A DNA stretch of 64,000 nt. It comes from Laetmonice hystrix. Taxonomy: Eukaryota. The notes beneath the pieces are model-generated. The model ran no database searches and was not told the origin of the DNA. It saw only the letters and a program-made list of their open reading frames with translations. This document shows, piece by piece, positions 1 through 64,000 of the stretch (the first letter of the stretch is position 1; every line of letters begins with the position of its first letter). The position numbers and the translations under genes are program-made. The DNA lies in contig OZ249445.1 of NCBI GenBank assembly GCA_965235115.1, forward strand, positions 8,804,001 through 8,868,000, written 5' to 3'.

Positions 1-958
1 AAACCATCTCTCCTGCAGTGTATATTTTTAACTTGGGAGGCTGAGCTGTCAAAGTGACCACTTATAAATAGCCACCAGCCCAGCTTAGCTGGCCGTGTAA
101 CCTAGCCGGTCAACCCCCATGTAATTAGGTCACTCATTATCATAATCCGTTGAGGTTCTCTTTTTAAAACTGAGGTTTCGTATCTGTTGTATCATTTAAA
201 TAATAAGATTGGTGTTAGTATGTTTTGTAGGCTTTTCTATATTAGGAATATTCTGGTTTAATTTTTCATATATGACTTTATAGAAAAAGGTGTTGTTATA
301 AAAGGTTTTTCCATAAATATTTAATTAGGTCACAGCACACTCTCTCAGGAGAACCTATAAATACCACCCACATCTGGAGTCTCTCTCTCTCACGTTTTAG
401 TCAGCCTGAAGTCCACATCCTGTGGGGTTCAGGCCACCTTAACTGGACAATCTATTGTGCTTTTTAAACCCGGATTCTTACTGTGTCTCAATGGACATCA
501 CTTGGACATTCAAATGGATTTGCTACAAACGGAATTCTATGTGAACATTTGAGGAGTAGGCCTAGCCCTCCTTACCACCAGACTCTCCATTTGTGTGCTA
601 AAACAGTTTGTGAAACGTGGTCAACTGCTAACCATGTGCCGGGTGAGTTCTCTATTTGTCAGCCAGTTAAGTGCAGGTCTACACATTTCTTAATTCTATC
701 AATTCTTTCAAATACTCGGCCATGGTTAATCCGTGTTGGTCAGCCCCAAAAAGGTTATAACTAATAGTATTTTTTTTGTACACCCACGTGTACCTCCAGG
801 GTGACGCCATGTTGTATTTGGAGTTAGAACGGTGTCACCCCTTCATTATGTATCTGTAACTTATAACTCATGTAAATAAAGATTAAAGTACGGATGTTCC
901 TTTAAATGCTCTACCTTGTGTAATTTTTCTAGCTCTCCTTTTCGTCTATACTCCCCAC
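1..958 (+). mobile_element. Possible LTR-like fragment (solo or 3' LTR), unclassified
   Basis: TATAAATA boxes at ~63 and ~357, AATAAA at ~876, and a pyrimidine-rich tail ending ...CTCCCCACA at ~958. No PBS or partner LTR was found, so the call is weak. Confidence 0.25.
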
Positions 959-1357
959 AATCAAACTCAAACATAAGGACAAAAGTGGTACACAACTCTA
1001 CACAAAATAATAACAGGACGAAAGTGGTGGATAAACCCTAAAGTAAAAACTCATAGACGAAACATGTATGAAGAAGTAGGTCAGAGAATCCGATTTGGGC
1101 ACGTACTTAAGACTGCTCTGAAGGCACCATAATTATTACTTGGGAAAAATGCACAGTTTTAGCATATAAAATGGATGTAGCTACAGGTTTGATAATGAGA
1201 GACGGGAGCAGGTTCACCCCCCCCCCCCCTGCATGGTTACAGTTGTGAAATACTATCTTGATAGATCCCTTAGGTATTCGCTTCACTGAGTGTCTCTGGT
1301 GGCCAACTACTCACCAGGTTTCAAGGGGCTACCTGACACATCGTTTCACAGAATGCC

Positions 1358-2112
1358 AGTCGTTATGGCCCAAGGTCGATATGGCCCATGGACGATATGG
1401 CCCACTCCCAGTCGATATGGCCCTGGGTCTGTATGGTCCACGGTCGATATGGCCCATCCAGTGGGTCTATATGGCCCATCTTTTATATAACTTGAGATTT
1501 TGACCCACAATGCAATATCATGCCCAAGAGACTCAACTTTTTGTGTTAATATGTTCTGTAAAGAAAGAAATTTTCTAACATGTAGGCCGTGTAGTGTAGC
1601 CATATCAATCGGGCATTTGGCTCTAGACGAACCCCTCTAGACTTCTACTCTACACTACAGTTGCCAATCACATGCATGATGACGATATGGGTGCAATGGG
1701 TGTCAACCGTCGGTGCGCCCCCCCCCCCGACCAAAATGTTACCAGTGGTCTTGAAGGCCTACGGAAGCCCCCGACTCCCCATCCCAGCCCCCCCGACTCC
1801 CTGTCCCAGGCCCCCTGACTCCCCGCCTCATGCAGCCCCCCCGACTCCCGTCCACAGGGCCCCTGACTACCCGCCCCAGGGCCCCTGACTACCCCCCCCC
1901 CCCCGACTCCGGCCCCCTGACTCCCTATCCCAGACCCCCCCCCCCCCGACTCCTCACCACCGAGTGAGAGTCAGAGTGGGCCATATAGTCCAACTACCTG
2001 GGCCATATCGACCGGAGCGGTGGGCCATATCGACTGGTACCCTGGGCCATATCGTCCTGTACCCTGGGCCATATCGTCTGGGCCATAACGGTCCTGGGCC
2101 ATATCGACTGGT
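1358..2112. mobile_element. Foldback/MITE-like element with inverted arrays of the GATATGGCCC motif
   Basis: Repeated (G/T)CGATATGGCCC at 1375-1480 and its reverse complement GGGCCATATCG repeated at 1978-2110; outer ends CCAGTCG...CGACTGG. Confidence 0.55.
1765..1952 (-). repeat. C-rich low-complexity repeat (CCCCC(C/T)GACTCC-like units), G-quadruplex-prone on the minus strand
   Basis: About 8-10 degenerate copies of cccc(c/t)gactccc plus long C runs. Confidence 0.7.
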
Positions 2113-5100
2113 TACCGTTTCACATACCTACACCTGGTGGTTGTTGGAAGTGTCGAGCTCAGGTCCGCTCACCAAACACCAGAGGGTTAGCCGGCCGAGA
2201 GACACGACCCCAGTCCCGGGGTGTCTCCGCCGACCCCCGACCATTACCGCTGACTGCCAGCTAGCCTCCGTGTGAAACCCAGGCCTGTCTCCACTGGTGA
2301 GAGTGAGGTGTCACGTGGTAACGAATGGCAACTAATGGCTGGCACCATACACCAAACTTTGGTATCACTCCAAATTACTGCAAACTCGGTTCGCACATGC
2401 CCTTATGTAACGCGATCTTTCTAAGTTTAAAAAATTGACGAAATTTCGAAGAATATGAAAGGATTAATTTGCGTTTTGCTGTTGAACTGAGAATCGTGAA
2501 TGTAAAGACCATGACTTTTCTCTGAAGCAACAATCGCCAGAACAATAAAGATAACAAGATAAAGAGGTTTTACAGCAGTTGAATATCGTCCTGAGCACTG
2601 GTTATTTGTGTGGGTTGTTTTGGCACGGCGAGTAGTTTTAGTTTGGTTTACCTTTGATCTTGCCAATTAAGATCTGTCAGCAGTCCAGTTCACCTACCTC
2701 TATTATCACTTCAGTCAGTTCCTATTAGCAGTGATAGCATCTCTTTGTTCTGATTCAAATGGAATGCCGAACTTTGTGCATATCTAGCTTCAGGCTTGGC
2801 CAAAGAATATTTATTTGACTATGGTTCCTACTAATTACTGCGGTTTGTATTTGGTGCAGAGAGTGGGGGTAAATAGTTTACAGCTGATCTGATCATTCTC
2901 TGAACTAGGTTGTTTACTTTTGGGACCCCAAGCCCAGTTACCCAGAGTCCGAAGTCCAGGTCGTCTAAAGGACAGCGTTATCATGTCTGTGGAGGGTAAA
3001 GTGTGATTAGGGTATAGGCTTTCATAGACCAAGGTCAGACCCCAGACCCTGGGCCCCTCAAGCCGCGGACCGACTGGTGTGGTCAGACACAGTACCTGTA
3101 GCATGGGTCATGCCATGATAAGGACCCACTGCCAAGGCAGGGTCGAGGGCCGGTCAGGGAGTCGTGATGGATGGGTCACTGGATGTGCGAGGGCAGTGAG
3201 AGATCTTGCTCGAGTCCGGATTTCTGAATTACCCGACTTATTATTGTCCCAAAGTCAAGGTCCACAAACACAGGAATCTTGTTTTTGATCTCAAGTACAT
3301 TTTATTTCATATAGAAGGGGCTTGTCAAAATCACAGATAAGTTTTACAAATTGGCTTGAAATGGACGTGTGGCGAAGTTCAGTGTGAAAGTCAACCCGGA
3401 CAGGGCCAGGGTTGGTATTCTCCGTGTTCTCATCAAGAGTATGTCAAGAATGTGGGATGTAGTTGTGGTTGAGATACTTGGCCAAAACACTCAGGATGAT
3501 GTCGTCAAGCTTCTCCAGGGCTGTAGGACGTGTTCACCCAGTCCCTCCCCACCCACTGGATGAGTCACCCGGCCCCTCCACTCCGGCCCCTCCTCCTCCG
3601 GCCACCGATACTCTCCGCGAGGCGGGAACCACTCGGGGCCCCCTGTGACGGTCACTTCCAACCTCACACTGCCTCCTACCGGCAGACGGCGGCACGACAG
3701 GTCAAGGCCGCCCCCACTGGCACGGTTGGTAGATCTTATATCTGACCTCGTGACACGCCCTCGTTGGGGTAAATACCCTGTGAGTCTCTACAAATACGGA
3801 CTGGAGCCGCACTTTATGTACATTTCTATGATTTGTATATAACTGTTATTGTGGACATTATGTACAGCAAAGTGGGCCCAGAAATCTCTGACATTTTATA
3901 GCCAGACTGTCTGTCTATTGTAGATCATTCACTATAGAAAACCTACTGGCCTAGTTTTAAGTCTAAAGATAGACGTATGCTTTCTATGCAGGAACATAAA
4001 ACTGGGAGTAGTTGCAGTATATGTATTTAGACATGATATATCGAATAATATGGCCTGGGTCATAGTTGGGTGTTTAATATGTACAATGTTGCACCTAGAA
4101 ACAACTGTGGTCCTGCCTCCTCCAACTCATGCAAAGTTTGATAAAAACTATTTATGTTCTACCCCATGGTGCCATCGGAGCTTTAAATAAGCAAAATGCT
4201 CACATCAGTTATAAAATAAAGATCTGAGACGGAAACTACCAAGTTTCTTTGATGTTTTACTGAACACATCCGAAGGTCAGACCTCACTGTGTGTGGGCAG
4301 GGTGAAGGTCGCACTGCAGGCCTCTCCTTCTAGAGGTTAAGTTACAGTCTGTCTCCTAGACTTGGCTGTCGCCCTCACTCGGTCCATTTCAAACCCAGTG
4401 GGTGTCTGAGTGGTCATGAAGTAAATGAATGTGTTGAAGTGAGATTGGTGTACGTATTTGCCCGGGTGAAGGTTAGATGGTGATGGGATATAATATTAGT
4501 GGCGCCACCAGTTTGGTCTATAGGTTTACTGAAGTCCCCATTGTAGATACACTGTATTAAAGTAAAACATGGCTCCAGAGAAGGCTCACCACCTGGTGCA
4601 CCAGTAGGCATAACATTATTTACCTGTTTGCTATGAAATGTATCTTTGTTATTATGAATTGCAGCACAGATGGGTAGATAGACTAACAACAGACATTTTA
4701 TGTCACTTGTGCCAGTGAAATATTTTGCTGCCAATATCTAAAACAAATTGTTCAGTTGAAAACCTTATGTAGAAGGCTGACGACATTTGGTGATGAAAAC
4801 TTGCCTAAAGGTGCGAGAAAATCAATAATTTATTTTGAGCTAATAAATAAAGCGGGCATGAATATTACAACATCATTATTATTGCTATTATTAAATCAAA
4901 TCAATAACAACATATTGACTCAGTCGAATTATGCATATCATGGAAGAGTCGTACTCCCATTAATCAGCTTTTGAAACTGAAAATTTCAGCATAGCATGGC
5001 TCTATTCTCACCTGGGACGGATTTTATGACCATGACACTCTTGCTGCTGCACTGGAGGACCTCGGGGAAAATAATTGTCTCTTTTATCTATAGCTAGGGA

Positions 5101-6196
5101 ATAAAGGTAATCTTACGCAAGAAAAAGCATTCACGGGTGAGTTGCCTGCACGCTTGGCAACTCCATCACGCAGTCACGCTATGACAGACGCTTTCAGTTG
5201 TAGACTGAGCAGACGGCCAGGGTACAGTCTGCAAGCCGTTCTCCCAGACAGGTCTACACCCTAGGACGGCAACCACAGAGCTGGGCAAACACTGCCAATC
5301 CTCGCCATTATACAACTGAACAGGATTTAACATTAGATTGTCGACGGGAATGAAGGATAAACCGAGCGGTGAGCTCAGCGTCAGCAGCTAACTGGGTGTA
5401 AATCTGCGGCGGGGCACGGCCAGGTGAGGGGGTTTGGTTGGCGGGGACAATTGGCGCCGCGGATTTACAGGTAGCCAGACTCTGATCGGCATTGTGCCCC
5501 GCCCGAGGTGGAGACGACACGTCGTCGCTAACTCCACTAGGTGATATATAATCAGGCCACCTGTGGGGGAGGATTCCAAGTGGTAGCCGAGAATGTTAGG
5601 CTGCCATGGAAACGACTTACAGGACGGCGGCGGACACGGGCCGCTGGCTGGGAGGTAGAGCCGTTAGGACGTGAGCAGCTTCAACCCCGCCTGCCCCCCA
5701 GACACTACGGCTACGGGCACCATCAGACTACAAAGTCTTCACAGACTGTTGGCAACGGAGGTCTTCAACACGAACCGACAGACTTCTTTCTCATCCTACA
5801 TTCAAGTCGGCTGTATAAGCCACATTGATGACATACCATTGCCTTCAAATTGTGCCGTCCACATTACTTCATCGACCTCCTTATAAGGACATCGAGGGGA
5901 ACATCTACCTGGACTGACCTCCAACGGCCTGAGATTAGGAGTTACTGGAGGCGGGATGTTGTCTCCATTGATACCATACCATGGAGGGGACCGAGGATAA
6001 CCATAGTCTGTAGTCTAACTCTCAGGGACTGTGGAGAAAGTGTCGGAGAGTTCTAGTCATTGTACTCAGCCAACATGCAGGAGTTAGAGTTGAAACCTCT
6101 CAACCCGCCACCACCGCCGTCAGAGGTACAGCTGGCCGCTACTATCAAGGAGATCGTTACCGACTCGGGTTTGTATCTGAACAACTTCATCCACGA

Positions 6197-6390
6197 CTCA
6201 ATCCCGACCAGACACTGGCAGGTTGAGGATTGATTGATCTGATAGCATTTACTCAATCCCGACCAGACACTGGCAGGTTAAGGATTGATTGATCTGTACT
6301 GGAAGGTTAAGGATTGATTGATCTGATAGCATTTACTCAATCCCGACCAGGCACTGGCAGGTTGAGGATTGATTGATCTGATAGCATTCA
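6197..6390. repeat. 55-bp tandem repeat, ~3.5 copies
   Basis: Unit ACTCAATCCCGACCAGACACTGGCAGGTTGAGGATTGATTGATCTGATAGCATTT, repeated with one partial internal copy. Confidence 0.85.
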
Positions 6391-7831
6391 CTCTCAGTCG
6401 CTGGCTGTTCTAGGTGTTTTCTCGGTGGACTAGTACTAAAGTCGTCGTGAAAAATTGGTTTATGGCGTTGCTTTCTTTTATCTTTAAAAAAACAAATTTA
6501 GTTAAGTAGGAGACTTATGAGCTTTGAGTCGGTACTAAACATAAAGTCATTGCGTAGATGGAACATTAGTGGTGTGGGAAGATGTGTATAATTTGTGTTC
6601 TGGTTCACCGCCAGGGGGCCAGTCCCTCACAGGAAACTCGGGAGATAAACTGGACCCATTCCAATTTTTTTTTTAACCAAAAATGTGTGTAGATCATTTT
6701 CCCACTGACAGCCGGAGTTGAATGGCAATGCTCGGTACCCAGTGTTAGAGCTGGGATCACATTGGACCCAGCCATGCCGACCTGGGACAGGCTACAGCCG
6801 GCCTGGCCAGAGCCCCAGAGTTAAACAAAGAGAGAGAGAGACTCGTGAGCATGTCACCTCACAATGTTGTCGCCATGGGTAACGGCCGCGCTCGACCGTG
6901 ACAACCTCGCGGGGGGTACGGGCGGCGGGGCGGGGGGGGGGCAATTATAGCGGATTACTACGGCTGGGGTTGGAGGTCTAACTTTGTGGAGACATTACGA
7001 CAGACCCAAGCAATGACACTGCCCCCCAGGAGCTGGGGGGGGGGGGGGGGGGTGGTGCTGTTCGGTCACACGGTCAGTAGTTGGAACCAATGTCTTCATC
7101 AGAACATAACGAGCTACCGAGCTTCTAAAAACGTCATGAAGATTGCCATCAGCTACTTAGTTCTCTGCATTCTAACACTTCTTTCCTCTAAAAGCTTTTT
7201 CACGTGATGTTCTGTTTTTTTTGGCATATGTATGCCGAGACTTACAGGTGGAAATAGCTGAAATGAAAAAAGGAATAGCTTTACTACTATACCATCAAGT
7301 GAAGGAAGTTAAAAGACAATATTTCATGCACTTTTTGATAAATTTGTCCTTACTCATTTTTTAGACTAATTGTCCACATAGGCTACAGCTGTGATTAGGA
7401 CTACTGGAAGCATTAACAAGATAGCTAGGCAGAAACATATGTTTGCATTCCTTTCAATGGTTCTATTGTTGCTCTGAGCTATTCGTACCTGATGTGTAGT
7501 CTCCAAAAGGTTACTCCACTTCAGGAGACAATGTGCCCCATAAATATACGATATTGGACGGAGGGATTATCATACCAGTATAAAATCATAAATCGGAAAA
7601 AAGAGTATGTTTTTTTACATTACGTGAAGTTTCGCGAATTCTCATGTAGTGTGGACCTTTTAGGGCAATTTCTGGGGAAAAGAGTCATACATACGATGAC
7701 ATTGAGCTTTTAATGTTTGATTTTACTATTGGTTTTAGTGTTGGGCGGTGGTTCAGCCTGTATTATATGGGTGTGTTTTCGTGAAGAGTATATCAGTACT
7801 GTATAATTACAAGTAGAAAATTGTTGTCTGA

Positions 7832-8155
<324 letters not shown>

Positions 8156-11100
8156 TAAATCTCTATGTGAATTTCTTTCTCGACCTTTCTCTTTGATTGG
8201 AAAAAGAAGCGAAATTAACCAGCAGGAAATCACAATAAATGTATGAAAATAAAGTAGAAAGGTTGAGATGGAAAGGTTGCCAGAACTGTAATGGAAACCC
8301 CCACTGTGTTTGAAACCTGACGGTGACGGTTGTCATGAAGCTAGTAGGAAAGGTGTCGGGTCCCGCTTCTAGTTGTGCTTCCAGTCCTACAGATCATCTG
8401 ACATCTGACACGTTGTCTCATGTACATCTCTCATCATTTAATACATTAATCCACTCTACCAGGTGACAGGGTTGCCCTTTAAAACGAGCTGCTAGAAAAC
8501 CTAACTATTTATAAAACCTATTGATAATACAATCAAAGAGAAATGGAAGGACTCTCATTACAATGGATGAGGGCCTTTATAATGTACATCTGCCGTCCTC
8601 TAGACGTTGTTTATCCCCAAACCATGGCAACAGTTGTCATGGGGATGTGCCAGTTAACAAGGCCAGTACTGTGGTGCAGCCTGGTTAGATCAGATGCACC
8701 AATAGATACTCATTGCAGTGATGCAGGCAATTTGTAAATCATGTCATTTTATTATTCACATGGACGTTTGTGTCAGGTGCTGCCGTGGTGGACAATGGCG
8801 AGCAGTTTGCATGCCTATTATATGGTGGCTTACCTGTTTATACATGGGGGAAACCGTTATGTGGGGCAGTGGGATACTCGCACCACTGAATAAACGGAAT
8901 ATTTCATCATTGAAAATAGCGTCTAGTTTTATGAGGAACCTTTTTAACCTTAGGAAGGAAAATGAAGTTCTTACCTTGCCATAGATTAATTCTGAACAGA
9001 TATGTTATGAAAGATATAATCTGACAGAAAGAAACTGACAAAAAGTAGTCCGCCATTTCGGTGAGTGTGATGTCTACATTGAGTGTCAGGTGGTAGCATT
9101 TCCAACACTCTATTCATCTACATGTACAGTGTTAACCACCCCCCCCCCCACACGATTCTCTTAAAAAGTTAATTTTTAAGTACTTAAGTAGGAGAACAGG
9201 TAGTGCTGAATCGGATTCATCTGACAGTTTTATGATACTATTAATCTGAAAGTGTCATTAAATTTTCATTTTGATTGTCACCAGATGGTAGGACAGATTA
9301 TCTCAAATATCATACTAGTATGAAAAACTTACTATTGTAATTAAGTTAGCTACAGCCCTGTGAAACATTAAATATCCACCACAGTAATTAAACAATGAAT
9401 GCCGATCGGAAGAAAAGAAATGGACTGTGTTAATTAGTGGAATTTTTAATCTCTCTCAGGATGTAAACTTTAGTGTCGTAGTGTTACACCCAGAATGTTG
9501 AACCCATGGGTATGGTGGGGGGGGGGGAGCCTGTAGGATCTGGTGGCTTTGGTTTTTAGCAAGTGTGCTGGAAATATTGAGACAGTTCCGACAGGACGTC
9601 AACACCTGTTGTAGCGCCATTACTCCATGGGCAATTCTCATATAATAGGCTTCTCTTTCAAAAATTGCGACAAGACAAATTCAATATTAGTTTAAACGTG
9701 TTAAGACGACAAACTCGTGTTTTTCGTACACCCTTACAGCCAGGTGTTCTTAGCTGAAGAAGGTGTCGCGATGAAAACTGACCTAAGTATTCCGGTAGAA
9801 ATCTTGAGTCAATATCCCCCCCCCCGTTCCCATTGCAGGGAGCCGGCTCAGATTGAGGTGTCTGTCTGTGTAGAGTGCAGACCTTGTGTGTGACACCAGA
9901 CACCTACTCCTACAGACACACGTTTGTTAGGGTGACAGTGAACCCCACTCCGCTGGGATCATTCTCCAACCCCTATCCTACCGTCACCTCGTATCAAAGG
10001 TTGGCGGATATACATTGTCTGAAAGGTGAGAATTCTTTTCAGGTGGGGTATGTTACCTTGGTTATCGGTCGGTTGGAGGACTTCAACCTTTATAAAGGAG
10101 TGACACAAGAGGGTGAATAGGTAGGGTATAGAGAGAGGGTAGGAAGGAATGGAGGCCCCCGCTGTAGTTGGGGGTGGTGGCGGACCGCCACATTCTAGTG
10201 ACTGACTTTGGACACATTGTTCAAAAGTAAGGCTAGTAAAACTCTACCACCCGACCCCAGCCGACATCCATTGAGGTTACCCAGTCACTTCTCCACAAGG
10301 GGTACCTTGACTGGGGTACCCTGACTGAACTCAACCCTGCCCGCTACCACTGTACCCTTACGTTGCAGCCATGTCGCTCCGTTATGTCAGTATAAGTGTG
10401 AAAGCTTTCAGTAATGACGAAGCAGTAAGTACTTGCCCTCTGCCCCGTCCCCTCACCCCACTGTGAGCAGACTGTGATAAACACACACCTCCAGCGTTGT
10501 GACGGCCCCCAGCCGGTAATTAACCCAGGTATGTGAGGGGGAGGCCGGAGGTGGGGGGTACAGGTAGGCCGCCTCACGTCCCACACCTACCGTTACGTAT
10601 TTCTGGTCACACCAACCAGACCTGGGCGGTGTATCCAACTGACCGCCCAGTCCAGTTAGTCCCTCAGACCTTACCTTCTCCTGTCCTTACAGTTTCCTGC
10701 CCTGAGCCATGTTAACTTGCCATGGACCCTGTGAGACTGTGGTCACCTACCAGATGCACCCCCCCCCCCCCCCCCCAGTGACTCGGGCCAGTGTGGAGCC
10801 TCATATCCACCTGCCTTTGGCTGAAATTTTCATGTCGAAGAAAAGGAATCTATCACACCGAAAACATTGAGCCTCCCCGGGGCCCTCAAATCGAGAGATT
10901 CTGCACCTCCTCCCTGTCTCCCACACACCGAACTTAGGCAAGGAAAGCTTTCAACATACCGTGAAAGATCCGCTGGGAGGGAGAGAGCACTTTGTAAATT
11001 GGCGGGCTGTAGTTATAAGTTATTGCGATGAGATGAAGTTATAGAGTGCCATGACGATCAGTGACTGTTGGAGGATCCTTGTGGTGGTTCCAGTGAGAGG

Positions 11101-11939
11101 CATCACCTGACCGGGGGGCATCATTGACCCACACCCGGTCAGCAAGAGGATCATGAAGAGGGTTGGACAGCCTGATCAATGTGATCTTTATTGACCACTA
11201 CCACCGCCCTCAGAAAATGGGCTGTAAAGTGTAGATTTTGAAAGTTATAATAATAGCATTATTAAATCCTTATGGCAGTCGTATTATCATGAGCCAGAAA
11301 GCTTTTGATATTGGTATTGAAACGAACTGAAGGGTTGGCAGTTAGCACTCATCCGGTCGTTTAGAGTACTCAAACAGGTCAATAGATTATGGGTTGAGTA
11401 GGTAGGGATCATGCAGACAGGGTTAGTAGGCAGACATCTTTGACATTTCTATTTGATCAGCCAGGTAGGTAATGGTATACATGTATATGACATGCAATGA
11501 ACGAATTACTGTACCCAGTACATTATGAGGTTCAGTGGCGGAATCCCTAACCATGTGCTTGCTCCATCCTGGATGCCATGCTTGGAATGTTCCCGAAAGC
11601 CACAATCATTCGCTCATGACGGTGGCACATTCCTCATGTGAAGGTCGTAATTTGTACTGACATGTTTGGCTCCTGAGGCCAAGGTAGATGGAGCAAGAAA
11701 AGGGATGGGGGAGGGGGTGGGGGTTGTGATTATACTAAATGGTCTACCTGAGGGGCAGGGGACATGTTAAAAGGACGCCAGGTCAAGTTGATCCCCACGA
11801 CCTGTTACCTAGAGTTACCTAGACCAGGTGGGATCCTGCTGTCGCCTGTGGGAGGATGGGCACTGCGCCGGGCTGGAGTGTTTCTAGTGGGAAAGAATGC
11901 CAGACAGCGGTGTCATGTGGAAATAGTGTCCCACAATGT

Positions 11940-12450
11940 CCCACTTGGTCCCACGCCCTAGTATCCTGTGGGAACAACGTCCTGCTTGGTCCCACGCCCT
12001 GGTGTCCTGTGGGAACAACGTCCTGCTTGGTCCCACGCCCTGGTGTCCTGTGGGAACAACGTCCCGCTTGGTCCCACGCCTTAGTATCCTGTGGGAACAA
12101 CGTCCCGCTTGGTCCCACGCCCTGGTGTCCTGTGGGAACAACGTCCCACTTGGTCCCACGCCCTGGTGTCCTGTGGGAACAACGTCCCACTTGGTCCCAC
12201 GCCCTGGTGTCCTGTGGGAACAACGTCCCACTTGGTCCCACGCCCTGGTGTCCTGTGGGAACAAAGTCCCACTTGGTCCCACGCCCCGGTGTCTTGTGGG
12301 AACAAAGTCCCACTTGGTCCCATGCCCTAGTATCCTGTGGGAACAAAGTCCCACTTGGTCCCATGCCCTAGTATCCTGTGGGAACAAAGTCCCACTTGGT
12401 CCCACGCCCTGGTGTCCTGTGGGAACAAAGTCCCACTTGGTCCCACGCCC
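11940..12450. repeat. 41-bp minisatellite (~12.5 copies) in the LIX1L intron
   Basis: Unit CCCACTTGGTCCCACGCCCTGGTGTCCTGTGGGAACAA(C/A)GT; period 41 read directly. Confidence 0.95.
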
Positions 12451-15400
12451 CAGTGCTGGGAGACGGCCTGAGTCGTGGATCCACAGACGGCAGCCGGACG
12501 ACGATCGACCGTGAAAAGAAAGGAAATACCAAGTGCCAGCATGTCATGCATGTCAGCGGCTGGGGGTGGGATCCAGCAGTGTATATATCTAACATGTCGT
12601 AAAAAGTGGGCCGGCAGGGGTTGGTCGGTATAAACCAGAACACTTGAGGGTGAGCTTACTCAGGATACCACCATACACACCAGGCTGCCCGGGTAGACTT
12701 TCAAATAACGGTGGGCATGGATATCTACGTGTGAAAATCTACATGGTAACGTTCATGTCTCTGTTGTCTCGATAACTTGAGATGGACAAACAAAACTCGG
12801 TGGAGCTCTCTCCCTACTGGTAGTGATTGAAGAGAGCCGTCGGGCTGGTCACCCACCACCACCACCACCACCATCGCCCCCACCATGGCCACCACCCTAC
12901 CCCCAGACTAGCCAGCCAATGTGGTGTTGATAGCTACCAATTGTGTTATGTGTGATATATGCAGAGAATGCTAAGTACTTCAGACAGCCTATCCAAGGTC
13001 CAGACCACGGCGAAAACCGAGGGTAAACATTCAGTCTGAGAACAATGCCCCGCTGTGTGTTAGATGAGAACTAAATCGGCAAGTGCGATTTGGGCGAAAT
13101 GATTTATGTTGCAAAGTTTTAATCACCCAGTTTATGTATTCTTACAGATGGCATAAATAAAAATTGTTCTTTATCACAAGTTATTGTGTTAGAAAGGGAG
13201 GCGGGTCCAATAATCTGAAAATCAAGTTTCAAAAGGACGGTTAAGCAGATATAAGTATTAACTAAGCTCATTAATTCATGGTCGAAGTAACATTGAAAAA
13301 GGATCCAACAGGATCTCAGTCCAAATGGCAGGTGGAAGCAACAGTTGCCAAGTGGCCATTTCCTTGGCGTGACAAGACGGGAGGTAATTAGTGCATTATG
13401 ACAGGGCCATGGCGTCCCAGGACCGGTGGGTTTACACCGAGTTCTTGCTACCTTGATCCGATCCGTTCTAGCCGGCTGCGTCTGTTGGCGGGCCCACCAC
13501 CAACAACCGTGGCTGCCCACACTTGGCCCGTATCCCCTGCTCAGGCTGTCTCAGTCACTTATTCTCTATGATTCACAACTTATTTTATCCAATAAAGGAT
13601 CAGTCTGCACGTTCCGTACCTTTACTTGACTTCAGTGTTTTCACTTTTATGTATGCATCCATTTCTCACTGCATATTTTATAGAACAGAATTATTGGTGA
13701 CAATAGAGGTGACAGAGTATGACGAGTTCGAGATTTATAATCTCTGAGATTGTAGAAATATCGGGTAGTCCCATTCTTTACTCATTGGTAGGTGGACCAA
13801 AATACGTGTACAAGATACGTACTTGACTCCCCCACCCCCAACACTCAGTCCAACAAAGTGGTCCGTTTATACATACTAGTTGAGTGTTAGGAGGGGTGTT
13901 AGTAAGGTAAAGGAGACGTAGACGGGGTGGACACCAGACACGAGTCTCAGACTAGGTACCAGTCTGATAGAACCTCTCACCTTGTTGGTGGTTACCCCGG
14001 ACCAGTTAGCCCTGGGGTTCATAGACAGCTCGCCTGGTCTCGCCTGGTCTGGCACACCTCAGGCTGTCTCAGGCTGGACCCATTGATTCGGAGAACTGAG
14101 AGGCATTTGTGAAAAAATAAATAAGGATGTTTTATCATCATTTTATACCTAATTTGATTTTAAGTTGATGTCACAGAGGTGGATATGTTTCAAGAAAATC
14201 CCTTATGGCTATAGAAATACATTCTGGATATGAAATATCTCGTTTGTTCTATGTAGGTCAACGCCAAGCAATACGTTGAGACTTGTCTTGTTTGTGGGAC
14301 CCACAGCATGATCCAGTTGGTAAAAAGTGCCACTAGCAAACACAGTCAAGGGTAGTTTTCTTTTTTTCAAATCATCTTTTATATGCAGTCAGTGTATATG
14401 TTTTTTCTGGACCTATCTTGTTGAGCTTTGAGTTTGTGTAGAGGTGTGAGGGGGTGGTGTGTATCTCCGTGTTATGTGGGTAGGTGTAGTGGATGGTAGC
14501 TGATTGATTTGTTCCCACCACTGTGACTCAGAAAGATTTCCCAACAGGCAGGGTGTGTGTCATGTTGTGGGTTCAGGAATGGCAGGCTGTGTCTACATGG
14601 TGTACAACAACAGACTACAGCACCCTCTAGTGAGGACAGGCACACCGATACTTTACAACAAATCCAAGGGTCTAAACATCATTCTCTGTCTATTAAGGTT
14701 GGACTACTCGAGGTTAGAACCTCTGTAGTTTGGATTTCTATGGATGAAATGGATGAAAAAGTTATAAAAAAAACTGTCGTACTTTTAAAGCATCGAGTGT
14801 GTGTTAAGATGTTCATGTGAATCTTACCCAAAACAAACGACAGTTGTTTTTAAATTTACAAGTAGAATAAATCTGTGTTTAAAAGCCCGACAATTTTCTC
14901 TATTAGCGCCACATTTCATGAGACCTAGTGTGATTGAGTTATTGTGGTGGGGGCCGGGAGGGGGAGGACCCCATAATGACACAGGTATAGTGTGACAGTG
15001 TTGACACGACTGTGACCGACACGTCTTGATTCTGTCACTACTCAAGGTCACCTATTCACAGTGGTGTCATGATTTATTGTCACCCTGTACCAGACTGCCG
15101 CATTTTGGGTCACTTGTCACCTTTTGTAAAGATAAATGTGGAGAGTCTATCTTCAGCCAGGTTTATAAAGTTTGGAGTAGTAGTATTTGTGATTGTTTTC
15201 AAAATCTGTAGAGATGTAGGGTGTGAGTGAACGGTACAATGGTTGACTAACCTAGTTGTATGGACACACTCCAGTACGTGGCAGTGCTGTAGACGTGTTA
15301 CCCATCCAGCCGTCATGTGGACAAATGTTAGCTGTTCAAACGACCACGTGACCGTTTGAAATTATTTCATGATGAAGAGGGGGGCATGGGGCATGTTGTA

Positions 15401-16424
15401 AATATTCTCGAGCATGGAGAACCGATCCTAGAATCTAACTACAGATAGTCTAACAACTATAGCACTTACCTTGCCTCGATAGGTTTGAAACACAGGCAGA
15501 GATAGACTAGAAAAACAAAAGCTTTTAGAATATTGCAAATCTAAATAATTAAAGAATTATCAAATACTATTGCAGTCTCACATGAGTATAATAACATCGA
15601 GTGATCCATCATCAAGCCGCCATTAGTTTTACCCCTGGTGTCTTTGATTTGGTATTTCTATTTTCCATTTGCTGGTATTTGTAAGGTACCGACAACATCC
15701 TTTGGCACAGTACAACCAGAGTACTTTATTTTTGTGTACGTAATTGTCTACATGTACCTAGATCCTGTGATGTGGCCTGGTGCCTTAAGCTGGCGGGAGA
15801 GTTTGAAAGTTCCTGTATTAGACATCCTATTGAATATTTGTTACACTGTTCTATAAATTACACTGTTCTATAAATCCTACTTTGACATCAGCTTAAGTTG
15901 AGAGGACTGTTTGGTGGGTGGGGGAGGCACGTACGGAGGTGTGGGGTGTAACTTCCCAGTGGTTACCTGGGTGAAATGACCACTCAACAGTCGGTACCTG
16001 TAGCCAGGTCGCTGCAGAGTCGGCCCGCCCAGTGTTTATTGATACCCTTTACTTACCTGTCCACACACTGGGGTCAAAGGGTGGCTGGTGCATGGGGTTT
16101 GTTCAGAAAACACTGGTATCATCGCAGTTTTCAATTCCTTGTAAATCCAAACGAGAAGGTGGGCATAGACCTAGGAGCAAGCGAATATTTACAAACTAAT
16201 TTGTCATTGACATGCTGAGGAGATCTGGGTCCCACAGCGAGATCTGAAAGGAAAGGGATATAGGTTGATTACGCAAATAGGCTGATTTCGAGGTGCTGGA
16301 TTACATAAGGGGGGGTCATACCTGCGGCAACTCTCCAACTCTAACGGAGTTTTTACTGCCCAACTAAAATTGTCTTCTCAGAGCTGGGTGTGAGAGCTCA
16401 AATACCTTAGCTGAGACAGCATCA

Positions 16425-16870
16425 GGCAGCTCACACACCTCGTCAGACTCCAGGGTGAGAGAGCTCACACACCTGGTCAGACTCCAGGGTCAGACAGCTC
16501 ACACACCTGGTCAGGCTCCAGGGTCAGACAGATCACACACCTGGTCAGACTGCAGGGTCAGACAGCTCACACACCTGGTCAGACTCCAGGGTCAGACAGT
16601 TCACACACCTGGTCAGACTCCAGGGTCAGACAGCTCACACACCTGGTCAGACGCCAGGTTCAGACAGTTCACACACCTGGTCAGACTGCAGGGTCAGACA
16701 GCTCACACACCTGGTCAGACTGCAGGGTCAGACAGCTCACACAACAGGTCAGACTCCAGGGTGAGAGAGCTCACACACCTGGTCAGGCTCCAGGGTCAGA
16801 CAGCTCACACACCTGGTCAGACGCCAGGGTCAGACAGCTCACACACCTGGTCAGATGCCAGGGTCAGAGA
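16425..16870. repeat. 34-bp minisatellite (~13 copies) in the LIX1L intron
   Basis: Unit CAGACAGCTCACACACCTGGTCAGACTCCAGGGT; period 34 read directly. Confidence 0.95.
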
Positions 16871-17746
16871 CATTAGATTGTCCTGGATAAATAATAAACA
16901 TTTAGATACTCACCGCCTGCTGTATACTAATCCTAGTTTCTTAAATCAGAGTACAAGTATAATGAAATAGGGAATTTTTTAAATTTCTTGCAGTTACACA
17001 CCGCTTGAGCGCTTCAGCACCACCACAGACTCACCAGTATAATTCAATTTTAACCCGTGTAATGAACAAAATATTTATCCCGTGTGGAAAGATCATATGG
17101 CTTTTAAAATCCTAAAATTTTGAAGTGGATATTTTTTAGAAGTTAATTTTTTGTAATGATTGAGTATTCATCCATGTTGTGTCTTTCAGGACGGTTCGGC
17201 AAGAGATCCACAAGTTAGTATGCACACCTGACTTTAACATGATCCCTTGTTAGTATCCCCCCTAAGGGACCTAGCTTTACTCCTCCAGGGTTGGGCGCCC
17301 TTTGGCAGTCCTGCACCATTTTCTATAGATTTATTGAATGTAGGTCAGAAGTTTAAAATTTTCATCTTTTATTCATGCGCCTCTATATAATCATACTTAA
17401 ACTAGAAACTTTTTCGTCAGAAGTATTCCGACTAGGTTTTAGCTATTTACAATTTTGTTTACAGTTTTATGTAGTCGATAATTGTAGTCATGTGTTGGAA
17501 AAGCATAATTTTCTCACAATTTTCTCCAATATCAGAGAGGGTATTTAGAGTGGGCCGAGCCGGTTTGTTTTACCAATTTGTCCCAGACAAAGACTCCGTC
17601 AAATTGTCTTATTTTGTACCGTAAACGTGATGTGCTGTTCCATTGGCGTAAAAAAGGGAAGATGGATAAGTAAACTGATGTTGATGAGTAGATGGTCGAC
17701 TCGTGATAACTAAAATACCTGGCTTGATGTGATGAATGTAAACTAA

Positions 17747-17992
<246 letters not shown>

Positions 17993-18568
17993 TAGGTGCC
18001 ACACAGGTCAGGCCCGTCTACCAACATTGATTCCTTTTTCTATCCTCCGTAGCAGAATGCACTGTAGGTAGTTTTTGAAGAATGTACCAAAATGCACTTG
18101 AATTTTATCTTCAGCAAATAAAGAGAGCAGTCAGATGATTTCATTCAGAGTATGTGCCCAGTAGAAAAAAAGATCATGAACACACTTCTTGGAGTGAAAT
18201 AGAGAAAAAATACCTTTTTAATGCCTAGTCCGAAATGAGTATCGCTATCATTGAGTTCAGCAGCAATTTCCCATCGTCCCGTACTCAAATATATATCTGG
18301 ATATCCTTGCATGCAAATCAGGAAAGCTGTCTTTGTTATGTTCATACCGTTCTGTCTCGTTTTGATTTTCCATTTTTAGCAAATTTAATATCAAAAGATT
18401 AACACATGCGCTTGTAAGTCATTGAAAGTCACTAAAACAACCAAAATATAATACTGGTAAGTACAAAATGTAGATGTACATGTAAGTGTTTCCCTGCCTG
18501 AACGTAAACATTTTATTTTATAAGCAGCCTTTAATATTCCTTGTTATTTATTTTCAATAATTTTCTAA

Positions 18569-19009
<441 letters not shown>

Positions 19010-19912
19010 TGACTGGGACAAGGATCCGGTAATGACAAATGAGAGAAGATGTGAATTATACTTTAGGATTGGGACTCGCGCGACAGCTGGACTGCATCGT
19101 TGGATTTCATCATATTTAATACTTTCTTCTAGTGAAAAGATACCTGAAGGTGGCGCAATGGAATCTTGAGAAAGTTATGGTTGTAATTTGTAATAAGAAA
19201 GACAAGAAGGCCTGTACTAGCCAGGTGCCTGTTACAGTGGCCCTTTACTGACTAACCTGGGCACCAGCCATTGCTTAGCTCGTGCAGACTTATTCCGATA
19301 CATGTATTCCCCTATTATGACCAGCATTGGTAGCTGAACACCTGCTGACACCTGGTGGCACACCCCTCTACTAAGCGCTCTCTAACTGTGCCACTAATTG
19401 AGCTGACAAATCCGGTCAGTCTCACAGAATCGGATGCTTGCTGTTAGGGACGTAATGCTGTTGTTGGGTACAGATGGTACCACGGGAACCCAGAGATTAG
19501 CGGTCTCAAGTTTTCAAGGTGAGGGTTTCCTGAAGACTGAGGCTGCATGTTGGTTCTCTCAGCCCTGCTGTGTTGCTTGGATGTTCGAGAAGATGCTTCC
19601 AGTCAGGCCAGCCTGTCGGTATATACATGTATAGGCCTACACTGTGGACCAGATGTCCGCACACCAAGATGGGAGCCAAAAAATGACCTTTGGCCTCACC
19701 CAGATGTGGAAACCTGGAGAATACTTAATTACCAAGTCATCGGTTTGAACGCGGTTTGAAACAGTCTGAACTTCCATCTGGTCATGAAGGCACTGTGGCA
19801 TAGTGAATGCCAGCTGGAGGCACTCCATCTGACTTTACATGATCAAATGATGGGGCATCTTTTGGTGGCGTGTTGCTGTCAGCTGTTCAAAGTAGTCAAA
19901 ACATTGGGATTA

Positions 19913-19961
19913 TGACGTCAGCAAATGACGTCAGGATCTTGCAGGACAATAAATGACGTCA
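19913..19961. promoter_or_regulatory. Cluster of three perfect CRE palindromes (ATGACGTCAG)
   Basis: TGACGTCA at 19913, 19926 and 19954, about 0.9 kb downstream of the LIX1L stop. Confidence 0.5.
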
Positions 19962-21295
19962 GTGTGTAGGTGAAGCTCCGTTCTCAGCATACTTACCGTA
20001 GTTGGTCCAGGAAACACCTCAGATAGCTGCTAAATAATATAAAACACATTTTGCCAAAATGTAACAACTTGCCCATTTAATCATTCTCCACTTTGAAGGG
20101 GCAACAAGTAAAGTTTGTCAAATCTGTCATTTTTCTAAAAACTCTTCCATGTTGGGATATGTCACTCACAGGGCATCTGAGAAGTGCTAGAGACAGGTAC
20201 ATGGACTGTACTACATACACCAATGTTGGCAAGCCGTGCTCACGTTACCCACGATGTACGTGAATGACATCGTACAATGTCGAAGGCAAGCTGTTTGATT
20301 CTGACTACTTACTGTACAAGAAGAGGGCTAAGATTTTTTTATTCTTTCACCTTGTATCACCTCCATAAATAGAGTTTGTGTTCATTTTGTTTTGACTGCC
20401 CCTTCTCAGACTTGGAGTTTTTACCAAATGGTGAATGGTGAAGGTGTTTTAAATATGGACCGTGCTACGGTTCAAGTAAGTCTCTTTGCTGACATAAGGT
20501 GTAAGCTTATCGCGACATAGCTCAATGTTATTTAATATTTTCATTAACATTGACTTTTGATTCTCTGACTGTGAGGTCTCGGTTAAATGTGGTCTCCATG
20601 AAGGTCACATAAGTCATCCTCAAGGACACTAGTGTCAGCCTCGAGTACTCTCATATCTCGTTAATCACTAACAGGTTCACAGATATTATATTGGGCTCCA
20701 ACTAACATAGAGTGTTTCATGCTTTACGCAATTATTTTAAGGTAGAATATCCTAAGTTTGATGAATGGGGGCAACTGTTCCCAATCACTGTCGAACATGC
20801 CATCACAGCGAGCCATATACACGAGTACATGTAAATCCAGATAAAGATTGTTTTTTTAAACGTGGTCTTCACACGTCCTAGATACTCGTATATTGTATAT
20901 ACTGTATAACCCTGCCATGTTATCATCACCACTTTAATTTGTATGTGTAACACTCTATAACCTATTATAAAAAGAAACAATGCCAAACGTCTAATTTGAC
21001 CAATGCTTACATTTTGATGTGATGTGTCTTGGAGAGATCCGTGTATGGTTTATAATGTTGAAGTAAGTCTGAAGTAAGTAATGCTAAGATTGCCGAGCAT
21101 CAGTGAATCAACGTGTAGAAGTCGTCCTCATATCATTTTTTTGTAGTAAGTCCACCAATGATGTGGCCCAGACTTAACTCATTTTGCTTCAAGTAGATGT
21201 GTTTTTCTTTCATACAGCTAAAGCGGGGGGGGGGGGGGCGAAGATCAGCGTTTTATCTTGCTGGATTGCGAGTGTGGCGTGTTCTGAGATTCCTG

Positions 21296-21438
21296 GGCCC
21301 GGTTTTTTGGTTGAGCTTGAGTCAAGTTTGAGACGAAAACCTCGTCTCAAGCTCACGGCCCTATGAGTCATAGGGCCGTGAGCTTGAGACGAGATTTTCG
21401 TCTCAAACTTGACTCAAGCTCAACCAAAAACACGGGCC
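21296..21438. mobile_element. Near-perfect hairpin MITE, PIF/Harbinger-like
   Basis: The whole element is a ~70-bp-arm inverted repeat centred on CTATGAGTCATAG; termini GGCCC...GGGCC with 3-bp TSD CTG/CTG. Confidence 0.75.
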
Positions 21439-23885
21439 CTGTACTTTGATTTACGACTTATTTTGTGATTTGCGATTTTCTTTCGTACCAGACATGCCCC
21501 CTCGATGATGAGGGTCGGTTAGTGGTATATGGAGGGAAGGATCAGGAGTGGGTCCCTCTCGTTAAATTGACATAAACAGTACGGAATGTTTGTGTTCTTG
21601 ACGCCATACATGTGCACCGTGTCTTGTTTAGTTGTATACTATACCTGTAATTATCATGCACCTGGACTTGCCGGTCCATGAATAGAATGGGTCCCGTGCA
21701 CAATACCAATGGGCCCATTGTTTGGTAGTCGCTGACCTAGTTCGCTACGGTCCGGTGTGGACACGCTGTGAACCTTCAATCAGGCCTTGGGAGGTATGAG
21801 GCCACCCTCCAATAGATGGCGCTGTTAGCGGTCAGTCGTCGCTCACCATTTCGATCGCAGATATTGTTCGGATCTTCTCAGACCGTCTCTCGCTAGGTTG
21901 GCACTTTCATACATCGGACTTAAGGATGCTTCTCAAAATTTGCGATATAAATATTATATTTTGCTACAGAAATGTAGGAAGAAATACACTCACATCATAT
22001 TTTTATTTGCCTCATGAATAGTTAATAGAGGGAGAATTCTCTAAGATAATCATGATGATATATTTGGTACTTATGAAGTGTTACTACCTGAACTGGGTCC
22101 ATCGTTTAAGGAAGCCGGACTAAGGAAGACATTAATTAAACAGTGTGTTACCTTGGTAACCTTCAAGGTAATCTTCTAGAAGAACAGTTAGATATGACGA
22201 TGTAAGTAAAGTCGGACAGGTTACGGATTGATGGTGTGACTGTGGAAACACGTGTATAATTCACACAGAGGGTACTTTACAAACATTGGTACTGGGATAG
22301 CGATACGCCCAGGATATACTAGCAAGCCATTGGATACTCCCCGGGTGGCAGAGTGAGTAATGTTATATGTTACGGAACAGTTTCTAACATACTCGTAGGT
22401 GGGTTCTCCTTAGGAATCTGATTCCGTCCAATCCATGTAATAAAGAGGACCCGATGCGCAATTTGATTACCCGCCATAGGTTATACGTCATGCATACATT
22501 ATAGTAGGATTTATAACTAAGTCTCGGCGTCGTCATTGCTAATCACACTTAGGAGTAATTAAAGCTTGAAGCTTACTGCCTTAACGATTTTTTTTCTTAC
22601 TAACAGCCTTGAAATGTTAAAGAGAAATTGCCATTTTGTATGGATCGGAAAATCCTAAAAGTGCCAAGTGCCCGTATTTGAGGCAGTGCCTTCAATATGT
22701 ACAATGAGTGAGCTTTGTACTTGTCAGTGAGAATTGTTGAGTGTACACTGAACCAACGGTTGGTGTTTAGTGGGCTGAATTCATTAACTCTCCTATAGGA
22801 GCCTGAGATATGAACATGTGTGAACCAGTAGATTGTCTCATCCTGCGAAGTTGTCAGTTTATGTCAAGTGGTATACATTTGTCCTAGTAGAGTCTGTTCA
22901 CAACAACGTGATGGTTGAGACCCAGTAGGTGCCGTCCAGACTGCCCGGCCTTACCTTATTAGTATATTTATACTATAATGTCTAAATTTGTATTGCCTTT
23001 GACATCTAACTCTTATGTGACCTAAATGTACCTGCGTGAGTTGTCATTCATTTCTTGTAAGTCATCTCATCTGTATTTTTACATACAACTATATACATCG
23101 TGGTTATTCATTGTCAGCACTGTTCATGAATATGCAATAAATATTCTACTTTTATGAAGCAGGTTTTGCCATTTGAGGTTTTTTAAGAGTTTTTAAAAAA
23201 ACTATTTTTCCTGATCCCTTGCAACCTGCAGTATGCTGTCTGATCATGTTTGTTGCTGATAGGCCACCTTGTGGCAGATATAGTATCTATGACCGTTGAT
23301 ACAACAGTAAAGGCACGTCATTACCGTACGTGTGATAAAAATCTAATTTGAAATTCGGTTGGGGGATACAAATGGAAATTTACATTGATTTTTGTGAGCC
23401 CGTAACAGAAACAAATATACATGTAGTGATAGGCAAAGATTTACAATTTCCATTACCTGGCTGAAATGGGGGGGGGGGGGGTCCCTGGGAGGTGTCCCAA
23501 TGAAAATAATTAGTCATTTAGATCTATTTAGTTATTTAATTATCTACCGGTATTAATTATTTTTTTGGAAGGGGGGGGGGGGGGCAACCGGGAAACCCCC
23601 TGGCTACACCCTTGATTTGGACAAAATGACCCTGTTTATACCATCAACGGCGTGGGCCACACGGTCGAGATGCGGCAGCGCCTACTGGCGGAAATTTTAA
23701 TAACTATGCCTATTGGCATGGGCATGGCCGAGTTCGCCAAAACACATGTTAATATCGGATTAGTTGGAGATTCGCTTACACTCTGTAACGCTACTAAAAT
23801 ATTATGATCATTTCAGACTTTGATACCTTATCCCTGCTTGATATATGATAGTTATGTTTCTGTTCGTCGTTATAATAATACAGTC

Positions 23886-24022
23886 GTTCCATAATACCCG
23901 CTAGATGGCACTAAATAGGGTGCTGCCATCTATCGTTTTAACTCTAAACGAATATTGAGTTCCAAGTTAAAAGGATAGATGGCAGCACCCTTTCCCGTGC
24001 CATCTAGCGGGAATTATGGAAC
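23886..24022. mobile_element. Hairpin MITE-like element with TAGATGGCA cores
   Basis: GTTCCATAAT-CCCGCTAGATGGCAC...GTGCCATCTAGCGGG-ATTATGGAAC outer stem plus an inner GGGTGCTGCCATCTATC/GATAGATGGCAGCACCC stem. Confidence 0.65.
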
Positions 24023-25399
24023 TAATCACGATTCATCGGCAGCGGTGGAACTTCGCTTCGGTTCGGCACTTCAAACGTTCATAGCGACGAACGAAATGAT
24101 GCTTATCGCGTGTCAAGAGGGAGTTGAGAAGTCGAAGGTTGAAATAATGATTGGATTCCCTGCAGATTCTAAGTGAATTGTCAAAGGCATCGTGTCGAAC
24201 GTGTGTTGTTGATGTAAAATCATTTCAGGTTTCAAGGTTTCATAAAAGTGCCGCCAGTAGGCGCTGGTGTATATTGACCACTTCAGGCAGAGTACTGCTT
24301 CCACGCTACCCGTGAGTAGGTCGTTCCATCCGATATATTGGCTAGGTGTAGGGTAATGAACACGGCATAACTTTGTTATCGCCTTGACTAATTTTAGTCT
24401 GTGTCTTAATAGCAGAACAGGCCCGGTTTCCGCTATTTCAGTGTTAAAAATTTGGGGGGGGGGGGGGGGGCTATCCAACTCCAGAGTAGGCCTACTGTAG
24501 GCCTACCTGTAGGCCTACTGGGCTTCCTGAAGGGGGATTTAGATTTTCCGATTTTTTTCAATTTTCCATTCTCATGCCTGTTTGTATCACTTCATGGAAA
24601 AATGGCTACCCAACGATTTTGAGAGTATGGATCCGTACCCTTGAAAAATGTTAGGGTACGGAATTTTACCCATTTTTCCCTCTGGCGGAAACCCTGCAGA
24701 AAGAAAATGTGCATATAGGCCTAGGGGTGTGGGGTATCGATCTGCCACCACTGCACTGGTGACCAAAAGCAAAGGTACGACCTTGTCCTCTCTAGCCCGG
24801 TAGCCCGGTAGGCCTAGCGATTTTTTCCCCCCAAACAGGTTTGCCATTTCGTTCAATCAACTTGATTGCCGAGTAGGACGCACGTGCTCTCAACTGTGTT
24901 GGAATATCACTATCCTTATCCCTAACTAACCGTAAAATCTTTTGTAATAACCAATGCTATCCCTAACTCTAACCCTTTTTGAACAATATTTGGCTCCATG
25001 GCAAGCGTCATGGCAAACCTGTTTGGGGGGGGGGGGGAATCGCAGCCCGTTGATCTGGCTCCATCCCCGCTTGTTCAACAGAGGGTGGAAATGGAAGATA
25101 ACAAAACCTCACGCAATACTGTATTAAGGATTATAGGGTGGGGCAGGGGTGTACTGTAGCCTGTGTAGGCAGAACTCAGATGGGGGGGGGGGGGGGGGTC
25201 CAACTGAGATGGTACGTGGTGGTGGGGGGGGGGGGGGGTCCCAACCATATTAGTAGCCTAATTCATTTAGATATATTTAGTTATTTAATTATCTATTATT
25301 TTTGGGGGAGGGGGCGGGGGTTCCAGGCAATCCGGAAACCCCCATGTCTACACCCCTGCGGGGGGGGGGGGGGGGGGGGCGTATGATAGCAGTTTGGCG

Positions 25400-25620
25400 G
25401 CAAGTGAAATTCTCACTAAAATGCTTCTCGACTGAGCCGCAAGATGGCGCCAATCGATGACGTCATATCCGGGTACTTCACCATGCGGCGTTGCCCGGTG
25501 GATTTGAGAAGAGTTGGCAAACTTGGCTTGTATTTTAAACCGCCTACTTCCTAAAAGACAAGGTTTACCGCAAAATACCGACCGTAATAGGAGGGGCGAA
25601 GGTTAGTAGCGTCTATTTAA
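25400..25620 (+). promoter_or_regulatory. Putative CpG-rich promoter with YY1 and CRE motifs
   Basis: CAAGATGGCGCC (YY1-type) at 25440-25451 followed by TGACGTCA at 25458-25465, in a locally CpG-rich stretch. No linked coding exon found. Confidence 0.4.
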
Positions 25621-26140
25621 CGCTATTTTGTACTGTGTTACGTAGTATTCGTCTGTAAATACTAGTGAATAGTGTGTACCAAAATTGGCCAGGTGTCGTC
25701 GATGGCCGCCGTGATTTTGTCTTGGCTTGGGTTCAGTTATTAATCATGTCCATGGACAGAGTCAGAGGACAGAGATTTAAGCGACACGGCTTCAAGTGCA
25801 AACCTGCAAAGCCAAAGGGGGGTCTTCCATCTTGCTGGAGACTTGTGAAGATTTTGCTGGAGTTTGGACCGTGTTGGGATTTCAATGCTGTACGTTAGTG
25901 TAGTGTAGCTGTAGCCTAGGTTTCTTAGAAAAATTTATCAATCACATCGGATTCGAATATCATGATGATCATGATGTAGGCTAATGCCATACCATAGCCT
26001 AGGCCTATAATATGGCTATATCGCAGACTGGCCAAGGGTCTTTTACCTGCTTGTGGGAGGTTTAGTCAGCCTCTTTTTGGGGAAATATTGTGGGAGGTTC
26101 CGATTGCCTCCCCCCCCCCCCCGAGGGCTGTATCCTGCTA

Positions 26141-27027
26141 CAGTCTTTTAGGCAGTTCCGAGAATTAGGTAGTTGCGAGAAATGTGAGATTCGCTCAGGC
26201 ATAGTTTTGAAAGATTTCATTCTGACACATATTTGATGTCAGGGTAGTAAAGCCTTACATATTTTCTGGGTCTGATGAAAAAATCGCGATATTTGGGCCA
26301 TCCGTGTTCGCGTGACACAGCGGGTTACATCCAGTTGCGGACGGCACACATTAGCGGGGGCTGACGCAAAACAGGAGCTTCGAACATTGGGGCACCGTTT
26401 CTCCAAAACCAAACTGAGCTCAACCTTCTTTTTTGCTAAGGTGAAGTGACAATACCACTACAATAAACTGGCAAAGTTGTATGATGTTTACACGTAGTGC
26501 CAGAATATTAGCAGCATAAATGCTCGTGTGGCAATTCAGGTAGTTGCGATAAGTCATGCCTAGATGGCGTGTAGAACCGTAGATCTACACGCCATCTAGT
26601 GACATGCAAAGTAACATGCAAAGATGGATGGCCACATCCACAGCGCTTGTAGGTGTACTCGTACTCGTCTGTCTTACTATGAAAAATCAAAAGTTTGACA
26701 AAGAAAAGCTCATTTACCATAATGTAGTGGTTTATCAGGCCCATAATATGGCATGATAACATCTTAAAACGGGCCCTGATCGCCGGCATCTTTTCACGAG
26801 ATGGCGTTTCTCGCAACTACCGGAAGTGTATCGGAACTGGCCAAAATCCGACCAGTAAACTTTGGCACATCACAAACAAATGAATTGACATCAGGTTCTA
26901 AGCTTTATATGGATAAAACACGGATGATTGCTCGACAGACCGACCATCGTTTTACATATCCAGGATATGCCTGAAGATTGTCAGTAGCGGATATCAAAAG
27001 CGCTTCTCGGAACTGCCTAAAAGACTG
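26141..27027. mobile_element. Non-autonomous DNA transposon with 24-bp TIRs and TA TSD (Tc1/mariner-like termini)
   Basis: TA|CAGTCTTTTAGGCAGTTCCGAGAA ... TTCTCGGAACTGCCTAAAAGACTG|TA, a perfect match; a second related inner TIR pair lies at 26168 and ~26820. Confidence 0.75.
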
Positions 27028-27787
27028 TACTTTCTCTTCTACTAGTTCTACTCCTGCCAACTTTGAGAGCCCTGCAAGTGGTGCTCGACTGGCCACCTCG
27101 GTTGGTCACCATGCCAATGGCTCACTCCGAGGTCAACCCAAGCCCAACACTGCCTGCGGCCTCCCGATGACCACCCTCCCGACTAGATCTACCCCCCTCC
27201 CGTCAGACCACAACAGGTGTTGGGATGTCCCCTCTGTTTCACTCGTCCGACTTACATTTTAAAAATTTTACTCGCCCAAATACATTTTTTAGTCTTCTCG
27301 GACAATCGGACGTAGATTTTTATTGAGCCCTGATAAGCTAAATATATAGTTCTGCTCTATTGACAGATGAACTGGGTACCCTAACATCATTCCAAAGTTA
27401 CCATATGCCTACTCACTACTGTAGTCGTGTAGACCTAGGCTCTCCTTTGCCATATTGAGAGGCGGGCACCCCAATCTGGGCAAGCGGAGTACCTGACCAA
27501 ACACAACCCAAAGACAATCTTTGGATTTTCTCTATCTTAAACTAGTTAAAGGGTCACAGTTTTTCGACTGACTTTGCATTTTTCTTATGGTAGTTTAAAG
27601 AGGTCAGAAATAAATATTCCTACCCTGAAAATAGCATTGATTGGCCTGTGATCAAGGCATGATGGGATGATCCATCCAGAGCGCAGTGATTGATTATTCC
27701 ATTCCACACTGGGGGTGGACACGGTGGACATTTTCGACCCCAGCCAAGTTGTCCGTCGCTGGCAGAAGGTTGTCACCTGCACCCCAG

Positions 27788-27961
27788 GCCCCGGTTTTCA
27801 GTTCGTCATTTTACCAATCTTAAGACTGGAATCTTAAGGCTGACTTGTGTTATGGTCTCTCATTGGCTGACTTCATTTGAAGGACCAATAAGAAGCTCTG
27901 AAACAAGAGTTCAGTCTTAAGATTTGAATCTTAAAACTGTTTCCAAACTAAAAACCTGGCC
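27788..27961. mobile_element. Harbinger-like MITE
   Basis: CAG|GCCCCGGTTTT ... AAAACCTGGCC|CAG, with internal inverted CTTAAGACTG/CAGTCTTAAG. Confidence 0.55.
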
Positions 27962-28569
27962 CAGGAGGCCGACAGCAGCAGAGAAGCCCTAGTCAGTGTC
28001 AATATAGTGACTGTAGTCATTGACTACTAGTGAGTGCCGGTGGGAATAAAAATCAAAACTTGTATGTGTTATGACTCATCCACCTTTTTGTCTGCATTAC
28101 CCATGCACAAATTATTGTTTAGAAAAATGTGTTTTTACATGGGGGGGGGGGGGTCGCCACTGTCACTATGGCGCACATTAAAATGATCCGGGCGCACTGA
28201 ACTACATCCGGGCGCATTGGACAGGGGGCCTCTGCGCCCGGAGGGCGCACTCTATCTCGCCCCCAATTTTACACCCTGCCAAAGTGAATTTTGCTGTACA
28301 CCAAAATTTAGTCAATAGAGGGGGGCGTGGCCCCGTTGGAAGTTATGCCATTTCTCAGCCAAGACAACGGTTTTCCCCAAAAGTTTTAATTTAAATAACT
28401 ATTTAATTAAATAACTAAATAACATTCATTTAACTATAGAATGCCTCACAAAAGATTCAACAGGCGTTCGAAAATGTGATTCTTCAAATTCTGCCCCTGT
28501 CTTTATAACAGGCCAGTGACATGATGTTAGTGTTTTTTTGATCATTTTTACTGTTTGCAACTCTTTCAG

Positions 28570-28672
28570 GCGACAATGAGAGGGTCAGAATGGTGAAGTT
28601 CAATCTTGGATGAAGGAGAGGTTGGAAGTTTGAGCAGGCTGAAGGACACTACATCAAGGCCAGGGGTCATCG
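28570..28672 (+). other. Orphan exon-like segment, apparently non-coding
   Basis: Acceptor ctctttcAG and consensus donor GTAAGT; stops in all three frames. Confidence 0.35.
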
Positions 28673-29955
28673 GTAAGTACATGATAACAGGGTTCTCATG
28701 CAACTGGGAAATCGGGATAACCGGGAATCACATATTAGAAATTCTCGGTCAGTGAAACTGGGAATTCTGACTTAAAACGGGGAACTTTAAGTCAAAAATC
28801 TAGTCGTGGCTATGGCAGCCAGGTATACTGATTGAGCCAGACTGGGCCAGCCAGATCAACCTTCCAACGATATGATGCCATCCAATGTTGACAATTTTCC
28901 TATATTTCCCCCAAATGCTTTCAACATCACGCAGAAAAGATTTATAGATAATACCCAGGGATTAAGCCAGGATTTTGAAAAAGAGGGACACCATGTCCCA
29001 GTGCCCAGAATACTAGGGGACATTTTTAATATTTGGGGGACAACTGAGTCACTTGACGAGGAGCACTGGCAACTGCTGTTCTGCCTAATACTGTATAATG
29101 TGTTGTTCTTGTTATCATGTTCCTAATATAATACTACAGTACTGGTGTTCACAAATGAGTCAACCCAGACAACACTGTCTTTAGGGCGGGAAGGCCATAA
29201 CGTAATAAAGAAACAAAGTCGATAGATGGCGCTTCTTTATATCACACTAGGTGGCAGCATTGGCATGCCTCTCTTAAGGTAGGCCCTCCAAGGTGGAACA
29301 TTATGACGCAGCTAAGCTACGGTATATAATAAGGGGACATTTGGTTAATATTTTGCGCCAATGGCGCGTGGGTGCGCTCTAGCTAAATCCCTGCATACCT
29401 GCCTTTTGTTTTAGCCGAGAAAAGAACGATAGACTCTAATCTGGACATATTATTAACATTATTTGTCAGTCATGCACCGTCAACCCGTTCTTGCGCACTT
29501 TCATAGCTGCAGTGTTCTAACCAGAGATATTTCTCACAGTGGGGGGAAGGTGATGGACAAACACCAAAGGTGTGCAGTCGCGAGCGCTGAAGACGCCAAG
29601 CCCCACCAGAGGGGGGGTCTGGGTGGGTTCTCCCCCCAGGAAAATTTTGAAAACATGCTCTTTAAATGGTGCATTTGAGATGAATAAAGGCAGCGGAAGG
29701 AGTTGTCAGCGCGGGGGAGCGCCGCGGCGCCGCGGTTCAGTTAGAACCCTGAGCTGTAACCGACAATGACGACCCTACTAGGCCTATAGAGGTTATGCAC
29801 TGACATCACAGAATCACGCGACTCACGCATTGTCTGCCATTTTGGACGTACTGATTGTGTCGTGTGCCATAGGGGGTGGGAGACGCCATGTTCCACGCGC
29901 GCTGTGTCCCGGCTTCCATGTCCCAGGTCCCGGCTTCCATGTACCAGGTCCTAGC

Positions 29956-30295
29956 CTGGGCTTCCTCTTGCCAATCATCTACTTTAGCCACCGTGGCTAA
30001 ACGGGTAACCAAATCCTGTAGCCACATCAGAATTTTTTTAGCCACATCTTGAGACTCCCGACCGAAAAAAGACAATGCCACTGATACGTGAAATAAACAC
30101 TTTTTCATACAACATGGAACATTTCATGTGTAGGCCTAGGTTTAGCGGTCTGATGGCAATAATTTCCTTGCCTTTCTGGGAATTTTTATATTTGCCAGTG
30201 TGGCGAAAATATGGTATTTTTTGCAATATTTTCTTTCTCCATTTTGCTCTGTTTTTCGCCAATGCGAACGTGGCGAACGGCTAGCGGAAGCCCAG
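29956..30295. mobile_element. hAT-like MITE with 5-bp TSD (family also at 63658-63902)
   Basis: CTAGC|CTGGGCTTCC ... GGAAGCCCAG|CTAGC; internal sequence aligns in reverse orientation with 63658-63902. Confidence 0.7.
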
Positions 30296-30528
30296 CTAGC
30301 TGCCTAGCTGCCTGCTTTTATTTCCCAAATATACGTCCCATTCACTGGTTACCCCTCAAAAACTGTATCGTAATTCTGAACTATATCTATGCCTATAGCC
30401 TAGTGTATGGCTACAGACGCCCGGTGGGGTTGGTGTCAGCCGGCATCACCTCAGGTATAGGCCGGGGCTGAGGGCTGGCGGGTGGCCAGCCGGCATCACC
30501 GGTATAGGCCGGTGTGGCGCAAATATAG

Positions 30529-30906
30529 CAGGCCTCGAATTAGAAGTTAAAAGGGGCACGGCAAAAATTGCCGTCGAGGGCCTTGTTTAAAGGAGGGCAC
30601 CACGGCATTTTCAACAAGTTTAGAAGGGCACCACGGCAAATTTACTTCTCCAAAACCAAACCTCGCATGTCTGGCTGAACAGTAAAACAAGGAACCTTCA
30701 CACTTTAGGTTAGTGGTGTTGGTGATCACTAGAGGATCGATGTCAGGGATGATTTGGCGATGGCTGGTTACAGCTGAAGGGCACATGGTAGCAAGGGAAA
30801 AGGGCACGACGGCACTGGACTGCCGTCGATGGGGCAAAAAATAGGAGGGCGCCACGGCAAATGGAAGGGGCACGACGGCAATTGCCGTCGTGTAATTCGA
30901 GACCTG
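30529..30906. mobile_element. hAT-like MITE with 6-bp TSD
   Basis: ATATAG|CAGGCCTCGAATTA ... TAATTCGAGACCTG|ATATAG; repeated GGGCAC(C/G)ACGGCA subterminal motifs. Confidence 0.8.
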
Positions 30907-31165
30907 ATATAGTATACTTAGTCCGTCTAAAATAGTAGTCGGTATGGGGCACCTCGATAGGAGCAAAAGCAGAGGCCGTAAAAATAGTAGTCCAAGTTTA
31001 ACTGGCCCGTTCTTTAAATTTTAAGCAGAAGTCCATAAATGCACCAGTTGTAGACCCGGGGCCTTTCAACCTAATTTAAGATAACGCGGCGCTGTGAAAG
31101 TTAGGTGACACGAACCCGAGGTGCAGCCAATGTTACCATGCATGGCGTAGGCAGGCGTAGGCCGC

Positions 31166-32050
31166 TGTAACGGATATGTGTATTGTAGTTCTGCGCTACC
31201 GTACCATCGTAGTTGTAGCCGGCTGTACCGGAAGTTGTTCGTTGAGTAAACTGTCTGAAACACACCACGTTGTGTCTGTCCACCACCGAGCATTACATGG
31301 TGTCAGAAGTGGGATTTACGACGTAACAATCAAGCTGGGGTGGATGTTAATATTCCGCTAAGGATAGACTGTGAGCAGGTAGACTTTGATGCTGTCTGTG
31401 GACTATTTTAGCAAGTATATCGAGGTGGACCGGCTCCCTGACCAATAGAGGTCCTGAAAGCACAGATCTGCAGGCACGGAATCCCAGAGGTTCTGCGCAG
31501 TGACAATGGTCCCCAATATAACTCCCAGGAGTTCGCTAAGTTCGTGAAGGCGTATGGAGTTCGGCATATTACGTCATCGCCAGCCTATCCTTAGTCGAAT
31601 GGGGAAGCGGAGCGAGCTGTGCAGACGGTGAAAAGACTGTGGACCAAGTGTGTAGACAAGCAGCTAGCACTGTTGGACTACAGAGCCGCACCGCTGGAGA
31701 GTTGCGGTCTGTCGCCAGCACAGCTGTCCATGAGTCGGAGGCTGCGTACCAAACTGCCGTTAGCAAAAGCATTGCTACGTCCTGCTGCCTATGATACAGG
31801 TGAGGTCCGGTCACGACTGGAAGCAGACAAGACATGGCAGAAGCTATATTGTGATCGCAGAGCAGCAGGAGACAAGCCAGTGTCGCAGTCGGGCGATCCA
31901 GTAAGGATGCAGGTGCCTGGAACCAATAGATGGCTACAGGCAAAGGTTGTGCAACACCATGATGCGCCGCACTCATATGTGGTTGAGTGCCAGGGCCGCA
32001 AATACAGACGGAACCGGAAATTTCTGAGGTTGTGTGCTCTACAGAGTCCC
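31166..32050 (+). mobile_element. Internally deleted Ty3/Gypsy remnant: LTR end, tRNA-Leu PBS and degenerate integrase
   Basis: ...TTACA|TGGTGTCAGAAGTGGGATT (PBS 31298-31316), then VDYFSKYIEV, RSDNGPQYNSQEF, ITSSPAYP*SNGEAERAVQTVK and C-terminal RRNRKFLR, with stops and frameshifts. Confidence 0.85.
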
Positions 32051-32607
32051 CATCCCCTCCAGCACCTGCTGACGTCAAATTCGGGGGCCCTGTTCCCCCC
32101 CAATCCACCACGGCAGGGGGGGAGCCTATTTAACTTAATACGTATCATTCAAAGTTCCCTGCCAAAATAGATAGGTCTATACCATTATGTATAGCATTAC
32201 GATTAGTTCACACCATCAAAATCACATTTCTTATTTCATAAATGATACCTAAAATATCAGAAAAAAGGCTTACCGAGTTTATAAGCTCTACATTACGACC
32301 GTGTTTACAAGTGGCAGCGCATTCCGAGCACATTATGAAAGGCGCCACCTCAGTGGTTAATAATGAGTCTAATTGTGACGCTCTCTATATAATTGTTAGT
32401 AATTGTGTCTTCATGATTGTGATTGTGTCAGCATAATTAAGTAGATTCGGAACCAATCACGTTCTTTCTTACAACCTCTGACCGTGCTGTTGGTCTCGAT
32501 TTTCGTGTTAACCCATTGTTCTCTATAGGGAGTACACGGCTAGGGGTGGTAGAACTTAGCCCCTATATCTTCTTTTAGGCCAGTGTGCTCATATTAATTA
32601 ATAACCG

Positions 32608-33378
32608 CAGGGCTCGATCTTCCCATTTTTTGCCACTAGCCAGCCGGGCTTGTGGCTGGCAAAAGTCACTAGCCCGTGACAGATTTCACTAGCCCGAACA
32701 GAAAAACTATAACTAAATGATCATGATGCTATATCTATGTCATGACATTGCCAATCATGGCTCCACATGATGAGTTTTTGTTAGTTTTTTATTTGACCGC
32801 AAATCTGCCCAAGGTCAATGGCGTCAAAAAACCGGAAGGTAATAAGTTAGGCTAGTCTATCATTCGTTTACCTCCCCCGGGTATTAAGCACAGTAACATG
32901 TAACTGTTGTACGTAAAGTTAATTTGCATACGTGGGTGAAAGCAAGCGTTGGCACAGCCTAAAAGCAAAGACAAAACTCTGCTAAAATCAATTTGCATAC
33001 GTGAGCTTCCGCTAATCCAGCATCAGTTACCCTCCCCCGGCTGCCACAGAGTAACAGATACTCTGTGGTAGATAACAGGTTAATTTGCATACGGGAGTGA
33101 AAACAATTGCTGGCAAAGCCAATGCAAATGATGCAGGTCACCACAACCCACCAACCCTTTACAGCATCAATGAACTCTCTGCCATGGCGGTGCGACGGGC
33201 GACTCCACCTAAAGTAGGGGTGTCAGGTTGCGAGCTGCCTGCCATGGGGGGACATTCACGGGGGGAAAGGCTGCCAACTTCTACTCGCCAGCCGGGCGAC
33301 TAGACTGGGATTTTTCAGTCGCCCGAGCCGACTTTTCACTCGCCACGGATCCCGGGCGAGTGCGAAGATCGAGCCCTG
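32608..33378. mobile_element. hAT-like MITE with 6-bp TSD
   Basis: TAACCG|CAGGGCTCGATCTT ... AAGATCGAGCCCTG|TAACCG; subterminal ACTAGCC and CTCGCC motifs. Confidence 0.85.
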
Positions 33379-33749
33379 TAACCGTCCTTTCAAAAAAACA
33401 AAGTTGACGTTTAGCGCCCGGTTGGATGGAAGGAAGGACTACTAATTTGACGGACTACTATTTTGACGCCTATAGGCGCCAAAATAGTAGTCCGGACTAC
33501 TATTTTGTGCAGACTACTATCCTGAAGCTACACCGGGACTGAGGGCTGGCGGGTGGTCAGCCGGTATCGCCTCAGGTAGGCCTGTGGCTGGGGTGAGAAC
33601 AAGGAAGCGTTGGGCATGTCATAAGTAGGCTATAACCCATAGTTTCTAAGCAACTTAACAACAGCTGTAAGTTTGGCTGATGAAATGCACTGCCAAGATA
33701 ACTTGAAACTTGGAAACTTGGTAGATTAGTCGTTCTTGCCATTTGGCAC

Positions 33750-33990
33750 GACTCTCAGATTTCTCTTGAAGGAATCCACAGAAGGTGCGCCAGCTGTCGT
33801 AGCTGGAATCGTCGATAACTCGGTGTGGAAAAAAGTTCAGAGCAACACATCTAGGCTTGAACAGCTTCCAAGAGTGTCCCCTCAGGTTCCTGTGAGGACG
33901 CTGGAAAAGCTTCTCTGACGAGATCTTGTAAGATTCATGCAGAAACTTGTATGTCTCGGTTGAGTCCGATAGGCCTTCACGGAAACTTAT
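33750..33990 (-). mobile_element. CR1/L2-type LINE ORF2 C-terminal fragment
   Basis: ETYKFLHESYKISSEKLFQ...RGHSWKLFKPRC...NFFPHRVIDD, the typical post-RT C-terminus of CR1-clade LINEs. Confidence 0.7.
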
Positions 33991-35225
33991 CCGGGGAACA
34001 TGCCAGCCTGGCCCGTGGGACATGGCAGCCGAGTCCATGGGACATGGCAGCCGACCCCTGGGACATAGCGCCCAGGTACATGGCGAGCAGGGTACATGGC
34101 AGCTGGGAATCACCGTAGGCATAGCATTAGCACTGTAGGCATAGTCTAGGCCTATACCGTGCATTTTCGGCAGTTTAAGTACTCTCTAAATAATGGGGCT
34201 ATAGAAGTCAAAGTAACACCATTGTACTTGTAGAGCTAAGATCACGGTCTTCATCACCGAGAAAGGATGAATGAGGGAGCAGTTTGTGAATATGCCAGAA
34301 CTGCAGAAGATGTGTCGAAATAGGGGGGGGGATCACGTCTTTGTGGCGGTAAATTTATCATAACAAATATAATAATCATCTTTTCAAGTTCTTTCTTCGT
34401 TTCCTACATAAGAATGAAATTCAACATTAGATTGGTATTAACATTTAATTGTTACGTGAAACATTGACATTGTCAACATGAACAAAGGATGCACGCAGAA
34501 ATTAATTTCCCATTTTTAATGCTCAAAAGTCTACTGCAGTACTGGCTGCGGGCGTGGGCTGTTATGTGTTAGAGCCGTCAACAGGTTCGTGTAGTGATCG
34601 CCAGAGACTGGGCAGAGTACTCAGCACTGGCTACAATTTTATAGCTGGATTACATTTGCTTGTTCTGTCATTGTCAATTATGACATCATAGAGTTCTACT
34701 ACATATTTTGATACACAATATTACAATGTTACTCTGGCAAAAAGACAACCGTTGCTGTGACGTCCTCGAGACGATGTGCGGCATAGCTGAGAGCCTTTAT
34801 CTGTAGACTCCACTATTTTGTTGTCTGGCTCTCCTTTTATCGAAGGATGCTTTAAAATAATAGAAGCAGAAACTAAAAACAAGGCGCAAAATAATCCAGA
34901 AAGTTTGACTAGCAAAATAAGAGATTTATACTGAACATTTTGGAAAATTATTAGCAAAATGCATCAGTTGTATAGCAGTTTGCGATGCGAAACAGGTTAT
35001 TTTGCTGCTTGAAAAAGGTCAGTAGATATTCTCACAGAATATTATTGCATTATAATTTAGCTCTGGTTCTAAAACATGACCGTCGGCATGCCCCTGATCC
35101 GACAAAGCCAAGTTAGATTTGAACTGGCTGTCTGTACAGTTGTGATATTTTAACGTCATTAATAAGTTTTAATTTCCAAACAAAGCTTGCTGCACATGTA
35201 GTCGTAAATCTATCAAGAGTCTCAC

Positions 35226-35590
35226 CAGGGGTCGATTTCGACGGGAGTCCGTGAGTCCGAGACTCCCAAAAATTGGGACGGCAGCCACCTGACCAGGAGT
35301 CCGGCTGTCTCCTAGATATTTACACACAGATTGATGCAGGTTTTAACCCAGGACCAGGTGACGATTGCCCAGTCACGGTGAACCGAATATCTGCTACTCA
35401 GCAGGGGTCACAAGACTGATATGTTTCACTCAGCCCCCCTCCCCCGTCATGGCTTGATTACTTGTTTGTTTGTGCCAAACTATTATGGCATGACACCGTC
35501 TGATAGCGGATAGCGGACTCCCACTTTTTTTGGCGGACTCCTAGAGTTTGCAACTTGGGAGTCCTGCTGACTCCTAAAAAATCACACAGA
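35226..35590. mobile_element. Truncated hAT-like MITE
   Basis: Left end CAGGGGTCGATTT with GGAGTCC/GGACTCC subterminal repeats; right TIR degraded. Confidence 0.45.
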
Positions 35591-36286
35591 GGTGAGGTGG
35601 TGTAGGTTTGATACCTAGGCTAAGCGAATCAGTCATGTGCACTAGTCGGCTGGCGGGCGTCTGGCTGACAGTGCCGGGAAAGGCGGTGTCGCTGCCTGGG
35701 GTGAGGTGTGAGTTGATGGGGGAAACATTACAAAATACGCCTTGCAGATCAGACAACCCAGACCTTGCCATTATATGTCTGCCCCAAGTCTGGAGCAGTG
35801 TTTAGGTCCACCCAGCTGAAGATGGCGACCAAGTGAAAGTGAAAAAATAATTGAGGATTTAAATATTTTTTTTAATTTAAAACAATTCTCCCGGGTTTTC
35901 AGAGAATTTTGGTCTGGGCCACTGACATGCCTGTACAAGGAATTCCAGCCGGAAGGTAAAAAAAATCTAAGAAGCGCTCGTCATGTAAAATTTTGTACGT
36001 CAGTTCATGTGGTTGCCAGTGACAATGATAGCTTTGATGACAGCGATGACTATTGCTACACTCTGTCAGATGAACCTGTCAAGAGGTATGAAAACAGTCA
36101 AGTTCAGGTCGCAAGGAAAGGTCACACCTGTACAGTGTCAACTCGACACAGGAGCTTCAAGAAACACGATGCCTCTGGAGATTTACCGACAGATTACTGG
36201 GTCAACTTCAAATCTACAACCATCTTTTCTACGACTCGGTTATGCACATATGATGGACAAACGATGGTCCTATCCGTATACATGTT

Positions 36287-36440
36287 CAGGGCTCGAAAAA
36301 ACCTACGTCCGATCGTCCGAGACGACTAGAATATGTCTCTGGGCAAGTAAAATTTAAGGTTTGTGTAGTATGTCTTGGTTACTACTTGCCCGAAGGGCAA
36401 GTTCGGGCAAGTAAAACTGTTAGATCTTTTTCGAGCCCTG
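36287..36440. mobile_element. hAT-like MITE nested in the Gypsy element, apparent 5-bp TSD
   Basis: ATGTT|CAGGGCTCGAAAAA ... TTTTTCGAGCCCTG|ATGTT; internal GGGCAAGT repeats. Confidence 0.8.
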
Positions 36441-37045
36441 ATGTTGAAGTTGTGGAGAAAGCTCCGGTCACGTTATTGTCAGGTAACACTGGAGAGAAGC
36501 TAAACCTACTGACTGTCAATGACAGTCATGTTAGTCATGCACTGCGGTCTAGCGCACAACAAGATGGCTAGGTGACAAGGCTTGCATCTTGCGGGATTAC
36601 AAAGATGTCCTCACTGGTCTGGGAAAAATTAATTGGCACATGATTACACATCAAGACGGACCCGAATGTGAAGCCAGTCCAAAACCACTCAAGGAGAGTT
36701 CCTGTGCCACTCCAAAGGGAGCTCAAAGACAAGTTACAGGAAATGGAGCGGAAAGGAATTATCTGCAGAGTTAACATGCCAACTCCATGGATTAACAGCA
36801 TGGTTGCTGTAAAAACTCCTTCAAAGCTTCGGATCTGTCTGGATCCTCAGGAGTTGAACAAAGCGGTTTATCGCAACCATTTTCCAACGCAGACGTTAGA
36901 AGAATTCGCTCCTAAGTTAAGCTCAGCTCATATCTTCACAGTCGTTGACGCCAAAGATGGTTTTTAACCAAATAGTTTTTGATGATAAAACAAGCTTCCT
37001 AACAACTTTTTGGTTTCGGTGGTTGCGCTTACCATTTGGGATTAA

Positions 37046-37461
37046 AGACTGACATGGTGTGCCATCCGGCAAATGCTAATGTGGTACCAGGCGCCCACGC
37101 CCAGCCAATCGGAAGGCGGTCCAATCAATGGGTGAGAAATAGCCAGTCACGGATGATTGACAGGCGAATACAATAGAGCAGGGGTCATCGGACCGCAATT
37201 TTCAAATCCAAAGGCCAGGCAAGAGTAGAAATTGGTATTGATTTTCGATCATTTCTAATGTTCATCGATTCCTGGCCTCGACACTGTAGTGTAGGTATAT
37301 TAGGATGCCCTCTGACGATTATGCAGTTTGGGCATGTGAATGCGATGGATTTCGCCCGTTATTGCCAAAAACCATGGCATGGGACCTCTTCACTCAGCGA
37401 TGTCTGGGAACCAAATGAGCTGGTGGGCGTCACCCTTCCCTTTTATAGTGCACATCGGTCT
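37046..37461. mobile_element. TTAA-targeted insertion (Kolobok-like termini) in the Gypsy RT
   Basis: TTAA|AGACTGA ... TCGGTCT|TTAA. Removing it restores RT RLPFGINSAPEEF. Confidence 0.7.
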
Positions 37462-40400
37462 TTAACTCAGCTCCGGAGGAGTTTTCCCGTATCCTTTAGG
37501 ATTGTTTGGAAGGGTTACCAAGTTTGGAGGTGATCGCCGATGACATCCTGGTTTATGGCTCAGGATCTACAGACGAGAAGGCAGAAATATCACATGACAA
37601 GGCATTCAAGGCTCTCATGGAAAGAGCCAGACAGAGACAATTGAAGCTGAACCCTACGAAAGTGAAATTCAAGATGCCATCGGTTGCATACATGGGCCAT
37701 ATCATCCGTGCCAAAGGATTACAGACTGATCCAGCGAAAGTCAAGGCGGTTGCAGAAATGCCAGTGCCCACAGATGTTGCAGGTTTCAAAGACCTCTTGT
37801 CTTGTCTTGTCAACTATTTGTCCAAATTCACACCCCATTTAAGCTCTGTCTGCGAACCTCTTCGAAGACTAGTTGATCAAGACAGGCCATTCAGTTGATT
37901 GCCACAGCACTACGCGGCATTCGAGGATATCAAAGCATTGATCGCGTCGGCTCCAACATTTAAATTCTTCGATGCTACAAAACCAGTGACGCTGGAGTGT
38001 GATGCCTCATCGGTTGGGTTAGGTGCGGTCTTACTCCAAGACGGACAACCAGTTGCTTTTGCATCAAGAGCACTGTCATCTACGAAGAAGAATTATGCCC
38101 CTATTGAATGTGAAGCTCTGGCTGTTGTGTTTGCTTGTGAACATTTTGATTCATACATTCTTGGCCAACATGTCACTGTCTATTCAGACCACAAGCCGTT
38201 GGAGGCAATGTTGAACAAAAGCATTCTCAAAGCCCCAAAGGGGCTCCAGGGAATGCGTTTTCGAATCCAGCGCAATGAGATAACTGTATGTCACAAGCCA
38301 GGCAAATACATGTACATATCCGATGCATTGTCGAGGGCATCCCTGCAAGCGTCCAACAGTGTACTTGATTCTACGAAGACTGTCATTTACACACTCAGAG
38401 CATTACCGTCTATTGCTCAGGAAGTTGAATCTATCAATCCCCGGGAAGGAGTTTCTATTTGTGACAGTCGACTGGAACAAATAAAAGAGTGTTGCACGAC
38501 AGACATTCAGATGCAGCAGTTAGGCCGTGTTATCCGTGAAGGATGGCCTGACAACAAGCAACAAGTCCCCACTGCCATCAGGGAATATTGGTCCTATAGG
38601 GAAGAGTTGAACATTCACGATGGACTATTGTTCAGAGGCACAAGAGTTATCATTCCTCGGGCAATGCGTGCAGAAATGATAAGCAAGTCACACGAAGCCC
38701 ATCAGGGTATAGAGGTAACACTACAGTTTGCCAGAGATGTTATCTACTGGCAACAAATGAACAAGCAATTGGAAGAAGCTTGTCGCCAGTGTGCCACCTG
38801 TAATCAATGTGCCGACATTGAATATGAATAGAATATGAAGGTCAACACTACATAGTGGCAGACAGTCGATCACTAGAGTGACTATATCGAGGTACAGCAC
38901 ATCAAGGATCTGACGACCAAAACCACAGTCAAGTTCTTTCAGAACATATTCGCTACACATGGAATACCGTTACTACTCATATTTACAGACTGCGGCACCA
39001 ACTGCACATCGCGTGAATTCAAGACTTTGCAACCGCACATGCTCTTTACCATGTCACGTCCTCCCCACATCATCATCAGTCAAATGGGTGAGGAGAGGCA
39101 GCAGTTAAAGTTGTCAAGAGGACTACTGACAAAAGCAGAACTGGAGAAGAAGCCATTATGGCTCTTACTACTTGCGCAAAGAAACACCCCATCCAAGGGC
39201 ATGAACAGCAGCCCTGCACAGAGACTTATGTCACGTCGTACATATTTCCAGAAGTGGCAGAGGAGGTCCGAGAGCTGTTACATCGCAGGAAACAACAAAA
39301 CAAGAGGGTGAAAGACAGGAAAGTTAGACCATTACCAGAATTACTCATAGGACAACCGATTCGAGCCAAGGCACATCCCCAGAACAACCGAGATCCTTGG
39401 GTTCCAGCCACAGTAACAACCAAAGTAAATCATCGGTCGTGGCTAGTCAACTTTCCTGGCAAAGGAAACCGAGTGAGAAATCGTTTACACATTAAGGAAA
39501 CCACAGAAACGCTAGCAGCACAACAACCATCTAGTGTCTGTGAAGTGCCACCACAGACATCACAGATGCCACAAGATCAACATCGTCACCAGGTGTCGCC
39601 ATGTGCAGAGACGTACAGCAATAGTGCCCCAGAAGTACCCACTGGCACCTCTGTAGAGACAAACACACAGACAGTAAAGTCACATGATCAAAAGACAATC
39701 CGATCAGGGAGATTGGTGAAGACTCCTCATAAGTATAAACAGTAGCTTTGAACAGACTCTTATTAATTCAAACTATTACACATATCATGGTATTTAAAAG
39801 GAGAAGTCTAGTCAAAAATCACATTTGGACAGCTGCAAGGCCTTCATATACACTCACCTTTCAGAATAGTGGTTGGAAATAAATGTCACCCCTATTCCAA
39901 GGACAACCGTGTCAAAATCACTGGCTTCAACGGCGCAGCCATTTGGCCGGAAGTAAGTGACGTTCTTGTGCCCATCTATTGCATGCCGGGGCTAGGCTAG
40001 ACTAGACTAAAGTACAGGCAGCCGAGGCAGGTCGGCAAAATCAACGGGGGTCATTCCCACAGTCACAGTCGCAATTAAATGCAACAGGTCTGTGCTGAAC
40101 TGACCACAGGAGTCTGACACTGCCAGCACCCGCCCGCAGTCGGAGCCACGGTCAGGGCCCGGCTCAGTGGCTCTGCCATGGCTCCGTCAACATCACATTC
40201 ACACCTCTGAGCGAGACGAATTGAATGCAGGCGGCCGAAACCCACGACTGGAGCTTGACCAGATCCGTGTCCACCCTGATATATCCCCCAGACATGGCCG
40301 CCATCACCAGCGGAGCAGGTTCTAAGCAGGCTCCGGCACTAAAGTGCTTATATCTTAACTTTTTGAGCACCAATTGTGTTCAAATCTTTTTTAAATTGCT

Positions 40401-40670
40401 TAGAATATCACGGCCTGTGTGCCTGGCCTGTACACACTGGCGGTGGACGTTTCTTTTAAATCCGATACAAGATATTTCTGATATTTAGATGTTAGTGCAC
40501 TCCTTGTAGGATAACACCCATGGCATACAATATTAAGTTTAGTGAGCTTGGGTTGGGTACGGAGTACTTTTTGTGTAAGAAGTGTTGTTACTGTCATTAC
40601 AAGTTTTGTTGCTAGTCAGTTACTCTCATTACTAGTTTTGGTTCCTAGTCAGAAGTTTGAATACTATATA

Positions 40671-40861
40671 CCGTATATGTCCCTTTAGCAGGGCATGTGC
40701 GTGTGCAAAAAAGCAGTGCGCGGCAATAGGGAGGTTGCACCGGGAGCTTACAAACTTTAGACTAGGTGGCGCGTCGAATACGGGTTTCCGGCACAGCTTG
40801 TTTGATAAAATGCGGGGGTGCGTGGCAAATAGGTAGTGCACGGCTAAAGGGACATATACGG
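40671..40861. mobile_element. Tc1/mariner(pogo)-like MITE
   Basis: TA|CCGTATATGTCCCTTTAGC ... GCTAAAGGGACATATACGG|TA. Confidence 0.8.
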
Positions 40862-41668
40862 TATTTACAAGGGGCTAGTATAACCAGTGGCCTCTAGTAT
40901 GAACATGGGGTTTGTTTTGAGAGAAAGGGGATGTAGTGCATTCCATCTATAAGAACTCGTTCCGATACACGATCCGTGTTTTACCATTCCGTGTTTTGTA
41001 CAAACCCTGAGCATGTGGGAGGGGAAAATAAACAACGTTCTTCCACCCTACACCCACAAGTCGATGGTTGCATTCATTTCAATGCCTTACCAAACTAATA
41101 CAATACTGCTTTACATGTCCAATGTATTGAGGTAAACCTGTGAGCTTGAGCAATAAATGTCACCTCAATCTGTCTCCAACGTGAGAACCAAGTTGATAAA
41201 CACAGAGGGGCTGAACATTTTCCTAACCCTCATACAAGCAAGGACAGAGCTAAAATATATTCTTGCAGATAAGAGGGGTTAGTTTTGTATGTCTCAAGTT
41301 CTAAAGCAATCAAACGACACTTGGTACCAAAATTTCCTGGGGAGAGGTGTTGTTGAAAGATGAAGTACCGGCCGGATGTCGTGCTAAAATATATTTTCAG
41401 GAATGCTAGCACGTACAGGACTGTTGTGGATGTTGAAACATATTAAATTCTGGAATAGTGAGCTGTGCTGCAGCCAGATCTTACATGGCGGATTCTACAC
41501 GGCCAGTATTTTTCAGCCTGGCTTAGAGAATGGTGAATCTGAAGCTGTCCTTTAATATATATTAGTTGCATGATTTATAGCACATTACAGGGCGAACTGC
41601 ATCAGATCTGATCTTAAAACTTCTGGAAGGAAAAGTCTAAATGTGTTCGTACCTTTGTATGTTTACAG

Positions 41669-41991
41669 GATGTTGGACGTGGAGGATCCAGGTAGTTGGA
41701 GGAAATAACAACATCCCAGGTGACCTCATCTTGAAGAGAAGAGCTGAAGAACTATTTGCCAGGATAGAGAGTGAAGAATTACGTGCTTGGGAGATATCCA
41801 TAAGTGAATAATGACTCTCTGGGAAGATGGACAACTACTCACCCGGAAGGTGGCCAGGAGAGAAGTTGAAACTACTTGCAAGGAAGATCGCCAGGAGTGA
41901 AGAACGATTTGCTGAGAGGAGAGCCCATTGTGAAGAACTGTTCGCCAGGAAGATGGACAGCTACCCACTCAGCCATCAACTCTAAACCCAG
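41669..41991 (+). other. Exon-like segment 1 of a putative spliced unit in the left arm
   Basis: tttacAG acceptor and GTaact donor; the mirrored copy (56051-56265, minus strand) keeps both signals. No clean reading frame. Confidence 0.4.
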
Positions 41992-42110
41992 GTAACTTTA
42001 ATATCAATGGCTTTCTCATTTATTCACTGAAAACATTATTGTCATTTTGTTCCATTTAACGTCACACTATGATTTATATATCATACATATCATTTGTATA
42101 TCATTCCAAG

Positions 42111-42723
42111 GGATGAAAATGAAAGGAGACTCCCACGCGACGAAATGTGTCCTGAGCTGTCACCACAACGAACTGTGTCCTGAACCGTCACCACGACGAA
42201 CCATCACCATGACGAACTGTGTCCTGAACCGTCAACACGACGAACTCTGTCCTGAACTGTGTCCTGAACCGTCACCATGACGAACTGTGTCCTGAACCGT
42301 CACCACGACGAACTGTGTCCTGAACCGTCACCACGACGAACTGTGTCCTGAACCGTCAACATGACGAACTGTGTCCTGAACTGTCACCACGACGAACTGT
42401 GTCCTGAACCGTCACCACGACTCGTGGAACTGTGTCCTGAACCGTCAACATGACGAACTGTGTCCTGAACCGTCACCACGACGAACTGTGTCCTGAACCG
42501 TCACCACGACTCGTGGAACTGTGTCCTGAACCGTCACCACGACGAACTGTGTCCTGAACCGTCACCACGACGAACTGTGTCCTGAACCGTCAACATGACG
42601 AACTGCGTACCATGATGAACTGTGATCTGAGCCAGCAATATGATAAACTATGTCCTGTCGAAACTGTCACCGTGATGTCCCAAACTGTGACCCAAGCAGC
42701 CTGCAGCCTTCTGACTTTATCAG
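42111..42723 (+). other. Exon-like segment 2, containing the 28-bp satellite; open from ATG 42612 to a phase-1 donor
   Basis: ttccaAG acceptor and caG|GTgatt donor; MMNCDLSQQYDKLCPVETVTVMSQTVTQAACSLLTLS ends in phase 1. Confidence 0.35.
42146..42612. repeat. 28-bp minisatellite, left arm
   Basis: Unit GACGAACTGTGTCCTGAACCGTCACCAC with variants. Confidence 0.95.
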
Positions 42724-43020
42724 GTGATTATTTTCTTCCAGTTTATAGGCTCAAATTTACCTTAGGAAGTGAACTGTAGTCTGTACTTGCAAGTGATAGA
42801 AAGATTCTGCTACTCATGGTATAAAAGGACGTAAAGTATACAAGGGGAGGACATGGAACATTGACTCTGCCGAACGTAAAAACCTGTTAGAAAATTACTG
42901 GTAATTACTTCTCCAGTGGGTTGAATTAACAGGATTCAGTGTCCAAGTAACTGATTTGGCAAGTTACTCTGATATGTACAGAAAAAATGAATAATGTCTT
43001 GTTTCTTTGTTTTTCTGAAG

Positions 43021-43194
43021 GTTGGGCACGAAGAGAAGAAACCATTGACCTGCACCAAGTCACAGTGTACCAACTGCAACCCTTTGTACGGCTTACCAAC
43101 AAGAAGGATGCTGCTGTTGTAACGGAAAATTTATTGGTCCCTTGCGGTTGTAAAGAGAGTCTGAGAGAGATAGAGTTTTTCTATCAAATCCAAG
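43021..43194 (+). other. Exon-like segment 3, 174 bp, phase 1-1, fully open
   Basis: Polypyrimidine tract plus gaAG acceptor and caaG|GTatt donor; encodes (G)WARREETIDLHQVTVYQLQPFVRLTNKKDAAVVTENLLVPCGCKESLREIEFFYQIQ. Confidence 0.4.
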
Positions 43195-44136
43195 GTATTA
43201 AATACCTAGACTAGCCAGGATCAGTCAATAGATTTAACAGTTGAGTAGGTTTGCAGTGAAATTGTGTTAGGATCTTTCTAGTATAAGAAAGTCTAGATGT
43301 ACCTCGGAGGTAATGTTTTAGGAGAGCAAAATACTGATTCTTAAAGAAATGGTGAGGGGGTTGGTGAAATAAGGGAAATATTATAGTAAAATGATCCCTT
43401 GGTGTATGATATACGGTAAAATATTTGATAAAACAAAAGAATCCAGAAGAATCTAGCTTCGATTAGCCCTGACCCAGAGGGCATTATAAGTCCACTGCAT
43501 GTCTGTATGTACATGTCCAGTCGGAGTTTTACTCTCCTCTCGCTGTGAAAATGGCCTTAGATGCTGACACGGCGTAAACCATCAATACTCACCGACTCAC
43601 TTGTCCTGTTGGTCACCATTGCACAGAAGTTGCTTATTGGTGCATTTACCTGACTTTTTGCATTGTAGAAAAGCATCAGGTTTAGGACCCCGCATTTGTA
43701 ACGGCACCCAGCCGAGTGGGATATCCTAGGTAAAGATGTTAGGGTTTAGGGTTTAATTTAAAAAGTGAAAAATCAGTATCACCCTGTGTCAAGTGTAGGC
43801 CGAAGATTAGACGAAGAAAATTTCTAATAAGAAGACTAGAAAATAGTCCAAGAGGATATAACTTGGTTGATGTTGGATTTGACTCGAAACTTTAAAACCA
43901 CGCCCACAGTCTTATGGAGACTACCTCAGCCCTGTCCCTAACATTATCAATTAAGAACAATGTTAGGGAGAGCAAAAAGCAACATACAGCTATTGGATAG
44001 GTCGCCAAGACTGGAAAGGTCATTAAGTACCAGACCTATTGCCCTTGACCTTTACAGGTGAAACCGAAATCATGTCGATTTTTGATTGGGCTTATCTGGA
44101 AAATATACGTGTTGACCGAGTACACTAGCACATCTC

Positions 44137-44530
44137 TGCTGAGGTCAACTTCGAAATCAGTGAGGACCTCGTTTCTAATCAGACCGAGGTGTCTCTGCTG
44201 AGGTCAACTTGTGAGTCAGTGAGGACCTCGCTGAGGTCAACTTTTGAGTCAGTGAGGACCTTGCTGAGGTCAACTTCTGAGTCAGTGAAGAGCTTGTATC
44301 AAATCAGACCGAGGTGTCTCCGCTGAGGTCAACTTCTGAGTCAGTGAAGAGCTTGTATCAAATCAGACCGAGGTGTCTCCGCTGAGGTCAACTTTTGAGT
44401 CAGTGAGGAGCTTGTATCAAATCAGACCCAGGTGTCTCCGCTGAGGTCAACTTTTGAGTCAGCGAGGAGTTAGTTTGTTTCAAATCAGACCGAGGTGTTT
44501 CTGCAGAGGTCACCTTTTGAGTCAGTGAGG
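44137..44530. repeat. 59-bp minisatellite (with ~30-bp subunits), left arm
   Basis: Unit CTGAGGTCAACTTCTGAGTCAGTGAAGAGCTTGTATCAAATCAGACCGAGGTGTCTCCG. Confidence 0.9.
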
Positions 44531-45008
44531 TTCTTGGAATATAGATAACGTCTATCGGCAGCATTCAAAGCATGATTGTAGAATAATTCATGAGTATTCA
44601 CTAATTCAGAGGACGAGGTAGATCAGTAGGTTTTAATATATACAAAACTGTTGACTAGCAGTAAAGAACCAAGCATGTCATCTTTGCAAAAATTATCCAG
44701 TACATTTAAAGACCGTTTTAATCTAGTGCTAGAAGGATAATGTCAGTCATATTTGATGTGAAGCTGGTCAGATTTGCCGTATCAAAGGTTTATACATATC
44801 AGTAAATTATGTCACGTGTTACATTATTGCACAAAAGTGATGGAAATCTTCCGTTTCATTTGTTGATGTTGTGTAGTTCAATTCTGTATACATTATGAAT
44901 TTGAAATGATATTTGAATATTTGGGTCATGTAACTTAATGATTGGCAAACCTGACCAGTTAATTCAGACTTTTATTGTTATGGAAAGTATTGCTCATTCA
45001 GAGATCAT

Positions 45009-45780
45009 GTTAGTTCTGGTAGTTTCCGCCAGGGTGGCAGCGCCTGTCAGGTAGTCCGCCAGGGGGCGCCACAGTCGGGGTCATGTGACCTCCTGGGCTT
45101 GGCCCGTTCGTATGTAACATCTTGGTATGTATCCAGAGTGGAATGTTGAGGTGAGAGAACACTGTTGTAGTTTGTCGGACCCACGTGTTGTTACGTTGGG
45201 AGTAATGTATTCTGGGACAGTCGTCCTCCTACAGTCCATGTGGTTGAACGGTAATGGTCGAGTTTGGTGGAGTGAATCCCTTGAAGGATTAACTGTTGCA
45301 GTGTGAGGTGTTTTGGTGGTGAAATGTTGTGGAAATTGTCTACACTACTAGTTATTGTATTCCTGTAAGATGTTGACTCATGTGATTGCTGTGATTGACC
45401 TTATGATATTGTACATCCAAATGGTTTCATCCTTGGGTAAGTGTTGGAATGTCACCAGTCGCTCATGTAGACCTTGGGAATCATCCCTTGGTGTCCAAAT
45501 TCTTGGAAACTTCTTCCAGCTCCATGATTTTGACCTAATGTCATAAGTTCTCCAATGGTCTCAGGTAAGTTGAAGAACACCAAGTTAACATTTACAATAG
45601 CATCAGGAATTGATTGACATTGTATGGTGGTTGGATTTGACAAGTAGGAAGTGTGTCATCACTGTGAAGACATTTCGGCGAGGACGACGGCACATCGAAG
45701 GGTGAGGAGATGATTAACGCTCATGTTTGGGTACCGATGGGCCCTGCTCCTTGGGCCTGATACTGGACTTCTTGATCTGT
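45009..45780 (+). mobile_element. Unclassified ~0.8 kb module, type A, left arm
   Basis: Begins with paired CTCF-like motifs (perfect CCGCCAGGGGGCGCC at 45056-70) and GGTCATGTGACC; aligns along its length with module B (48449-49310) at roughly two-thirds identity. Confidence 0.5.
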
Positions 45781-45859
45781 ATTCAAAACTGCTCCTCAAT
45801 TCATGGAGTTTTTAATAATTTAAAGGGGGAAGAAGTATTTTTAACAACTTTTATGGAAT

Positions 45860-46210
45860 GGTTTAGTGAACATCAGTGAAAGAAATACTAGGAGTGCCAA
45901 AACGTTAGCGTTAAATAGTGTAGACCATTTTAACTCAGCTCTTGGACAAGATGCATGGGAGTCGCATGCTGCCTAAACCATCATATTTCGGTTGGGATTT
46001 GTATTTCAAATGCCTGACAGGTTAACGATGGTTATGGTTTAGTGAACATCAGTGAAAGAAATACTAGGAGTGCAAATACGTTAGCGTTAAATAGTGTAGA
46101 ACATTTTAACTCAGCTCTTGGACAAGATGCATGGGAGTCGCATGCTGCCTGAACCATCATTTTTCGGGTGGGATTTGTATTTCAAATGCCTGACAGGTTA
46201 ACGATGGTTA
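45860..46210. repeat. ~175-bp direct tandem duplication, single copy in the right arm
   Basis: TGGTTTAGTGAACATCAGTGAAAG...GTTAACGATGGTTA occurs twice. Confidence 0.85.
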
Positions 46211-46924
46211 TTTACGCCATCTAAAAACTCAATTTCTGACCTCTAAAGTGGTTGGTGAACAAAAGTGAGCAGTTGAAATTGATATTTAAGAGAGACTTGA
46301 TTTTTTATGGTTTCTCGTAGAATCATAGATTTATTGTCAGTTACCGTAAAAGGTCACAGACACTGAACTGCTCATCTCAAAAATCAGTGCCACGAGGTGA
46401 GGGAAATTAGATCTTGTGTGTGCATGCACTGATTCACTGACTGATGCAGGTTGATCCTGACAGTTGGTATCCATGCAAATGGTGCTGAGGAAGTTTGAAT
46501 CACAGGTTGTTCAGCAAGTTATGATAAAAAATAAAGGGTGCTCGTCTAGAATTCTTTCCGTCGTTGCTGCCATCATTTTACAGCAGTCGATGGATTAGAA
46601 AAAGGATTCGGCTGTTCAATTCTTCTGATTATACATCCATACAATTCCACCATCCACAGAGGTTGACTACGCGCATGAAGGCCCTACTGGAGAGCTGTTC
46701 TCACTCTTATCAGTGAGGGACCAAACTAAACATGGCGCAAACTGGTGTGGCAACCACGCTGCATTATGAATAAGCATAGTACACAGAGCTCAGTTAATAG
46801 TTTATCGTTAGGACAAGGTGTACTGATTGATCCGATGGTCCATCCAGCAGGCAATGAACGTTTTCGTAACGTTATAATGTATGAATATAACGTTTTTGCA
46901 ACGTTTTGTGTAAACTCATTAGTG

Positions 46925-47490
46925 TATGTCTACAGACTGAGGCAGGTTGATCCTGGTGGTCTGGAGGGTTTATTATCGGTACAGGCTGATGTGTAAACTC
47001 ATTAGTGTATGTCTACAGACTGAGGCAGGTTGATCCTGGTGGTCTGGGATATACATGTACATGTGTATATCAAACTGACAGGGGGTGGTGCCACCTGGTG
47101 TAACTCTGAATTGTCGCAGAAATAGGATTTATAGAAGTGTTAGGATTGTAGGAAAGAATATTGTTAGGTGTACAGACTGATGAGGGTTGATCCTGATGGT
47201 CTGGTGGGTGAGTGATGTGTACAGACTGAGGCAGGTTGATCCTGGTGGTCTGGAGGGTGTGTGATGGGTACAGACTGGGGCAGGTTGATCCTGATGGTCT
47301 GGAGGGTGTGTGATGGGTACAGACTGGGGCAGGTTGATCCTGATGGTCTGGAGGGTGTGTGATGTGTACAGACTTGGGCAGGTTGATCCTGATGGTCTGG
47401 AGGGTGTGTGATGTGTACAGACTGGGGCAGGTTGATCCTGGTAGTCTGGAGGGTTTATTATCGGTACAGGCTGATGAAGGGTAATCCTGA
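46925..47490. repeat. 49-bp minisatellite, left arm
   Basis: Unit GTACAGACTGGGGCAGGTTGATCCTGATGGTCTGGAGGGTGTGTGATGT; core 47165-47480 plus two upstream copies. Confidence 0.9.
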
Positions 47491-47574
47491 TGGTCTGTTC
47501 TGTAGACTCATGGAAATGTTAGTCTAAAGTTTATTATTATGTTTTTCTTTAGCAAGGGATTGACAGGAAAAGGG

Positions 47575-48352
47575 GGTCAGGTATAGGGATTAAAGGTATA
47601 GGTATTAGGGTCAAGAGATCCGGTCCAGTTTAAACTCTGGGGAGTAGGTGAATCTACCCGCGGTTATGATCCTACCCGAGAAGAAAAGGAAGATGAAGAA
47701 AGAAGAGAAGATACACGGCATACTTACTATATCAGCTGTCAATATCCAACCACCATGCATTGTCGTCTCTTCCTTATGTTACTGTATTAATGGAAACTTG
47801 AGTTCTTCAGCTGACCGAGATCTGAGGGATTCATTATGTATCAGGTCAAACTCTGGTGGTTATTCTAATAGCAGGTAATACTAGTTCCAACTTTTCTCAC
47901 TAGGGGAGCGACTGGTGATATTTTAACACTTGACTTGATGGTGGAATTGTATGGATGTATATAATATGGTATAGGGACATGTCACTAGCAGTCACTTGTG
48001 CCGATGTCTTACAGGTATACAGTAATTAGTAGTGTAGATAGTTGTTGCAACACTTCACCTCTAAAAACACTTATCACTGTGGTAGTTAACTTTTCTATAG
48101 GATTCTCCCCACCATACTTTGCCGTTACTGTTTACCCCAGGGACTTAGGGAGGATGACTGTCCTAGAGTGCGTTACTCTCAGGGTAACAATACGTGGGCC
48201 GGCGAACTACTCAGTGTTCTCTTACTTTGATATTTCACTCTGGGTATATATCAAAATGTTATAATACGAATGGGCTGAGCTCGGGTGGTCACGTGACCCG
48301 ACGGTGGCGCCATCTGGTGGATTACTTGGATGGTGCTGCCACCTGGTGGCAA
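47575..48352 (-). mobile_element. Unclassified module, type B, left arm (inverted)
   Basis: Reverse complement of 48525-49310; CTCF-consensus motifs at 48306-20 and 48335-49, GGTCACGTGACC at 48287-98. Confidence 0.5.
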
Positions 48353-48354
48353 AT

Positions 48355-48448
48355 GTTGTATACACAATAAAACACTTCATTTCAGTATAATATGTATTTA
48401 TTTGAAATAAAGACATTTGAATAACATATACATACTTTTGTTGTACCT
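48355..48448. terminator. AT-rich palindrome spacer with poly(A) signals on both strands
   Basis: AATAAA at 48366 and 48406 (+) and TTTATT at 48397-48402 (AATAAA on the minus strand). Confidence 0.35.
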
Positions 48449-49310
48449 GCCAAAAAAGGGGGTGGAGGGCTGAGCATAACTAGCAAACCCCAGCAGTAGA
48501 GTCCCCAGACGTTAGTCCGATAGTTTCCACCAGGGGGCAGCACCAGCCAAGTAATCCACCAGAGGGCGCCACAGTCGGGTCACGTGACCACCCGAGCTCA
48601 GCCCATTCGTATTATAACATCTCGATATATACCCAGAGTGAAATATCAAAGTAAGAGAACACTGAGTAGTTCGCCGGCCCACGTATTGTTACCCTGAGAG
48701 TAACGCACTCTAGGACAGTCATCCTCCCTAAGTCCCTGGGGTAAACAGTAACGGCAAAGTATGGTGGGGAGAATCCCTTAGAAAAGTTAACTACCACAGT
48801 GATAAGTGTTTTTAGAGGTGAAGTGTTGCAACAACTATCTACACTACTAATTACTATATACCTGTAAGACATCGGCACAAGTGACTGCTAGTGACATGTC
48901 CTTATACCATATTATACATCCATACAATTCCACCATCAAGTCAAGTGTTAAAATATCACCAGTCGCTCCCCTAGTAAGAAAAGTTGGAACTAGGGTTACC
49001 TGCTATTAGAATAACCACCAGAGTTTGACCTGATACAGTCATAATGAATCCCTCAGATCTCGGTCAGCTGAAGAACTCAAGTTTCCATTAATACAGTAAC
49101 ATGAGGAAAAGACGACAATGCATGGTGGGTGGATATTGACAGCTGATATAGTAAGTATGCCGTGTATCTTCTCTTCGTTCTTCATCTTCCTTTTCTTCTC
49201 AGGTAGGATCATAACCGCGGGTAGATTCACCTACTCCCCAGAGTTTAAACTGGACCGGATCTCTTGACCCTAATACCTATACCTTTAATCCCTATACCTG
49301 ACCCCCTTTT
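48449..49310 (+). mobile_element. Unclassified module, type B, right arm
   Basis: Starts GCCAAAAAAGGGGGTGGAGGGCTGAGC; CCACCAGGGGGCAGC at 48527-41, CCACCAGAGGGCGCC at 48556-70, GGTCACGTGACC at 48578-89. Confidence 0.5.
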
Positions 49311-49379
49311 CCTGTCAATCCCTTGCTAAAGAAAAACATAATAATAAACTTTAGACTAACATTTCCATGAGTCTACAGA

Positions 49380-50030
49380 ACAGACCATCAGGATTACCCT
49401 TCATCAGTCTGTACCGATAATAAACCCTCCAGACCATCATGATCAACCTCCCTCAGTCTCTACACATCACTCACCCACCCACCAGACCATCAGGATCAAC
49501 CCTCATCAGTCTGTACACCCAACAATATTCTTTCCTACAATCCTGACACTTCTATAAATCCTATTTCTGCGACTATTCAGAGTTACACCAGGTGGCACCA
49601 CCCCCTGTCAGTTTGATATACACATGTATATCCCAGACCACAAGGATCAACCTGCCTCAGTCTGTAGACATACACTAATGAGTTTACACATCAGCCTGTA
49701 CCGATAATAAACCCTCCAGACCATCAGGATCAACCTGCCTCAATCTGTACATCACACACCCTCCAGACCATCAGGATCAACCTGCCCCAGTCTGTACACA
49801 TCACACACCCTCCAGACCATCAGGATCAACCTGCCCCAGTCTGTACACATCACACACCCTCCAGACCATCAGGATCAACCTGCCCCAGTCTGTACACATC
49901 ACACCCCCTCCAGACCATCAGGATCAACCTGCCTCAGTCTGTACACATCACACACCCTCCAGACCATCAGGATCAACCTGCCCCAGTCTGTACACATCAC
50001 TAACCCACGAGACCATCAGAATCAGCCTGC
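49380..50030. repeat. 49-bp minisatellite, right arm (inverted copy)
   Basis: Unit CCCTCCAGACCATCAGGATCAACCTGCCCCAGTCTGTACACATCACACA. Confidence 0.9.
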
Positions 50031-51039
50031 ATTAAGTCCTAACAAACTTTCCTATAATCCTGACACTTCTATAGATCCTACTAAAAAAATTCCGCCAGCG
50101 TTAGTTCGGTATAGTATCAGACCATCAGGATTCACCTTCATCAGTCTGCAGACATCCACGACCCAGCTCTCACAGAATGCCATAAAAACATTTTATTAAT
50201 AAATTATAACGTTACGATAACGTTTAATAAACGGTCTTTGCTGGCTGGGTAGACCTCCTTCAGTCAGTCGGCCTAACGATAGAGCCTAAACTTTTGACTA
50301 CATCTATTCATATGGCGTGATTGATTAACCATCAATTAACGTAGTCAAGGCCAACCTTTGTGCTTTCCCAGAATCAGAAGAACTGCACAGCCGAATCCTC
50401 ATAGTAATCCATGGACTGCCGTAAAGTGGTGGCAGCGATCACGGAAAGAATTCTAGACGAGCTGTTCAGGGTCTTTGGCCTTTTATTCTACATCATAACT
50501 CGCCTAACAACCTGGGATTTAAACTTCCTCAGCATCATTTGCACGGAGACCAACTGTCAGGATCAACCTGCATCAGTCACCGCATGCAGACACAAGATCT
50601 AATTCCCCTGACCTTGTGGCAGCGCTTTTAGCGATAATCAGTTCAGTGTCTGTGACCTTTTACAGCAACTGACAAGCAATCTCTACGAGACTCTACAAGA
50701 AACCATAAAAAATTAAGTCTCTCTTAAATATCAACTTCAACTGCTCACTTTTGTTCACCAACCACTTTAGAGGTCAGAAAGTGAGATTTTAGGTGGCGTA
50801 AATAACCATCGTTAACCAGTCAGGCATTTGAAATACAAATACCAACCGAAATATGATGGTTCGTGACCAACATATCTTGTCCAAGAGCTGACTTAAAATG
50901 TTCTACACTATTTAACCCTATTTCCTAATATTTCTTTCACTGATGTTCACTAAACCATTCCATAAAAGTTGTTAAAAATACTTCTTCCCCCTTTAAATTA
51001 TTAAAAACTCCATGAATTGAGGAGCAGTTTTGAATACAG

Positions 51040-51880
51040 ATCAAGAAGTCCAGTATCAGGCCCAAGGAGCAGGGCCCATCGGTACCCAAACATGAGCGTT
51101 AATCATCTCCTCACCCTTCGATGTGCCGTCGTCCTCGCCGAAATGTCTTCACAGTGATGACACACTTCCTACTTGTCAAATCCAACCACCATACAATGTC
51201 CATCAATTCCTGATGCTATTGTAAATGTTAACTTGATGTTCTTCAACTTACCTGAGACCATTGGAGAACTTATGACATTAGGTCAAAATCATGGAGCTGG
51301 AAGAAGTTTCCAAGAATTTGGACACCAAGGGATGATTCCCAAGGTCTACATGAGCGACTGGTGACATTCCAACACTTACCCAAGGATGAAACCATTCGGA
51401 TGTACAATATCATAAGGTCAGTCACAGCAATCACATGAGTCAACATCTTACAGGAATACAATAACTAGTAGTGTAGACAATTTCCACAACATTTCACCAC
51501 CAAAACACCTCACACTGCAACAGTTAACCCTTCAAGGGATTCACTCCACCAAACTCGACCATTACCGTTCAACCACATGGACTGTAGGAGGACGACTGTC
51601 CCAGAATACATTACTCCCAACGTAACAACACGTGGGTCCGACAAACTACAACAGTGTTCTCTCACCTCAACATTCCACTCTGGATACATACCAAGATGTT
51701 ACATACGAACGGGCCAAGCCCAGGAGGTCACATGACCCCGACTGTGGCGCCCCCTGGCGGACTACCTGACAGGCGCTGCCACCCTGGCGGAAACTACCAG
51801 AACTAACATCTGGGGCTCCACCACTGGTGTCTGACAGTTATGCTCAGCCTTCCACCCCCTTTTTTTCTGGCTGTTTTTTA
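51040..51880 (-). mobile_element. Unclassified module, type A, right arm (inverted)
   Basis: Near-identical reverse complement of 45009-45780, plus an extra ~80-bp 5' segment shared with module B at 48449. Confidence 0.5.
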
Positions 51881-52356
51881 TTTTATTGATCTCTAAATGA
51901 GCAATACTTTCCTTCAACAATAAAAGTCTGAATTAACTGATCAGGTTTGCTAATCATCAAGTTACATGACCTAAAAAATTAAAATATAATTTCAACATAA
52001 TGTATAGAATATTAACTACACAAAATCACAGAATGAAATGGAAATTTTCCATCACTTTTGTGCAATATGTAACACGTTACAAATTTACTAGTACTATAAA
52101 CCTTTGATAAGGCAAATCTGACCAGCTTCACATCAAATATTGACTGACATTATCCTTCTAACACTAGATTAAAATGATTTTTAAATGCACTGGATAACTT
52201 TTGTAAAGATATTACATCCTTAGTTCTTTACTGCTAGTCAACACTTTCGTACACATTAAAACCTACTGATCTACCTTGTCCTCTGAATACTCACTAATTA
52301 TCCTACAATCATGCTTTGAATGCTGTCGACAGACATTATCTATAATCCAAGAACCT

Positions 52357-53283
52357 CACTGACTCAGAAGTTGACCTCAGCGGAGACACCTCGGTCTGAT
52401 TTGATACAAGCTCTTCACTGACTCAGAAGTTGACCTCAGCGGAGACACCTCGGTCTGATTTGATACAAGCTCCTCACTGACTCAGAAGTTGACCTCAGCG
52501 GAGACACCTCGGTCTGATTTGATACAAGCTCCTCACTGACTCAGAAGTTGACCTCAGCGGAGACACCTCGGTCTGATTTGATACAAGCTCCTCACTGACT
52601 CAGAAGCTGACCTCAGCGGAGACACCTCGGTCTGATTTGATACAAGCTCCTCACTGACTCAGAAGTTGACCTCAGCGGAGACACCTCGGTCTGATTTGAT
52701 ACAAGCTCCTCACTGACTCAGAAGTTGACCTCAGTGGAGACACCTCGATCTGATTTGAAACGAGGTCCTCCCTGACTCACAAGTTGACCTCAGCGGAGAC
52801 TCCTCGGTCTGATTTGAAACGAGGTCCTCCCTGACTCACAAGTTGACCTCAGCGGAGACACCTCGGTCTGATTTGATACCAGCTCCTCACTGACTCAGAA
52901 GTTGACCTCAGCGGAGACACCTCAGTCTGGTTTGAAACGAGGTCCTCACTGACTCAGACGTTGACCTCAGCGGAGACACCTCGGTCTGATTTGAAACGAG
53001 GTCCTCCCTGACTCAGAAGTTGACCTCAGTGGAGACACCTCAGTCTGGTTTGATACAAGCTCCTCACTGACTCAAAAGTTGACCTCAGTGAGGTCCTCCC
53101 CGACTCAAAAGTTGATCTCAGCGAGGTCCTCACTGACTCAGAAGTTGACCTCAGTGGAGACACCTCAGTCTGGTTTGATACAAGCTCCTCACTGACTCAA
53201 AAGTTGACCTCAGCGAGGTCCTCCCTGACTCAAAAGTTGACCTCAGCAAGGTCCTCACTGACTCAGAAGTTGACCTCAGCAGA
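52357..53283. repeat. 59-bp minisatellite, right arm, expanded (~15 units)
   Basis: Period 59 visible as a 1-base shift per 60-base line; reverse complement of the 44137 array. Confidence 0.95.
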
Positions 53284-54549
53284 GATGTGCTAGTGTACTC
53301 GGTCAACACGTTTACAGATAAGCCCAGTCAAAAGTCAACATGATTTCTGTTTCACCTGTAAAGGTCAGAGGGCTATAGGTCTGGTACTTAATGACCTTCA
53401 TGCAAGTTATATACTCTTGCACTATTTTTCTTTTTATTAAAATTTTCTTCGTCCAATCTTTTGGCTAAACTTACCAAAATATGGTGATGCTGGCAGCCAA
53501 TTAGGTCCAATTTTAAGATTTCCGTTAAGTGGACCTAATGCTTATCTACAAGGTAGCAAATTCTGTCCAATGGTGACCAACAGGACAAGCGAGTCAGTGA
53601 GTATTGATGGTTTACGCCATGTCAGCATCTAAGGCCATTTTCACAGCGAGAGGAGAGTAAAACTCCGACTGGACATGTACATACAGACATGCAGTGGACT
53701 TATAATGCCCTCTGGGTCAGGGCTAATCGAAGCTAGATTCTTCTGGATTCTTCTCTTTTATCAAATATCTTACCATATATCGTACACCAAGGGATCATTT
53801 CACTACAGTATTTCCCTTATTTCACCTATAACAACCTCCTCACCATTTCTTTAAGAATCAGTATTTTGCTCTCCTAAAACATTACCTCCGAGATACATCT
53901 AGACTTTCTTATACTAGAAAGATCCTAACACAATTTCACTGCAAACCTACTCAACTGTTAAATCTATTGACTGATCCTGGCTAGTCTAGGTATTTAATGA
54001 CTCTCTTTACAACTGCAAGGGACCAATAAATTTTCCGTTACAACAGCAGCATCCTTCTTGTTGGTAAGCTGTACAAAGGTTTTCAGTTGGTACACTCCGA
54101 CTTGGTGCAGGTCAATGGTTTCTTCTCTTCGTGCCCAACCTTCAGAAAAACAAAGAAACAAGACATTATTCATTTTTTCTGTACGTATCAGAGTAACTTG
54201 CCAAATCAGTTTCTTGGACACTGAATCCTGTTTCTTCAGCCCACTGGAGAAGTAATTACCAGTAATTTCCTAACGGGTTTTTATGTTCGGCAGAGTCAAT
54301 GTTCCATGTCCTCCTCTTGTATACTTTACGTCCTTTTATACCATGAGTAGCAGAATCTTTCTATCACTTGCAAGTACAGACTACAGTTCACTTCCTAAGG
54401 TAAATTTGAGCCTATAAACTGGAAGAAAATAATCACCTGATAAAGTCAGAAGGCTGCAGGCTGCTTGGGTCACAGTTTGGGACATCACGGTGACAGTTTC
54501 GACAGGACATAGTTTATCATATTGCTGGTTCAGGTCACAGTTCATCATT

Positions 54550-54972
54550 GTACACAGTTCGTCATGTTGACGGTTCAGGACGCAGTTCATCGTGGTGACG
54601 GTTCAGGACACAGTTCGTCGTGGTGACGGTTCAGGACACAGTTCGTCCTGGTGACGGTTCAGGACACAGTTCGTCGTGGTGACGGTTCAGGACACAGTTC
54701 GTCATGGTGACGGTTCAGGACACAGTTCGTCGTGGTGACGGTTCAGGACACAGTTCGTCGTGGTGACGGTTCAGGACACAGTTCGTCGTGGTGACGGTTC
54801 AGGACACAGTTCGTCCTGGTGACGGTTCAGGACACAGTTCGTCGTGGTGACGGTTCAGGACACAGTTCGTCGTGGTGACGGTTCAGGACACAGTTCGTCG
54901 TGGTGACGGTTCAGGACAGAGTTCGTCGTGGTGACGGTTCAGGACACAGTTCCTCGTGGTGATGGTTCAGGG
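54550..54972. repeat. 28-bp minisatellite, right arm (~15 homogeneous copies)
   Basis: Unit GTGGTGACGGTTCAGGACACAGTTCGTC. Confidence 0.95.
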
Positions 54973-55375
54973 GACCACATAAACTTCCCATCCATTGTGT
55001 CACTGATCCAGATCTCGGTTCCCAATGCCGCCCAAAGTCGCAGTGATGAGGCAGCAGTCATAAACACCTTGAAATGAACATATGAAACCATCAACAAACA
55101 GCTCAATCAGAGAAAAACTTCATTCAAAGGTCTTTATCATCAATGACTCAAAAACTATTGCTTTAAACTGATGTCTGCACTAGTCTTTGTTCAATTACAA
55201 GTACTATTTTCACTGATCATTATATTGAAATAAACTGACTAAATGTTCATAAAAGAGAAATATTTCAGGATATTTTGAGAGTACTTTCTTTTCAAACGAA
55301 GGTACCTTTACATTTCCTCACCTATCGACTTTCTGTTAAGATTCTTAAGCCATATATTACCACAGCTTGCTTCCC

Positions 55376-55577
55376 CTACTGTTACCTCAATCAAAGCTAT
55401 CAAAGTTACTCATCCGTTTGGTCATGTGTGGTCCATGTACTGATGCAGTTACGATGATGGTGGGTGTAGGGGAGATGTCTACTGTTACCTCAATCAAAGC
55501 TATCAAAGTTACTCACCCGTTTGGTCATGTGTGGTCCATGTACTGATGTAGTTACAATGATGTTGGGTGTTGGGGAG
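55376..55577. repeat. ~100-bp direct duplication inside a ~1 kb right-arm-specific insertion
   Basis: CTACTGTTACCTCAATCAAAGCTATCAAAG...GGGGAGA occurs twice; 54975-55925 has no left-arm counterpart. Confidence 0.75.
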
Positions 55578-57088
55578 ACCAGCCCACCGTGATCTTCGTT
55601 CAACCCATGAGGCCATGGTTGGTTTCTCTCCAAGCACATACGCTAGAATTGGGAGACAACAACACTTTAAAATACTTTTTCTACAGACGCTTTCTTGTCA
55701 CTTTTAAAACTTATAATTAAGTATTGTGTTAAACAGCCGAGGCTGACTGACACTCAGTCATCAACTAATTCAGCTTTATTCCCCTTATCAACAACTCTCA
55801 CAATTTCTGGGCAACTACACACAGATAACTGCTGACTGTCTTCGAGAATCTGAATATCATAATACACCGTACACATAGAAATCATGTCGATGTTAGATCA
55901 TGATAGATGACAAACTTCATCAATTTGAAATGACACGTGGGAGTCACCACAAATAATAATATATCATAGTGTGACATTATATGGTAAAAAAATGTCTATG
56001 ACAATAATGTTTTTGGTTAATGATGATAATGATATTAAAGGCAAAGTTACCTCACTGCTGTCCATCTTCCCAGGGTCATTATTCACTTATGGATATCTCC
56101 CAAGCACGTAATTCTTCACTCTCTATCCTGGCAAATAGTTCTTCAGCTCTTCTCTTCAAGATGAGGTCACCTGGGATGTTGTTATCTCCTCCAACTACCT
56201 GGATCCTCAAGTCCACTGCTGCAACTACGTCCAACATCTGATGGGTGGGCGTGTGGTCTATAAACCTGTAAAGATACAAAGATACGAACAAATTTAGACT
56301 TTTCCTTCCAGAATAGTTTAAGGCGGGATTTTAAGATTAGGGTGGGCTTAATTTTCAGCAAGGTCTGCACTCACACTGTGATATGCTATAAATCATGCAA
56401 CTAGTAATACATGATAAAGGACGGCTTCAGATTTACCATTTTATATCAGAAAAGTGCTTGAAAGTCCTCGAAAGTCCTTGAATTTCTATTTGGCAGCTTG
56501 TAAAAATGTGAAAATGTTTATTCCTTGAAGTACCCTGGAACTTCAAAGCATTCAGAGAATTTTGTTTTTTTTACTTTAAAAAATCTGGTAAAACTGCCCT
56601 CGATGACGATCTGATTATTTCAGAACATACACTGTGTAAACTGTTGCAATGAACGGAGCTGTCTCCCTCTGCAGAAAGCGCTCTCAGCCATACAACATCA
56701 CATGCCCGAGGGGTTAAGGTAAATCCACACCTCCACCATTGGCATGGTGGGAGAATTTAGTTGGCTTCGTTGTTCTCCACCCTAGATCTATGTGGTGGGT
56801 TTTGTCCCGTTCTATAGTATTGAGAGAAAAGAGTTGAAGTATAAGAATCTGATATGGATTTTTTTTCATCGTTTCATTTTGATTTTCTTGAGAAGTAGGA
56901 AGGCTGTGCTGGTAAATTAGGTATCACTTTGTAGCTTATCTTCTTGGCTTTCAAATGACACCAACTGTAAAGTACCAGGCGAAAAGGAGCAAGGCATGGG
57001 TGGAAAAAAATCAACATATGTCAGGGGTGGATCAGGCAGTGGAGGTGGTGGTGGAGTTTTTCACACCCACTGCCACATGAACCGCTTA

Positions 57089-57246
57089 CAGGGTTTCCTG
57101 GATATTTTCGACTTTTGGGGGGAATGGTGCGATTTTTTTTTGGGGGGGGGGGAGAGTAATGCAAAATATTTCCCTCTTGGGGGGGGGAGCAGCTGAATAA
57201 TGGGTAGGGGAGTCTCCCCCCCCAAAAGGGCCTGCAGGAAACCCTG
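57089..57246. mobile_element. hAT-like MITE
   Basis: CAGGGTTTCCTG ... CAGGAAACCCTG; flanks GCTTA/ACTTA (possible 5-bp TSD with one mismatch). Confidence 0.55.
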
Positions 57247-58515
57247 ACTTACTTCAAAGTAAGTGGAAAGTACAAGTACTTGTTTATTGTAATGCATTTT
57301 CCTATTAATTCATGACTCATAATTAGCATAATCTCGTTAATGGATGATTATTAAATTAAAAGTACATTTTTTGATATAGGCCTTGGGTGGCTTATTGATA
57401 TATCCAAAAATAGCAAAATTGCCATTTTTAACCATGTAAGTTGTAACACATTTTATGACTACTTTGTGACTTGCGACCAGAATGTTTATTGCATGTTGTA
57501 TATACTGTCGGATCCCTTCCTTGCCACTTGCTCAGATTTAACATTTCCTAGCCCTTAATATATGAAAACCCTCATGACCTCATCTGCCCCCACCCTTGCC
57601 CACTCCCAATGGCAATGCATGTCTATCCATCAGTTGCCACCAGGAGGAGCAAGCGGGGGTAGTCAGCTAAGGACATGGACCGGCAGGGAAGGGAGGCTCC
57701 CTTGGAGACGAGCTAGCAGACCCAGAGCTGCCTACTCCAAAACACAATTTTGTGTATAACCACAGGATATAGTTGGCTATTCCAACATGATGCCGACAAT
57801 TTGGCTCCATATTTGCTGATATTGGGAATTTTGTTACACTTAAGAGCTTATAAGTTGGGTATATCGCCCATGATAACTTAAACCCCACGAAATTTGGTGG
57901 AAAGTAAAGATCCATGGCCCTGACCTTAACCCTAACCCCTGCCCAAACATTTCATGGGAAAGTTATCATGGGGGAAGAACCATAATTTGGTGCAACAACA
58001 TTATTAACAGAAAGGAAAGGTAGCACATTTGCAAATTATAAATATTGATTTCAAAATGATTTAGTTTTACTGTTGGGATTTTTCCCATGGTAATACGGAC
58101 AACCACTTTGATTTACGGACAACCACTATCACAGAAAATGGTTGTCCGTGGGCACCTGCTTCAAAATGTGATTTGACGAGCACTGCGCAAGGAAACTAAA
58201 AGTGTACAATGCTGAAAATGAATGAGAATAAAATGCATCTGTTTAAATTTCAAACATAAAATAGCTGAGAGGGGGCAAGCAGTGCCTTATATTTTTACAT
58301 AGCCTTCAGGTTTTTCTTCAAGAATATAAGTTTCTTCACAACAAACTTATATATTATAAACTTGAAACATTCTCCACACTTTGAAAGTTTAGGCAGAACG
58401 CTGGGCAGTAACAGTCAATGTCAGTTGAGCACACTCTTTCTGAAGGCAGACTAGGTGTAGGTATTCCTGTGACCAGTGCCTAACGTTTGCTTTGCGTACT
58501 TACGTATACGCCCTG

Positions 58516-58698
58516 GGCCCGGTTTCTCGAAAATACTTAAGTCTGAGTTTCACTTAAATCTACTCAACTCAGAGTGAAGCGTTCCAAAGAGGGTTTTTAG
58601 CCAATGTGAATCCTCCATTTCATTCCATTTTGGCACCATTCCTGAGTTGAGTAGATTTGAATGAAACTCAGACTTAAGTATTTTCGAGAAACCGGGCC
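58516..58698. mobile_element. Harbinger-like hairpin MITE
   Basis: GGCCCGGTTTCTCGAAAATACTTAAGTCTGAGTTTCA...TGAAACTCAGACTTAAGTATTTTCGAGAAACCGGGCC, flanked by CTG/CAG. Confidence 0.75.
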
Positions 58699-60071
58699 CA
58701 GGTATAACCAGCAGCAAAACTCGTATTTTAGCTCAGGAGATTTAACCAATCACCGACGATCTTGCGACCAATCAGGACAAGCGCTCGATCGTGGTCCCAT
58801 TACACTCTGTGAGCATCCTCCCACGCTCACCGCGTGTGACCCATATACGAAATGTGGCTACACAATGTCCCCGGGTCAGTGTCCACAGAGAGCTAGAACC
58901 GGGTTACCGGATGGTATTCCCAGAATGAGATACGTCATGACTCTTTTGCCTCCCAACTTGTGCGCGTACCGCAGAAAGTCGACCTGTTCACACCCCAACT
59001 GTGACGTCAGTAGAATGTTACTCTTGGGCCAAAGACGAAAGTGAGGCTCCATGCGGCTAGACAGGAACATTCCCCAACATGTGCTCAGTCTTCTACGACA
59101 GCTTCAGCTCAAAAACGCAGGAAACGTGAACGAGATGCCAGTAGAGCTCAATGACACCGTAAATTATTTATCGGCAATGCATTTGAGCGATGGAAGCATT
59201 TACGGGAGACGTTGAAGTTGCGACCCAGTAACAATGCGGGGCTTGCTGAGAGGTAACACGACATGTCCGCCCGTCGCCATGCCAGCCCGGTCATGTCCGC
59301 CCCCGGGATGTAGGCCCCTACCCTCGGTCATGCATTCATGTGCGGCTCTCGCTGCATCGCTGAAGAGGCACCTGGCAAGGGACACGTTAGGCCTACCTAC
59401 GAGGTGGCTCTCATTTTGTTGGGCACTTAGCGATTACAAGAGTTGACCTAGGGTTGTTGGTACACTGTCAAGTTGATAGCTTTTCCTGGGCCCACGGGCA
59501 GCAGGGTGGGCGGTTGACTGAGTCGAGTGTCTATCACAGAGGCAAGGCGGGCGGGAGGGCATCGTCTGAATTTGTCAACAAGCAGGTGCGCTTCACGTGA
59601 CACCATGGAATTCCCCTGTTCATTCCTAGTCCCAGTTCAAATGGCGTCTTAATGCGCAAGAATGCATTAACGGTGCACGGCAGACGAATTCATGTTAATA
59701 TGTCCAGATTATTGTTCAATACGGTTCATGTCTCAGCTAAAAGGCAGGTACATGTATACCTATGATAGCATTTCTGCTTGATGTTGAAAGCGTTTGGGGG
59801 AAATATAGGGAATTTGTCAACATTGTCTGTAATGTATGTAGTCATTTAATGACGTGACAATGAAAGATGTTTACAAACAAACATGTAGGCCTAGCCGCTG
59901 CACTGTGACGTCACAATCAGAGTGCACAGTTTAATCATTCTGACGGGACAATGAATGAATCAAACAAGGCACAATCAGATGTAAACAAACATGATTGTAG
60001 GCCTATCTCAATAGCTGTTTTTAGGGGGGGGGGGCTTTTTAATATAAGTGAACCAAATGATAAAATTGTCA

Positions 60072-60183
60072 TCCCATTTTGATACATAATACGGAAATAT
60101 ACCTACCTGAAGGTCACATATCCCATGAGGCCGAAGGACCTTCAGGTAGGTAATATTTCCGTATTACGTTATCAGACATGGGA
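60072..60183. mobile_element. Palindromic MITE-like hairpin
   Basis: AATACGGAAATAT-CCTACCTGAAGGTC / GACCTTCAGGTAGG-ATATTTCCGTATT stem. Confidence 0.6.
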
Positions 60184-60580
60184 GCACTAATATTATCACA
60201 GTTCCAGTAACAATGCTGCTTTCTGATTGGTCCAGGCCCACACGATATGAAGCCGTACTCGGTGACATCGCACCAAATGGGTAGGATGGGCCATCCTATA
60301 GTAGCAGTCGTCGCGCCATCTGCCGGTCAAACAGGTCATTTTTCTATCCTACCGTTTTGGCTGTAGCGCCGATACTATGACGTCACAATTATAGACCAAA
60401 ACAATAGGGCCTAATTTCTAACGTCACAATAGTGGCAGACATGTCTGTGCCTGTGGCCACAGTGTAACACTAACACTGCCATGTGATGGCAGCGAATGAC
60501 TGCAAAACTTCAAAAAGGCGTTTTGCCGAATTTAATGACTACATCTAATCTAATGTGAGGACTGGAACTGTGATACAATC

Positions 60581-60708
60581 GTTGCCCCATGTTTGCTTTT
60601 ACGTAACTAGTACGGAGTATAACCTAGCCTCGGTTGGCCATACCACATGAGGGCGAAGCCAACAAAGGCTAGGTTATACTCTGCCCTACGTAAGCAAACA
60701 TGGGGTAA
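60581..60708. mobile_element. Palindromic MITE-like hairpin
   Basis: GTTGCCCCATGTTTGCTT...GAGTATAACCTAGCCT / AGGCTAGGTTATACTC...AAGCAAACATGGGGTAAC stem. Confidence 0.6.
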
Positions 60709-60866
60709 CTGTTAGTATCGATACTTTGACATTCATATCGATGTATCATATTGGACACAAAATATCGTGATGTACCGATATATCGATGAATCGTTTCAGC
60801 CATGGTCGTTACCCATACTATAAGTATAAGTGCTAGCAAGGGTCGTCATTGTCGGTTACAGCTATG

Positions 60867-61968
60867 AACAAGCTTGTGAAGCTTATAGCCCCCACCACGA
60901 ACTATGGATTCTTGAAAAAACGATGCACGACTTCAATTGATCTTTGAAGGGCAAAGGAAATATTGTCAAATGAAACTTCATAAACTTAGTTAAGTTCTAT
61001 GCAGTTATGTACAGCTTGATAGCGTTATCCGGCGTAAAGATGCATGTGTCTGCAATAACTATGCAGTTATGTACAGTTTGATAGTGTTATCCGACATCAA
61101 GTGTTTTGTAGATATGCTTGACCTCGATTGACCTTTAGAGGTCAGTTATGTACAGTTTGATAGCGTTATCTGTCGTGAACCAACCGAGTAGGGACAAATT
61201 ATCTGTGGGTCCAGGAACTATGCGTACTTTTGGCACGCTTGTTGCCCCTCATGCATTCTGTCAGCAAGAACGAAATCCAGAAAATGTCTTATTCAGTTAT
61301 TGCTTCGAATTTCTTTAAATCCAAGATGGCCACCAAGCAGCCATTTTTAATGATATATTTGACCTGTGTCCTCCTTAGACTGTTCCTGGTTATTATGTAA
61401 TGTTTCATGCAAGATTAGATTATTTTCAACTGGTTTGGAGGTACAGGCCATTAAAATATGCATGACCTTGATTGACCTTTCAAGGTCGCTCAAGGTCATC
61501 GAAAATGGCGCCAAATGACTTCCTATCTATCAATAATAGTAACTATTGCGTCATCTTGCACCGTTTTCAAGATATAAGCCAAAACAGTGTCATCGTGGGG
61601 GTCAAGAAACAAATATGGCCGCCATGTCGCCACTTTGGATCTGAATTGAAATTTTATTGTGATGCATATTGGCCCTCATTATGCCTCATCCCTGCACCAT
61701 GTTTGAAAGAAATCGTGATTGTTTTGGCTGAGTTATTGCTCAAAATGTGTTTAAATCCAAGATGGCCGCCAAGCGGCCATTTTGAATGATATCAAAAATC
61801 TGTTTGACGTGCATCATCCTCAGTTCATCCCTGATCCTTGTGTGAAGTTTCAAAGAAATCGACCCATACACTTCTGAGAAATCGCTGTCTACGGACATAC
61901 GGACGGACGGACGGCCGTACGGACGGACGGAGGTCGAATTATAAGCCCCCCGTTGTGGGGGCTAAAAA
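60867..61968 (+). mobile_element. Helentron-associated (HINE/DINE-1-like) non-autonomous element
   Basis: 5' AACAAG start with TTATAGCCCCC subTIR, TGACCTT motifs, (GGAC)n microsatellite at 61895-61930, and a 3' GCCCCCC..GGGGGC hairpin followed by TAAAAA. Confidence 0.65.
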
Positions 61969-63155
61969 CATCAGCTGTGAACCTCAACAGTCAACTGCCA
62001 GGTGCATGTCATGTGACACCAGGGAATTCCCCCGTCCGTTCCTAGTCCCAGCCCAAATGACGTCTTAATGTGCAAAAAAATTTCCGGCCACGTGTGCTTC
62101 CGAACCCCCCTAGCAGGGATTCGCACCGATCTGGACTCGCGTCTGTATCATAACGAATTTATTATATCCAGTTAAGTTGCCCGACCAATCATCGTTGTTG
62201 CGATTGTTGATCGTTGCGCCGTCCCTGGAGCTGGGTGGGTGGGGGGTGACTGGCTAAGCCAGCACCCATTCTGGCTGTCTGCCCACTGGGTCGACTGACC
62301 CTTGTTTTGGTTGAAAATCGTCAGTCCAAGATGAAAATTGTCAGCCAATGTTCGACGGACCGACGTTAAGGAAGAACACTGAATGTGGTGGAGCGATACC
62401 TGAAGCCCTAGACTATTATGGGATGTTGTTCGACACCATTTGCAGCGCCTCTTTCGGAGAGCGGAGGCAAACTCCTGCCAGTTTTAGCTTCGGTCCGAAA
62501 ACAAAAATCACCATACTGCAGTATTGCACTTGCAGTAACAGTGCAAGTCTGAGATTAACAGGCGAACGGTCGTTTTGTTTACCTGTCGGTTACCTAAAAT
62601 AAAACACAGGCGAACGAAAAATGGGTTATGCAAATTTCCCTTAATCTCAGGCCTTGAGTTTTCCTATATTTCCCCCTTTGGGTCAGAGTTGTGGGCTTCG
62701 GGCCTTCAGTGCTCACGGCTGCCTGTCCACCAGCTTTTCCCCACTGTGAGAAATATTTCTCGTTAGAACACTGCATTGATAGTTTTGGGAGCAATTTTTG
62801 CTCCAAGATGCTCGGAAAACGTGTCTCCGGCATTCCTAAGTGGAAAAAATGCTCCCAGACCCTTGCCCTATGGCCCTATTTTTTTCAGGAACACCGGACA
62901 TACAGAGCAGAAATTTCGCTCTGACTTCGTATCTTCTTATTTATTTATTTATTTTTTAAATGTGGGGTGGGGGAGGCCAGGTGCCCCCCCCCCCCCCCAC
63001 CGTGATCGCTCTCGCGCGCCATCGCGCCCCTAAACAGCTTAGGAGAGGAGCGAAAATACGCACCCGTACTTGCTTAAATTGAATAGAGCACCTCGGCAAA
63101 CATGATGGAGGGTTTCTAGATCGCCGGTGGTTCGGCCCCACCATGATAATATTGA

Positions 63156-63304
63156 CAGGCCTCGAATTACACGACGGCATTTGCCATCGTGCCTTTTCCA
63201 TGTATCGTAAATTTGCTGCTGTGCCCTGGAAAAATCTGACGTTGTTTCTTATGTAGCGACGGCAATTTTTGCCGTGCCCCTTTCAACTTCGCATTCGAGG
63301 CCTG
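63156..63304. mobile_element. Short hAT-like MITE, same family as 30529-30906
   Basis: TATTGA|CAGGCCTCGAAT ... ATTCGAGGCCTG|TGTTGA (6-bp TSD with one mismatch); shares GGGGCACGGCAAAAATTGCCGTCG. Confidence 0.75.
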
Positions 63305-63657
63305 TGTTGACATCGATCAATCCAGCAGTATTTTCGATCGCCGCCAAGTTGTACTTTTGTCCCGAATACAATATACTATGTAACAACGTATTTGATTGGC
63401 TTCCCACTTTGAGAACCATGTTACCATTGGTCCGACCAATCTGCATCATCGCACCCAGTCAAGCGATACCTTGTCAACCACGCACTATTCGAAACACGTG
63501 TTGAGACCACAGACATCGTAATATGAAAAATCCTCGGTTGAAGGGAGCTTCCAGATCGCTCTCCTAGAGCAGCTGAGGGGAGCTATTAATCACTCCCCTG
63601 CATTTTTCAAATCCTAAGGTCTGGTATAGCAGTAAAACCCCCAAAAATTGTAATATA

Positions 63658-63902
63658 CTGGGCTTCTGTGAGCCATTCACTACGTTTGCCATGGCTAAAA
63701 ACAGAGCAAATATGGCGAAATATTTTTAAAAAATACCATATTTTCACCACACCCAGAAAGGCAAGAAAATTCTTGCCATCGGAGCGTTAAACATACACAC
63801 CTCCTGGTGGGGGGGATGTGGCTAATGAAATTCTGATGTTGCTATTTGGTTACCTGTTTAGCCATGGTGGCTAAAGAAGATTATTGGCAAGAGGAAGCCC
63901 AG
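63658..63902. mobile_element. hAT-like MITE, same family as 29956-30295
   Basis: CTGGGCTTC ... GGAAGCCCAG; flanks ATATA/ATAAA. Confidence 0.65.
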
Positions 63903-64000
63903 ATAAAACTTTTGGGACCCAAACTTTGTCAAAACTCGCCTCAAATTAGCTAAATGCTCCCTCCCTTCCCTATTGTTTTTGGCGTTGTCAGCAAGCTCCG

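What the first reader, a model, noticed from the sequence alone, without database searches (positions are those of the whole stretch)
41528..56440. 15-kb palindrome with sharply mosaic arm identity, suggesting arm-to-arm gene conversion
Seen: the arms are colinear mirror images, but identity changes in blocks. 45009-45887 vs 50930-51807 differ at only a handful of positions (~99% by eye), and the inner B modules are ~97% identical. The immediately flanking 44530-45000 and 46220-46720 segments are only ~80-85% identical with indels. Module A sits at the same junction (GAGATCA) in both arms, so it predates the duplication, yet it is far more similar between arms than its flanks. Established: arm-to-arm conversion maintains mammalian sex-chromosome palindromes. 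Inference: an old inverted duplication is being locally re-homogenised, or selection favours a pairing-competent hairpin.
Basis: partly seen in the sequence, partly recalled or inferred. Interest (0 to 1): 0.8.

Follow-up and report, generated by a model that had tools for sequence, protein, structure and literature searches.

The report
Palindromic repeat family with patchy arm-to-arm copying
The 15-kb palindrome is real and is one of at least nine copies of a non-coding repeat in this worm genome; comparing the copies shows that its two arms are old and distinct but keep overwriting each other in a few indel-free blocks, a known process seen here unusually clearly.

Summary
The window has a 14.9-kb imperfect palindrome (41529-56440, 171-nt spacer at 48353-48523). 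Arm identity changes in blocks: about 99% in module A, 97-99% in module B, and 71-90% or unalignable between them.

The locus is not unique. Modules A and B occur in at least 29 arms: nine palindromes and about eleven single arms, on three contigs, 15 of the 20 loci on this one. All are non-coding, built of unique modules plus 28-, 59- and 49-bp tandem arrays, and have ragged outer ends.

The family allows a direct test. In the flanks of A (S2, S3), arms fall into two old lineages (alpha, beta) shared across copies, and partner arms are never sisters (AU p from 0.007 down to 4e-45). In A and B, arms group by copy (supports 77-100), and an alpha clade is rejected (p = 3e-37 and 8e-28).

A 77-nt indel at the edge of A stays alpha/beta-specific in every arm. 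The spacer keeps one orientation in 9 of 9 copies.

So conversion between arms has recurred after the family spread, without crossover, in tracts that stop at indels and arrays. The "unique old duplication" frame is not, and hairpin selection is untested. This is a known mechanism in a new setting: moderate interest.

The parts
41529..48352 (+). Left (alpha-lineage) arm of the palindrome
   Evidence: Inverted homology with 48524-56440. Alpha lineage is defined by absence of the 77-nt segment and by the S2/S3 trees.
48353..48523 (.). Central spacer, derived from the 3' end of the beta unit. It has AATAAA on both strands.
   Evidence: The single-arm copy s5.27 carries B plus spacer as far as the equivalent of window 48384, then a (CT)n repeat. 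The spacer is conserved and in phase with the beta marker in 9 of 9 copies, and the AATAAA motifs are conserved.
48524..56440 (-). Right (beta-lineage) arm of the palindrome
   Evidence: It carries the 77-nt marker found in all beta arms and in both single-arm copies examined.
45007..45893 (+). Module A, left copy (partner 50923-51809): homogenised block, 99% between arms
   Evidence: 887 nt, 99%. The tree groups arms by copy and an alpha clade is rejected at p = 3e-37. 36 copy-private substitutions are shared by both arms and there are 0 alpha/beta-fixed sites.
50923..51809 (-). Module A, right copy
51810..51886 (-). 77-nt segment at the outer edge of A. It is present only in beta arms and marks the outer limit of the A conversion tract.
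   Evidence: junction alignment; present in 9 of 9 beta arms and 2 single arms, absent at that position from all 9 alpha arms.
45858..46211 (+). 176-bp tandem duplication (2 units) private to this window's left arm. It marks the inner limit of the 99% tract.
   Evidence: TRF; 2 units only in win_L, 1 in 18 other arms and none detected in t20.35_R.
44560..45000 (+). S2, unconverted flank (partner about 51887-52330): the alpha and beta lineages are retained
   Evidence: Within-copy distance 0.109 against 0.103 between copies; partner is nearest in 0 of 14. The tree splits alpha from beta. Partner-sister is rejected for 5 copies. 4 fixed and 8 near-fixed alpha/beta sites.
46220..47160 (+). S3, unconverted segment between A and B (partner about 50100-50720)
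   Evidence: Partner identity is 71-92%, against 87-98% to alpha arms of other copies. Partner is nearest in 1 of 18. AU tests.
47447..48352 (+). Module B, left copy (partner 48524-49430): homogenised block. Its centre-proximal ~450 nt are an inverted, ~75% copy of the start of A.
   Evidence: The B tree pairs arms by copy (100, 100, 100, 93, 88) and an alpha clade is rejected at p = 8e-28. Internal inverted repeat.
42950..43340 (+). Copy-specific beta-to-alpha conversion tract in this window's left arm (edges +/-100 nt)
   Evidence: 96.5-99.3% to the partner, but 85-92% to alpha arms of c7.41 and c8.37; it switches back to alpha-like from about 43340; 14 of 16 diagnostic sites carry the beta state; AU p = 0.02 (post hoc).
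42138..42605 (.). 28-bp tandem array (partner 54552-54971)
44133..44530 (.). 59-bp (33-bp related) tandem array, 4.4 units (partner 52354-53280, 14.5 units)
47168..47497 (.). 49-bp tandem array (partner 49711-50030). It is the outer limit of the B tract.
35226..41102 (.). Later insertion of about 5.9 kb into the alpha-side outer part of the unit. It holds an LTR-retroelement pol fragment at 37506-39745.
   Evidence: Family homology stops at 41103 and resumes at 34114-35225, colinear with c7.41 and t3.95. Pfam RVT_1, RT_RNaseH and Integrase_H2C2.
56441..57723 (-). Beta-side outer, non-palindromic part of the unit, interrupted by a 620-bp insertion at 56859-57483
   Evidence: Homology with 5-8 other beta arms.

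Best explanation
The locus is one copy of a dispersed, non-coding repeat family. The core of the family is an imperfect 15-20-kb palindrome: an alpha arm and a beta arm joined tail-to-tail through a 171-nt spacer that belongs to the beta unit.

Shown:
- The alpha-spacer-beta junction arose once and the whole structure then multiplied. There are at least 9 palindromic copies, plus beta-type single arms.
- By then the arms already differed by about 11-29% in S2 and S3 and by indels.
- Since then, within each copy, the arms have repeatedly overwritten each other in a few indel-free blocks: A (~0.9 kb), B (~0.9 kb) and, in some copies, 42146-43524 or S3.
- No crossover has been fixed.
- Tracts end at structural heterologies: the 77-nt indel, the 176-bp duplication, the tandem arrays and the spacer.

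Inferred: the mechanism is non-crossover homologous repair (synthesis-dependent strand annealing, or mismatch repair of an intrastrand or inter-arm heteroduplex). It can start and extend only where the arms pair well. High identity therefore sustains itself in A and B, while indel-rich segments escape and keep diverging.

How the family spreads, and whether the modules have a function, remains open.
For: (1) Family and single origin. There are 29 full-length A copies, always with B 2.3-3 kb away, and 18 of them lie in 9 inverted pairs. The spacer sequence is conserved and its orientation is in phase with the beta marker in 9 of 9 copies. The outer-end asymmetry is shared between copies.

(2) Old arm lineages. 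S2 and S3 trees split alpha from beta across copies. Partner is nearest in 0 of 14 and 1 of 18. Partner-sister is rejected in all 10 AU tests. The 77-nt indel is strictly lineage-specific.

(3) Concerted evolution in blocks. The A tree pairs arms by copy (99, 99, 98, 90, 86, 77) and the B tree likewise (100, 100, 100, 93, 88). An alpha clade is rejected at p = 3e-37 (A), 8e-28 (B) and 3e-51 (S0+S1). Copy-private substitutions shared by both arms number 36 in A and 35 in B, against 0 in S2 and 4 in S3. Alpha/beta-fixed sites number 0 in A and 4 (plus 8 near-fixed) in S2.

(4) Tract behaviour. In the two oldest copies, arm differences within A cluster in the first and last ~100 nt (13 and 18 of 43; 4 and 29 of 45). 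S3 is homogenised only in the t3.95/t2.12 lineage. The window has its own beta-to-alpha tract at 42950-43340.

(5) This copy. Private changes on win_L are 12/426 (S2) and 23/743 (S3), but 1/851 (A) and 3/738 (B).

(6) Non-coding. No ORF of 90 aa or more, no Pfam match, no Rfam match.
Against: - Within the four closely related C11 copies, A and B are 96-100% alike in all eight arms. Copy-private shared changes there are few (1-2 per copy). The window's 99% is therefore mostly inherited, and ongoing conversion in this very copy rests on the 42950-43340 tract and the private-substitution deficit.
- That deficit (2-5 fold) is larger than conversion alone predicts from the few shared changes. Inter-copy exchange, constraint or lower mutability in A and B may also contribute. 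In the B tree, c7.41_L groups with t20.35.
- No GC bias was seen, although biased conversion is common.
- Only 20 of at least 29 arms could be sampled.
- No long reads were available, so assembly of the arms is supported only by the nine concordant copies and by short unitigs at the spacer.
- The alpha/beta group used in the AU tests was partly defined after seeing trees, although the 77-nt marker is independent of them.
Confidence: 0.8

Rival explanations
1. Homogenisation happens only when a copy is made. The unit spreads through a single-stranded or snap-back intermediate in which the arms pair. Mismatch repair then corrects the well-paired blocks (A, B), while indel-rich parts stay looped out. 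Resident copies would not convert afterwards.
For: The same blocks are homogenised in all nine copies and are bounded by heterologies. Closely related C11 copies show few post-split shared changes. The arms could form a long hairpin across a 171-nt spacer.
Against: - The homogenised blocks differ between lineages: S3 only in t3.95/t2.12, and 42950-43340 only in the window copy.
- The mode of spread is unknown: no termini or target-site duplications were found.
- Formally this is still arm-to-arm conversion, differing only in timing.
Confidence: 0.12
2. Modules A and B are simply conserved (purifying selection or low mutation rate), and the flanks drift. No exchange between arms is needed.
For: Private substitutions are 2-5 times rarer in A and B than in S2 and S3. 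S3 evolves 2-4 times faster than A even between same-lineage arms.
Against: - Conservation alone would keep an alpha/beta split in A and B with short branches. Instead arms group by copy, an alpha clade is rejected (p = 3e-37 and 8e-28), and 71 copy-private changes are shared by both arms.
- Beta-to-beta distances between copies are about the same in S2 (about 1-3%) as in A (about 1.4-2%).
Confidence: 0.04
3. Exchange between different copies (ectopic conversion among the 20 or more family members), rather than between the two arms of one copy, keeps A and B alike.
For: All eight C11 arms are 96-100% alike in A and B. In B, c7.41_L groups with t20.35 (support 96) and c7.85_L with c7.41_R. win_R is nearly identical to c8.37_L in S2.
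Against: Copy-specific pairing with supports of 86-100 for t20.35, u18.57, t13.2, c8.37 (B), t2.12 and t3.95 needs partner-to-partner transfer. Two independent hits from a third copy on both arms is less parsimonious. This is probably a contributing process, not the main one.
Confidence: 0.08
4. Assembly artefact: a false inverted duplication, two haplotypes mis-joined head-to-head, or polishing that averaged the arms.
For: No long reads could be examined, and the public runs are held only as 80-260-nt unitigs.
Against: - Nine loci on three contigs share the same alpha-spacer-beta junction, the same lineage-specific 77-nt indel and the same S2/S3 lineages.
- The arms differ by indels and array lengths, which haplotypes or chimeric reads would not produce.
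- Unitigs bridge the spacer into the right arm (48428-48631).
- A is flanked within less than 1 kb by lineage-specific sequence that anchors reads.
Confidence: 0.03
5. Module A is a younger mobile element that inserted independently into both arms.
For: A has sharp edges and much higher identity than its flanks.
Against: - All 29 A copies lie at the same position of the same larger unit. None stands alone.
- The sharp edges are a 77-nt deletion in alpha arms and a private 176-bp duplication.
- The start of A has an old 75% inverted counterpart at the end of B in every arm.
Confidence: 0.01

Closest known systems
Large palindromes of mammalian sex chromosomes (human Y P1-P8; primate and mouse X palindromes) and the willow sex-chromosome palindromes
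   Same: Inverted arms of more than 8 kb around a short spacer. Arms evolve in concert by non-crossover arm-to-arm gene conversion (PMC8600007, PMC8327919, PMC8981503, bioRxiv 10.1101/800185, PMC7023750).
   Different: Those are single loci with more than 99% identity along the whole arms. They carry testis-expressed gene families and show GC-biased conversion. Here there are at least 9 dispersed paralogous copies, no genes, conversion limited to blocks of about 0.4-1.4 kb between indels, arms otherwise 71-90% alike, and no GC bias.
Foldback-type transposons (Drosophila FB, Tetris, Galileo; nematode Tm1; sea-urchin TU)
   Same: Multi-copy, non-autonomous. Long inverted arms made of unique domains plus tandem arrays whose unit number differs between the two arms and between copies (PMC4079207, PMC3169594). 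In Tetris, repeats of one element sometimes group together, which the authors read as homogenisation.
   Different: Foldback elements have defined termini, target-site duplications and usually arms of 1 kb or less up to a few kb. Here arms are 7-11 kb, outer ends are ragged and asymmetric, no target-site duplication was found, and single-arm copies end at the palindrome centre next to an AATAAA.
Copy correction of the plastid genome inverted repeat, and inverted-repeat recombination assays in yeast (own knowledge)
   Same: Intramolecular conversion keeps inverted repeats alike. Tracts are blocked by heterologies and depend on the length of uninterrupted homology.
   Different: Plastid repeats stay virtually identical over their whole length and also flip the single-copy region by crossover. 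No flip isomer is seen here.
Hairpin-RNA (endo-siRNA) loci of Drosophila (own knowledge)
   Same: Long inverted repeats, sometimes with tandem units, that could be transcribed into a hairpin. The spacer here has conserved poly(A) signals on both strands.
   Different: No RNA evidence is available here. The poly(A) signals lie in the loop, which would end convergent transcripts rather than allow read-through into a hairpin.

Membership tests
Palindrome maintained by arm-to-arm gene conversion | Two long inverted arms around a short unique spacer | tested here: met
   Arms are about 6.8 and 7.9 kb with a 171-nt spacer.
Palindrome maintained by arm-to-arm gene conversion | Arms of one palindrome are closer to each other than to the corresponding arm of a related palindrome (concerted evolution) | tested here: met
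   Met in blocks A, B and partly S0-S1, using paralogous copies instead of orthologues. Not met in S2 and S3.
Palindrome maintained by arm-to-arm gene conversion | Near-identity (over 99%) along the whole arm | tested here: not met
   Only A reaches 99%. Other segments are 71-98% or unalignable.
Palindrome maintained by arm-to-arm gene conversion | GC-biased substitution pattern in converted sequence | tested here: not met
   Changes shared by both arms: W>S 18, S>W 30. Changes private to one arm: 52 and 71. Fisher p = 0.61. The sample is small.
Sex-chromosome ampliconic palindrome | Arms carry expressed (germline) gene families; the locus is on a sex chromosome | tested here: not met
   No ORF of 90 aa or more and no Pfam match in the arms. 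The sex linkage of contig C11 is unknown; 15 of 20 loci lie on it.
Foldback transposon | Multi-copy element with long inverted arms built of tandem repeats and unique domains, lacking a transposase | tested here: met
Foldback transposon | Defined termini shared by copies, flanked by target-site duplications | tested here: not met
   Copies end at different outward points. c7.85 has sharp matching ends but no duplication, and other arms run past them.
Foldback transposon | Empty sites or insertion polymorphism showing mobility | not testable with these tools
   No second individual or sister genome is available.
Hairpin-RNA / long dsRNA locus | Transcription through both arms and small RNAs mapping to them | not testable with these tools
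   No run is on record as RNA. Run X3 has about 100-fold excess depth on B, but its kind is unknown.

The most novel reading that the evidence does not exclude
The family is a set of functional loci and not junk. Each arm would be a transcription unit running toward the conserved two-way poly(A) spacer, with B as an abundant 3' exon. The A and B modules, which are also inverted 75% copies of each other within an arm, would be kept pairing-competent by selection acting through conversion. The palindromes would then yield long double-stranded or hairpin RNA, for example as a small-RNA source against a related mobile element. The concentration on contig C11 would reflect an ampliconic chromosome region.
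Probability: 0.1. Interest if true: 0.7.

Novelty: new member of a known kind. Interest (0 to 1): 0.42.

Why it matters
Arm-to-arm conversion is usually inferred from one palindrome compared across species. Here nine paralogous palindromes with two marked arm lineages act as natural replicates. They show directly where conversion tracts start and stop: at a 77-nt indel, at tandem arrays and at the spacer. They show that crossover is avoided, that tracts differ between copies, and that no GC bias is visible. This gives a compact system for studying how heterology limits conversion in an animal outside vertebrates and flies. It is also a caution for repeat annotation: identity between the arms of an inverted repeat cannot be used to date it. 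It does not reveal a new mechanism.

Tried and rejected
- Rfam scan of 40500-58500: no match.
- Open frames in the arms: none of 90 aa or more with a start codon. The ten longest stop-to-stop frames outside arrays gave no Pfam family, only one sub-threshold chance hit. The long 'ORFs' in other copies are 49-bp arrays that are open in all frames.
- RNA evidence: both run searches returned only four runs of one sample, none on record as RNA.
- Read support: the runs are held as 80-260-nt unitigs. They cover every bin and bridge 48428-48631, but cannot test long-range structure.
- Termini and target-site duplications: homology between copies decays raggedly and is broken by nested insertions. No shared end was found.
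- Genome searches with the outer flanks were swamped by unrelated high-copy repeats.
- GC-biased conversion: not detected.
- The internal 515-nt inverted repeat of the beta arm (48452-48968 and 51865-51352) was examined as possible transposon ends. There is no duplication at its edges, so it was not pursued.
- Earlier scan notes: no note on sister copies of this family.


Full report
**Setting.** The window is G000:C11:8804001-8868000 of a 627-Mb, 35-contig animal genome. Earlier notes of this scan call the animal a worm.

**1. The observation**

An inverted-repeat search finds 51 pairs centred near 48438. The innermost arms are 47960-48352 and 48524-48916 (97%), with 171 nt between them. Module A is 45007-45893 against 50923-51809: 887 nt at 99%. 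BLAST of the window against its own reverse strand places the outermost pair at 41529-41590 and 56376-56440.

A gapped MAFFT alignment of the left arm against the reverse-complemented right arm confirms block-wise identity:

| Segment | Arm-to-arm identity |
|---|---|
| 45098-45897 | 99.0-99.5% |
| 47449-48244 | 97-99.5% |
| 42292-43485 | 95-99% |
| 44581-44976 | 88.5-90.5% |
| 46098-46678 | 78-91% |
| 43671-44093, 46679-47188 | no usable alignment |

The arms also hold three tandem arrays whose unit numbers differ between arms: 28 bp, 59 bp and 49 bp.

- The left flank of A is nearer 89% than 80-85%.
- The junction of A is not the same in both arms. After GAGATC the right arm has 77 nt (51810-51886) that the left arm lacks.
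- At the other edge of A, the left arm alone has a 176-bp tandem duplication (45858-46211).

**2. It is a family, not a unique locus**

Searching the genome with module A gives 29 full-length matches at 90-99%. Searching with module B gives the matching set, always 2.3-3 kb from A. Eighteen of the A copies form nine inverted pairs with B modules facing each other across about 170-195 nt:

| Contig | Position of palindromic copies (Mb) |
|---|---|
| C11 | 7.41, 7.85, 8.37, 8.85 (the window) |
| C20 | 2.12, 3.95, 13.2, 20.35 |
| C13 | 18.57 |

Eleven further loci, all on C11, show one arm only. These counts are lower bounds, because only 40 candidates were scored per search.

I fetched 10 kb on each side of the centre for the eight other palindromes. 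Flanks outside the unit are unrelated between copies. It reaches 41103 on the left and resumes at 34114-35225, beyond a 5.9-kb insertion that holds an LTR-retroelement pol fragment. On the right it reaches 56858 and then 57484-57723.

The outer parts are asymmetric. One arm of each copy carries a 'long' outer segment and the other a different one, and this asymmetry is shared between copies.

One single-arm copy (C11:5.27 Mb) was read past B. It continues through 140 nt of the 'spacer', ends about 20 nt after an AATAAA, and runs into a (CT)n repeat. The spacer therefore belongs to one arm type.

After orienting copies by an independent marker (section 3), the spacer aligns in one orientation in 9 of 9 copies. 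Two AATAAA motifs on one strand and one on the other are conserved. The arm-spacer-arm junction therefore arose once, and the whole palindrome was then multiplied.

The arms are non-coding:
- no ORF of 90 aa or more in 40-58 kb;
- no Pfam family in the longest frames;
- no Rfam family;
- the long open frames in other copies are 49-bp arrays.

I could not find the termini. c7.85 is a 20.3-kb palindrome with sharp matching ends but no target-site duplication. Other arms run on past those ends, broken by nested insertions.

**3.

For seven segments I extracted the homologous piece from all available arms (18 palindromic and 2 single), aligned them, and compared partner arms with arms of other copies.

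| Segment | Within-copy arm distance | Between-copy distance | Partner is nearest |
|---|---|---|---|
| S2 (44560-45000) | 0.109 | 0.103 | 0 of 14 |
| S3 (46220-46680) | 0.115 | 0.121 | 1 of 18 |
| A | 0.021 | 0.044 | 10 of 18 |
| B1 | 0.020 | 0.049 | 12 of 18 |
| B2 | 0.022 | 0.050 | 11 of 18 |

In S2 and S3, near-identical arms (distance 0.012-0.017) exist in other copies.

*Trees.* S2 and S3 split the arms into two lineages that cut across copies. The alpha lineage includes win_L, c7.41_L, c8.37_R, t3.95_R, t2.12_L and t13.2_R. The beta lineage includes win_R, c7.41_R, c8.37_L, t3.95_L, t2.12_R and t13.2_L, plus single arms. This agrees with the outer-end asymmetry. A and B instead pair the two arms of a copy, with supports of 99, 99, 98, 90, 86 and 77 in A, and 100, 100, 100, 93 and 88 in B.

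*An independent marker.* The 77-nt segment at the outer edge of A is present in all 9 beta arms and both single arms, and absent from all 9 alpha arms.

*AU tests.* With alpha defined this way, a clade of alpha arms is rejected in A (p = 3e-37), in B (p = 8e-28) and in S0+S1 (p = 3e-51). Conversely, partner arms as sisters are rejected in S2 and S3 for all five copies tested (p from 0.007 down to 4e-45).

*Plain site counts.*

| Segment | Copy-private changes shared by both arms | Alpha/beta-fixed sites |
|---|---|---|
| A | 36 | 0 |
| B | 35 | not listed |
| S2 | 0 | 4 fixed, 8 near-fixed |
| S3 | 4 | not listed |

Conservation alone cannot give this pattern, and neither can independent insertion of A. 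It requires sequence transfer between the two arms of a copy after the copies separated, confined to particular blocks.

**4. Behaviour of the tracts**

The 99% block of A lies exactly between two structural heterologies: the 77-nt indel and, in this copy, the 176-bp duplication. B lies between the 49-bp array and the spacer. Although A next to it is homogenised in all nine copies, the 77-nt indel has never been transferred.

In the two oldest copies, the arm differences inside A are concentrated in its first and last ~100 nt, while the inner ~700 nt stay about 98% alike. The counts are 13 and 18 of 43 for u18.57, and 4 and 29 of 45 for t20.35. This is what tracts that fade toward heterologies would look like.

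Tracts differ between lineages. S3 is homogenised only in t3.95/t2.12 (within-copy distance 0.03). The outer block 42146-43524 is homogenised in some copies only.

No crossover has been fixed. A crossover inside A or B would flip the spacer relative to the 77-nt marker, and all nine copies are in phase.

There is no GC bias among changes that reached both arms.

**5. This copy in particular**

The four C11 palindromes are close relatives.

Two results still point to exchange in this very copy.
- Between about 42950 and 43340, the window's alpha arm is 96.5-99.3% identical to its partner but only 85-92% to the alpha arms of c7.41 and c8.37. Further in, it switches back to being alpha-like. It carries the beta state at 14 of 16 diagnostic sites (AU p = 0.02, post hoc).
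- Private changes on the left arm are 12/426 in S2 and 23/743 in S3, but 1/851 in A and 3/738 in B.

The size of that deficit across the C11 copies (2-5 fold) exceeds what the few shared changes can account for. Exchange between copies or some constraint probably adds to it. In the B tree, c7.41_L groups with t20.35 and c7.85_L with c7.41_R.

**6. Mechanism**

Shown: two old arm lineages; repeated, block-limited transfer between partner arms; no crossover; tract limits at heterologies.

Inferred: non-crossover homologous repair between the arms. This could be synthesis-dependent strand annealing after a break, or mismatch repair of an inter-arm or hairpin heteroduplex. It needs uninterrupted homology, so well-matched blocks stay matched while indel-rich blocks drift apart.

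A variant in which correction happens only when a new copy is made cannot be excluded. The lineage-specific tracts argue for at least some conversion in place.

**7. What the family is remains unresolved**

It resembles foldback transposons in being multi-copy, non-autonomous, and having long inverted arms of unique domains plus variable arrays (PMC4079207, PMC3169594). It fails their defining test of shared termini with target-site duplications.

Several features fit no class cleanly: single arms that end at the centre beside a poly(A) signal, ragged outer ends, and the excess on one contig (15 of 20 loci on C11).

**8. Reads**

Only four runs of one sample hold the sequence, and they are stored as short unitigs. 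They cover the whole centre and bridge 48428-48631, but cannot test long-range structure. No run is on record as RNA. One run of unknown kind (X3) has about 100-fold more depth on B and the 49-bp array than on S3. This is a lead, not evidence.

**9. Verdict**

The framing as a unique old duplication akin to sex-chromosome palindromes is not supported. Hairpin selection is untested.

The mechanism is known (PMC8600007, PMC8327919, PMC8981503, PMC7023750, bioRxiv 10.1101/800185). The setting, a dispersed family of marked palindromes acting as replicates, is a useful new example.

Noticed in passing
window 37506-39745: Fragmented LTR-retroelement pol on the + strand (Pfam RVT_1, RT_RNaseH, Integrase_H2C2, in separate frames). 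It lies inside a ~5.9-kb insertion (35226-41102) that splits the alpha-side outer part of the repeat unit.
   Followed up: partly
window 32604-33386 and 60867-61500: Two very young high-copy repeats. One is ~780 bp with copies 99-100% identical on many contigs (1320 first-look candidates). The other is ~634 bp with dozens of copies at 97% (5785 candidates). They swamped the searches with the flanks.
   Followed up: no
L023:1-312 (C11:7839048-7839359): A ~305-bp dispersed repeat (876 candidates, 88-96% identical) inserted into the left arm of copy c7.85.
   Followed up: no
window 47500-49220 and 49733-50074, run X3: In one run of unknown kind (59 million letters), unitig depth on module B and the 49-bp array is 3000-11000, against 3-85 on S3. 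The three other runs of the same sample show no such contrast. It could mean strong transcription of the inner arms if X3 is RNA.
   Followed up: partly
window 48353-48523 and the same place in 8 other copies: The spacer keeps two AATAAA motifs on one strand and one on the other in all nine copies, within a small TTTATTTGAAATAAA palindrome. A single-arm copy ends about 20 nt past it. This fits convergent 3' ends, as another first-stage note on this stretch proposed.
   Followed up: partly
window 45007-45464 with 47906-48353; 48452-48968 with 51352-51865: Each arm has its own internal inverted repeat: the start of A and the end of B are ~75% inverted copies. The locus is thus a nested palindrome with four copies of a ~450-515-nt module. 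No target-site duplication at its edges.
   Followed up: partly
C11 against the other contigs: 15 of the 20 family loci lie on contig C11, between 1.7 and 20.1 Mb. The four closest palindromes are spaced 0.44-0.53 Mb apart (7.41, 7.85, 8.37, 8.85 Mb), although their flanks are unrelated.
   Followed up: no
window 44560-45000 and 46220-47160 (left arm): The window's left arm has an unusually long private branch in S2 and S3. 13 of its 35 private changes are G>A on the + strand.
   Followed up: no
L042 (C20:13183383-13193382): A ~6.6-kb insertion in the outer beta arm of copy t13.2 carries open frames of 286-600 aa on one strand. It is probably an autonomous mobile element and was not examined.
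   Followed up: no
window 18575-19006: Exon encoding the C-terminal part of a LIX1-family protein (Pfam LIX1, E = 1e-72). The palindrome lies about 22 kb downstream of it on the + strand.
   Followed up: no
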